Assembly (NCBI GenBank): GCA_048772705.1
Contig: JBLWGC010000173.1
Span: 231,371-295,370 of the forward strand
Source: Leidyana gryllorum EB-2025a
Lineage: Eukaryota > Protista > Apicomplexa
Direction of reading: 5' to 3'
Length of the DNA: 64,000 nucleotides
Shown: positions 1 through 64,000 of the stretch, one piece after another
Layout: each line of letters opens with the position of its first letter
Numbering within the stretch: the first letter of the stretch is position 1
Program-made: the position numbers and the translations under genes
Notes under the pieces: model-generated
The model's input: only the letters and a program-made list of their open reading frames with translations
The model's database searches: none
Told to the model about the DNA's origin: nothing

Positions 1-2
1 AC

Positions 3-3000
3 AATAAGGGTCCCACTAAACTACCTCGTCGGGAAGCTCGCCTGGCCGGTTATGTTGTGTGCCCTTTCTGGAGCAATGCAGAGGACCTGGAAATGAATAC
101 GATTTACCGTCACATACCCGATTGGTCTTTGACTAGGCGGGTAGGGCCTCCGGGACCCCCCATTTCGATCGCATCGTGTTGTCCGGGATGTACTCTGGAT
201 ACTTGCGGCGAGACTGGCGTGCGAACTCTCACCTTTGCTTCGGAGAGTCTCGCTGTCCGTAACCCGCACCTCTGCCTGCACGACTGCGCTTTCTTTCAAA
301 AAGATCCCTTGGACAACTTGCTGGGTCAACGGACGCCTGTTGAAGGCCCCCACCGTACCTTTGTCTTCGCGCGGAGACCTCCGGACCTTCATGTTGTTAT
401 CGCCGAAGCCAAGGAGGCTAAACTCAAGCTCGAGGAGGCGCAACGTAACAAAGTCGCCACTGTTGTGAAACCCATGCTGGATTCCTATGGCCGATTAGTC
501 TACAGCGCTGCGCCCGAGACGGCTGCGAACACCCAGCAGAGTCATCCCCCACCTCAGACCCAATCGTCGGTCTATGATTCTCCCACCATCAGGATAATGG
601 GAGAGAGTGATGAGCCTATCTCTATCTCACTAGCGGACGAACTCAGTGCCCTCAAGTCGGCGAGGTCAAGTCGGTCCTCATCCACGCCGTCGTCAGTAAC
701 AGCTCACTCTCCTCCCCCGCAAAGCGCTCGAAAAGGCTGGTGGAAAGAAAGCGCGGGCACCATGATGTCGAAGGTGAAGGCCATAGTAGCTGGACACCTC
801 CCTCCTCATCTGCGCGGCGTCTTGGGCCGCATATTATTCATGGAATGTTTATTGGACTTAAGTGTCGGTGACGCTCGCAAGGCCGGCAGTGCAGTCAATG
901 CTCTGAGAAGCATTGGACAGCTGTATCGAGAGAAGGGTATTGCAGAAGCGGACGCTATCTCTGCTGTCGTCCTTGGCTGGGTCGAGGCGACCATCGTCAA
1001 GACTGAGGCACCAGACAAGATACACTACGGCGTGCTCTTCGTGGACGCAGGCGAGGCTGATAATGCCGGAGTCCTGGTAGCTGACCTCTTCGGCACTCGT
1101 CCTGCCCGTGGAGACCCTCTTTTCACTGAAGCATTCGCCTCAGAAAACGAGCTACTCCTACGCGTGTGCCACCTGATCGACCAGATCGATCCAATAATGC
1201 TCGCAGCATGGGACATTCGTCAGGCATCTGTTGGCTATTTCATGAAACGACTGGCAGTTGTTATGGGAACTCCTGATGCTATGGGATGGCTGTCGCGGAT
1301 CCGCAAAGAAGGTGTACCCGGTCCCCCTATAGCGACTTCCGGTCAATTGGCCCCGACTGCCACCGTCGGGGCCACAGGGGAGCAGAAACGGGCTATGCAA
1401 GCTCTCACATCCAGTACGTATCATTCATAGCACATCAAATTCCTCATTCATGTCCTCTTTCAGAGATCGTACAGATTGATGGCAGATTGATGCTGAATGG
1501 CTGGCGAATCTTCAAGGGGGAGGTTCGTGTAGCGAACTTCAGTTTCCACAATATTGTGAAACATGTGACGAAGATCGTATTACCCAAATATGACCCCTTG
1601 ACACTTCATGTCTGGTGGCACACACGTGTGAAGGGTCGATATCCGTACCGTCAAAATTGCATTACGTATTTAATAAACGTTATAGAAGCGTTCCAAGCGA
1701 CTATGGCACAGCTCGACACGATATCGAAGTCCTGCAATATGGCGCAAGTGTTTGGGCTGGAGTGGTCCAGTACCTTCTTTCGGGGTTCTCAGTTCTTTGT
1801 TGAGGCGCTGTTATGTCGGGCGAGTCGACGTCTGGGGCTCTTACTCTTGACGGCCTCCAAAAAGCAAGTTTTTGAACAAGACGCTTTGGAAGCGATACCA
1901 ATGGTTCTTGAACCACAATCATGTTTCTTCTTTTCACCTGTCATCGTGGTGGATTATCAGAGTTTATATCCCAGTTTGGTAATTGGTCATAATCTGTGTT
2001 ACTCGACTTGTCTGGGGAAGTATCATCGCCTGAAAGCTGCAGTACAGGAGGCCATCGGGAAATGCAAGAAGCAATGTCCAAAGTGCGATAAAGCTCCGAT
2101 TGTATGTACCAGTTGTCAACACAAGGAGACGATCAACATCAAAATGGGTGTTCATGAGCTCCAGCTCAAATTGTCAGACTTTGCCGATCTTCCGCATGTT
2201 CGGCCCGATGGAGTCAGCGTTCGGACCAGCCATTTGCTCCATGTCACTCCAAATGGATCAGTATTCGTAACGGACAAAGTCAAGAGAGGTCTCCTTCCTT
2301 CTCTACTCGAGAAAATTCTCCAATCTCGGATAATGCTCAAAGGGTCTCAGAAGCTTTACAAAGGCAAATCCGACAGTATCCAACAGACACTAAACCATCA
2401 GCAATTCTCGCTGAAGTTCGTGGCCAACGTTACGTAAGTGATCGATCATATGCGACACCAGATCACTCTTTGTAGTTACGGATATACCGGAGCGTCATTC
2501 AGTGGGCGGATGCCGTGCGGGGAAGTCGCGGATGCGATCGTTTCCCTCGCTCGTCATACACTACAGAGCACCATTGAGATGATCGAGAAAACCGACTTGT
2601 AAGTAAGGGCCGCCGTCTCTGAAAGATGCTTTGATTTCCAGCGGGCGAAAAGTAGAAGTTGTATATGGCGACACCGACTCGATTTTTATCCACGTTCCAG
2701 ATGGGTCAATGGAAGAAGCTTTCCGTATCGGAGAACAGATAGTTGGAGACGCGACCCGTCGAACTGTGCGACCAATGGAGCTCAAGTTGGAGAAGGTGTA
2801 TCAAACCTGCTGTCTCCAAACCAAGAAGAGGTATACAGGACAGGCATTCGAGTCACTGCAGGACTGGTTGAAGGCCAACCCCGGAACGAAAGAAGGCGAC
2901 AACGCGGTCCAAGCACTGCCGATGCATCTGAGAGCTGCAGAATACAGACGCGGCGGTTTCTTTGACTCTAAGGGTATTGAGACCATCCGCCGAGACCAAT

Positions 3001-4636
3001 GCCCCCTGGTCCAGAAAACGACCGCTCGCTTCATACAAAGCATCTTCCACCATAGCAACTTCTCCTTGGTAAGATATTTGGTAGCACACACACGTGTGTG
3101 CATTCTTATGCTACTCTATCTACGCAGCTACGCAATACCTTCAATATTACAATAGCCGATATGACAAGTGCTGTCAGCCCAGAGCCAATCACCTCCATAC
3201 CCAAACTACCTCCGCCTTTCCCACCGATTGACCGGTCTCGTATGTTGCCTCCGGCGCTGACCAAATCTGCCAACTTTATGACTTTGGGCGACTTTATATT
3301 TGCCAAGGATGTCAAATTGGGGCAATATGCGTGGAATCGTGGCGGGGCCGCTCACACTCTCCCCCCACAAGCTGCTGTGGCGCTATGGATCACGGAGCTC
3401 CAAAATGATTATGTGCAAGCTCGACGCGGCCCTCACGAGCCCGTGAACCCATTGCCGGTGGAAGACTCGCTTGTGGGCGACGAAGATGAAGTGGACGGGT
3501 CGTTGGTGAACGGCGCTGAGACATCTGGCGAGAACGACAGTGTGGCGGTGTTCGATCAGCACGAACAGGTCGCCTTCTTTGTGGCCACGGGGCAAACGGG
3601 AATGCGGATCAATGATCGAGCAGTGACTTCGTACCGAGTGATAGCCCATCCGCCCAGATTATTGAGTGAGGTGGTGAACCCGGTGGTGCAATGGACATTG
3701 TTGCAACTGTGGAAGAGGGCTGTAGGCCAGTACCCGATTAGTGTTCATCTGGATTACTACACGAATAAGCAGGTTTGTCAAGTGATCCGTCGTTTGGCCG
3801 TTTTGCTTCCGGCGTCGAGTGGAGACATATTGAAAGGGTTACCGTTTGAGAGATGGGTGAATAGTCTGGCGCGTACAGATGTGCCAGGGCCAGTGTCTCC
3901 CTCACTGCCTCGCGGGCAGTTGACTAGTGACAACGATGCTGTTGTGAGTCGATTTCGAGGGATAGAGACGGATCGGGCATTGGACGAAGTGATGCCACCA
4001 CCATTGAGCAGTGAGATGGAGGCTGCAGGAGCGGTTGAAAGCGAGGAGGAGGACGAGTTGCCTGACTTGGATATGATATTGCCTGATCCGATTGACGATC
4101 CAAGTAGCCCTGAGAATCGGTTCAAAGCCCCCGTGGGTCCACTCGCTGGTGCCCGGACACTGGAACAGTTTATGCGGAGAGGGCCCCACCAACAGGGTGG
4201 GTCGACCAGCAAAGCACAGCATGTCGGGGATGATGCCGACCGGCTGTGTCGGCTGTGTCGTGGTAGATTGTCAGTTTACGAGATGCATAAAGAGCCGAAA
4301 TCACAGTTACAATACAGCTGGATGTTACGAAAGCGAGTGTTGAATTCCTGCAGCCGTAATGTGGGGGTCGAGGAGGAGAAAGCTGAGCAGTCGAGTATGG
4401 ATGGAGTGTGTCAAGCGTGTCAGCAATGTGCTGCGTCCGCGCACTTGGAGGAAATGCGAACTTTGCGAGCTATTGAGTACGGCATGCTGGCTGCACGGCG
4501 GGTGTGCTTAGATTGCACCCGAGGGGGTCTCATTGAAGTAGATAATTGTCGTGATGCTCTGCACTGTCCAGTATATTTCAGACGACATGCATTCCAACAA
4601 AAATGGGATTTGTGGCAAGCACGGCTTGATCAATGA
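3..4636 (+). CDS. REV3: DNA polymerase zeta catalytic subunit (5'-partial, multi-exon)
   Basis: B-family motifs DYQSLYPS and YGDTDS are present. Splicing intron 2434-2475 restores the pol-zeta signature ANVT|YGYTGASFSGRMPC. Also RGSQF, LEKVY, KGIETIRRD and C-terminal Cys clusters (CRLC/CQAC, CLDC...C..LHC). Other introns at about 1414-1463, 2599-2641 and 3069-3128. The frame is open from the window edge. Confidence 0.95.
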
Positions 4637-4805
4637 AGGCAAAGTAATTTCACTCTACCACTGCCAAGTCCCTATCCAATCTAACAGGTCTCCTTTCTCT
4701 TGCGATAAAGACCGTTGGGGTGCTTGCTTTGGTCGTTGTAAGGTCTCTGAGGACCGTTTCGCGGCAGTACCGTCTTTCATTTCTAACTGCACAAGTAACA
4801 TCTTG

Positions 4806-7800
4806 TCAGTGGTGCTCTCTTACCGTATATCTGGAGAGGCCCGAGGGCGATAACGCGCCACCGTCCGACTCGAGGTGTTCAGTGCTAACTTGAGGTGTTA
4901 ATAAACCCTCGGCTTCCAGCAGCTGCTTGACCTCCTGTAACATGTCTTCGTCCGACACCTGAGCCACCAGACTCTTGAGAGTGCCAGTGTCCGGGGCCCG
5001 TCCTTCGCTTGCGCTTTTCTTCATCGAAGTCCTCAGCCGCGATGCTTCTGCCCGAATGAGATCCGCTATCCGTCCCTGCTGCTTCCGTCGTTTCATCGAG
5101 GGTGACCAGATCAGTGTTGGCGTCTCTCGACCGCCTCCTGCCACGCTGCTCTCGGGCAGCTCTGAGGATGGAGGCGTTGCAGCCGTCAATTTCTTCAAGC
5201 TCGCTGACGAGGACGAGTTGCGCAGAATTGATTTGGGTGGGGGTTTTGTCAAATCAGAGGGTTCCCGTACTGCTGCTTTCTTTGCGAATTCCGCAACATT
5301 GTCCTGCAGATCCTGCTCGGTAAAGGAAACCGACGCAGGTCCCTTCTTCAGACTCGGCTTGGCAATTGGAACCTTTGTGGGTACCGGTCCTGGGCTGGGG
5401 GCATACTCGCCCCGCAATATCGCGTCGGCCTTTGGGGTTATGTCATCGGGCGTAGGTGTGGTCACCCCAAGACTACTGCTCTTCTCATGGGAGGTCGACT
5501 TGGCTGACTCAAAATCTTTGGGAGAAGGGGCCTGTGGACTGCTGAAGACATCTTGTGATGCCGATCTCTGAGCCTCAGTGCTCTTCCGTAAGACATCGAC
5601 TAACCGCGACCCTCCCGGCGACCGGGCCCCCAATAATGCTTTCGTCACACCGCCCGCTCTCTTTTGAAAGGCTTTGGACGCAGGGCTCGCTGCTGATGGA
5701 TTGGTGACTCCTGCGAGTCCCGTCACTGAACTGGATGGGCTACCGCCGCTGCTGGCATTATCTACCGTCTCCTCTGCTGGTTTCTTCCCCAAAAGCTGTT
5801 TCTTGGGTACCAAGAAGCTTCCCCCTGGACCGACATCTGACTGGATCGACGACGCCGAATCCAACTCCACCTTCTTCAGTGGAACCGGAAACTTCTTTGG
5901 CTGAGGAAGCTGTGGAAGGTCAACGAGATCATCGCCCACTTCCTCCCCCGGCAGCGACTCGCCTCGTATCGGAGGCATCGCTTGCATGTCTTGAATCGAA
6001 CCTCTCTTCTCTCCAATAGACTCAGGAGACTTGCTGGAGGGCGCCGGCTTCTTTGACAAAAAGGGTCCTTTCTGGAATCCCTTGGCCGGAGGTCTCTCGA
6101 CGTCCTCGCCTGCGCTCGAGGGCGGAGGCGTGGGAGCATCGGGAGTGGGAGCCGCAGGTGGAGAGCTTTTCTTTTTCGGAAGTACTGGTGCCTTCTTGGG
6201 TAGTATTGGAGCCTTCTTTGTCGCTGGCGTACTGTCTGTCACGCTGGAAGGAGGCGGAGTCGGTGGGGGAGACGCCGTTGTTGTCTCTGCTCTCGGTGGA
6301 GAGCCACCAGACGCCTTAGAAGTCGGGATTGAAGCTTTCTGGATTATCACCTCGGGGGCGTTCTCCATTGAGGGCGCCAGAGACGAGTCTGTGTTTGTGT
6401 TCGTATTCGGACCGCTTTCTAACGCCTGTACCTTCTTAGGCACAGGCGGCTTCTTCATCGGAGGGACCTTCTTCTCACTCACTGACTCCTTCACTTTCAT
6501 AGCTGGGGGTGATTGCTTCTTGATCTCTTCAGTGTCGTTCTTTGCTGCAGGAGGGGGACTGGATGCTTGGGGTGGGGAGGACTCTTGCTGCACTGCCTCT
6601 TCCGAGTCGCCGGCTTTCGCCGGAGGCCCTTTCTTTGGGGGCAGAGGTCCCTTCTTGGGCAGAATCGGCGCCTTCTTCCCGCCGCCTATTTCTTCGACCT
6701 TCGGACCAGTCTCCGCTATGGGTTCTACTTCGGACTTCTTCGGTGGCGGTGGCGGTTTCTTGAGGACAGACGGGGCCTCTTTGGGAGGAGAGTCAACGGC
6801 ACTCCCCTCGGCTGGGGACTCGGCTGCTTTCTTTGGTGGCGGTGGCGGTTTCTTGAGGACAGACGGGGCCTCTTTGGGAGATTCGCCGACGGCACTCCCC
6901 TCGGCTGGGGACTCGGCTGCTTTCTTCGGTGGCGGTGGAGGCGGTTTCTTGAGGACAGAGGGGGCCTCTTTGACAGATCCAGCCCTAACGTCATCACCCT
7001 GAGGCTCAGTCGATTTCTTCGGCGGTGGAGGCGGTTTCTTGAGGGCAGAGGGGGCCTCTTTGGGAGATTCGCCGACGCTCGTGTCATCCGGTGAGATTGG
7101 AGCCTTCTTGGCTGGGAGTGGCGGCTTCTTGAGTATCGCTGGACCCGTCTTGGCGGCTTCCGTCTCCTTTGTGGCCGGCGGACCGCTCTCGGCGGTTGCT
7201 TTGGATGAGAGAGGAGACGGCGGCTTCTTCATCACAGGAGGTGCTGGGCGGTCTCCGACATCACTCTCGTCGGCTGACAAGTCAGTTCCCTCAAATTCAA
7301 TTGATTTCCGCACACTCAGAGACGGAGCTTTCTTGGTGGTGGGGGGTCCCTCACCAGCCTTCTTGGCGGGCAGCGGTGGCTTCTTCATCCCAGGGACTTT
7401 CTTTGCTTCTCCTGCATCCTCTGCCTGAACACTGGCGGACTCAACTGGAGACGGTGATCCCTTTGGCTCTTCAGATTGCGCCTCTGTATCGGGCGCGACA
7501 CTCTTCTTGGGCGGCGGTGGCGGAGGCTTCTTCGAGACTGTCGGAGGTTCCACTTTGCTCACTTCACTCCCGGTGTCTGTCACTGTCGCTGTCGCTGTCT
7601 TCTTTGGAGGTGGCGGAGGGGCTTTCTTGGTGAGGGGTGGAGAGTCATCTGCTGCGAGTGGGTCACTGGCCTCTCCTCCTTGCTGTTTGCTGGTTGGTGG
7701 TGAGGGTGTCGGTTTCTTTGGCACAGCGGGTGTTGGCTCGGGTTGTGAGTCGGCAGCAGTTTCGGCCCCTTTCTTCAAAGGAGGTGGAGGCGGTTTCTTT

Positions 7801-10800
7801 AAACCCACACCGGTCTGTTCGACTCCAGTCTTCTTGGATGGGGGGGAAGGTTTCATCGGCATGTCGGGCTCTTTGTCGGATGACACATCGGATGCAGTCT
7901 CGGTGACGGTCATTTTGGCCAGAGGTCCTTTCTTGAGGGGAGGAGATGGCTTCTTAGGGGCGTCTCCTCCGTCATCAGCGACCTTTTTGCTCATCACAGT
8001 GGGTGTGACTTTCTTGGGTACTGCTTTTGGAGGCCGATCTGAGTCAGAGTCCACGTCGCTCGTTATCGCAGAGGAGGTCTGGCTGGGAGTGAGAGCCGCT
8101 TTGCCCATAGCCATCTTCCCTTTGGGAGGTGGCGGTGGTTTGGAAGGGAGTTCTTTGCTCCGTGGTGGTGGAGCTTCGATCTCTTCCTCCGGAGGTGGAC
8201 TCACAGAGACCATTGTGCCACTCTTGGAGCGGGCGGCCTCTCTGGTCATCTTGGTGGCAGTGGGCACTTTGGGTCCCAGGAGACGCGCCAATTCCGCCAC
8301 TCGATCAGCCATATTGTTGGAGGGTCCATCCTTCTGTGAAGGCATTGTCATCTTCGGTTTGGACACCCCCTGAGCTGCTGGCGAGGCTCCTGTTCTGATT
8401 TCGAGACTCTTGTGTGTCCCCGGGAGCGGCCGAGAAGGTGGCGATGTTTGTCCACCTGAGGAAAGAGAAATCGGTGATTGTAAAGGCGATTGGGGCAGTA
8501 ATGTGCGATAATTGGGCCCCAACTCCTCCTCTGTTGTCATTCTTAACGGAGACGGAGTGGGACAGAACATTCGAGATGCAAGCTGCTCAGTACCTGTCTT
8601 TGGTGGGGGTTTGGGACTTTCTTCCCTGCTGGATGAGGGCGTCAGATCTCGCCGGTGGAGATTCTTCACACTCGCGACTCCCGGAGGAAACCTCTCTCTG
8701 CTGCCACTCACAGTTCCAGCCGTGAAGGCTTGGACTGGAGTGCCGAGAGGGGCATCATACTCGACGTCCAGCGGATCGCGGGGCATAATGTCCCATGGTT
8801 TCCTCCGCTTGGGAGACTTTGGCGTAGACGGGTGACTGGCGGCTTCCTGCTCCGCCAACTGTTGTGCACGTACCTTCGACTTGAGCGGACCCATAGCCGA
8901 GGCTCCACTCGACTGACGCGATACAGTGGAAGACTTGGGGCCAACGCGATCATTGCCAGCCTCGCCAGCCCTCATCTTAGCTTTGCGCTGTCTGATCATA
9001 TTGAGGAGCTGAGGGCTGTCGAAGTCTTTCGCGTCGTCGACGAGGGCATCGACTAAGGCAATGACCCGTCCACTCGCTTGGTGTGCATCTTGATCACGAT
9101 CGCGGCTCTCGGCACCCGGACGTCCCTTCTCAGCCTTAGACTTCATCAGGACCAGCAGATCTTCGACGCTGTCTTTTGTCAACCCGAGTTCCAACAGCTC
9201 GTCTTTGATGATAGCATAATGCTCTTGCCGCTTGCCGCGTGGGCCATACAATAAGAAATCTGCCCAACTCTCTCCATTTCCAGGATACCCTCTGTCTCGT
9301 CTGGCGACCAATTTGTTCCACTGCTCATCGCGTTTGTGCGTAGAGATCTCGGCAGTCGACTGCCGCCGTGTCTCCTTCTCTTCACGAGCCTTCTTCAACG
9401 TCTCCGCCATATCAGCCGACATTAGAGGATACATCTCGAATGGTACCTTCCCACCAGACGCTGACGACACCGGATCGATCGAATACTCGCCTTCCATTGT
9501 GTACACTTTGCTCTTCTTGGACGACGAACCGCTGTCTCGCTTGTCCTTCGAGGACGATCCGCTGTCTCGTTTGTCTTTAGATCGACTGATCGCCGTCTTG
9601 GCGCGCTCTCTATCACGTCGACTCGGAGTCGGCGACCTGTGTCTCTCCTTCTCCTTCTCCTTCTCTTTGCCGCGACGGGTGGGAGTCGGCGACTTGTCCT
9701 TCTCATGTCGCTTCGACTTGGAATGAGACGCCACCTTCGACTCCACCGTGGGCGAACGGCTCCCACCACGAGGCGACGGAGACCGAGACGACGATCGCAC
9801 CTTCTTGGGAGAGGCCATCTCACTGCCGCTGCGCGATTGCCGTTCCGAAGATCGGGATCCCTTTCCCTGTTTCCGTACTCGGATATCGTCATATTTGTCC
9901 CGTTTCGAATCGTATGTAATTCTTTCCGGCATCGAACGCATCGCACGCGTCGGGGGCACAGGAGACGAAAGCAGAACCGGTTGGGCTGTCGCGCGACGGC
10001 CTGTCGCCCGACTCCCCGGACCCAAAGGACTGCGAGTGCCTTCACGACTCCGTGAGGGTGAGAGCGACGCCCGAGACTTGGTGCTCTCCTGCACTGTTGG
10101 GGGACTCATTGTCGGGCTTTGACCCTCTTTGCTTCGGGAACGTTTCTTCACCTCTCCGGGAGCACTCCCGCCTCTCCGAAGGCGTACATCGGTGTCATCA
10201 GCATCCTCACGGCGGCCCGCCATCTCCTCCTCATGACCTCGAAGAACGGTGGGATAAGTGCCCAGCCGGTCCACAGCCGCCGGAGTAGCAGACTTGCCTT
10301 GAGATCGCGTCCACGCATCTCGGATCCGTTTCAACGTCTCAGTTCCCTCCTTACTTTTCTTAAAACTCTCACTCGGTTTGGGAGGGGATGGCTGGACCTG
10401 ACTAGGAGAAAGAGACTTCTCTCGTTGTGGAGGCGGCTGCGCTTCCCGACTTGGGCCTCGAGAGACCCTTGCTGGCGAGGAGGTCTTCTGAGGGGAGGGA
10501 GTTTTGGCTGGGCTGGAAGCGTTCTCGCGTCCTGCGGTGACTGTAGAGGGCGACCCCTGTGTCGATTTGCTCTGGGGTCCGGCGGGGGACGTTGATCGTG
10601 ATCGACCCAGTTGGGCGGGTTTTGACGGGGATCCCTTGGAAGGAGGAGGAGAAGGCGCCGTGGGGCGCTCGGGACTCTCCTGAGGGGCAACTGGTGCTGC
10701 TGGTTCTGGTGGAGGCTGCTGCTCTGAAGGTGGCTGAGTTTGTGGCTGTTGAGGAACTGGAATTTGCTGCGTTGAGGTGTCCACTGGGGCCTCAGCTTTG

Positions 10801-11534
10801 CTGTGCATTTGGTTAGGAGGAGAGGAGGGTTGTGCCGCATTCGGGGGAGGAGCCGGAGGCAAAGAGATTGGAGGCTGCATTTGGGCAAGATGGGAAGGGC
10901 CGGCTACTGTTGGTGGCTGGGGGGGAAGTGGGTTGTGCTGAGCTAAGAGATCATGGGGGTCACTGCCTGCGCCAATGCCATAGACCTCATCAGCATACGA
11001 TACGTGGGATCCTCTGGCATTAGGGCGTGTTGAATGTACAAAAGGAGCAGCGAAGACTTCGTCAGTGTGACCGTCCTGCACTTGACGCATGGCTGGGTGC
11101 ACAGAGGCAGGGACAGGGCCAGATATACCGAACCCGAAGCTGTATCGAGACATAGGCGGCGGTGGCTCGCGATCCCCGACGAGATGTTTGCCCAGACGGG
11201 AGTGGTGACGTGGAGGGAGCAGTCGATCGCGTTCGGCTTCTTCCCAATCTTGCTTTTTATGTTCTCCTGGGATCATTGGATGGCCTTCCATTGGGGACTG
11301 GAAGCTCTCTTTCTGCCATATTCGTTTCCGTGGGCCTGGTTGGCGCACCCTGACGACAGCTTGCAAAGGGCCTATGGCTTCATATTGGCACCGGAACGAA
11401 CGACGCTCCCTCATGGGAGCCGGATGGCCAAATAACAGGCCTAACCGCCTGGTGAGGTTTGAAGGGGGGATCCGTGGCCGGATGAAGTGCCTAGGACGGG
11501 GAGATTTGGTGCGTTTTTCCCATACTGCTGTCAT
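4806..11534 (-). CDS. Very large intronless Pro/Ser/Lys-rich low-complexity protein of unknown function
   Basis: One uninterrupted ORF of about 6.7 kb. The first in-frame ATG is at 11534 (the track start at 11561 is GTG). It has an RS-like block, many KKPPPPPKK motifs and no recognisable globular domain. Confidence 0.85.
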   Translation of the reverse strand: MTAVWEKRTKSPRPRHFIRPRIPPSNLTRRLGLLFGHPAPMRERRSFRCQYEAIGPLQAVVRVRQPGPRKRIWQKESFQSPMEGHPMIPGEHKKQDWEEAERDRLLPPRHHSRLGKHLVGDREPPPPMSRYSFGFGISGPVPASVHPAMRQVQDGHTDEVFAAPFVHSTRPNARGSHVSYADEVYGIGAGSDPHDLLAQHNPLPPQPPTVAGPSHLAQMQPPISLPPAPPPNAAQPSSPPNQMHSKAEAPVDTSTQQIPVPQQPQTQPPSEQQPPPEPAAPVAPQESPERPTAPSPPPSKGSPSKPAQLGRSRSTSPAGPQSKSTQGSPSTVTAGRENASSPAKTPSPQKTSSPARVSRGPSREAQPPPQREKSLSPSQVQPSPPKPSESFKKSKEGTETLKRIRDAWTRSQGKSATPAAVDRLGTYPTVLRGHEEEMAGRREDADDTDVRLRRGGSAPGEVKKRSRSKEGQSPTMSPPTVQESTKSRASLSPSRSREGTRSPLGPGSRATGRRATAQPVLLSSPVPPTRAMRSMPERITYDSKRDKYDDIRVRKQGKGSRSSERQSRSGSEMASPKKVRSSSRSPSPRGGSRSPTVESKVASHSKSKRHEKDKSPTPTRRGKEKEKEKERHRSPTPSRRDRERAKTAISRSKDKRDSGSSSKDKRDSGSSSKKSKVYTMEGEYSIDPVSSASGGKVPFEMYPLMSADMAETLKKAREEKETRRQSTAEISTHKRDEQWNKLVARRDRGYPGNGESWADFLLYGPRGKRQEHYAIIKDELLELGLTKDSVEDLLVLMKSKAEKGRPGAESRDRDQDAHQASGRVIALVDALVDDAKDFDSPQLLNMIRQRKAKMRAGEAGNDRVGPKSSTVSRQSSGASAMGPLKSKVRAQQLAEQEAASHPSTPKSPKRRKPWDIMPRDPLDVEYDAPLGTPVQAFTAGTVSGSRERFPPGVASVKNLHRRDLTPSSSREESPKPPPKTGTEQLASRMFCPTPSPLRMTTEEELGPNYRTLLPQSPLQSPISLSSGGQTSPPSRPLPGTHKSLEIRTGASPAAQGVSKPKMTMPSQKDGPSNNMADRVAELARLLGPKVPTATKMTREAARSKSGTMVSVSPPPEEEIEAPPPRSKELPSKPPPPPKGKMAMGKAALTPSQTSSAITSDVDSDSDRPPKAVPKKVTPTVMSKKVADDGGDAPKKPSPPLKKGPLAKMTVTETASDVSSDKEPDMPMKPSPPSKKTGVEQTGVGLKKPPPPPLKKGAETAADSQPEPTPAVPKKPTPSPPTSKQQGGEASDPLAADDSPPLTKKAPPPPPKKTATATVTDTGSEVSKVEPPTVSKKPPPPPPKKSVAPDTEAQSEEPKGSPSPVESASVQAEDAGEAKKVPGMKKPPLPAKKAGEGPPTTKKAPSLSVRKSIEFEGTDLSADESDVGDRPAPPVMKKPPSPLSSKATAESGPPATKETEAAKTGPAILKKPPLPAKKAPISPDDTSVGESPKEAPSALKKPPPPPKKSTEPQGDDVRAGSVKEAPSVLKKPPPPPPKKAAESPAEGSAVGESPKEAPSVLKKPPPPPKKAAESPAEGSAVDSPPKEAPSVLKKPPPPPKKSEVEPIAETGPKVEEIGGGKKAPILPKKGPLPPKKGPPAKAGDSEEAVQQESSPPQASSPPPAAKNDTEEIKKQSPPAMKVKESVSEKKVPPMKKPPVPKKVQALESGPNTNTNTDSSLAPSMENAPEVIIQKASIPTSKASGGSPPRAETTTASPPPTPPPSSVTDSTPATKKAPILPKKAPVLPKKKSSPPAAPTPDAPTPPPSSAGEDVERPPAKGFQKGPFLSKKPAPSSKSPESIGEKRGSIQDMQAMPPIRGESLPGEEVGDDLVDLPQLPQPKKFPVPLKKVELDSASSIQSDVGPGGSFLVPKKQLLGKKPAEETVDNASSGGSPSSSVTGLAGVTNPSAASPASKAFQKRAGGVTKALLGARSPGGSRLVDVLRKSTEAQRSASQDVFSSPQAPSPKDFESAKSTSHEKSSSLGVTTPTPDDITPKADAILRGEYAPSPGPVPTKVPIAKPSLKKGPASVSFTEQDLQDNVAEFAKKAAVREPSDLTKPPPKSILRNSSSSASLKKLTAATPPSSELPESSVAGGGRETPTLIWSPSMKRRKQQGRIADLIRAEASRLRTSMKKSASEGRAPDTGTLKSLVAQVSDEDMLQEVKQLLEAEGLLTPQVSTEHLESDGGALSPSGLSRYTVREHH
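6735..7080 (-). repeat. Coding tandem repeat, about 4 units of 90-96 bp (…SPKEAPSVLKKPPPPPKK…)
   Basis: The anchor tgagg(a/g)caga(c/g)ggggcctcttt recurs at about 6761, 6854, 6950 and 7040. Confidence 0.9.
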
Positions 11535-11571
11535 GTTCACTCGGCATGCAGGACGATGCACGGCACGTAAT

Positions 11572-12810
11572 CTAGGCCAGACCAGCTCGTCTCATCGCCT
11601 GTAGCATACATTCGCCAATCTCAGCTGGACTACGAGCCACCACAGCACCTGCGGCCTCCATGGCCTTAATCTTGCCAGCTGCAGTGCCCCGGTTGCCCGA
11701 CACAATAGCGCCAGCGTGACCTGAGAGGGTGTACCACGAATTTAGACCTGAAACCCTCACCCATACGGCGGCCCGGAGGAGCAGAACTGCCAGCAATGAA
11801 GGAAACCACGGGTTTCTTGCCTCGGTTGTATTCTGCGCATCGGGATATCAGGGAGGTAATGTGATGGAGTAGACATACCCTTCAACCACTCGGCAGCTTC
11901 TTCTTCTCCTTCGCCGCCGATCTCGCCAATGAGAATGATGCCTAAAGTCGTTCGGATTAATGGGCTTCGGCAGTATGAGCGAGCGCACCTTTAGTTTCAT
12001 CATCTTCCATGAAGTTCTTGAGCACGTCAATGAAAGTTGTACCATTGAAGGGGTCACCGCCGATTCCCACAACAGTGCTTTGTCCCAGACCTCGCTGTGT
12101 ACAATCAGTTATTTGAGTTAGTTGGACGCTTATGGAGCGCCTTACGGATGAAGTTTGAGCGACCGCCTCGTAAGTTAGAGTACCAGAGCGACTGACAATG
12201 CCAATAGGGCCCTGTTTGTGGATATGTCCGGGCATGATACCGATCTTGCATTCGTCCGGCTTGATGACACCAGGACAGTTGGGACCAATTAAGGTGGTCT
12301 TTGACTGTTGACTGAGAATCCGCTTAACTCGGACCATATCCAATGCGGGAATGCCCTCTGTGATACACACAACGAGAGGCAGTTCAGCTTCCACACACTC
12401 AAGGATTGATTTGCTAGCAAAAGGGGGTGGAACAAAGATCATTGAGGCTTCGCAACCAGTTTCGCGCATAGCCTGGCAACACTTGCATTTGTTCGCCGCG
12501 CCCACTCTTACCTCCTGTACATTCTTGAAAACCGGCAAGGAGTCTTTTCCATTCGGTGATCTCCACAGGGAACCAGCTTTGGCAGGGTTGACTCCGCCCA
12601 CCATTTTGGTGCCGTAACTCAAGCAACCGTCAGTGTGGTAGGAGCCCTAACAGCGACCATTACGGAAAGGGCCCCGAACGGACTTACATGTTTGCCCGTG
12701 ATTCCTTGACAAATGACTTTAGTATTCTTGTCTACATACACCTTCATTTCACGTTGAGCCACAGCGGCCTTGAAAGGAGTTGAAAGGGCATTGCTGTACC
12801 GAGAGAGCAT
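11572..12810 (-). CDS. SUCLG1: Succinyl-CoA ligase alpha subunit, mitochondrial (multi-exon)
   Basis: Motifs [44 protein letters not shown] and GIGGDPFNG. The phospho-His motif PPGRRM|GHAGA is restored across an intron. The N-terminal extension looks like a transit peptide. Confidence 0.97.
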
Positions 12811-12813
12811 AGT

Positions 12814-13812
12814 TCAAAAGTCTTTGAGGGGAGTGGTGGGCTCGAAAATAAGAACCCGAGAAAACAGTACCTGTGCTTCGCGACTATGTCCCGAATAAGG
12901 AGCCGCCGTATCCGCACAAGAGTCATCTTCAGTCTGTAACTCTGTTGTTTCATTATCGTTGTTGTCTGAGGGATCTGGATCCTCTGGCGATCGAAGTGTG
13001 TCGGGCGACTCTGTCCACCGTTGTAACACGTGATTGATGGCAAAGCATTCACGCACTTGCCAAGCTAGGCGAAAATGAACAGCTAGTCGCGGTACCTCAA
13101 GTGGTGCGTGCTTTTGAGCTCGGAGTCGGCGAGCTGACGGTCTGAAAAATGGATATTCCTTCGATCTACCACTCTCACTATGTAACTCACATCATCACGT
13201 TTTCACAATCTGTATAAGGCACACTTTGCTCGTCACAGTATGCCTTGATGAGCTGAGTGCATTCATTCGCAGTATTTGGCCGACATATCAGAGTGATCTC
13301 CTTTTCTTTGTTCCGAGGGCCCTGCGCAGGCTGCTCAAACCATTCTTTTTCGTCCCACAATGTGCTCCGGAGGATCAATGTCAAGTTGGAACGTGGGTCG
13401 GCCGCTAGAGCTGTCATGTAAGAGAGGAAAGCGAACGCTTGGTAGCACACCAAAGACCCAACTTCATCTATGCACAAAAGGCTGCACAACTGGAAACACG
13501 GCGAGACACACAGTACTTACATATGTGGACATCCGGGCGTCCTGTCGGTTCCCAGAAGCGAGTGGACGGTACTGATCATGGTATGAACGGAAACATTGGC
13601 ATCGGAGAATATCTGCTCAAACCCTATCGAATAAACAACCGCCATTCCAGCCAACGTCCTACCTGAGCATAAATGCATTCGTACAGAGAGTAAACTGACT
13701 CATTGGAGTATACCACTTTGGCCGACACACACACTGGTAACAGATGATGATTGAGACGCTGATGAAGATATTTGGTCAGACTGTCAAGACACAGGTTCTG
13801 AGATGACGTCAT
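12814..13812 (-). CDS. Hypothetical protein (about 4 exons)
   Basis: ORF pieces 13624-13815, 13187-13489 and 12814-13056 can be joined by GT-AG introns near 13660-13625, 13520-13480 and 13190-13142. No family recognised. Confidence 0.5.
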
Positions 13813-13914
13813 CACTCTACTGTCAACATTTTACCTACTAAAGGGCTAACGGCAAGTCGATTGCATGAAAAACCCTGATAAGTCTCGTATTTCCGCACAC
13901 GAGCATGCGCTAGA

Positions 13915-16148
13915 ATGTTGCACCTGGGAGATGCCTTCGGATTCTCGGATCTTCGAAATGAAGGGGATAGTCCGGCTATCGACTTGCGCTGCCCTTACCC
14001 CACCCTTGTAGACCTTCGTCACCCCTCACTCCAATTCCGACCTGTTGACATAGCTGCCACTGTTCGTGCAACCGCTGTGAGTTTGTGTGTGTCCGTCTCA
14101 TATCAGATCCGTTTGCTTCAGAATGAGATCTATCAGGTCTTCGAGCGTCATCTTCGCAATCCCTCTACACTATCTGTTGTACAAAAGTGTATTGCAGTGG
14201 TCATGCCAGATCGATGTGATATGATCTTCACCATGTTGGCTATCGCAGGACTGAGTGATATCGCTTGTCCTCTGGACGTGCATCTCAGTGCATATGAATA
14301 CAAGTATCTGATGTCTCATATGCGTTGTACTCTGCTTATCGTCGGTTCTGAGGGATCAGTGGGAGCCGAACGTGCGGCAAAACAGCTCGGCATCCCATGT
14401 GCGCGCTTCAGATGGCACCATCCGGCGGCTATGGGAGGCGAACCAAAACTGCCGCAGCCCACATTGTCCATTGACGGAGCCCACTCCGACGGCCCAGCAC
14501 CCAATCATCCAGATTTAGTCATTAGTCCTAAGGAGTTTGAGGTTTGCTGCAAGTACTACACAGCGGGATACACTGGGAAGCCAAAATTAGTCGCACTGAC
14601 GCACCGCAATGTGGTTCTTTCTCTCGCCAACATGCAGAAGACGTATGCTTGGAGTAGCTACACGGGCGAGAACTGTGACATTGACGATCTGGACGCCGGA
14701 TTGTCCATCACCCCGTTATCACTGATGCACGGGTTGATTGCTGGCTGCTTGAGTCCATTGGCCGCGCAAACCCGGGTGATCATTCCTGCAGACGGCTTCC
14801 GGCCGGATAAAGTGTGGGATGAAGTTGTTGCCAACAACATCACTTGGCTCAGCATGACTCCGACAATGCTGAAAACCCTTTTAGATGCACCCCCCACCGA
14901 GAATTCGGCCGCGCCCTCTCCTGGGCAGTCCCCCGTGACCATTAGTGTCGCAGGAGAGTCCGAATCGCAAGCCGGAGGCACCGAAGACGCTAAGAGTACA
15001 GATGCGAAATCTATCTTTATCACCCCTCACACAGTCCTCCCCAAACACCGGCTCAAGTTTATCCGTGTCACGTCACAACCGTTGGACTCCAGCACAATTG
15101 ACTTGGCAGCAACAGTATTCAACACTGTCATCCTTCAAGCCTACTGTCTCACCGAGGCGGCACATCAGGTCTGCTCCAACGGCTATCCCACTCTCCTCAC
15201 TCGGAAAGCCGATTCGGTGGGCAAGCCCACAGGTACTGAGGTCTGTGTTTTGGACGCCAATCATAATGTATGCCCAATTGATGTGGCTGGAGAAATATGG
15301 ATCCGAGGTTACAATGTCATTGAGCAGTATGAGGATCTGAGGCCCGGAGATGACACCAAAGAATTCATATCCCACAATCACATCAACTGGAAAGCGTGCG
15401 GAGACAAACAGCCCTCATATTGTTCAGCGGCCTTCGACCTTGCCTTGGGGGTCCACAGATCTTTTAGCAGCAGTTTGACAAATATCAACCCAGCCACCAT
15501 CCCCCAGGCGGGACGGATGTCGCGACATCGGATATCTGTGGATGATCTCCCCCCGGAACTCCGACCCCCGGCCGATAAGGCACCTCGCACTCGCTCTTCC
15601 AACACCACGCGGGGACTATTGCGATTCGCCAGCGCGTTAGAACCGTATGTCGATAGCGACTTCCCTCACAGGACTGAGCCCCTAATCTCCCCCCTTCCTC
15701 TCCAAATCGAGTGGTTCCGAACTGGCGACACGGGACGGATGGATAGTGAAGGATATCTGTTCGTCATAGGGAGAAACACTGAGGTGATCAACAGGTGAGA
15801 TCTGTGATGTTGAAAGAACAATCCGAAACTTAATGTCTCAGAGGTGGAGCCAAAGTTTCACCCCACGAAATAGAGCAGGTGTTCAATGACTTCCCAGAGA
15901 TCAAAGAATGCGCAGCATTCGGTGTCCAAGACAAGAGAATGGGCGAGGAAATTCATTTAGCCGTCGTCCTGGAGGAGGGGAAAGAGTTGAACAGCGAGAT
16001 CACGCGTTTGTGGTGTGAGCGATCACGGGACCGTCTTGCCTTCTACAAGGTTCCCACGGACATTCATGCCGTGAAAGCTTTACCACGAGACACTGCCGGA
16101 AGAATACATCGAGAAACGCTGCAACATCAAGTGCTCCCGCATTTTTGA
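13915..16148 (+). CDS. AMP-dependent acyl-CoA synthetase, oxalate-CoA ligase (AAE3/Pcs60)-like, with divergent motifs
   Basis: Motifs YTAGYTGKPKLVALTHRN, AYCLTEAAHQ, SVGKP, GEIWIRG, WFRTGD and INR|GGAKVSPHEIE (across an intron at about 15794-15842), then LAFYKVP. Confidence 0.85.
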
Positions 16149-16976
16149 GCCCGATTCTCATCATTGGGTGTCCAATCCCACAATCTTCTCAAAGGCAGTT
16201 TCTCATCATCAGTCCTCGTGAGAAGCGGTTCAACAGCTGCATAGACCTTTCGCTCAATCTCTGCAATACTTCCGCTGGCATCAATCACAACCCATCGAGC
16301 CACATCGCCAGTTGCTTCACGGAGCTCATGTTGAAGCGCTTCAAACGTGTCTTGGACTTTGTTTTGAATCTCTGCCTTTTCGTATACCTCTGCGAACCCA
16401 TCACCATTTTATCAACCGTTGAGCACAAACGTTACCTCCTCCACCCTCTGTAGTTTCAGAACGGTGCAGCATCTGTTGGGGATCACCCTTTAGCTGAATG
16501 ATAATGTCCGGCGCTGTCAGCCCGTCATCCGGCTTCGCACACCAGTCTTTGTCGAAACCCTGGACCACCTCTGTGTTGACTTATCAGGAGGCAAGCCGGG
16601 CTCACCAGTGCAGCACGCGAATAAACAACACCACTTATCGCGAATCGATCGCACACCACGTGTGTTCCGCTGAGCAGCAGATTCCGGATTCGTTCATTCC
16701 ATTCCCAGCGGTTGGCAGAGAAGAGCAGATGGGCGGCATGAGTATCACAACCCCCTTCTTGCTTCAAATATGCATCCAATTGACGTCCGATGACAGTAGT
16801 TCGGTCTACAGATTCGTGCCGAATCACACCACACACATGTTCAATTTACCAGGAAATCTAATATGTTTGACTAGATTTTGCTGATCCTCAAGCTTTGCAG
16901 CTAAGATTTTGCTTTGAGTGGTCTTGCCACATCGGTCAATACCCTCAAAAAGGATGAATAGCCCTCTCTTGGTCAT
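16127..16976 (-). CDS. DTYMK: Thymidylate (dTMP) kinase, eukaryotic type, multi-exon
   Basis: Manual translation from ATG 16976 gives MTKRGLFILFEGIDRCGKTTQ. Also HLLFSANRWE, VVCDRFAISGVVYS, WCAKPDDGLTAPD and VYEKAEIQ. The last exon ends …LRRLWDWTPNDENRAQKCGST* (TGA 16129-16127). Confidence 0.95.
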
Positions 16977-17011
16977 AACGGGTCACTTTTTTTTTTCTGT
17001 CATTGTGCAGG
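16977..17011. promoter_or_regulatory. 35-bp divergent spacer between dTMP kinase and guaB with a T10 tract; candidate bidirectional promoter core or splice acceptor
   Basis: aacgggtcacTTTTTTTTTTctgtcattgtgcagg lies between the two ATGs. Confidence 0.5.
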
Positions 17012-18586
17012 ATGGAAGGCCGGTTGGTGGAAGAGGGATTGACATTCGATGATGTGCTCATGGTTCCGGCCTACTCGGAAGTGCTTCCGAGCGACGCGGA
17101 CTTGAGCACTCATTTGACAGCCCAAATCCACCTGAAAGCCCCAATCCTGTCTGCGGCCATGGATACCGTCACTGAACACGCGATGGCAATCGCTATCGCC
17201 AAAGAAGGAGGTCTCGGTTTCATTCACAAGAACATGAGCATTGCAGAGCAAGCCGCAGAAGTACGGAAAGTGAAGAGGTACGAGGCTGGAGTCGTTTCGG
17301 ACCCCGTTCGCATTCCTCCGACTATGATGCTTGGTGACATTAGGAAGCTAGCAGAGCACCACGGGTTCTCGAGCTTCCCTGTGGTCGACCCCTCTACCCG
17401 CAAGGTGTTGGGAATCGTCACAGGCCGAGACATTAAGTACGAAAGCAATGATACTTTACGGGCTGAAGACATCATGACTGGCGGCGACCGTTTGGTCACA
17501 GTGAAACGTTCTTCAACTCGTCCGTCTACTGCGGCGGCTTTGACCAGCGGGCGTCGCGAGTCTGCTCCCGAAGTAACGCACAATGATTCCCCCATGTCGC
17601 CCACCATCGCCCTGAGCCGTGGCGAGGTGAAGGCCATCATGGCACGCAATCGCGTGGAGAAGATTGTAGTGGTGGATGAAGAGAACCGATTGGAGGGTTT
17701 GATTACCCACCAAGATTTCATTAAGGCTGAGAGTGAGCCCAATGCTTGTCGCGACGCAGAAGGTTGCCTCCGCGTGGGTGCCGCCGTAGGCTGTGGCCCG
17801 GACACGTTGGAGCGTGTTTCTGCTTTGGTGGAGGCGCGAGTGGATGTGATTGTTGTGGACAGCTCGCATGGGCATTCCCAGGGCGTTTTGAATACCGTCC
17901 GGAAAGTGCGTCAAGCATTCCCAGATCTGCCGATCATTGGAGGCAACGTGTGCACAGCCGAAGGAGCTCGTGCTTTGGTGGAAGCTGGTGCTGACGGCGT
18001 GAAGGTCGGGATCGGCCCGGGCTCAATTTGCACAACTCGCGTGGTGACGGGTTGCGGTTATCCGCAGCTGAGCGCGATAGTTAATGCCCGAACGGGTGTT
18101 GAAGGGCAATTCGGAAGACGTATCCCTATAATAGCGGATGGAGGTCTACGGTACAGTGGTGACATTGCAAAGGCTTTGGCAGCCGGTGCGGACTGCGTGA
18201 TGATGGGGTCCATGCTGGCCGGGACTGAGGAAGCTCCTGGCGTTACTGAGCTCTTTGAAGGCCGGGCTTACAAGAGCTACCGTGGTATGGGTTCGGCGGC
18301 TGCAATGGCCAAAGGATCTGCGGACCGGTACTTCCAGAGTGGCAAGAAGAAGTTCGTCCCAGAAGGAGTTGAGGGGCGTGTAGCGTACAAGGGTCTGGTA
18401 AAAGAGACCGTCAGTATGCAGTTGGGAGGAGTTCGGGCTTGTATGGGTCTGACTGGTTGCAGGACGATCGAAGACTTGCATGAAAAAGTCAAGTTCGTGA
18501 AAGTAAGCACTAATGGTGTGCTGGAGTCGCACCCTCACAACATTATTATGACCAAGGAGCCCCCTAATTACAGTCGCCGCACTTGA
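17012..18586 (+). CDS. guaB: IMP dehydrogenase, bacterial (gammaproteobacterial-like), intronless, with CBS pair
   Basis: Motifs [32 protein letters not shown], catalytic [39 protein letters not shown] and ESHPHN. The first ATG is at 17012. Confidence 0.98.
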
Positions 18587-18625
18587 GCCGTTTTTGGTTG
18601 ATAGAAAATTTATTATATCTAAACA

Positions 18626-20251
18626 ATGGCGCAGTTGGTAGTGGTGGATTTTGGTAGCCAGTTCACTCAACTGATTGCAAGGCGTGTGCGTGAAAGTGGC
18701 GTCTATTGCGAAATCTTGCCGCACACCATCACTGCTGACGAGATCAAACAGAAGTATAACCCGAAAGGAGTGATATTGTCCGGAAGTCCAGAGAGCACAC
18801 TAGATGTCAATAGTGCGCGAGCAGATCAGGCCATCTTCCAGATGGGGCTACCGGTGATGGGTCTTTGCTACGGTATGCAGCTCATGGCCCATCAGCTGGA
18901 GGGTACTGGTGCCGTCCAGGCCTGTGGCCACAAAGAATTCGGTCAAGCTGAGGTCTTTGTGGATCTGAAGAGGGCTCCGATATTCCAGCGGGTAGAACAC
19001 GGAGATGGGGAGGCACGTGACTTGCCCCTCTTCCAGAACTTCCACAACTTTGAGAAAGTTGATATGCTGCAATTGCTCATGAGCCATGGTGACCAGGTGG
19101 TCCAGGTCCCCGACGGGTTCCAGGTCATCGCCTCGACACTCAATTGCCGAATTGCCGGCATGGCAGACAACCAGCGCCACTTCTATGGCCTCCAATTCCA
19201 CCCTGAAACGGAAGAATCAGTACAAGGCAGAGCAATACTCGCAGCCTTTGCACTCGATATCTGCAAATGTCAAGTAGACTGGACTATGGAAGAAGTCAAA
19301 CTCAGATTACTCAAGTCGATCAAAGATACCGTAGATCAGGAAGCTAACGGAGGGGACGTCCTTCTGGCTTTGTCTGGTGGGGTCGACTCTTCCGTTGTCG
19401 CCTGCCTCCTCCACGAGGCTCTCGGCCCTCGAGTCCATTGTGTTATGGTGGACAATGGTCTCCTCCGTCTCGACGAAGGAGCGCGAGTACTCGCTGCCTT
19501 CATGAAGCATCACCCCACCTTCAAGTTGGATCTCGTCGACGCCTCTGTTTTGTTTTACGAGCGACTCGAGGGTGTCACTGACCCCGAAACCAAACGCAAG
19601 ATCATTGGCAATCTGTTCATTGAGGTCTTCGATGCGGAAGTCAAAAAGAAATACCCCAATGTCACCATGCTAGCTCAAGGAACCATCTACCCCGATGTCA
19701 TCGAAAGCGCCAGAGCTGGCACAGCTTCCGCACTCATCAAAACGCATCACAACGTTGGAGGACTCCCAGAAAAGATGAATCTTAAGCTACTCGAACCCAT
19801 CCGCTACCTGTTCAAGGACGAAGTCCGAAAAGTCGGAGAACTCATGGGACTCCCCCACGAGTTTGTCTGGAGACATCCCTTCCCCGGCCCCGGACTGGGT
19901 GTCCGCATAATCGGAGAAATCAACAAACAACGTGCTGATAAACTCCGTCTCGCAGACGACATATTCATCCAGGAGCTTCGCAAGCATGATCACTACTACG
20001 AGTGCTCCCAAGCCTTCGCTGTCTTGCTCCCATGCAAATCTGTCGCTGTCAAAGGCGATGCCCGCACCTACGAAGAGGTCCTGGTCATCAGAGCCATCAC
20101 CACTGTCGACTTCATGACAGCGCGCGTCTCCGACTTATCCCCAACCTTCCTCAGACATGTTTCTCAGCGAATCACAAACGAAGTTCACGGCATCTCCCGC
20201 GTCTGTTTCGACTATACCGATAAGCCTCCGGGAACCATCGAGTGGGAGTAG
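18626..20251 (+). CDS. guaA: GMP synthase (glutamine-hydrolysing), bacterial type, intronless
   Basis: Motifs DFGSQFTQLIARRVRE, GLCYGMQ, MSHGD, QFHPE, SGGVDS, QGTIYPDVIES, IKTHHNVGGLP, RHPFPGPGLG and KPPGTIEWE*. Confidence 0.98.
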   Translation: MAQLVVVDFGSQFTQLIARRVRESGVYCEILPHTITADEIKQKYNPKGVILSGSPESTLDVNSARADQAIFQMGLPVMGLCYGMQLMAHQLEGTGAVQACGHKEFGQAEVFVDLKRAPIFQRVEHGDGEARDLPLFQNFHNFEKVDMLQLLMSHGDQVVQVPDGFQVIASTLNCRIAGMADNQRHFYGLQFHPETEESVQGRAILAAFALDICKCQVDWTMEEVKLRLLKSIKDTVDQEANGGDVLLALSGGVDSSVVACLLHEALGPRVHCVMVDNGLLRLDEGARVLAAFMKHHPTFKLDLVDASVLFYERLEGVTDPETKRKIIGNLFIEVFDAEVKKKYPNVTMLAQGTIYPDVIESARAGTASALIKTHHNVGGLPEKMNLKLLEPIRYLFKDEVRKVGELMGLPHEFVWRHPFPGPGLGVRIIGEINKQRADKLRLADDIFIQELRKHDHYYECSQAFAVLLPCKSVAVKGDARTYEEVLVIRAITTVDFMTARVSDLSPTFLRHVSQRITNEVHGISRVCFDYTDKPPGTIEWE

Positions 20252-20958
20252 ATCAGCTTTTGGCCGTAGAAACAGTCTTGTATGTTGCTAGGAAGTATCA
20301 ACTCTTCCACCTCCAACGACCGATCCAAATACACTGTTGAATCCTCACATGTGGTCATCCGAGGATCATTAGCCACCAGAACCATTCTAGCGTTGTCTTT
20401 GACGGCTCGGTAAAGCGCAACCGTTATTTTACGTGGAGTATGTACCGCCACCACGTACTTTGCACACACGTGTGGGACTGTTGAGTGTAGATACGAAAGG
20501 TCAACGTGATCATCATCCCTTGCTGCATCCGACACGAACTGTGGCTTGATGATCTTGATGGGCTGCGGGTAGACACGCTGTAGGGCAGCAGAGTCTAGGT
20601 CTGAGAAATGTGGCTCCACCACACACAGGGTCGTGTGGGTGAACAGCTTGCCCACTGCGACTGTATAGGCAGTCTGCACAATGCTCTCACGGTGGTAAGA
20701 TGGAGATCCCACACCAACCAGAAAGAGATCAATGGGGACGGAGTCATCAAACAGGCGTTTGACAACCGAGCAATGGGCATCCCACTGCTCATGACCCAGA
20801 ATAAGGTTGATTTGAGTTGTCAGGGCTCCCACGAGTGAGTCAATGCCCGTGTGTAGAGGGGGAAATTGACTGGGAGAGGAGGTGGGTTGCTTGGTATGGG
20901 TGTTGCGGCCCCGTCGCCTGTTTACAAGCGTCCATTCCTCGTCACCATCTGAGCCCAT
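20212..20958 (-). CDS. SRR1/BER1-like domain protein
   Basis: Ordered motifs LVGVGS…QTAY, EPHFSDLD, VAVHTP…LY and LVAND resemble the SRR1 family pattern (GLG…QLA, DPxFS, xPHC, IGNS). Starts with an EEWTLVxRRR N-terminus. Confidence 0.7.
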   Translation of the reverse strand: MGSDGDEEWTLVNRRRGRNTHTKQPTSSPSQFPPLHTGIDSLVGALTTQINLILGHEQWDAHCSVVKRLFDDSVPIDLFLVGVGSPSYHRESIVQTAYTVAVGKLFTHTTLCVVEPHFSDLDSAALQRVYPQPIKIIKPQFVSDAARDDDHVDLSYLHSTVPHVCAKYVVAVHTPRKITVALYRAVKDNARMVLVANDPRMTTCEDSTVYLDRSLEVEELILPSNIQDCFYGQKLIYSHSMVPGGLSV

Positions 20959-20994
20959 TCCCGCATGTGTGTAAGTCTGACTTTTTTTGGAAGC

Positions 20995-23027
20995 CTAATT
21001 GTAGTCATCAAGTCGCTGAGCCATTTTCTTATCTGATTGCATTCGTCTTTCTATTCTGGACAGCTTCTTGTTGACCTTGTGGCGGCGGTCGCGGTCCCTT
21101 TTATCTTCGGTGGCCAGTCCAGAGAAGACCTGAATATCCCCTCGCTCTTCCATTGAGAGAGCCAGGGCTAAACTCCCATGCCGACCACCAAACTCCCGCG
21201 CCAGACGCAACAAGAGCTCTAAACGCCAGGAATCCATCTCCAGTGTTTCTCCTATCAGACGTTTGCCCAGCAGACAATCTGTTCCATCTGTGACATCATC
21301 TTTCCGCAAGTTCACAACCAAAGTATCGGGGGGAGCTCCTTGCTGAAAGAGAAGTGGGCAGATAAGCGTTTGAAGCGCACTAGATCTCACCTCTATGGTA
21401 CCACACAGCTCACGAAAGACCTTGAGGACTTCCTTGGAGACATTCTTTACCTGTCGAGCATCCGCTGAGCTGACACGTCCCGCGAACATTTCAGCAGCCT
21501 TTAGTAATGGCGCATCTAATTGTGCAGCATCCAGCAGGTCCTCTTCGTCGCGAGGCACTTCCCACCAGGACTCATAGACAATACCTGCTGATTGGTGAAC
21601 AGAGAGATGAGATGGCTCGCATACCTAGGAATGACGGAAGGCCCATAAGGATCGCTCCAGACTTGGCTTTGAGAACGTCACTTGGCATAGCAGTCAGATA
21701 TGTATTGACAAACTCTGCCAATCCCTCATTCAATAACTCGCCCAGAGTTCTAACAAAGGTCCAAATGTAAGCGAACCGCCCAGATCTGAGAAGAAGAGCG
21801 GCATTAATACCGAGAGGGCCCTGTACTGCCGCTTTGTCTCACCCTGTACGCGAATACAACGCAGATGAGGGTGTATTCATTAATATGGAACAGAGGCCAA
21901 GACAGATTGCGTCCAACGTCATAACCTCTTCAGCCGTCCATGTCAGACTGTTTTCATTATTCGCTGCGATCGACGCTCCACTCCGGTTTGTAACACACAC
22001 TCACCTCTTTGATTGGCAGCAGATCGTTCTCGTTTCCGTAAAAATCGGGCCACTTGCAGACTGAAGTAGTCATTCCAATCGAAAAACACCTCATTTACTC
22101 CTATTACACCCTTCAACTCGTCAGTCAAGGTCTCGTCTACCAATTGTAGCCTGCAGCAGACAAATCGATAAATCACTGGAAGCGGTCAAAAGACACATTG
22201 AGTGATTCACACTACAGACACGGGCCAAGCAGGACAATTGCCCACTCGCTCACAAGACACACATTTAGCCAGACACAGAGACGGAGGCACACACTCAGCA
22301 CACATTTATGAGAAACGTACCTGTTGAGCTCTCCAATTACCAAATACGATAACCAGATTAGATAGGGATGTGACAAGGACTTCTCGTCAGTCGTTGGCTT
22401 GGGTATGATGGCCACACAAGCACTCAATATGGCCTCGTATGCCGATCCGGTGACATTGTTTTGTAACGATTCACAGGGAACGGTATTGAGTAGGAATAGG
22501 AGGCAACGGGCGGCCTTAACAGCCTCTATGTATGCCGAACCAGACTTGGCATTGCGGCCCCTAGCTAGAACTTGCTCCAAAGCAGTTAAACATGATTCAA
22601 TTCTGTTTGACGAGTGGTTGAGGGCAAGAGTTTGGGGATGTGAGTATGCGTACCTCCAGTCCAGCGAGGCGTCCAACATGACCCGACGGTAGAGGTCTTG
22701 CGACAGGAGAGTGTTGTGAAAGCGTGTTAGCGCACTTCCCGTCTGGCGTCGCTTGGCGTCCATTAGTTTATCAACCAGGTCATCCATAACATCGCGTACG
22801 GCTTCTTGAAGGTCATCTGCGGTCTCTTCTAGGGCATCGAGACTATGTGCGAGAGAAAGATCGGCTTCAGAGGGTTGAGGGGGTAAAGTGTCAGTTCTCG
22901 AAGTTTGGCGTACCAAGGCTGGCGAAGAGACTACTCTGCTGAGAGCGAGTCTATCAGGACTCACGGGCCCTTCGCCACGTTTGGATTTGGGGGGAAGACG
23001 TTTCTGGCGCCCAGTCAAGCCAGACAT
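20995..23027 (-). CDS. Interferon-related developmental regulator (IFRD1/2)-like protein, multi-exon
   Basis: The C-terminal KVFRELCGTIE…P…LEMDSW…G and the basic terminal helix resemble IFRD_C. The N-terminal DDLVDKLMDAKRRQ resembles IFRD N. Built from ORFs 22212-23120, 21943-22176 and 20995-21558. Confidence 0.7.
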
Positions 23028-23356
23028 CGGGAAGGAAGCACACAAAAAACCCGAGTACGTGCATGCCCTCCCTTCAAAATGGATCCTATATAAGCTAACC
23101 ATGCTCGCTCCCAGTAGCATTTGACGGGTTGAGTTCCGTTCGTTTCAAAAGGAACACAATTCGTGTGGGGTTGTAGAGAGAAGAGGGATTGCGTCTCACT
23201 CATCAAGTACGAGGAGCCCTATTATTGTTATGGTGTCTTCGGCTTTGATCTTGGTCGTTTGCAGAGTACACCTGTGGTGTGCCAAGTCGACGGTTCATTC
23301 GCCATTCGGGGTCCTCTTCGCGGGCGCGCGTTGGCACTGTTTGAGATTAGCGTGAC

Positions 23357-25378
23357 TCATTGGGACTGAATAGACAGCTTACGGAATAATTCTCGGTACC
23401 GGATGTGTAGCCTCGGAGGATTACCTCCCTGTTCAGCCACCCAAACATCATAGTCCGCGTATATGGTTCTCAGTAATTTCTCAGTCATTTGCCTTGCAAC
23501 TCTATACTTTGACGAATCGCAGCTGCTTATACAGAGGTGCAGAGGGTCTTCGGCCTCTGATGAAAGGGAGACGTCGCTCCACCCAAACATTCGCTACTCA
23601 CCCTGCCGACTCGAACCTTCAAGATATCCCGACCCCTTGCCTCTTAGTCGCAACTTGGCGCCTGTCGCTTGATTTATGCGCTTCATATGCGCACCCTGAT
23701 CAGAAAGCAACAACCATACACACCGTTCACACACACACACTCACACAGCACACACCGTTCACACTCACACATATACACATACACACACATACCCTCGTGC
23801 CAATAATACGCCGTGTGACCTGGAACGTCGCCTCGGGGTCAATTTGGATATCGTAGCGCACAGTCCATTTGCGCACGCGTGCTCGACCATTGTCAGCATC
23901 GGCCGGGTCGTTGGTGCTTGCTGCTAATGAGGCGTCGAACCTCCTATTACTGGGCGGGGTCGCTAGAGCTGCTGTGGGGGCAAAGAGGTCAGTGTCCGAG
24001 GCGACGACGCACTTGCTTACCTGGAGACGCGTCAGCAGTGTCTACCTGACGGAAAGGGTCTCCGAAGGGAGAACCCTGCATGGGAGAAGAGAATGCATCG
24101 GATGTCCACGGTGACCCCCCATATCGTTGCGTCAAAGGGGTGTCGTACGGCGGTGGAGAGAACTGATTGCAGAAGTTCGGGGGAGAGCGAAGAGGGTCTG
24201 TCCAAGCGGGAGTGGGGTCCTCGTCCAGGGGAGGTGAGCTCCGGCAAAGATCCAGCAGGAGGTTTAGGTATTCCTGCTGAGGAGGTGATGTGCTCGGTGG
24301 AATTGGAGTGCAATCAGATGGGACTGCGGCGCTCAGAGCGGGAGATGGCGCGGCTGGCCCACAAGGCACTGTTTGGGGAATCAATATTGCCGACTCAGTG
24401 GCCGCTTCGAATTCCCCTTCTCTTTCAAGCGCCACTGCGCCGTGTGATGCTCGGCGCGGGCGGCGATCGAAAAAGAAGTCTATTAGTTCAGCAGTGCTGG
24501 TAGGCGACGTGGCCGATGGCAGTTTGATCGCCGAAAGGGTACCCTGTGAATGAAACAAACGTTATTCCGATATAATAACAACTCCGACAAAACTTCCGAC
24601 CTCACCTCAATACCCTGAAGCTGGTGCCCATTGAGGAATTGTGCTACCTCTGACCCGGTGCCCCGAGCCACATCTACTATTGCCCGAGAAGGCATCTCCG
24701 GGTCCACATGTACATCGTGGACTGTTGTGTAGCGGCCAAATACCTGAAGAAATATTGAATATATCAACTTGAGACATCATCAGGGTCAGATCAGCTTGGC
24801 CGAATTGGGGGGTGTATATGACATATGGCAGATGATTTAGACAATTTGGGACAGCAGAGACACCGCCCTGGGAAGAGAGCGTGTGTGTGTGTGACGTGAG
24901 TGAGGGCGTGCATGAAGTGCAGTGACTCCGTGAGAGCCGTAGACAGGTAGATAGAGTGCGTAGTGGTGTCGTCCGTGAAGGAACGGCTTGTGTATGAAAG
25001 GCAGCATACGCTTTTGGGGTGTGTCCAAGTCGAAGGTGGCTCGCTCTCTGGGCCGTGTCAGCCAGCACTCGGCGCGTCTCGCTCCATTGGGGGTAGTGTG
25101 AGGTGGGACAGACAACTTACATTAGCGACGTCCTCAGCGTCGAGTTGGTAATCAATGGTGGCCCCAGAGATACGAACCTCGATGGAGTCTGGAAGCGGGG
25201 CGGCCTCTGATTGGGTGGGTTCGAGGGCAGAGGGTCTAGGGAAGCGGAATGTGGAGCCATTACTAGCGGCGCCCGAATCGGTGGGTGTGGTGGCGTTGTA
25301 CTTGTCCTCGAGTAGTTGGCTGACAGGGGAACCTGCCACCACGAAGGGGGAAGCAACGCGAGGTGGGCCGATGGACAT
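23357..25378 (-). CDS. RNA-binding protein with a putative RRM and an SF1/KHDC4-type KH domain, multi-exon
   Basis: Spliced translation FQVTRRIIG…GAHMKRINQATGAKLRLRGKGSGYLEG…EAEDPLHLCIS. An RRM-like segment (VFGRYTTVHDVHV…FLNGHQL) lies upstream. Confidence 0.8.
23716..23790. repeat. Imperfect (CA)n microsatellite inside an intron
   Basis: cacacaca/tacaca runs. Similar intronic CA/GT runs occur at about 24880-24893, 37090-37125 and 51820-51848. Confidence 0.8.
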
Positions 25379-25406
25379 GGAGGCTAAAAGCTGTTAAAAA
25401 AGGTCA

Positions 25407-28400
25407 ATGGAGAGTTGGCTGTCCATCTATGAGTTGCCGTGTGATCGGCAGCCAAGGTATCTCTGGCAGCCGCAGATAACCCCAGACTACCCTAGTTACC
25501 TAGACGAGAACATGGAGAGTGAGGATGGTTCCTCGCCTCCTGTAGATCGCACGCGCCAGAAGACTCTGTTGTTCGACGTGCGGGATGCAGCCGGCATGAA
25601 GCGCTTCGTCGCCGTGTCAGTGGGTCAATCCCCAGTGACTGAGAAAGTACCTCAACCTAATGATGGTCCTGTGTTGCCACCAATGTACACCGTGTGGATC
25701 AAGATAAGCACTGACTTTGCAGCCGGCACCAAGGATTTGGTTTATCTGCACTGGGGAACTTCAGAACAGCACAGTGGCGAAGACGATGACGACGAGTGGC
25801 ACCTCCCAATGGGCCTCCCTGAGCTCCCCGCGGACTCCACCTTATGGAATAACGCAGCTGTCAGGACGCCATTGAGGCCCATCCCGCCACAAAACACCGC
25901 TCGAACCGTCACCATACGCCTCGGCCAAGCAGCTCAATGCCCATCTGCCCTTCATTTCGTCTTGTACTCTCCATCGGACAAGTTTTGGGGAAAACCAGGT
26001 TGCGGAGGGAACTTCTCGGTGCGCATCAAAGCCATCGTCGCTGAGCTTCAATTGGCTTCAATCCGCGAGAAACTTCTGACTGGCCTCAACTCCGCCCCCA
26101 ATGCTCATGACGTCGCCCTCTCATGTCAGAACGTACCTGACATCCACCATATCTTTGAAATACCTTCGCGAACTGCGGATCTCGATGTCGCAATATGGAC
26201 CTCTGACGAGGCGGTTGTCATTGAAATAATCACCAGTCTCCGTGAAGATGTTGTCCTGCACTGGGGATTTCTATCAGCCAGAGACGTCAATGCGACTCAA
26301 ACAGGTTGTCAAGGGGTCTGGGAAGCTCCAGATCCTCGTTTACGCCCACCTGACAACCTCGAATGCCCTGATACACCCGGTGCAGTAGACTCGCTATTCC
26401 ATCGTGGCATCCTCGCGCCCGATTGTTCCCTCATACAGTCTGTACGACTGGTCTTCCCATATGATGTGATCGTAGAACCATGCATACAACAAGCGTTGAA
26501 TGGGTGCTCATCTCATCATGCAGATGAATGGTCCTGGGCCGAAACTCAGGTGGGAGCCCAATCTTAAACTCTGACGACAATCTGCCCTCCCAGACCAATC
26601 CCCCAGACGCACCCCAATGGTACCTACCGGTTCTCTGTGACTCTAAGATTGACGACTTTGCTGGTGGCGCCTTTTCGCAAAGGCTCGCTTTTGTTCTCCG
26701 CACCCGTGACCCGGTAACTACCCTTCCGTACAATGCGCCGAACCAGTCACCACTGACTATCCTATCATCATCCCATATGTCAGCTAGACACGCACCGCTA
26801 ACCCACTTTCCGCTGGAAGCTGATCAGAAACGCTGCTCTTCTGGCCGCAGAATTTGGAATGGATTCGAAATGAATGTCAGCCCGAAGGCGACACTTGTCG
26901 TGTTGAACTCTGCCCTCTTAGCCCAGGTCCGACTGCGGGTGTCGACAATGTAAGCTACGGATCACTGACTGACAAATCCTATCGCCTCCACTATCCCTCA
27001 CAGGTGGATCGCCAACCTCAAGCATTGGGTAAAGTGATTCGTCACTGCCGCAGTCCGCAACGAGATGGGGGAACCGACTATGAGATTTCCATCCCATTTA
27101 GTGAAGCGTTCAAAGCCCGTTTATTCAGCGCATTGCAACGAGCTTCTGAGGAGAATGACTTGGTAACCTACGCTTCCTTGTGCCTCCACTACAGCCCCGT
27201 GGCTCTTCTCTGGTGGTGCTGCTTTGCTTCATGTTACGCCTGGCCGACCGGCTGCGCGCTGTAGGCTGCTCTGTATTCTCATTATCGGTCTGCCGGACGG
27301 ATTGCGTGTGTGCTCTACTTGGTGTGTCTCCGCCCCCACACAGCACCTGACCAGCGTAAACGAGATACCTTTTGTCGTCTGGCCCGCAGATCGAGCGGAT
27401 TCAACACGCAAGTTATTCGCTGGAGTACTTGCCCACGAACGAGCGACAAAGGCCTCCGCCCACTGTTGTACGGCCCACACTTTCTGTTTCCACGGGATCT
27501 GCCCGGGCAAAGCGCCAATCTCCTGAGCCCGACATCGCTCGGTCACAAATTGGAGCCCCTCCGTTGAATTCATCCAGTATCATTGTCTTACTCACACCAC
27601 CCCCCGTTCCCGGTACCGTCGTCTTCTTTAGTACATTTGCTCTGGATGATCCGGGAGGGCCCGGTGTTGTTCACGTCCTCGCCGTTGAAGAAACAAGCCC
27701 CATGGAGGCAACAAGCAAGAGTGGACACCACCGGAACAAGACTTTACAAGTCATGATCAAAATTCATATACTGGTCAGCATCAATGTCCCGTGTGTCGTG
27801 CATTGGGGGCTCCTTTGCGATCGAAAAGGATCTCAATGGATTAGACCTGATCCTTCTCTGTGGTGAGTGACGCGCTGTCCGGATAGAGCGTCACTGACTC
27901 TGTGTATTCAGGCCCGAGGGGACCGAACCGTTCGATATGCATTCGGTGGATTCCCCGATGAAGATCGACCCCCGGACTCGAATGTGTCGATTGGAACTGC
28001 GTTTGCCACAAAAGGTGTTGGTACTGCAGAATGGAGGTGATCGGGCGAATGCGCCGGGTCAAGGATTGACAGCATCTGGGGTGGTGTTTGTATTGAGGGA
28101 TATCATGACGGACCGGTGGATCAAACAAGCGTCAGGAAATGATCTTTTCGTTCGTATTAGGAAGTGAGTATGGCTCTTCTTGGACTCAACGGTTACATTG
28201 TTGTTCGCAGGGAGAAGTATCCCGACTTCCTAGCCCGGCAGTGGAAGGGCGCTCATACCAGCCTGGTGGTCCGTTTGCTCCAAAGCGAGCTGCGAGTGGA
28301 CCCATTGTGGCCCATTGCCGCGAACCAAAGTTATATATCACTCAGCCAGTTGGTTACAGCTGTCAACTACGACAGATTGGATATCGATTACTGGGCCTGG

Positions 28401-31400
28401 GTTTTCGTGTGGTGGCGTTTCTCGCACTTACGGATCTTTGATTGGCACAGACATGCCCACTCTCGTCCTTGGGAGGTGGCCGATATCTCCAGGCAAATTG
28501 GTGAAGCAATCGTCTCTCACTGGCGCAGTACTTCAAGGAGTCGACCAATCATCCGTCTCCTCCTACAACATGTTTTATGTATCCGCGAGGATCATGATGT
28601 GCGGAAAGATTTGCATAGTATATTGTCAAAGTGAGTCTCGGGTCCGCTAAGATGGAGTGTACAATCTTTGCTCTTCCACGCAGATCTCATCTCATGGGAC
28701 TTCCATTTTTCGAGCAATGGTATCGCAAGTTGCATAATGCGGTTGGAATAGAGGACTTTGTTATATGCCGAGGCGTTATAGCCATGCTGGTGAACCTGAG
28801 AGCGTCTTCGTTCTGGGAATGCCTAAGTTTTTACGGATCGGACTTTGTTGCACGAGACTTGGGATTCTCGGCATCCCCTGTGGTCCCACCGGCCTTCTCG
28901 TTTCTCCAAAGCCAATTGTGCCACATTGCACAACTCAAGCTACAGGAGGACCTGACACCCAGTGCGCTCCACAAGGCGAATCCTGGTCATCCCTCAACGA
29001 GTTTCATAGCCCGTCATATCGATCAACAGACTGCTCGGTTGAGAACACTGGTCGATGCTCTCGAGTCATTCAGCACCACCCTTCAATCCCTATTCTTCGG
29101 GGTTCACATTGACACCGCTGAACTATATGCGAGAGAGTCCCTCCCAGAGGAACTTCGATCGCTCATCGCTCAACTCAGAGAAATACAACTCGATCTACGA
29201 CCACCATGCCCAAGCTTACTCTCTGTTCCTCGAATTGATGGAGCCGTCCAATCTGAGAACAAAATAGATCACTATAATAAAATGTTTGAACTTGCAAGCC
29301 GAGCACGAGATCTATGCTCGCCTATAATATCACAATGTACAGACAATCGTATCGTTCGGGACTTCATGGTCGTTGATATTGCACTGGACAATCTTCAACA
29401 AAAGTGCCTCGCTCACGTCTTCGGCTTCACGGGACCACCTCTGAGCACCTACTTGAAACCAAGTACTTCACCTGATCCAGCCAATGTCGAATGCTCATAC
29501 TGTCACAGCGAACATATTCCTTATTCCCATCCACAAGCGCTCCTGCTTCCCTGGATGACAGTGTGTGGCGCTCCAGCTCGCTGGGTCCCGGCCATTCCTT
29601 GTAGATATTACCGATATGGTTGTATTGTGCGACTGGCATATGTCTGTGCCAATCTACTCACCGGTCTCAAAATGCTACATCCCAGTGTTGATGAAGCCAA
29701 CGCACTCATCAACGACTGGCGAGTTCTGGTCGCTCAAGCGGCACACAGTCTCTCAGCTCCAGTACGAGGTGCTTCCACCACTCACTTTGTTGATTACGAA
29801 CAAGTTGTAAGGGATAAGTTGCAGCTTCGTCTTCATTGCATCCATCACCACGCAGGTACTCATCGAAGCCCTAGCCAAAGACGAAGACGGCTCAAAGTTC
29901 ATGCACTTCATCGCCAGCTTTGTAAGCCGAGTAGAAAGGTGAGCTGCATCCGACGTGGAGACGTGAACAATATATGAATCATGATACTCCTGTTCTATCT
30001 TGTGCTGCATGACCTCTGAATGACTCAATGGGTATGAGGAGACACGCGTCTCCGCACACACGTGTTTTCAAGTATCACACCCAAGGAGTCATTCTGTGAA
30101 AAGAGGAATTCTGGACGTGATGAGCCATTCGGCTTTTCTATGTGCCCTCAACAATGATATGGCTTGTCCTTCTCGATCGATATCATCACTGTAATTTGCA
30201 GGTGCGCCAGCCGCATTATCGATCTCTGCCTGGTGTATTTCTCCGATAAAGTCAAGTTTCTGTTCACCTGCTTGAGCGATCTAGATGTCTACACACAAAG
30301 CTGCAGTGGCGAGAAGCTAGAGAGCGCCTCTTCCCCTCCTGCCCCTCCGCGCGCCTTCACCGGCGACGACCCTCTCCTCTCTGTGATGGGAGGAGGGGTG
30401 AATCCTATTAGTCCTGCGCAATCGGTACCCCATCATCTGTTTCACGGCAACCTGATAGCCACCAGTACGGGCGAAGCTGCAAGCAACTCTGGATTAGTTG
30501 GTATGCTGGGACGAGTCTCGTCCAATGGATACCTGAGTGCGGCAGCGAACCAAGAAGATTATTCCAGTGGTTCTGGACGATCGGAGCGGCTTTTACGTGA
30601 CGTGCACAGTTTTGTCATTGGAGTGGTCAAACACAGCGCTCTGTTTTGGATCGTCCTGACACTGTCACGCATCCAACCGCTGCTCCGATGTTTTACATTC
30701 GTCCCACCCTGGCGCCTTCTTAGTTCGGTGCACTACGCTGTCGGTTCTTTGGTTGTCGTGGACACCTTCAATGACCTCCTGCAAGCCGCCGCAAGTGGAG
30801 GGCTATTTGCGGGAGCTTTAGACGGTCCAAATCCACCTCAGATAACGTCGTTCGCGCGTCCTGTGATCTTGGTGGTTCGGCATGTGATTGGATGGGAGCG
30901 TCTCCCTTTCAACACTGCAGCCCTGGTAATGGGCCCAACAGTAGTCCCCAGAGGAGCGGATAACGACAGTGAAGCACTATTCTCAGCGCCTCACCTACTC
31001 TCACCCCTCTCAATTCAGGCGCGCCAAATGTCCATTTTATGTGCAGTTGCAATGGATCCCAACGATTTCGAGAATCTCATAAGCTCAATTCGAAGCCAAG
31101 AGATGCAGATCGGGGAATCAACCGAGGTGTTTATTCCCGAGCACCAATGCGAAGTGAACATTCGATCAATCAAAGTGGATGTTGCAACAGCCAGTGGTAC
31201 CTCCACGGGGAACAACACCTCCTCTACCGACAAGCCCCCGTCCACTAATCCATTTGATGACACACTGACTCGTCCTACTTCGTGTGCAACAACATCAAGT
31301 CCAATAGGGAATGTTGTTTCGGTTGATAGCTCGACTACGGCGGGAGCAGGGGGGGGTGGCTCGCCGACTAATGCGTGTAAAGGAGAGAGCGATGCTGTGT

Positions 31401-33179
31401 TGGCCAAGTCGGTCTTAGCCCGCTTACGGGAGCCAGCTAAAGTCTACGAGGGACTTCCACTCCAAACAGGGCCAATGTTGCCGTCGCTCCGTCACTATTG
31501 TGCACAGCCCTTACCAGCGTTGCTGGCGACCAACGATGGGGACGGAGACGACGTTTGGGGTCAATGGTCGGCCAACAGCCGCTTCTTCCAGAGCATCCCA
31601 GTGATATCGCCAACTCTATTCGACAAACTATACATCACTGGTCGATGGTTCCTCACACCGAAAGAATTCACCCCGCTGCTTGTTGGCAGTCGGTCTCTTG
31701 GCTTCCAGGCTCTTTGCAGTAAGCACTCACCACTGACCGCTGATCACTGAGTATTGCGTTCAGCGGCGCTCGGCAGCTCAGAAGCGGCGAATGCTATCAC
31801 GGCCCCCACCCTGGCAGTACCATTTGGGGCATTCGAGACTACGCTTCGCGATCCTGAGAATCATGCGGTAAGAGCTATCATTCGTGTGTTCTTTTTCGCC
31901 GCCTATGCCCTCCCAATGGAGAAGTTACTGATTGATTATCACTCGTATGGTGACTGCAGTTGTCGGAGAAACTGTACTCTTTACTGGGAGATCTTCACAA
32001 GTTGACGAGATGGATGAAGCGAAGCCACTCGCGCCAGATGTGGGGTTCGGGTTTAGCGCGGGAAGAGTCTAACGCTTCGTTGGGTTCGATGGGGCCAGCC
32101 CCATCAACAGCCAGTTCAGGTTCAGATCTGACGGGTCTGTTGCAGCAGAACGATTTTGACTGTGGGATGCCACAGGAAATTCGGCATGGCGAGCGGTTGT
32201 TACGAGAATGTCGAGCTGTTCTGAGGGGGTTGAAGCCGCCGCGTGATTTTCAATTGGCCCTTTCAGATTTGTTAGAAGGAAGGGCTGGTCCGGATTGGGA
32301 CCGCGATAACTTGGCCCGACTGATATCGCAAAGGCCAGAGAGGCTGTGGCCTACGATAAAGACGGTGAGTGGTTGGGAGGCTTTGCGGAGAGCAGTGTGC
32401 TCATAATCTGGAGGGAGTGAGTTGCTGGCGAAAATGTGGCGCTCGGTCAGGTATGGTGTTCACACTTTACTCCGGCTGTGTGGCACGCAGCCCAGATTCT
32501 GGGGACTCCATGTGATGCACCTCGGTTCAGTATATTGCTACAACGGTTGGAGCCAGTGTCGTACAGCTTCAAACTGGAGAAGTTTGTAAATAATGCTTTC
32601 ATGAAGGAAGAATTGCACCACCGAATGGGACTAGCTAGGAGTGATATTGATGTTTACGGTGAAGTGACCTCCGGCTTGCCGCTGAATGCGGGCGAGTTGT
32701 TTAGTGGAGGACACCTCCTCAGCGGACGACCATTGACATTTGCTGCCACAAGAGGATCCTCGAACCCGAAAGTCTTATGTTACTCATCTCAGCCCTATAT
32801 TCTAAAGCTGCGGAAGCCTGGGGTGGTCCTTCGACCCGACTGCAATATAATCGGCCTAGGGTCATTTATGCCTTCAAGCGGCCTAGTTTGTACCAGTGTC
32901 GAGTCCTTAGCCCGGTCGCGATTCGAGTGCCAGAAAGAGCCGTTGTACACGGACGTCACATGGCAACTCCCTTGCTTATCCAAGCTATGTAGCGTTATGA
33001 GGTACCTAGCGAATCGAGTCGAATGGCCTGCCTTCGGTTTGGAAGGGGGCATCATGGCTGGCCGAACATCTGAGAGTAGTTTGGACCCTCCGCCGTGCTT
33101 CCTTCTACCAGCACCCGACGGAGGAGTCCATCGTCAACTGAGACCGCTCCGTATCGTGATCACAGGCGCTCGAGTTTGA
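25407..33179 (+). CDS. Alpha-glucan water dikinase (GWD/R1)-like protein, probably catalytically degenerate, multi-exon
   Basis: Three (L/V)HWG CBM45-like motifs. VWWRFSHLRIFDW…RPWEV and EQWYRKLHN…EDFVIC match the GWD core. EFTPLLVGSRS, AVPFGAFE, WPTIKT|VWCS, LLQ, VYGEV and GRPLTF are collinear with the GWD nucleotide-binding domain. Confidence 0.85.
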
Positions 33180-33269
33180 CGGAACGAGACACAACATTTG
33201 ACCGAGCTGTTTATTTTGCTTTTCTGGCTTTTTTACCGGCAGTCTCTTTGTCCGAGGTGCGTCAACAGC

Positions 33270-33495
33270 ATGGGTAAGTCACAGTCAACAATTCTATCAA
33301 ACACTCCCAACAGGTAAAGTCCACGGTTCCCTGGCTCGTGCCGGTAAAGTCAAGGCCCAGACCCCTAAGGTGGCCAAACAAGAGAAGCGCAAGCCCCTCA
33401 CCGGTCGTGCCAAGAAGCGCAGCCAATACAACCGCAGATTCACCAACCTTGTGCGACGAGCCGGCCCCAAGAAGGGACCTAACTCCCAGTCCTAA
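33270..33495 (+). CDS. RPS30: 40S ribosomal protein S30 (eS30), 2 exons, absent from the ORF track
   Basis: ATG G at 33270-33273 plus intron 33274-33313 gives [44 protein letters not shown]…KKGPNSQS*. No ubiquitin-like fusion. Confidence 0.97.
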
Positions 33496-33929
33496 ACAGA
33501 GAGCGCTGCATGCCCTTCTCTATTCGTGATCGGTCTATGGTGCCCTAACCGCAACAGATTCCACACAACCCACGGCCCACGCCGATTGTGAAAAAAAGTA
33601 TCTCGCCGCGCCCACCATCTCCGTGGTGGTGTGTCCTCCTCCATTCGCCTACCAGTATCACTCTTGAGTCCCCTCCCACCAGTATCACTGTTGAGTCCCC
33701 CTCCCGACCTCCGAGCTGCTCCTGGTAAACCCATCCAACCTGTCGATCAATCTTCTCTATCTGTACCAACTCGCCCTTTGCCTGATGTCTCCGAGTGTTC
33801 GGCCGCACACACACCTCGCAATCCCCTTTATCCACTCGCGGTGGAGGTGGCGACTCTGTACCAATGTAGTTGTGCCAATTAGAACAAAAGCCATGTGTGG
33901 GGGCGCACTTTGTACACTCCAAATTTCGT

Positions 33930-35933
33930 ATGCCCAAGCACACCCCCCCTACGGCACCTGAGCCCGTACCCCAATTAGACCTTTACAAGCCATTACCCAT
34001 AGTCACGTCCTTAAAAGACTTGGAGCGCTTCCTGGTAACGAAATGCAAGCATAGTTCCTTGTTCCAACGCGCAGTAGACTAGTCTGGGGGTTACCGCACT
34101 TGCCAGAGAGCACGCTATTGCGTGGTTCAAGCAGAGACATCAAGCCGATAAACACGCTGCTAAGCTTGCCACAGCTGCCGCACCCGTTAAAGCATCCCAA
34201 CAAACAAAACCAAGAACAATCATCACACCTGGGTGTGACAAGGTGCCACTCGAACAGCTGTACACTCGGCCGCCATATCGATACACGGAGCATTATGTCA
34301 AGTCTTGCATTCATCGTGGATAGTGAGTTTCTCTTGACGAGTCGTGTAATGAACATCAAATCCTCAGTACACAACAGCTCGAGCTCAGCCGTGGGGACTA
34401 CGTCGGGTATGATATCATGATGGAAGATATTGTCTTCCTCCAACGGTTGGCGCTGGATCTGCGACTGACCACCTCGGCTACAGCAGAGCCTCCATTGACC
34501 CTTGAGGAGAATTTCATCCGACTTATAGATCAGTTTGAGAACAACACAGCACTGGGCCCACCCATAGCCTATGACATAGGTGAGAGAATTGATAAATCTT
34601 TGTGCCTACATCTCCCGTATCTATAGCGCTTGGCATCGCCCAATCCCTGCCTGCGATATCTCAGCAACTCACCGCTCGTGGTATTCGAGCTATATATGAT
34701 GTAAGGAATGGGCCAATAACATGTCGCTCTATGCTGAATTCTGATCTGTAGCATTGGGTAGAGCGCCGCAACGAGCTGCAGAAGCCTTTGCTACGCAAGT
34801 TTTGGACGGGGTCGCCTCCAAATCAACCAACCAATCTCAATGTGTTCCAAACGAGACTGCCCAATCGGGAGCGTATGGCTTTGCGACGGCCACGTAGATC
34901 TCTGCAAGACGCTTCTAGGCGATTTGACGCGGTGCTGAATGACCTAAAGAAGGTGGAAAAGATCATCAAGCAGATGGTGCGCCGCGATCGCCAGAAAATG
35001 CTATTGGCTGAACTTAACAGCTGTATATTTGAACAAGTGAGGATGCTCATTTCGTTGACTTTGTGCCGAACCATTCCGGCTTGTTCAGATGCGTCGAGAG
35101 CTACAAGATTCCACATACGTCAATCCTTATTGGCTTTATCTCAAACGCAACAAGTTCAGCAAGATTTTGGACAGAGCAGGCCCTGTAGAGTAAGTCTATA
35201 TACTATCGCGTCCTCATCCACTCATTCGTCCAGATGGACCGAGCAAGTGAGTAGCGACGATAATCAGTCGGTCACGACAGCTGGTCTGGGGAAGAACTTG
35301 CCATTGGCAAGTCTGGCTGTAGCGCCCGAGTCTGTAGAAACATTATTAAGGTTCCGAAGAGGTAAGATTATGGGTGTAGAACGTGTGTGCAAATGTCCGA
35401 CAGACGCACAATCTGTAATGTGGATGGATCGACTGCCAGCATACGGCACAGCATCTGATTACGACGTTATAGTTGGACCAGTCGCCGAATCAGCCCCAAG
35501 CAATAAACGCACTGCCGAGGGCACACAACGGAGTGAGATTGTCCCTTTCAACACCTATGTAAAGCACTTCGCTCCTGCTGGGGCGGTGGAGTACGCTCCT
35601 CCAATGGCCAGTCTGCCAAGCATGATTGGGGCAGGTGAGAGGTCACTATTGACGACAATTATGAGCGATCAAAAATCACATAGGCTACGGTGTTTGGGGG
35701 ACAGTCCTCCACACGATGCGGCAGTGTCGCTTGATGCAGACCATGGTCGGTCTGTCGGGTCCATTGCCAGCGAAGGGTGGAGGCCGGTCGAACTTTTCAG
35801 TCAGGGGACGACGGGACGAACCATCTGGTGGTGCGCGTCGGTCTTGACGAAAGCGGGGTGCGAAAATCTGTCAAGGTTGAGCAAGCCCGTGGTGGGGTCT
35901 ACCGGCGCAGGGTCAGAACGTAACGGAACATAG
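33930..35933 (+). CDS. Enhancer of polycomb (EPC/Epl1)-like NuA4 subunit, multi-exon; start approximate
   Basis: LDLYKPLPIV, YDIMMEDIVFL, FIRLIDQFE, spliced AIYD|HWVERR…PLLRKFW, and VFQTR…LRRPRR…DL…IIKQMVRRDRQK follow the EPcA domain order. Confidence 0.8.
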
Positions 35934-36232
35934 TAGCCAACGACTTTGTACTTGGAACCAAACCGGACGAGCCACTGTGAGGCACTGGTAACCTCTTCTT
36001 CGGTCAGCTGGTCTAGCTCGACCAGTTGACTTGCCAATGAGAGGTCCATTCTAGCAAGCGCGAGAGTTGCTTCCTGGCCAGCAAGACAGGAGTAGGGCGC
36101 GCCTTGTCCATAGAAACTTGGTCCGGTTGGGTGAGAACTGACGTTGAAGACAACTCCGTACAAACTCACGTATATTGACTCCTTGCTGCTCGGACTGTGG
36201 GCTACGAGTACAGCTTCAGTGATGGGCTCCAT
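35801..36232 (-). CDS. Cytochrome b5-like heme/steroid-binding (MAPR/PGRMC/Dap1) protein
   Basis: Motifs IYVSLYGVVFNVS, FYGQGAPYSCLAGQEAT, W…F.SKYKVVG. Confidence 0.9.
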   Translation of the reverse strand: MEPITEAVLVAHSPSSKESIYVSLYGVVFNVSSHPTGPSFYGQGAPYSCLAGQEATLALARMDLSLASQLVELDQLTEEEVTSASQWLVRFGSKYKVVGYYVPLRSDPAPVDPTTGLLNLDRFSHPAFVKTDAHHQMVRPVVP

Positions 36233-36287
36233 GGTGTTTAGTGAGGAGTTTTTAAGCTTGAGTCAGTGAGCAAGAAAGAGAAGATAG

Positions 36288-37364
<1,077 letters not shown>

Positions 37365-37405
37365 GAAAACAATATTCACTCTCCTCAAATGCACACACAG
37401 ATAGC

Positions 37406-40400
37406 TCAAATTCCTAAAAGAGTTCGTTGAGCATCCTCGATGTCACTGCGCAGTCCGGTGACAGCCGAGTTCAGTTGATCAACAGACTCCATCATACTCT
37501 TAAGACCTTCCTGGAGCTTGGTGAGATTTGTTTGGGTTTCAGCGTGCAGGGAACGATGAATTGCCTCCCGTTCCCGAACACTTCCCAGAACACCCTCAAA
37601 CACGGTTATGATTTCCTTGACCGCCTCTGGATAGCCGGACAGAGAACTTTTGACCACATTGAGCGTTTCCTCCATCTGGAAGCAGTGATTACAGCGAGCA
37701 GATCGTCTGTCGTCTTACCGATCGTCGTTGAAGCTTCTCTGACCGAGCTGCCGCTTGGCCATCAATCTGAAAATCAATGTTTGTGAACTTTGTCCTGAGG
37801 CCCTTGTCGCTCACTGTCGACTGGAGAACAGCGTCGAAATATGTCCTCGCCACCGCCAGATTGCTTCCTGTAGCCGCACTCGAATTATTTTTGGCCGCCA
37901 GTGCCTCAGGTAAGCTCTCCATTGTTGTTCCAAGCACGCCAGTACTCGTTTGAGGAGGTGAAGGCTTCCCGAGGGTGGCTGGTGAATCACAAATATCATC
38001 TTGATCTGAACCCCCATCTTCGGTCTCACCTCCTCTTGATGCAGCGGTGTCCACGCCACCACCTCCTACTTTTTCCACAGCAGTGGAGTTCGCACTATGT
38101 TGTGCAGCCGTATCGTCATTGGCTCCAAGGACCTGCATTCCTTCTCGCTCAATTCGGGCACCGCTCTCCTCCGTGAACATCCAAGTCCTTCCACTGTTCT
38201 CATGACCCACTGCTGGTGGGGGGGGTGGTGGGACACCACCTCCCAGCACAGTTGTTGTTGCTTGATCTGTCATCCTGTTGTTATTGTTGTCAAGAACGCC
38301 GGCTTGACCTCCATAAGTGGCGGGCTCGCCATAGGCGCCTCCTCCATAACCTCCTAGAATTGCAGGTTCATAAGTGTCAACATCGGATCCAGGCACTCGA
38401 CCTCCATTCGTCTCCTCGGCTCCCAGCACAATGCTTCCGCTTCCATACGTCGCGCCGGTGACCTCCTCCACAGGCTCGCCTCCTTGCTGCTGTGGGTGTG
38501 TTGCGTGGTGTAGTTTGCCATCGCCATACGCGCCCTCGACACCGTACGACGGTGGAGGCAGCTCCTCCCCTGATTCATCATCAGCAGCTGTCAAGTCAAA
38601 CTCCCCCACTATCATACCTTCTCCACCTCCTCCATAAGGTGGCATACTCTGTGGCTGTCCACCCTGAGAATTGTTCCAGTAGGAGGACGTTGCCTGATGG
38701 TCATAAGCACCTGGATGGGCGCCATCTGCACCTTGACCACCCCGAGGCCCGTCATATTGGTTCTGATCTCCTCCATATGTCATCGGTTGCTCACTACCTG
38801 GACCACCTCCATACCCACCATAGTGAGGGGTGCCATCTCCGACACTGATGGGATAGTGTTGCTGCTGCGGCTGTTGTTGTGCCTCGTCAGACACTCCCAC
38901 GATTGCACTGCTGCCGTAGCCTGGCTCACCACCGGTGACCTCACCACCATACCCATTCAGAGGCTGACTCCCATATGTACCTTCCATCACCTGGTTATCA
39001 CCTCCCCGTCCATAGTCGTATGGGGCATCGGACTGTCCATAACCACCCATCTCTTGTCCGTAGGGTGGATCCTGTGAGCCAAGAGGCTGTTCCTGACCAT
39101 AAGCAGGATGCGAGTCCGGTTGGCCATAAGCCTCGTGCTGCCCATAAGCATCTTGCTGCTGCCCATATCCATCTTGCTGCTGTCCGTAAGCATCTTGCTG
39201 CTGTTGCCCAGCACCTTCCCGGGGTTGACCATACATCGAGGTAGGCGGCTCCTGTCCGTAGCCAGATTGTGGGTCTTGACCATAAGCCGGAGGTGGTTGC
39301 TGATGTTGATCCTGGCCGTATGCCATCTGGTCATGAGCACCATATGCCTCCTGATTGTAAGCCTCTTGTTGTCCATCAGGCATACCGCTGCCATATTGGT
39401 CGTGACCATAATTCGGCTGCTGGTCCTGAGGGGCAGCACCACCATATCCGAGCTGCTGCTGCTGCTCGTAGCCACCGACATGATCATGGCCATGGCCGTA
39501 GTTGTGCTGTTCATTACTGTTATAGACGTGACTGATCTCATTAGGTCGGGCCGACCCCAGCCCCTCACCGCGTCCGGACTTATCGAACCCCTCTAGTCCA
39601 GGCACCAAGTTTTGTTGCGGGTCGGGGATTGTGAAAGGGTCCTGATCTGGTGGAGAAACTGGCGGTTCCTCATCTCCCAGCACGAAAGGTCCTGGAACTG
39701 CTTGACGAGTTGCCGAGGGTTGATGAGTTGGTAAAGTAAACTCCATGTGATCTCCCTGGCCTGCCGCGGAAGAAGTCTCTCCGGGCGTCCAAGCTGGTGC
39801 CTCACCACCCATGCGTGACTGCCAAGGCATTTGAGGCGCTACGGCTTGTTGATGATCCCAATACGGATTTGAGCCGGCGACTGCCGGTTGCTCGACCGCG
39901 GGAGTACTTCGAGGTGCAGGACCCAAAGTGGGAACAGCGTCCAGTCTTGTCGGGCGTGGTGAAGGAGCGCCCGAATCGCCTCCAGCAGGCTGCACTCCCG
40001 CGGACGGCAGGGGAGGTGCGTTAGACGGAGTATTAGCCGCTATCAGGGAGCTCTCAGGTGGAACCAATAAGCCCAGATTGATCATCCCTTCAGCGACAGA
40101 GAGCAGGAAGGCCGTATTCTCACGAGGATATTCGTTAACGTGTTTCACGAGGTCTTGATTTGATGGATTCTGAGGAAGGAGAGTGAATCTGAGGGATCTG
40201 CGACGAGGGTGACGATCCTACCGTAGTCCACGTCCGCAAATGAGCTATTCGTTGTCGATAGATGCGTGGCTGCTTGTCATTAGCCTTCCAAATCGCTGAT
40301 GAAGAATTTGTGCTGCAAGAAAACGAGGCCTTCAACTTACCATCTTCAGCCACATCGATTGCGACGGGGTTTAAGCCATCGACCACAACCAGCTGCTTCT

Positions 40401-40431
40401 TTGAAAGTTCGCGAGTTCGAGCTGTGGCCAT
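37406..40431 (-). CDS. Hypothetical protein with a long Gln/Gly/Tyr-rich region and a C-terminal coiled coil, multi-exon
   Basis: ORFs 40135-40431, 37689-40148 and 37406-37675 are joinable by short introns. Many YG(Q/G) motifs and a heptad-like C-terminus. Confidence 0.75.
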
Positions 40432-40455
40432 CCCCCTTGGATTTTTTTTCCGCTG

Positions 40456-41419
40456 CTACAAATACAAATCGTGGCATCGCTTCATCTGGAAGGTTATCTG
40501 AGGGCACCAGGTACAGCCCACATACTGCTCTGCATCAGCCGCAGCGACGCAAACTGCACATATCACGTGGCCGCAGGGAGCGAAACGAGGCCGCTGGTAA
40601 CAACCAGGCGTACCATCAGGATCCTGTGGTCGATGGACTGGTCTGTGACATGCCAGGCACTCAATTAACGTCCAAATGCTCCCTACGTCCTTTGTATATT
40701 TTCGCCAATCTTGCGCACACCCTTTCATTGCATCGTCTGTCACCACCGGTATGCCGAAGGTAGCCGGCCGGAGGGGCAACTGCGGGGCTTCTTCGGCTTC
40801 GCGGCCCTCTAATGCCTGACACTTCCACAACCGAAAAGCAACTGGTACACTAGCGACACGATCAGGCGCCTTCCCTCGTACGACACAAGGGATGGGTTTG
40901 GGCGCAGATCGCTTGGGGGTGGGTTCTTTTGGAACTTCGGAGACTGCTTTTGGGGTGTCATTCGGATCACTATGGATCTCGATCAAGTCTGACGACACTC
41001 GGAGTGGTCGAGTCGTTTTGTATACTGCTTTAGGTGCCAAGTCAATGAAGCAGTCCAGCACGGCATCTCTAGGTGCATCAGGTGCCAACAAGCTTTTAGC
41101 CTGGCGTATTTTCAATAGAAGTGTGCGCCACCAGTGATACAGTACCCATTCCTCCGAGTCGACTGACCGTCGCTCTACCTTTTGAGAACCCGATTAGCGG
41201 AGAGAATCCACCACTTACATCCATTAATATAACATCGTCATCACTGTCACAGCTCTCGCTATTGTCGCCAATATCGACCACGAAAGATGCGCTGCCCGCC
41301 GAATCCACACCCGCTGGGGATGAGCGACTATTTCGCCGCTTCGGCTGCGCTCTCAACCTGCCCGCTCGGCCTCCTTCCTCTGCCAGATAACGTTTGCTCA
41401 TCGAACCAAATTTTTTCAT
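40456..41419 (-). CDS. C-terminal RING-HC protein with SIM-like motifs (RNF4/Slx8-like)
   Basis: CLAC…PCGHVICAVC…CTWC…LYL*. Hydrophobic/acidic motifs FVVDI, DDDVILMD, CFIDL and DLIEI lie upstream. Two exons; the start may be ATG 41401. Confidence 0.75.
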
Positions 41420-41425
41420 GGCCTC

Positions 41426-44400
41426 ATGGCGGAGTTGGAGGCTATCGATTCTTTACTGAGTTGGACTGATGCAGTTGCGAGGAAGAGGGAGCGTGTGTTT
41501 CCACTAATACTGAGGCTACCACAGCCCGCATCATTGGTAGGGACTCCTGAATGGCTCCCCTCGGGCGATGATGTGGACGAGATTCGATTTCTGAATGAGC
41601 GAAGACGGGATCTGGTGCATGCCATCTGGGACTTCGTCAAGCGCACCGGCGAAGGACGGTACGCTGTCAATGACGAAAATCAAGTGGTGTCACAGCTATC
41701 GAAGAGAGTATTCGAAACGAATCGAGATGATGGCCACTTACAGCGCCACTTTGTTCAGTTATTGATGGTTGTTGTCCTGGCTCACTCGGGCTTGGCGGAC
41801 TGGTTATTGGATGACGTCCTCTTCCTGGTTTCAGGGGTGTTATACCTGCAGGCTAAAGCATACAAGGACACAGCAAGGGTCAAGACACCAGAGGCGTGTC
41901 GTATGTACTATCTGTGGGGAGACCAGGTGGCAGAGATCTTCAATGAGAGTCTGCGCAGTGTGTTACTTCTCATGCATACGCTCGTGAGCGAGAAGGATTT
42001 GGACTGGTCCGTCTTCTTGGTGGAACACGATGAAGTGAAATCCGAAACCGGGCCAGACCTCCTGACCAGCCGACTGAAACGGATGTTAGAGCGATTAATC
42101 ACCCGGTTGTCAGCGTGGCCGAGTCCGTTATTGGATCCCAAGTACTCTGTATTAGGGTTCTGGGGCCACATGGACAAAGGATCGTGGAGTAAACGTCGGT
42201 GGTGCGACAGCTTCAATCAAGGAGACCTGCGTGAATTACGACAGCGAAGTACAGCAATCCGGGACAGTTTGGGAGACGTGTGCTTGGGCTGGATCTCTCT
42301 GGCTCACCTCACTGCTTCGGCTGATAATCAGCTTTTCGACAAGTACCGCCCTGCTCTATCCCTCCCATCAAAAGCTTCGTTGAGTTGCGAAGCGCCTGCG
42401 GATTCTGTTTTTCCGTTTCCGCAGTTACATCGCTCTAGTATTCGTGCAAGGACAAAGGCTAGTTTCACCCTGCCAAATGCCCCTCTGCTAAGGCAGAATG
42501 CATATGGATGGGGACAATATATGACTGCTCTTGGATATTTCGTGTTTTCAACGGCTCCGTTGACAGCCAAGGAGAAGTTGGACGACATAGCAGGACGTGT
42601 GCTGCGAGGTGATCACATCGAACACGCGTCTGACTTTGAGAGTCGATTGCTGGATATGATGGTTCGTGGTGAACTGGATGCACGCCGTCTGGCCAAACAT
42701 AGTTTGCTGATGATTGCTGAGGCATTCTTCGGCAAGAAACGTGGTGGCAGTGCTGGTCCGGCCTTTGATCCCATATGCAGCAACGAGCGGGCGGAGAAGT
42801 TGAAGGCGAAGGGGACCGATGCCTCCTCTGCTGAGACCGGTGGTAGTTTGCAGAACAATAATGCGACGACTAGCAACACTTCGGGTCCTTCCGCGAGTGC
42901 TGCTAGTTTCGAAGGTCAATGTGTGACATACGTAAATCTCAGGGCCATGGTGGCTCTGGGATGGCTACTTGATTGGCTCAATAATCAATATCTCGGCGAA
43001 GTGAGCTGCTCTTCCTCCTGCCTACTTTACTTGACTGAAAATATTTCTGAGGCGCACTGGTTCACTCGACCCTCCTTGGCAGGCGCTGATGAGTATATTG
43101 GACACGCACGAACGTTGGAGTGGAGTCAAGGATACTGCCGCAGCCCCTTTATCGGTTGTATATGTCGGTGATCCGCGAAATACAGTCACTGTATCTGTCG
43201 ACTTCACTGAGCCTTTACTGTTGCTCAGTATGCAGGATGGCGGACCAACGAAGCCGACCATCGATGCAACAGCGCTGACCGCTGCGGAAGGGAAGGACGG
43301 GGTGCGACGACTCTTGGACCCCACTGACTTTCCATGTTCGCTCAACACCCGAGCACGACTTCCTGTCGGGCTGATGGGGGTTTCGGCCATGTTGGCAGTC
43401 ATGGGTGTGCTGGACCCGTTGGAAGTGTTTGAAGCTCTTCCCCCCACCCTACCTACATTACAGACTCTTGGAGCATTGATTGAATCTGCCCATGTCCGCG
43501 AAATTGATCCGATGAGCACAGCTTGCAAGCCAGACCCAGATTCCTGGACAACTCGAGTTCGATACGAGATGGATGTCTACTGGGCCTCGCTGGAGTTTGG
43601 GGATGTTACGGCAGTCGAGGAGCGATTGAGACACTTTGAGTCTCCCAAGACTCAATTTCTCGCCATTCTTGTTGCGATGAACCAGAAAACCATCGTTGAA
43701 CGAATGATTGATCGCTTCCAACAAGAGGCCCCGGACTTCCCCTACCAACGCATTGAGTCGGTCAAGAACGCCTTTGGACACGTTGTCTGGTGAGTTTAGG
43801 ATAGAAACGGATTTGATCTCTTCTATCTCTTCATGCAGCGACTGCCTGGGGTCGGATGTACTCGCAACGGTGCCTGAACCATATGTCTACTCTCTGTCAA
43901 TTGGAAGTAGAAACGCATCTGGATGGCCTCGACTTGACGAGCATCTGGCTTCTTTTGGCGACCAGGTCCGCTGTCTGTATGGCTTGAACCGTGACTGGAT
44001 CGATCTGCCATCTCTTGGATACCAAAAACTGATTCAGGTGAGGTGGAAGAGCCGCATGGCTGAACCCATGACCCACTAACTCTCTTCTCGTCTCCGCAGC
44101 TATTGGGTGAAACCATCCGTTTTGACAAAGACTTTGGACGAGCGACAGAAATCCATCCGCTGCTGGTGAGTTTTCTTTGAGCTGTTATTTCTCCAACTTC
44201 CGGCACGACAGCGGTACTTTATGAACGACATTCTTTTCCCGAGTCTGCTGCGTGCACCAATGACAACCGAGCCGCCGAGCCTCAGCGCCTGGAGCACTCA
44301 TCATGAGGCTCAGAAGGAAGAGAACATTGAGAATCAACAACCAGCGGTGGCCTTGGCGTCTCTGATCTGGGGTCTGATGAAGGACAGCGTGGGAGTCGAA

Positions 44401-47400
44401 CAAAGATACGAACTGTATGCGGACTTCTTCTTGCGGAAGCTACGAACTGTTCCATACGTAAGTGGTCTCGGCCTTCGTCAGCGGAGTGTATGTATCCACC
44501 ATCACAGCGACACTATTCCAATGAGGATCGGCGAGTTGTCTTCAAGGCCCTCAAAAAGGTCACAGCCCCGGAGAGTCCAGGAAGTGCTCCCCGAAACGGG
44601 GACTCGGTTCAACTGATCAATTATGTGTTTGGCAGCAAGAGCAAAAGAAAGGTCTGGGGACGAAATGAGCGGGTTACAAGCGGCACAATTTGTCGCTTTG
44701 CCGTTCACAATCCGTTCGAGGTGAGATCTGGTCGCACACCAAAAGCTTCACTCTGATCTCATTAGACATTCGACGTCATCTTATACAACGTTGAGCTGTT
44801 CGATCCCGTTGTGATTAAAGCATTTCTGGACTTTGTACGTTCTGTAACTCTCTTGGGAGCGGACATTTGTGTCTTCCTGGTGGTCGAAAGGTGCGCGCAC
44901 ACTGGTTGGGGACCAGAAAATGGATTACACCCATATTCTCCTTCCGCAGACAACAAAATCGTGAGCTGTTGAGCAACGGTAAATGGGATTTGAGCCAACC
45001 GAAACCGAAGAGATTGAGAAATGACTCGTTGTTCGTATCTCGGTTCGTGAGAAGGTGAGACACTCCACTTATTGCATTATTCATACTGCTACAGATTCCA
45101 CTGGGTGCATTTCAAAGTGTTGGTGGCTTCTGTTGCGGCTCGAATCGTCGCCGAAGTGTCCAAACCCGACTTTCCACAGTCGTTAGAAGGCCACTTTGGG
45201 GATTATGTATTCATCCAAGACCTTCTGGTATGGATGGGGAGTTGTCCACAGCTGGCCTTGTCCGAGATGAGCGAAGAACAGTGTCGAGCCCTGCCCGCCG
45301 GGCAGGCCCTGAGAGCCATGGTGCTGAGCAACGAAGATGTTCGGGAGGAGGAGCTGAAGCCGGGGGCCCGTCAATGTCGCACGAACCTTCGAGATGCCTT
45401 GATGACTCCGTCGATATTCAGGAGCATAGTTTTCGGACTGTGCAAGTTGGTGAGTTGATCGCTGGTGGTATCCGCCGTTTTCAAAAACAGATTTCTCATC
45501 AGAGTATGGGAATATCGCTGGAGTATTCTCCCCAGGGAACCAAACTCTCACCTCAAAGTCGGCTCAAAGTATACCAGGATCTGACGGATGACATTGATGG
45601 ATGTTTGACTCACATTCTGGAGTTCTTGTCGTTGAACAACAGTATGTTGACAATCTCGCCGTCAGCTCAAACAGAGACATTGGCTTCTCGCTCTTTGCGC
45701 TTACTGCCCCCCTCGACATGGCCTAATCTATTCCAGTATGCCCCACTGGCCTTCGCCTGCGCATTGATACGGTGGGCTGCCCCACCAGCCATATGCCATC
45801 GCTTCGTGACGGAGAGTGAGGAAAAGGAGATTGTCGCAGCCACCTGTGCGCAAACACCAGTCAAAACTACAGAAGGCGAACCGGTTTTGGTTTTCGGGAG
45901 CCGAGCAACTCGAGCCGATTGGAACACTTTTGTGGAGTCTTTCGTCGCCAAAGAGATGGTGGTCAGCAGTGTTCCGACCCCTGCGACTTTGAGAAGGGGG
46001 GCTGTCACGAGAGTCTCTGTGGACTGCTTCCTCACCTTTTGGCAACTCGCGCTCGGAGACATATGTCATCCGGCGAGCGTGTACGAGTACCAGATTGGCA
46101 AGATCCAGTCAGAAATCAAGAATGTCCAGTCGGAGGCCAAGAAGGTTGACTACAAAGTTTCAGAAATGCAGAAACGGAGCCAAGACTCCCAACTATTGAA
46201 TGAATTCCTGAGCAATGGACGAGAACTTGAGAGAAAGCGGCGAAAACTTGCCGAGATCAGTGACACTTTGACAAAGGAAGCTGAACAAAAATCCCTTGTT
46301 GTCACCAAAGTACAGCGAGCCGTGTCCTCAAGATGTCGTTTCTGGTTCAGACCCGGGCAAGAAGGACTCCCGAGTCCCCTGATGGAGACAACTGGTGTCA
46401 CTCTACTTAAACGAAATCCATCCAAAGACGAACCGAATACCGAAGAAATTAGCCGGGGAGACATCATCATGAAGGGGGACGATGGAGACACCAGCGAGCA
46501 CACACCCGCACACTCCTCAACTCCCGGAGATATGGGTATTGAAGAAGAGACGGGTGCACCACCACGAGCGACCAAAGAAGAAGAGAGTAGGAGCGACGTC
46601 GATCCTTCGGGATCCATGGCAGAAGATCCTGCTGTAACATCTCCGGTCCAGCAACCAGTACCGAGCGAAAATGACCCGACCGATCGACTTCGAGATATTG
46701 AAGCGCTCGAAGAATTCTTGTCTCGGATGGTGGCGCCTCGTTGTCTCCTGACTCCGAGTGACAGTATATATTGCTGTAAATTCTTGTCAATGTTACTACA
46801 AATGTCGACTCCGGCAGTCCGTTTCGTGGACCTGATGCTGCTAATTGCGATCATGTTCCCAACCCAGTTGATGGCCTGTACGGACCGGGAAGCGGACAAC
46901 TTGGGACTCTTCATCATGGAGTGTCTCAAAATCATCCAAAACCTCACCAGCCGAAACGAGCTCAATCGATGGGTCACAGGGGGCGCAAAGAAGGCAATGG
47001 AGCTGGGCGACTCCACTCTCACTCACACGGATATTAATCACTTATTACTCGTGGTCGAGAAGCATCTTTTGGATACACTGATCCTTCCCTCTCTTCAGAG
47101 CTTCAACACCGACAGTACGACTGAAGCGGGGACGAGTGGCTGGTTTGCTGTACGCCGCTGTCTCCGTTTCCTCAACCAGATCGCCAAATCCTTCCCGATC
47201 TCATCGGGTGCAGCCCAGATCATATCTACTGCTCTCAACGAAGTGTCCGAGAAAGCGAATGAGGACAAAACCGTATGGAGAGATATATTGGCTCTCACTA
47301 AGGCATTGGATCGTCGAATCACCGGATCGAAACGACTCAACTTGGTTCCCGGTGTCACCATTTCCGGCATCGCGGCGAGTGGGAATGCACACAGCGTCTC

Positions 47401-49090
47401 CACTCTCGCACATCAAGTTCTTCAAGCTCTCATTGCAACACGTGGCCTCCCTCTGGCCACCGCGCAACCTCCCAAAGTCCTGCCGAAACCGACCCCGGCT
47501 GCGGCCACCTCCCATCGTACTTCTACCCCCCACAATGGCCGCACGACCTCCTCCTCATCCATGAGACAACATCACGCACATGAAAAAGGCTCTCAGTCAC
47601 CACGAGCAACCGGAGGCGGCGGCAATGGGAGCGATACTCGAGGCCGCGGAGGAGGTGGGAGTGCCAAATCGCAACCCCTGTCGAGCTCTGGACCCAATTC
47701 CGTGGGACAGCCAACTCCACCACAGACGGTGGTGACTCCGACGCCCTTTTCGCCCGCGGCTGCCACTGACTCGGTGAAGGAGAGCAGCGGTTCTGCGCCC
47801 GCACCACCACAAAAGACCGATATACGCTCGGGCATAGAGCCACTGCCGGCCTCTTCCTCGGCACCCACAACTCAACAACGGAAAAGTCACTCCCCCCAGT
47901 CGTCACACCATCATCCGCCCAGCACGGCAACACACCATCACATATCCGCAGCGATCAGTGGGTCGAGATCTTCTGAAGCCCATTCTAACACAGTGACCCT
48001 CCCGAATGCAGCGACTACAACTCCGGCTGGACAAAGTTCCAAGCACACGGAGAGTGCTGCCTCCTCCTCCGGAAAGGCGGCGGCGTCTCAACAAAGGAAA
48101 GACGGTCAACGTACTCCGTCCGCTGCTGGAGGGACAGGAGGAGATGGCGAGAATGCCGATGGGGGGGCTGCGCGGAAGAAGCGCAGAGTAGAAACATCAC
48201 GCAGTCGGGAGTTAGAGGTTCCTGTTTATGAGAACGCATCTGCTCCATCTGACGGTCCCAGCCCGACTGCGACGGCTACACCCACAGCGTCAGCAACAAC
48301 TCATCAGCAGCATCACCATCCTGGGCCACAGACATCGTCTACATCAACTCAAAGCAAGCTGGCTTCCAGCCATGTGACCCCATCTGCCTACGGTGGGGGT
48401 GTCGTCCACCGTTCTTTAGCGGCTGCCGCCACTTCTGGCCATCATCATCACCATTCAGGAGGAGGGGGAAGTCGCTCGTCCAGTATCACCACCGGTCAGC
48501 ACCGCGACGTCCACGTTGTCAAAAGAAACGACCGTGGTGGCGGTGAGGGGCCAGCAACCCGCTATCAGCCTCAAGCGAACACTGTCGATTCCACGGTCAC
48601 CAGTCAAGATCGCTCGGAAAGGAGTCGTGGTGGAGGCGGCGGCGGGGGTGGCGGAGAGTCCGAGGAGGAGAAGGAGAGACGTCTGAAGGAAGAGACGCGA
48701 CAGAGATTCTTGGCCGAACGGGCACGACGAGCACCGCAAGTATCAGATTCGCCCAGTCGTCGGCGCCAAGGAGGTCAAGTGGTTGATCTCGGGCCAGTCG
48801 CTAAAAGACGGAGGGAAGAAGACCCTCTGCCCTCGAATGCCGCTTCCCCATATCCAGATCAAGTTGATCGACGATCGTGGACTAGCAGCCGAAATATGGC
48901 GGTCAATCACGACCATCTCCGTGACTTTGCATGGAATCCAAACAATGGCCAAGGTAGTCGAGGCAGTCAAGGGCCTATGCCCACAGGTGGCTCTGCATCG
49001 TATGACGAGAGACGGCGTATGCGCCAACCGCCTGTGTTGGTACGGCGACCTGCGGCCGATCGACATTGGCCATCCAAACCAAACTACTGA
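41426..49090 (+). CDS. THOC2: THO complex subunit 2, multi-exon, with a long disordered C-terminus
   Basis: FLTFWQLALGDICHP..VYE, FL…APRCLLTPSDSIYC.KF and ACTDREA.NLG.F match the Tho2 domain. Gene size is consistent. Confidence 0.88.
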
Positions 49091-49427
49091 CAACACCTAA
49101 TGCACTCACTATGTACTCTGATAACTTGTCATAAGTAATGAATGCATCAGCACACTGTTATTTAGATAGACGTCACTGCACAATACAGCAGTAAAAGTGT
49201 CCAACAACGGACTTGTTGAAATCATGACTCCTCTGCAGCCTCCCGATCAACATCTTGCTACATCGACACTTGGAGAGCTCCGAGTTCCGTTGCTGAGGGT
49301 TCCATCCATGTTCAGGACAGCACCAAGCGCGCGATGTCCCACAGTGTCCCAAATGTCCCACGATGTCCCAACGGCCATATCACTTCGTGTCCAAAGCCGT
49401 CTGGACCAATAAGGCTGCACAAAGTAT

Positions 49428-51296
49428 CTATTCATCCGTTGGGGACGACGGGGGTGGTACAATCCGATTCGTCCTCTCGCGTTTGAAGAGTTCTTCAATG
49501 TCTTCCATGTCCACCAAATCCATACTCCTGCTGTAGAACAATGGGAAGTGATTGAGTACATATCCGTGAGCAGCAACGCGTTTCCACGGAGTTATCTGAT
49601 GAATGAGGTCAACCTGCAAGTTGGCAAAGTTTATGATAAATCTGGATACCCGCAGGTAGTCCCTAACAGTGCACACTGGGCCACCTGGGCGGTGCTTATA
49701 TTTATGTGCCCAATATCTCTGGATTTCTGCCTTCTGCATCGTGTCGCCGCGCATTTTGTGTCTCCAATACGTGTATTGCTGCTGTCTACACGATCGCAGG
49801 CTGTCCACCTGCAGGGCTAGGCGGGTGAAATCTAGATAGTTCAAAACATCTTGTAGCTGCACTATGTTTCGATTAAGTCGCCTTCGCACCAGATTCATCA
49901 ACGTATCATCTGGTCTTGTTGCCAGCACTCGTTCTATCCCATTAGCGCTGCATATGATTCCGAATAATTCTCCATTCAACTCAGCCCAACGACCACTTAC
50001 GTCATATTGAAGACTTCATGTCGCCAAACATCAAAGAGCGCCTTATCAACGGTATTGATGACGTGAACTGCATCCTCCACACGCAGAGACCGGAAGTATT
50101 GACATGGATTTGGTATCTGCTCAGGCCCGAAACCTTCCGAGTACAGTTTGGTGAGGGGAAGGACTGAGGCTAGATCGATCGCTCTCCAATCGTCGGGGTC
50201 GAGCGAACAAGCCTGACCGCGCACTGTGATGCCAACGCCAGATGGGTCAAAGAACATAGAGCCGTTTTTCACATGATCCTCTATGTCGAACTCCCTCTCC
50301 CACATATTGTCGAAGCGTGTGCAGGGCACCATATAATTTGAAGTATGGAAGTCACAGTGCAAGAATTCGTTGCCCCACAATCGGCTGACCCAGCGCCCAA
50401 TTGAGCCCACCAACAGTGTCATCTGCGAATTGTGTCACATCAGAGTGCAATCCTATCGAGCGCCTCACCGTTCGTTGATATAGCACCCATTCATCTGCGA
50501 TGGCGTCGACCTTCTCCAAAACATCCTCACGGTCGCTGGGATCGGGTCGACGATTGTATCTCTGAAGAGCATTGACCAAATTGGTGATGGCCCTTCTGAT
50601 GCTCGGAATGTGGTTTCGCACCCCCGAAGACCGCACAAGGTTCCAAACAGTGGTTCCGGGTAGTGTTTCGGCAAAGTATGTTGCTAAACAAAGAGGGCAA
50701 TAGATTCATTTGGACAATGAAGACCAGTCAGTACCTGGAGAATGCCATCTGTGAGGTTTCCCAGTATCTTTGTAATTGATCTGAATCATAGCTATTCCAA
50801 GTTTTAAGGGCCCCAATATTGCCGCCCCTACGGTTGCAACACTTCAAGAAACCTACACATCTCCCAGCTACTCACTCATTTTCTCCTTATCTGTTGCAGC
50901 CAAATCCCTTCTCTGTACTGCAGTGCGCTCTTCGTTCTCAACATTTGCGGACAAGAAGGTTTTGAGAGCAACTCGGAGCTCAGGTTCTTTCTCAGGGTGA
51001 ACGAAGTGTTCAGGGCCACAGATCGTATAATCCTCAATGTCACGAGGGTATGGTTTCAGATCACAGTTTCTATAAATGTCGTATCTGGTGCCGTCGTTTT
51101 GTATCCTCAAGAAGATAACCAATCCAAAGGAACCAGCTGAGGCCGGAATGCTGTGGTCGCAAAGAATTCCAGGATCACTGCCGGCCTCCAAATCGTCACA
51201 GATTTGTTTCACTTGCCGCAGCTTGGCAGGGTCCATTGCGGCGAACACCGGACATAAAAGCAGGACAAAGAATGATCCCCACCAGCTGAGCATCAT
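49428..51296 (-). CDS. Putative secreted atypical protein kinase, multi-exon
   Basis: Signal-peptide-like MMLSWWGSFFVLLLCPVFAA, then SAGSFGLV (Gly loop), VALK, HCDFHTSN (catalytic loop) and IDLA (DFG position) in the correct order. Confidence 0.75.
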
Positions 51297-51324
51297 TCGC
51301 CTCCTTCCAAAAAAAAGCTGAAAG

Positions 51325-52438
51325 ATGGGTAAACGGGGTCCTTCGAACACGCACCCTGCTCCGGTTTCAACCGTTGCTAGTGCTGCCGACTCTGTTTTCG
51401 TCGAGTTCGAGATTTTCGAACCTCATGAACGCTTTCGACCCGGTCTTCGTATCCAACTCAATGATTTCTGTAATCAGTTCAACCTCGATGTATTTGACCT
51501 AGCTGAGGCCATCACCGACCAGGTATGTCCCAGCGCCCATCGTCATACTGGACGTCAATTCGGCTGCGATATAGGTAAACATCGGGTCCGTCATCTGCAT
51601 TGAAGACGAAGCGGTCTCTGCGGACGAAGAAAGTCCGGACGAGCCTGATGACGAATTCAAGAAAAGGGAAGACTGTAAACTACCTGAGCAAGATCGGGAA
51701 GATTGCGTCCTCGGTATTGCCACCTTGTTGAACTTCCGACAGCACGCCAAGTTGTTCGCCCCCATGGCCAAGACTTTGCGCAAAAAGCTCAAAGGGTGAG
51801 TCCATAGCCCCGGAACCACTCACACTCACACTCACACACACACGCACATATCTATTTGATCTTTCAGAAACGCTGAGGCTCAAACTCTATTGGCACTGTT
51901 GGACGATGCTGAGAAGGGGAAGAAGGAATTAGGAATGCTGTTGACGGCGCGTGTGACGAATGTGCCACAGAGTGTAGTAGGGGATGCTCTTCATGGTCTC
52001 AAAGAGGACGTTGAATGGTCATTGAAAGCGGAAGATTGCGAGGAAGAGGAGAAGCAGTTCTATCGATTTGACTACATATTTGGGTGTTGCGACATCTACA
52101 AAGCCTCTTCGAGGGAGCAGAACACACGATCGCCAAAAAAGCGTGCTCGAACGGGTGCGAGTGCACAGAGCTCGTCAGCAAGTACGTCTGGTGCTGACTG
52201 GGTGTACGCCCGATCAGAAGACGCTGTTCTGCATCGTGAGGCTGAGATTGCTTTAGAGTATCCCACAGGAGTGACAGTGAGTGGAAAGACATATATTTCT
52301 GTAATGTTGCTTTTCCCCTTTCAGCGCCCAGGACCTGACGGCGAAGGAAGCTTGCAGCAGTACTTGCTGATCTATGCTGCACCATACAAGCAACTTGACA
52401 GCTTCGCTAAGCTGATATTGAAGGAAGCAGCCGATTGA
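51325..52438 (+). CDS. BCCIP: BCCIP/Bcp1 family protein, multi-exon
   Basis: Motifs VFVEFEIFEP, DLAEAI..Q|VNIGSVI, LGIATLLNF, GMLLTARVTNVP, FDYI and Y.RSED. Confidence 0.85.
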
Positions 52439-52514
52439 TGGTGTGTAACATTGGTGCTTAGCGGCGGGCTGGTCAAGTACTTGAGTGGATACATGTTTGC
52501 GTACATCTTGATGG

Positions 52515-55297
52515 TCAAGCCAGGAGCTTGGAGGGTAGGACCTTGCGGAACTGCTTGAGAGCAGCCGTCAGTCGATTGCGGTGTTCTGTGGCAAGCGAAT
52601 CAGCTCCCTGTCGTGAGTGGTTAAACTGCTGATTGTTATCTGGTGACACTTTACCTTGATGGAGAATGAGTCATCATAGTCACAGAACTCGAAGATCTGG
52701 ACTGTAACTTCAGTGGACGGGTCATCGGGCATTTTCATTGAGAAGGAAAAGTCAGATTCATATCCCAATCGAGGAGTTCCCCGAACTATGGCAACGGTTG
52801 CCTGTCAATGAGTGCTTTTTGAGTATCCAGTTACAGCCTACCTTGGTTTCGTCGAGGTTCACTTCGGTCAGGTTGATGCCGTACTCAGACTCGAGGAACT
52901 CTACGAGTAGAGCCCCAAAATCAGAGTTGAAGCGTTGAGATATGTCTCGCTCTTCCCATGTTGTTGCGGATTGGTTCCAAGCGGAAGGTGCAGACCACGA
53001 GGCGGCGGGATGAGACTGAGCTTTTTGCAGTTCCTTAGGGTCTTCAATTCGCTGGGGTGGAGTTGGTGCGACTCTGCATTACATGGAAATTCTTCATTTT
53101 TGACGCTCGCAAACGTACAAGTGACCATCTGGGAGCTCTCGCTTCCAATACGTGTAGGATATAGCGCGGCAATCGGCGGCACTGCCCTCCTCAGCCTCCA
53201 TGCGATGGAAATTTTATTTCTTCCCCCAACGAAAAAGAGCTCGCTGGGCACTCTGAGTAAGTGCTATGCTATCCATCCCGGTGCCCTACCCCACGTGTGC
53301 TCCCTTACCTGCTGCTCAATGTTCATTGATCCTTCCCGTTGGTGTCCGAACTAGTCGCCGCCACGCCTGGATCATCTGTTGTGGAATCTCGGTATATAGC
53401 CTGCATATTGCGGAAGAGACCCCGCACTGGGTCACGAGACGGTCTAGCTACCACCCGCGGAACGGAAGTCGCACTTCCGCCAACAGCAACAGCTAATCGC
53501 TTCGTATTAGGCTGCTGGACGTCCTCGCTGGGAGATTGTGGCATGAGGTTCCGAGAAGGAGTCTCGCCGGCCACAGGCGGCCTAGAGTCGTATTGGGTCA
53601 ATACCCCCGTAGCAGCCTGTGCCCGCTTCTTGGCCTCCTTCCACTCTTTCGCATAGTGATCAATGCCGAGCTTGCCCGGCGAAATACCCACTATCTCTAA
53701 GTTGTTACAAGCATTCCGACAAATCGGGAATGATTGCCAATCCAGCGGGCTGCTTGCGGTGTAAAACAGGGTAGCACACGTCAAACTTACATCGATGTGG
53801 CGAAAGCACTCGGATCTTTCGCCCGCATACTATGCGTCTCTTCACCGCTTCGTTTGATCCACTCCAATTCGTATAGGAAGACCTGCAGCAGTAGCAGTGT
53901 TCAACTGGGACAGACGTCGCAACACCAACCTCAAGCGTAGTCATCGCGTCGTAGCCGGCTTCGTGGGACTTATCCTTTTGCGCTTGGAAGCGCTCCATGG
54001 ATGGGTGGGATACATTAGACGTGGGTGGGGAGGGTGGCGGAGGCGGAGAGGGGGAAAGTGGCGCGTCCAAACTTTCGCGCTCTTCAATGGAAGACTCTGA
54101 CATGGGTGATTGCCTGCTTTCGGGAGCTGGCGGTGCTGATGGAGACGACTGTTCGCCCATGGGTGGAGGGACCCCCTGTTTGGAAGGTTTCATACTCCCC
54201 GCCCGCAGGGAAAGACGTTCCGGATCGTAGCCTTCCAGCTCCCCCGCCTTGTAGGCAGCCAAGTCGGTATTAATAACGAATTCCAGTTTTGAATCTTCCT
54301 GCGTAAGATGCTGATAGAGATACTCCAGCGATGTGCTCGCTCGACTGTGTGAGAAAGTGAAATGAAGGATCACAAACTCGAGCTTTCTCTCACCTTTTGT
54401 CATATAGTCTGTACACCTTGAGGCGTCCTTCCTCGGCAATGCGTTTGGTGTCATAGACTCCCCCCGAGAAGTACGCAGCGAGGTAGTAGCAGAATTCATC
54501 AACGGTTTCGGGAAGCTCACTGCATTAGCGGCGTCGTAACTCGAGCGTACTGCTTTGATCAGAACCTACTTTATGAACTTGTCATACACATGGAGGAGGT
54601 CCAGCATTCCATTGTGTAGGACGAGCGGCTTCTGCAACTCAATAATCGTTTCGATTATTCTTTGCACTCCGCACTGTTGCGCCTTTTCGTTCGCCGGGTG
54701 CTTGGACTCATGCTGTATCGACGCTAATGCCCGGTAGTCGTACCTAAAGACAGCAACGAACGAAGACTCGAATGCGAGCGAGCGCGCGCGCGCTTTTGGA
54801 CCTACCCATCGGCGACCCACTTCCGCAGGTCGAAACCTTGCAGGGCCAACCATGTTATTGTCAACGAGTCGCAGAGAAAGATTTTCCTCTACGCAATGAT
54901 AGTGCACGTTACGCGACCGAGGTGTAGAGGCTGAATTCTCACCCAAGAAGGAAAGAGATGAAAGTTAAATGGCGATAAGATCCATTTGTTGGCATTATTA
55001 GGGTCTCTTCGTGCCGCGCACAGCCCGATTTGTACTGCGAGAAACTCCGGTACTGACTCAGCACAGTGCTGATAATACGCTTGGATACTTGTCTGCTTCT
55101 TCCCGTCAATGAATAGACCACTAAATTCTGTTTACGGGGTTTACTCATGTTGCCCCTCAAACCAGAGACCTACCCAGGTCAATAGCGACAACTTCGGCCC
55201 GTTCAATCTCTCGCTCAGCCTCCTTTAGACGCTCTATATGGCGAGCTTGTGTGTCGCTTCCTTGTACGAAGCTGGAATGCTTACGCTTCCCAGACAT
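52515..55297 (-). CDS. PARN: Poly(A)-specific ribonuclease PARN-like (CAF1/DEDD family), multi-exon; ends approximate
   Basis: Motifs IERAEVVAIDL, KPLVLHNGMLDLLHVY.KF, TSLEYLY and HEAGYDAMTT. Confidence 0.85.
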
Positions 55298-55326
55298 GTC
55301 CAGGGAGGCCGAAATCTTTTGCAGCC

Positions 55327-55878
55327 ATGCACCCCTCCCTTATCCCGCACCCTTCAATGCTCAGAACAGCTTTCGCCAGTCTTCTCCTTATACATGCAGG
55401 AATTGCTGCCGTTCGCATCATAGTGGGTGATTTGTGGGGGGGAATATGTGATTCTCTGCTCTTCGGGTGTGGCTTTCGAGCCTATCTCACAGGAGATTCA
55501 GGCCACCTCTTCCTCTTTCTCCTACTGGCTATCCTATCCTGTATCGTGTACACTACCCTCTTATTCCAGGAGCTAAGATGGTTCGGAGCCCTCACCAGCC
55601 CTACGTGGGCCTGGCGACCGAATGCGGTCGGTGTCACACTAGGCTTGGCACCACTCAATCTCACCCTTATATGCATATTAGCCTACAAACTACTGGCACG
55701 CTCGATCAAGGAATCATCTGATACCACAGGAGGAGGACCGTTCGGATTCGAACCCGCAACTCCTCCCGCACTCTATCAGACTGATCAAGATGGCATGCAT
55801 GACCCACTTCGACTAGTTCAGCCTGCTGCCTCCCTCTCACCGCATCTCAGTGCCCGATCGCTGGTCAACTCCCCATGA
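55327..55878 (+). CDS. Small multi-pass membrane protein of unknown function
   Basis: About four hydrophobic segments. First ATG at 55327. Confidence 0.6.
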   Translation: MHPSLIPHPSMLRTAFASLLLIHAGIAAVRIIVGDLWGGICDSLLFGCGFRAYLTGDSGHLFLFLLLAILSCIVYTTLLFQELRWFGALTSPTWAWRPNAVGVTLGLAPLNLTLICILAYKLLARSIKESSDTTGGGPFGFEPATPPALYQTDQDGMHDPLRLVQPAASLSPHLSARSLVNSP

Positions 55879-55923
55879 TACTCCCCAATTCTCTCGGCCC
55901 TCAAGACTATCGCTGGCAGAGCA

Positions 55924-57018
55924 CTACTGAGCGGGGTCCGAGTGGGAGGTGGAGGGACCACACGTAACTACTGCGTGATCGTTCGTTGCCCCTGCTGGGA
56001 CATTCTCTATGGGATCCTCACCCGGGAGCTTGCCCTCAACTTCTTCACCTCCACCCTCAACTTTTTCGTTCTCAGTACCATCGGAGGGCTCTTGTGATTG
56101 ACTCCTCCCAACCCCCTCCACAGGGACCTCAGTCCCGCCTGTTTTTAAGAACTGCTGAAACTCCTCATCCTCAGCCATTTCATCTACAACCAGACCACCT
56201 GCCACCATTCAAAGTGATCAGTAGGCTCGCAAATCCGCATTCCTTACCCCTTTGCTTGAGGTATTCTATGGTCTCAGTATGACCCTTTTGCTCCGCAAAT
56301 GCCAGCTGATCAAGCTCAATCTCACTACCAAGTGTCAACCCCTTACCGGTGTTTTCGCTCCCTTTGACGTCTTGGCATTGAGTCTTGCTCCCGATCTTAA
56401 GCACTGCCGTGGAAAGAGTAGACTCGATTATTACAGTTGACTTACCAACTTAACAGCTTCTAAGTGTCCAGCCGAGGCAGCAAAGTGAATGGCTTGCATA
56501 TTATCCTTAGCCCCAGCCTTGACATCTACCAAAGGTTCACCTTCGTACTTGGCAAGTAGTAGTTTCATAACTCCAATGTTGCCACCGAAGGCCGCCAGTT
56601 GCAGCGGAGTGCGACCAAAGTTGTCTGGAGAATTGACCAAGTTCTTCAGACGCTTCATTAAGGTCTGTTGGACACTGACATCATCAGATATACACAACTT
56701 GAGCAAGGGTGTCAAACGCTCTCGCAACTCTGCTGTTGCACTTGCCCGGCATTCACGAGGTAGTTCAGGCCCTATTGACTGCGTTGGGGCTTCTTGGGGC
56801 GCCTCAACCGTTCCTTCGAGACGCTGCTTCTTTAGCCATGGCACTTCCACAAGGCTTTCATCCACCTCCAACTCTTCTTGACGACGCTTCTTGCTGGTTT
56901 CACGTTTTCTGCGCTGTTCAATCTGATTCATCCATTTCGGGATATGAACCTCGCGTATATGTGACAATAGGTCGTCCGCGCTGCCCTCGCGGCAAAGTTT
57001 GAACCATGGTGTGCCCAT
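55924..57018 (-). CDS. Ankyrin-repeat protein, multi-exon
   Basis: Motifs GRTPLQLAAFGGNIGVMKLLL, QAIHFAASAGHLEAVKL and AEQKGHTETIEYL. Confidence 0.85.
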
Positions 57019-57066
57019 GTGAGCTCAAAAAAAGGGCCGTGTGGTGTGTGCGCACATCAAGACACG

Positions 57067-60000
57067 ATGTACGGCCAACGAGTCGCATCCCCACAGGCCG
57101 CCTCCTTACGTTCGGGCTTTGGCTTAGACTCTGAACAAAGCGCCGATGTGGACCTGTCTATCAGGGATCTTCTTCGGTTTCGGAAGGATCTTTTTGACCA
57201 GTCTTTCCACTTCATTGGCCGGCCCAACGATGAGTGCCGGGCGATCTTGCAGACGCCATTCATCACAGGTAGCAAATTGGACAGGTTCGTACACATTCTT
57301 CGCAGATCCCAATAATCTTGCCACGGAGGTTCAAGTGAGTCCCAGCCAGGAGGAGGACATGGGAATGGCTTTCGAAGTATCGGGTGGCAAACCACGTTCA
57401 CAAGAGGACACAGAAAGGGGCTCAGACATCGTATCGCAATTCGAGCCTACACCTGATACGAGATCGATGGCGCATGAGACTTCGACCATTGAACCGATGG
57501 ACACTGAACAGGCAGAACCAACCCTAACGGAGAAGATTCGAGGGCCGAGCAGAGGATCATGGACCAGCGTGACAACAGCGTCTTTCGTCAGCGCGGCTGA
57601 TCATGTCACCGCTGGACTCACTGATACCCTCCCGCTTCTTGTGCTGTCCCGGGGTGGCATATCCACCTTTCTGGGCATCATCGTGATGATAGTCTTGTTC
57701 GTCATCCCGGTCCACAGCTATGAACTAATGCTGGGTCAACTCTATCAAGGCACTGCAGGGGTGAGTGACAATGTGCAAGGCGCGATATTGGCTCCCAGCG
57801 GATCTGGTTCTTTCGTCACCGACGATTATCTGGCGTAACGCTGTTGATGTTTCTAATTGTCTTCATCCAAGTTCCTTACTTACTCCGTGAGTTGTCGAAT
57901 TCAAGGTCTCTGTACATCCACATCCCTTCCCACATATCAGATCAATTCGGGGTAGCCTCGGTTTATCTCTCTAACTGCTTTCGTTCTCCCCTCCCATGGT
58001 CACTGACTGACGAACAGTATCAAGATTGTGCACGAACAGCGGTCAACTGCGACGCCAAGTTCGAATGCACAGAATTCGAGGGCATATGCGTGGCCAATCC
58101 CTTCAAATATGCGGAGCACTTCTTCAATAGGTCCATTCTTGGACACACATATGAGACTTGGCCCCCCCCAGAAGTAATATTCCCGGATGAGATTTCTTTC
58201 AACATCCCATTGATTGTGTGCACGGCAGTTGCATTCACTGCGGTGTGGCTGTTGACTGATTTCGGTGGGCGGAGGGTACTCGAATATCGTAAGTGTGCAA
58301 GATACGGCGATCAACTGATCGATCCTTTGACAGTGGCGGTCGGAGGAGTCGGACTCGATATATTTGTCATGCTCCTAGTTCTGCCCTTTTCCCTGGCTTT
58401 GAACGGGGCGTCGACTGGAGTCAGAGATATGTTATTTGGTAACGGACGGTGGGATTGGATCTGGAATCCACGGGAAAGTTTGCTGCTGTTGGCTTTGTTA
58501 TTGAATGGAACAGCTCTAATGAGGAACACCAATTTCTATGTTGGAAGCGGATTCAAGTGAGTTGACAACACCTGATCACTGTGTCACACACCAACCTCTC
58601 CTTGCCAGACATGACAACACGAGCAGTCGTGTGGTCCCTTGGATAGCCCAGAGCCTGGCTGTTCTCTATTCGTTTCTCCTCTCTCTGGTTCAATCCGCCC
58701 TGTTGGGATACATGGAACCTGTCTATCGTGACCGAGTCAAGGCAACTATGATGGCTTGGCGGTACAAGTCCTTTGCTGGCGACGAGGAACCAACGGGCCA
58801 TGTCAGTATGCCCGGTCTGCCAAGCTCCAATTATCTGGCTGGTACACTTTCCGGTTCCACTGCTAGAAATTGGGCGACGTTAGTTGGACCCCTGACGCTG
58901 TCATCGTTATACGGGTCGACAGCATGGGCTATCATATTTTTCGTCGGGGCCCTGCTACGAAGAGGAGTTCGAGCAGCCTTAGTGGTCAGATCACTGCAAG
59001 CTTTTCTTCATGTGAGTTGTTTGAGCAGAATCCGCCTTGATATCATATTGCCCGTGGCCTTCAGGATGCGAAGTGGGGTGAATTTGACTTGAATACTCCA
59101 GCCCGCAAGAAATGGAAGCAAATCCATTTTGGCTGGCCTGTCCTGGTCCCTCTGCTTTGTTTGGCCGCTGCACTTCTATTCACGGCGCGAAGCGGCGTGC
59201 GCGACGGTACTGTGGTAAGAGACAGCTCCAGACTCTAGCGCAAGTCATATCATGTGTAGCTTGCAGCACGCATTGTTGCCACGATTAGTCAGTTTGTCGT
59301 TCCCTTGCTCCTGGTGTGGATATTTGCCTTCGAGTTTTGGATCTTCTTCCCAAATGCATGGCAGCGAACTAGGAGACGTGTCAAAGTCATCTCTGGGGTC
59401 TCCCTCCTCTTACTCTTAGCTGCCGGTGTCATGTCGGGACTGAGTTATAGTGAAGACTATGCTGGACACGTCAGAATACCGGGAGGGAACTGGCTCGCTT
59501 TCGGTTTGTGGATAGCAGCATTCACCATCCCACCCACAATGGTGGCACTTCGATATCGTAACTGCTCCCCCTATCGATGGGTAAGTTTGTGTAGTGTGTG
59601 AGGAATGACATTCGTTTGCAGTTCATGTGGCTGATGGACATCACCGCCGATGGACGGGCAAAAGAACTGAGATCTTGGGCGAATCTGATCACTTGTCCTC
59701 AACCCCTTTGGCGACGACTACACGTCCTAACCTTTTCAGTCCCATTAAAAAGTCTGATTCCCTTCCTTTCGCTGGCACTATTACTTGTGCCATTGAATCA
59801 AATCTTCAAAACGCGCTCAGTCGAGCTTTGGTGTGAGTTATTGGGTATCGTTTTGTGCAGAATAGGTGGGATGCAGTTGGCCAGGGACATCACGCACTGT
59901 ATGTCTTCGCACCAGTGATGCAAGTACCGTACCTCTTGAGCGTCTCGTTACATTTCGGTGAGCAATTACATCAGCAAGATTGACATACTCCATACAGTGG

Positions 60001-60290
60001 GTCCCGCCGTGACTCTCTCCTTAGTGATACTGACCAGCGGCTTCATCTTCCCTCGCGTGAGTTCTTCATAGATTCAACCCATTTGGCATGGCCCCATCAC
60101 GCAGCTTTACTCCTGGCTATGGCCATCTGAGAAATATCAGTGGACTTTAGAGGAGTTGGCCGCCTCCAAAGATCCTGGGCCTCAGGAAGCTCCCCGAAGG
60201 TTGAGGGTCACCATATGGGAAGAGTTGTGGCGATCGCCTGAAAGCTTGGTCGTCCGCTCCTTCACGACCAAGCGAAAAGTGAGGTACTGA
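57067..60290 (+). CDS. Highly divergent sodium:neurotransmitter symporter (SLC6/NSS)-like transporter, multi-exon
   Basis: GGISTFL…VIPVHSYELMLGQ (cf. GGGAFL…GIPxxxLELxLGQ), FFNRSILG, PLIVC..VAF.AVW and LALNGASTGV…W, plus about 10-12 hydrophobic segments. Confidence 0.65.
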
Positions 60291-60442
60291 GATCGATTTG
60301 GCAGGTGAGAATAGCGGACGGGATGACGCAGTTTCGCCAAAGCCCGATTACACTCACGTGGTTACACGGCCGGCACGCGTTTGAAACTGTTTCCTGCGGC
60401 ATACGAGAGCAAATTGATGAGGAGGTCCACCACTCATACTTC

Positions 60443-63400
60443 TTACCAATTGGCTGAGTCCCCGGGGAGCATGTTCTGCCGGATTAGTGGGTCGGTGCAG
60501 GTGGTTGGACAAGCACATCCGCCAAAGGTGGAGAAGTCCATTGTTGGAAGATATTCAAGACGAGTCCATTGTTGGATTTCATCAATTCGCTTCTCTTTGA
60601 TGGATTTGCTCAACCAAGGGTCAGTAACGGCGATCTGTCCGATTGCATAATGCACTCCTGAGATAGAGTATAAGTCTTGTGGAATGGCTGCCCTCAAAGA
60701 CCGGTAGAAGGCCTGCAGGTCACGTCGCTGAGCGGCGGTCAAGTGGGCCAGGTCTTCTCCAGGATCTGATTGCACCTCCTTACTCAGCACTACAACCGGA
60801 AGTTTCGATAGTTGACCTTTGATGATGATAGCTTCGGAGCTCAAAGGAGCTTCATCATCATCGCTGTGGTGGACTCGGTGCCACACTCGGCGAATGGGAA
60901 CCTGTATTCTTCTACTGGCCTCTTTAGCGCGATCGGCCTCTCGAGCTGCTCTCAGGCGTGCTTGTCTTTGCCGCTCTTCTTTCTTGAGTTCGCGCTTCGC
61001 TTTGCGGGAAAGTGTCCGAAGAGGGCGCTGCGGTTGTTGCACAACATTAGGGTCTGTATTCTCCCGTTGCTCTGAAGGAGGGCATTCCACTTCTGCCTTG
61101 TTATCCATGTCGGTGTCCAGCTCGGGCTCGACTTCTGCCTTGGGCTCCATGTCAGTGTCGACTGCGGGCTGCGTTTCTGCATTGGGCTCCACTCCGGTGT
61201 CGACCGCGGGCTCCAGTTCAGCCTTGGGCTCTATGTCAGTGTCGGCCGCGGACACCTGATCGAATAACCCGCGGACGGCTTCCACCGAGGCTGCACCAAG
61301 ACCGCGTTTCTTGACGGCTTGGTGGTGTTGCTCCTGCTCAGTCACTGTTTTGAGCGGAAGACGCTCTTTCAGAACACGCGGTGTCACTGTCTTGTTGCCC
61401 ATTGCAAGATTGATGTCGAGCCAAGTTGCCTCTTGACAGTTGCCGGTGACCAAGTCATGTACAGCCTGATTCCATGGGTAGTCCCACCAACCTATGGAGA
61501 AGGGTATAATTTTGATGGAGTAGCCATGAATATTCTTGAGATTGTACATGAGAGTGTAACAGACGAAGATGTCATTGGGAGATTGGAAGGTCCGCAAGAA
61601 GAGAAGGTATTGTATCTGCATGAGTACAATGACCTTATAACGATGCCAGTGCCAATGGCAGTCAGTGAAGTTTGCAGCAGATATGCAGGCGACTCTGCGA
61701 CATCCTTCAGGCCACTCGCATTGGAAGGCAGGTATATCTTCAGGTTGACCCTTCAGGTAAGCTTCTTTGTTCCGTATTTGTTCGATTGCATCACTCGACA
61801 GGAACCCTGAATTGACTTGTTCGGTGACGTACTGATCCAACATTCTGTTCCACACCAAGAAGGGCATCTCAACGTGTTTCAGAGTGTCGCCGTGTTTTTT
61901 GAGTACTGGTATAGGAAGGCCTTGGGTCCCTTCGGCTGCGAACCAGGTTTCTACATTGGGGAACTCGATGCCATTCAGCTCCATAGGGACCTGTTCTCGT
62001 ACGTGACGAATGTTTTCCGCATTCTTCCTCACGACCTGCTCAACAGCTTCAGTTAATTCAGTGGCCGAGTGGTAAGCGCTTATGTTGTAGGTGAGTGAAG
62101 ATATGGGTGTTGTGTAGTTTTTGACCCACTGTAGATACACATCCATACGATCCTCGGGGGTGTTCGCCTCGCTTGGTGGAGGCACCTCTCCGTTGAGCTC
62201 CACCCATTTGAAGATGTTGTCGGTGCGGACGTATTGACTAACAATCTTTACTTCCACCAACGGTAGAGTGAAGAGTTGCTGTTTGATCTTTGACAGATCT
62301 TGGTGTTCCATAAGATCCAATACGCCAGGAGCAAAGGAAGGGATGCAAGAGCGTGTATGCATATGATAGAGGGCGTGTTTGATACCCTCAGGGAGCACGA
62401 GCTCCTGGAATCTCCACAAAGCCATAAGCCGATCATAGATGACTTCGAACTGTTCTGGGGTCCTGCCAGGGAAGGAGACGAATGAGGGGGCGCGAGAGGT
62501 GGTTGGTGGGGCAGGCGGGGCCTTTCCCAGCAGGTTCCAACGTACCAATATGGGCGATCAGTCGCCTCCCACTGGAGTGTCGACGTAGAGGGAAGCTCTG
62601 AGGGTGGTAGAAGATGGTCGAGGAGCTGCCAATCAACGCTGGAGAGGCAGTCTATGGCCGGGTAGACAGGCACGACTCGGTCAGAAGGGCCGGTGCCTCC
62701 AATGAGGGCATGTAGCTTTTTGATTAGAGTGTTTAATGTATCACCGTCAGCAATATGACGTTCATTGGTGATTGCGTAAGTCAGTTTGTCTTGACTTTCT
62801 ATGTTATAATGAGTAATCAAACCTCGAGCTTGGATGTTGTTTGGCTCCTCTATGTCGAGCTGTTCCAACGCGCCGCGGAATACGGTGACCTCCAGTTTAG
62901 GAGCGACCAAGAAGACGGCTGGCGCGCCATAACAACACCATAGGAGAGTTTGGAGGGAGGGGAATGTGGCATAGAATCTGCGGCGAGGGGGGAGCAATAT
63001 CTCGAGATCCTGCTGACCCCAGCAGATAGATCGGAGATTTGTAGGTGTGAGAATGAGGATGGCTTTCAGTATCTCAAGAATCTCCACTGGAAGCCCGGTT
63101 CGGGCTCCTGTGAATCCAAAAGCGACAGTGCAGAGCTGTGGTAAGGACCGGAGGACCCATGGACGGAACCAGCGACATCGCGAATAGAACGTCACCCACA
63201 AGTAGGTGGACCCCAAGGTGAGATGTCGGGATATTAATTCATTTTCGATAAAGTGCTTGTGCTGCCGAGATAATCTGATCAACGGAGCAATCTCAAGTGG
63301 TGTTAGGAACTGATATAACTCATTCTGAACTGTTGTATGCCAGATTCTTTTCTGCTGTTGAGGCACACTTCCCGCTTCGGATGGTACCCGATCAGGCCAG

Positions 63401-64000
63401 GACAAGGCTGTGTTTAAGTAACCAGGCAGCTGAGGAGGTAAAACGTTGTTCAAAGCCTCCTCCTCCGCAGCACCAAACAGTTCCTCCAGCCCCTCTTCCA
63501 TCAAAATTTCGCGAGCTTCGCTGAAAAAGTTTACTAGCGCCTGGGTGCGTTTGAAACCCAAGCTGGCACCAGCTGACGCCAATCCGACGGTGCCATTTGC
63601 TTTGCACTGGGACTCGCAAGATCAGCCCACCACCTTTGGGTTGTTGTTCCGCGAACTTCAGCTTGCACAGCTGGTGGCGGAGGTGCGGTGGAGTGTGTCG
63701 GTTGAACTCCGTGGGGACCAATCGCCCGCGTTGGGTCAACCCAAAGCTCCAACGGAACATAAACCTGCGAAATTTGTGACGGGGCACAGCGAGGGACACA
63801 AACTCACAGAACTGCTGTTTTCAACGCTAGTGCTGGCCGAAGAACCATGTTTGACATACTTTGAGTAGTCCATGATGGGCAGGCAATGGAGGCGAACCCA
63901 TTCTGCAGTTTGAGTGATGTCTCCATTCTTGACTTGACGACACAACCAGTCCGAAACAATTGGCAAACGGCCAACCACGTGGATCGGGGTGAGCCAAAGG
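60443..64000 (-). CDS. Large hypothetical protein with an F-box-like and LRR-like region (probably 5'-partial, multi-exon)
   Basis: ORFs 62248-63582 and 60443-62548 join in frame through an 83-nt GTACGT…pyrimidine tract…CAG intron (62545-62463). ELYQFLTPLEIAPLIRLSRQ is F-box-like, followed by LPQL/NLRSI/FPSLQTL/PKLEV segments. The link to ORFs above 63582 is unresolved. Confidence 0.55.
61085..61255 (-). repeat. Coding tandem repeat, about 4 x 42 bp (DTD(I/M)EPKAExEPx(V/L))
   Basis: DTDIEPKAELEPAV / DTGVEPNAETQPAV / DTDMEPKAEVEPEL / DTDMDNKAEVEC. Confidence 0.85.

Follow-up and report, generated by a model that had tools for sequence, protein, structure and literature searches.

The gregarine Leidyana gryllorum, a parasite of invertebrates and a relative of the malaria parasite, carries, within the stretch of 64,000 nucleotides analysed here (the window), the genes for IMPDH and GMP synthase (GMPS) as a guaB-guaA pair of bacterial order, which the assembled contigs place in a eukaryotic chromosome. 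The transfer is old and predates several gregarine lineages. In the best reading of the data, to which we assign a probability of roughly 80%, both genes would have arrived together, by a single co-transfer of a bacterial guaB-guaA segment.

The gene pair and its products

IMPDH and GMPS are encoded by two uninterrupted ORFs (Table 1), and both the ORFs and the spacer measurement bear out the initial annotation, which had described two intronless genes lying head-to-tail, 39 bp apart. The same annotation had ascribed introns to most genes of the window; among the neighbours, to which our check extended, the dTMP kinase and succinyl-CoA ligase alpha genes have introns. Intron-free host ORFs of 2251 and 1286 aa are also present, and because of these long ORFs the intronless state alone is weak evidence. 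An exon-by-exon profile search of the genome (15.5 Mb, 237 contigs) returned one match each for PF00478 and PF00958, both at this locus; copies of IMPDH or GMPS elsewhere, a check initially suggested, were thus not found (a heavily split copy being unlikely, if not strictly excluded). GC and GC3 of the pair are host-like. Measured against a noisy host reference, codon usage is host-like for GMPS (0.77 versus the host, 0.27 versus E. coli) and uninformative for IMPDH (r of 0.31 and 0.38, respectively).

Table 1. Features at and around the guaB-guaA pair (positions in the window).
Feature	Positions	Strand	Remarks
Succinyl-CoA ligase alpha subunit (host)	11572..12810	-	intron-split, 5' end approximate; in block conserved in L003
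AMP-binding acyl-CoA ligase (host)	13915..16148	+	in block conserved in L003
dTMP kinase (host)	16127..16976	-	three GT-AG introns; head-to-head with IMPDH
Divergent spacer between dTMP kinase and IMPDH start codons	16977..17011	.	35 bp; candidate shared promoter region
IMPDH, guaB type	17012..18586	+	524 aa, no introns, two CBS domains; ATG 17012, stop 18586
Insertion between IMPDH CBS repeats	17510..17608	+	about 33 aa
Spacer IMPDH-GMPS	18587..18625	+	39 bp, AT-rich, without Shine-Dalgarno motif
GMPS, guaA type	18626..20251	+	541 aa, no introns
SRR1-domain ORF (host)	20212..20958	-	PF07985, E 9e-5, just under cut-off

IMPDH scores 579.8 bits on TIGR01302 (cut-off 481.5) and stays under the cut-offs of the GuaB1 and GMP reductase models. 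The residues checked by alignment (catalytic Cys, flap Arg-Tyr, cofactor-site Asp and bacterial Glu) are all in place, C340, R439, Y440, D283, D376 and E451 being equivalent to C305, R401, Y402, D248, D338 and E415 of the E. coli enzyme. The two inhibitor-motif sites hold Ser285 and Leu480, the same residues as in E. coli and Vibrio, instead of the Ala/Tyr motif of the Cryptosporidium type. At the site of the insertion between the CBS repeats, three other gregarines have 18-20 additional aa, which are absent from three aligned bacteria. GMPS scores 677.4 bits on NF000848 (cut-off 400) and has the single-chain GuaA architecture, composed of a GATase triad (Cys81-His192-Glu194), a PP-loop ATPPase and a C-terminal domain, with S250-S255 and K397 also present; triad and PP-loop are intact in the alignment to E. 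coli GuaA. Both proteins had initially been taken as bacterial from a few quoted motifs. These are indeed found in both translations, but they are weak evidence for the origin of GMPS, because fungal, diatom and apicomplexan GMPS have the same architecture.

Genomic context and conservation in other gregarines

The pair is flanked by eukaryotic genes on both sides. The dTMP kinase gene upstream contains introns of 44, 46 and 46 nt, whose removal gives an open frame of 238 aa, and downstream the 3' end of the SRR1-domain ORF is antisense to the last 40 bp of GMPS (20212-20251). A convergent overlap of 3' ends is also seen between the AMP-ligase and dTMP kinase genes (about 22 bp, 16127-16148). 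The window encodes, in addition, DNA polymerase delta, glucan water dikinase, Tho2, BCCIP and CAF1 domains; the pieces of the alpha-glucan water dikinase lie at 25407-31750 and fit amylopectin storage. The minus-strand ORF of 2251 codons (4806-11561) has no Pfam match and a strong AT skew, and its likely start is at 11534, with a counterpart in L003 (see below).

The top named matches of both proteins come from Gregarina sp. Pseudo9, Blabericola migrator, Protomagalhaensia sp. and Gregarina sp. Poly1 (53-62% identity), followed by Gammaproteobacteria (53-58%), and orthologues of the pair occur in four gregarine transcriptomes. In an assembly from another sample (L003, run ERR10900127), the large ORF, the succinyl-CoA ligase alpha subunit, the AMP-ligase, dTMP kinase, IMPDH and the start of GMPS are found in identical order and orientation, with spacers of 45 bp between dTMP kinase and IMPDH (9741-9785) and of 258 bp between IMPDH and GMPS; its IMPDH is 61% identical to that of the window at the protein level. 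Synteny in relatives, initially proposed as a check, is thus conserved over six genes and, together with the eukaryotic flanks and the gregarine best matches, upholds the original judgement that contamination is unlikely. Another contig (L004, 42% GC) codes for a gregarine-type GMPS with 138 bp upstream, too short to reveal linkage to IMPDH, so that the linkage has been observed in two genomes only, those of the window and L003; GMPS is intronless in all three genomic copies. In L004 (139-4429) an OPT oligopeptide transporter follows GMPS, a downstream neighbour different from that in the window. The Blabericola migrator IMPDH (P0241), derived from a 14,457-nt multi-ORF transcriptome contig, ends at 431 aa without the C-terminal part, for which a frameshift, a retained intron or DNA carry-over are candidate causes. 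P0003 turned out to be an ordinary bacterial contig, and scans of genome and metagenome contigs returned bacterial loci only.

Phylogenetic origin of the two enzymes

The donor group of IMPDH is firmly identified as Enterobacterales in the broad sense. In a tree of 40 taxa (LG+C20; C. parvum, Campylobacterota and eukaryote-type IMPDH were left out) the gregarine sequences form one clade (100/100) within this group (100/100), whose members include Succinivibrionaceae, Aeromonas, Photobacterium, Shewanella, Pasteurellaceae and enterobacteria, two alteromonad-side genomes falling just outside. A position outside Gamma/Betaproteobacteria is rejected (p=0.0003), 27 signature sites are common to Enterobacterales alone versus 4 to other Gammaproteobacteria, and the closest bacterial matches in BLAST-type comparisons are Photobacterium and Succinivibrionaceae. 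A PDB search gave 596 bits for the best chain, which we take to be from Vibrio, and 385 and about 317 bits for others, presumably C. parvum and eukaryote-type IMPDH, respectively. The C. parvum enzyme lacks CBS domains; since the gregarine IMPDH keeps them and has E. coli-type residues, it was probably acquired separately from that of Cryptosporidium.

The origin of GMPS is less sharply defined. In a FastTree placement, which was discarded, gregarine GMPS joined long branches; the careful trees were built without these rows (P0314, P0323, P0351, Treponema, gL138-140 and others) and without the partial L003 GMPS. They recover one gregarine clade (100/99) within Gamma/Betaproteobacteria (99/99); the sequences of Plasmodium vivax, Eimeria magna and an MMETSP eukaryote group apart from it, in a clade of their own. 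Identity is 54-58% to Gammaproteobacteria versus 45-48% to eukaryotes, and 31 sites are Gamma-like versus 5 eukaryote-like (13 versus 2 among derived sites, once those common to other bacteria are removed). At 1.0 changes per site the gregarine branch is a long one, and the sites bearing on a placement in Enterobacterales are only 4 versus 2. The sister of the gregarines in the best tree is a long-branched gammaproteobacterium (91/76) and not Enterobacterales, a genome that IMPDH rejects (p=8e-8), and the closest bacterial match is Methylophaga-like (BLAST-type comparison). With re-optimised trees, the AU test did not reject gregarine GMPS grouping with Enterobacterales (p=0.25), with eukaryotes (p=0.37) or with Plasmodium/Eimeria (p=0.11), nor its position as sister to all Gamma/Betaproteobacteria (p=0.45). 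Placement on a fixed backbone, which is a more liberal test than re-optimised trees, rejected positions beside Plasmodium plus Eimeria (p=0.004 and 0.0001), beside the eukaryote clade (p=0.033 and 0.034) and inside core Enterobacterales; positions beside Succinivibrio (p=0.22 and 0.39) and near the base of Gammaproteobacteria were allowed, and the branch leading to eukaryotes plus Aquificota was not rejected. On these sequence comparisons GMPS probably comes from Gammaproteobacteria and could share the donor of IMPDH.

Of the congruent nesting of both proteins in Gammaproteobacteria, put forward with the initial annotation as a check, the IMPDH half is firm, the gregarine sequences lying within Enterobacterales in the broad sense; GMPS can be assigned only to Gamma/Betaproteobacteria, with a different sister in the best tree. 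A gammaproteobacterial GMPS is the most likely reading, although the trees do not pin down its donor.

A proposed single transfer and its alternatives

The order guaB-guaA had been described as that of the operon in E. coli and many gammaproteobacteria, and this is confirmed by our sample, where 51 of 57 gammaproteobacterial genomes have guaB ahead of guaA on the same strand at no more than 3.6 kb (47 of them at no more than 300 bp), so that a guaB gene coming from this group would usually bring guaA with it. In one of the sampled gammaproteobacterial genomes (L141, G065:C2:6045-9362) guaB and guaA share a single frame of 1011 aa in which the IMPDH match ends early, either a fusion or an assembly error. 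We propose that a gammaproteobacterial donor, a relative of Enterobacterales in the broad sense, would have passed a guaB-guaA segment in a single event to a common ancestor of this and related gregarines, that the segment would have been inserted next to the host dTMP kinase gene in head-to-head orientation, and that the ancestral eukaryotic IMPDH and GMPS would have been lost. A single co-transfer is favoured by gene order more than by congruence between trees, and also by the GMPS tree. As for the original proposal that one transfer delivered the whole pathway module, integration, the gammaproteobacterial origin of IMPDH, the conserved order in a second lineage and the single copies all stand, whereas one donor for both genes goes beyond what the trees say.

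The differences between the two proteins in the sister group of the best trees and in top matches (Photobacterium/Succinivibrionaceae for IMPDH, Methylophaga-like for GMPS) speak for two separate bacterial transfers that were later joined, with IMPDH coming from Enterobacterales in the broad sense and GMPS from another gammaproteobacterium, or for co-transfer from a donor with a mosaic guaBA. We consider this unlikely, as GMPS does not reject a placement with Enterobacterales, its branch is long and its informative sites very few, and rejoining by chance in operon order and strand among thousands of genes would be improbable. Quite unlikely as well is that only IMPDH is foreign, GMPS being a fast-evolving inherited eukaryotic gene brought next to it by selection for clustering of nucleotide genes. 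Some clustering may occur, given that dTMP kinase adjoins the pair and that two further purine genes lie 16 kb apart elsewhere, and the eukaryote and Plasmodium/Eimeria groupings survive on re-optimised trees; however, the best tree puts GMPS in Gamma/Betaproteobacteria at 99/99, identities and site counts favour Gammaproteobacteria, the fixed backbone rejects positions beside the apicomplexans or the eukaryote clade (p at most 0.034), if not the branch of eukaryotes plus Aquificota, and none of the three genomic copies has introns. Bacterial contamination or a chimeric assembly is hardly credible in view of the junction with the same eukaryotic neighbours in the independent assembly L003 (the same artefact would be needed twice), the orthologues in four gregarine transcriptomes, the host-like GC and GC3, the best bacterial identity of only 58% and the gregarine-specific insertion in the protein.

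Expression of the pair

The pair had been labelled an intact operon, a description that we do not retain: the transfer is old, the proteins have gregarine-specific insertions, the spacer is of ordinary length and nothing points to polycistronic expression. No Shine-Dalgarno motif precedes either start, and bacterial promoters and terminators are not in excess (3 sigma-70 sites found versus 2.2 expected). Nearby host tandem spacers measure 37 and 36 bp, which, together with the 258 bp of L003, rules out the 39-bp spacer as an operon relic. Transcript contigs of relatives (2137 nt for IMPDH; 2096, 2264 and 1754 nt for GMPS) are too short for both genes, an indirect indication since they come from other species; in Blabericola, IMPDH and GMPS lie on different transcriptome contigs. 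A T-rich tract ending in CAG directly before the IMPDH ATG could be a splice acceptor, and the 5' UTRs or promoters of dTMP kinase and IMPDH must overlap, given the short distance between their starts in both the window and L003.

Expression is thus probably eukaryotic, gene by gene, with two ordinary mRNAs, that of IMPDH starting from a region shared with the dTMP kinase promoter and that of GMPS from a putative start in or just before the spacer. The conserved head-to-head position suggests the use of the dTMP kinase promoter region by IMPDH. It is doubtful that a captured bidirectional dTMP kinase promoter still drives, in part, a single transcript of the pair or overlapping ones, with the second gene translated by reinitiation; if it did, a retained bacterial operon would let a eukaryote co-regulate its supply of dTMP and GMP.

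Purine metabolism and implications

IMPDH is predicted to convert IMP to XMP in an NAD-dependent reaction and GMPS to convert XMP to GMP using glutamine and ATP, so the pair would act downstream of purine salvage to IMP in the parasite. A genome search did not find PurH, and matches to HGPRT-like, adenylosuccinate synthetase and deaminase genes are present, which fits purine salvage to IMP followed by GMP formation through the pair. Another contig holds the adenylosuccinate synthetase, in several pieces, and, 16 kb away, an adenosine/AMP deaminase match (G000:C213:251380-252888 and 268415-268798). Given the HGPRT-like gene, the gregarine may not strictly depend on the pair; in C. parvum, both IMPDH and GMPS can be deleted (PMC6800313).

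A literature search returned no report of guaBA in gregarines, an Ascogregarina survey of possible relevance being outside its coverage. Apicomplexans would here have exchanged their IMPDH for a bacterial one a second, independent time, now together with the next enzyme of the pathway. The operon order has survived between lineages whose proteins share only about 61% identity, in a phylum with little conservation of gene order (PMC3176833). Most of the operon transfers documented in eukaryotes brought in new pathways, and the replacement of core enzymes has been shown less often. The pair could serve as a shared marker for gregarine phylogeny and as a small test case for the passage from operon to eukaryotic expression in a genome with spacers of 35-40 bp. 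It also leads to the prediction that inhibitors designed around the Cryptosporidium IMPDH motif would be inactive on these gregarines.

Comparison with known systems

The gregarine proteins belong to the GuaB and GuaA families and are predicted to function as the bacterial guaBA module does. In E. coli and further gammaproteobacteria this operon has the same genes, order and strand, and its IMPDH has the CBS domains kept in the gregarine; Ser and Leu occupy the inhibitor-motif sites of the E. coli and V. cholerae enzymes too (PMC4342496). Unlike that operon, the gregarine pair is nuclear, has intron-bearing flanks and gregarine-specific insertions, and shows neither Shine-Dalgarno motifs nor an excess of sigma-70 sites.

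Cryptosporidium is similar in having a bacterial IMPDH, functionally paired with a GMPS, in a purine-salvaging apicomplexan. However, the C. parvum IMPDH is reported to have come from epsilon-proteobacteria (PMC545779), has the Ala/Tyr inhibitor motif (PMC4342496) and is encoded on a different chromosome from GMPS (cgd6_20 and cgd5_4520; PMC5146892), whereas the gregarine has an IMPDH donor in Enterobacterales in the broad sense, Ser/Leu and linked genes.

[quoted passage not shown] The yeasts gained a new secondary pathway, in contrast to the gregarine, in which two genes only seem to replace two core housekeeping enzymes.
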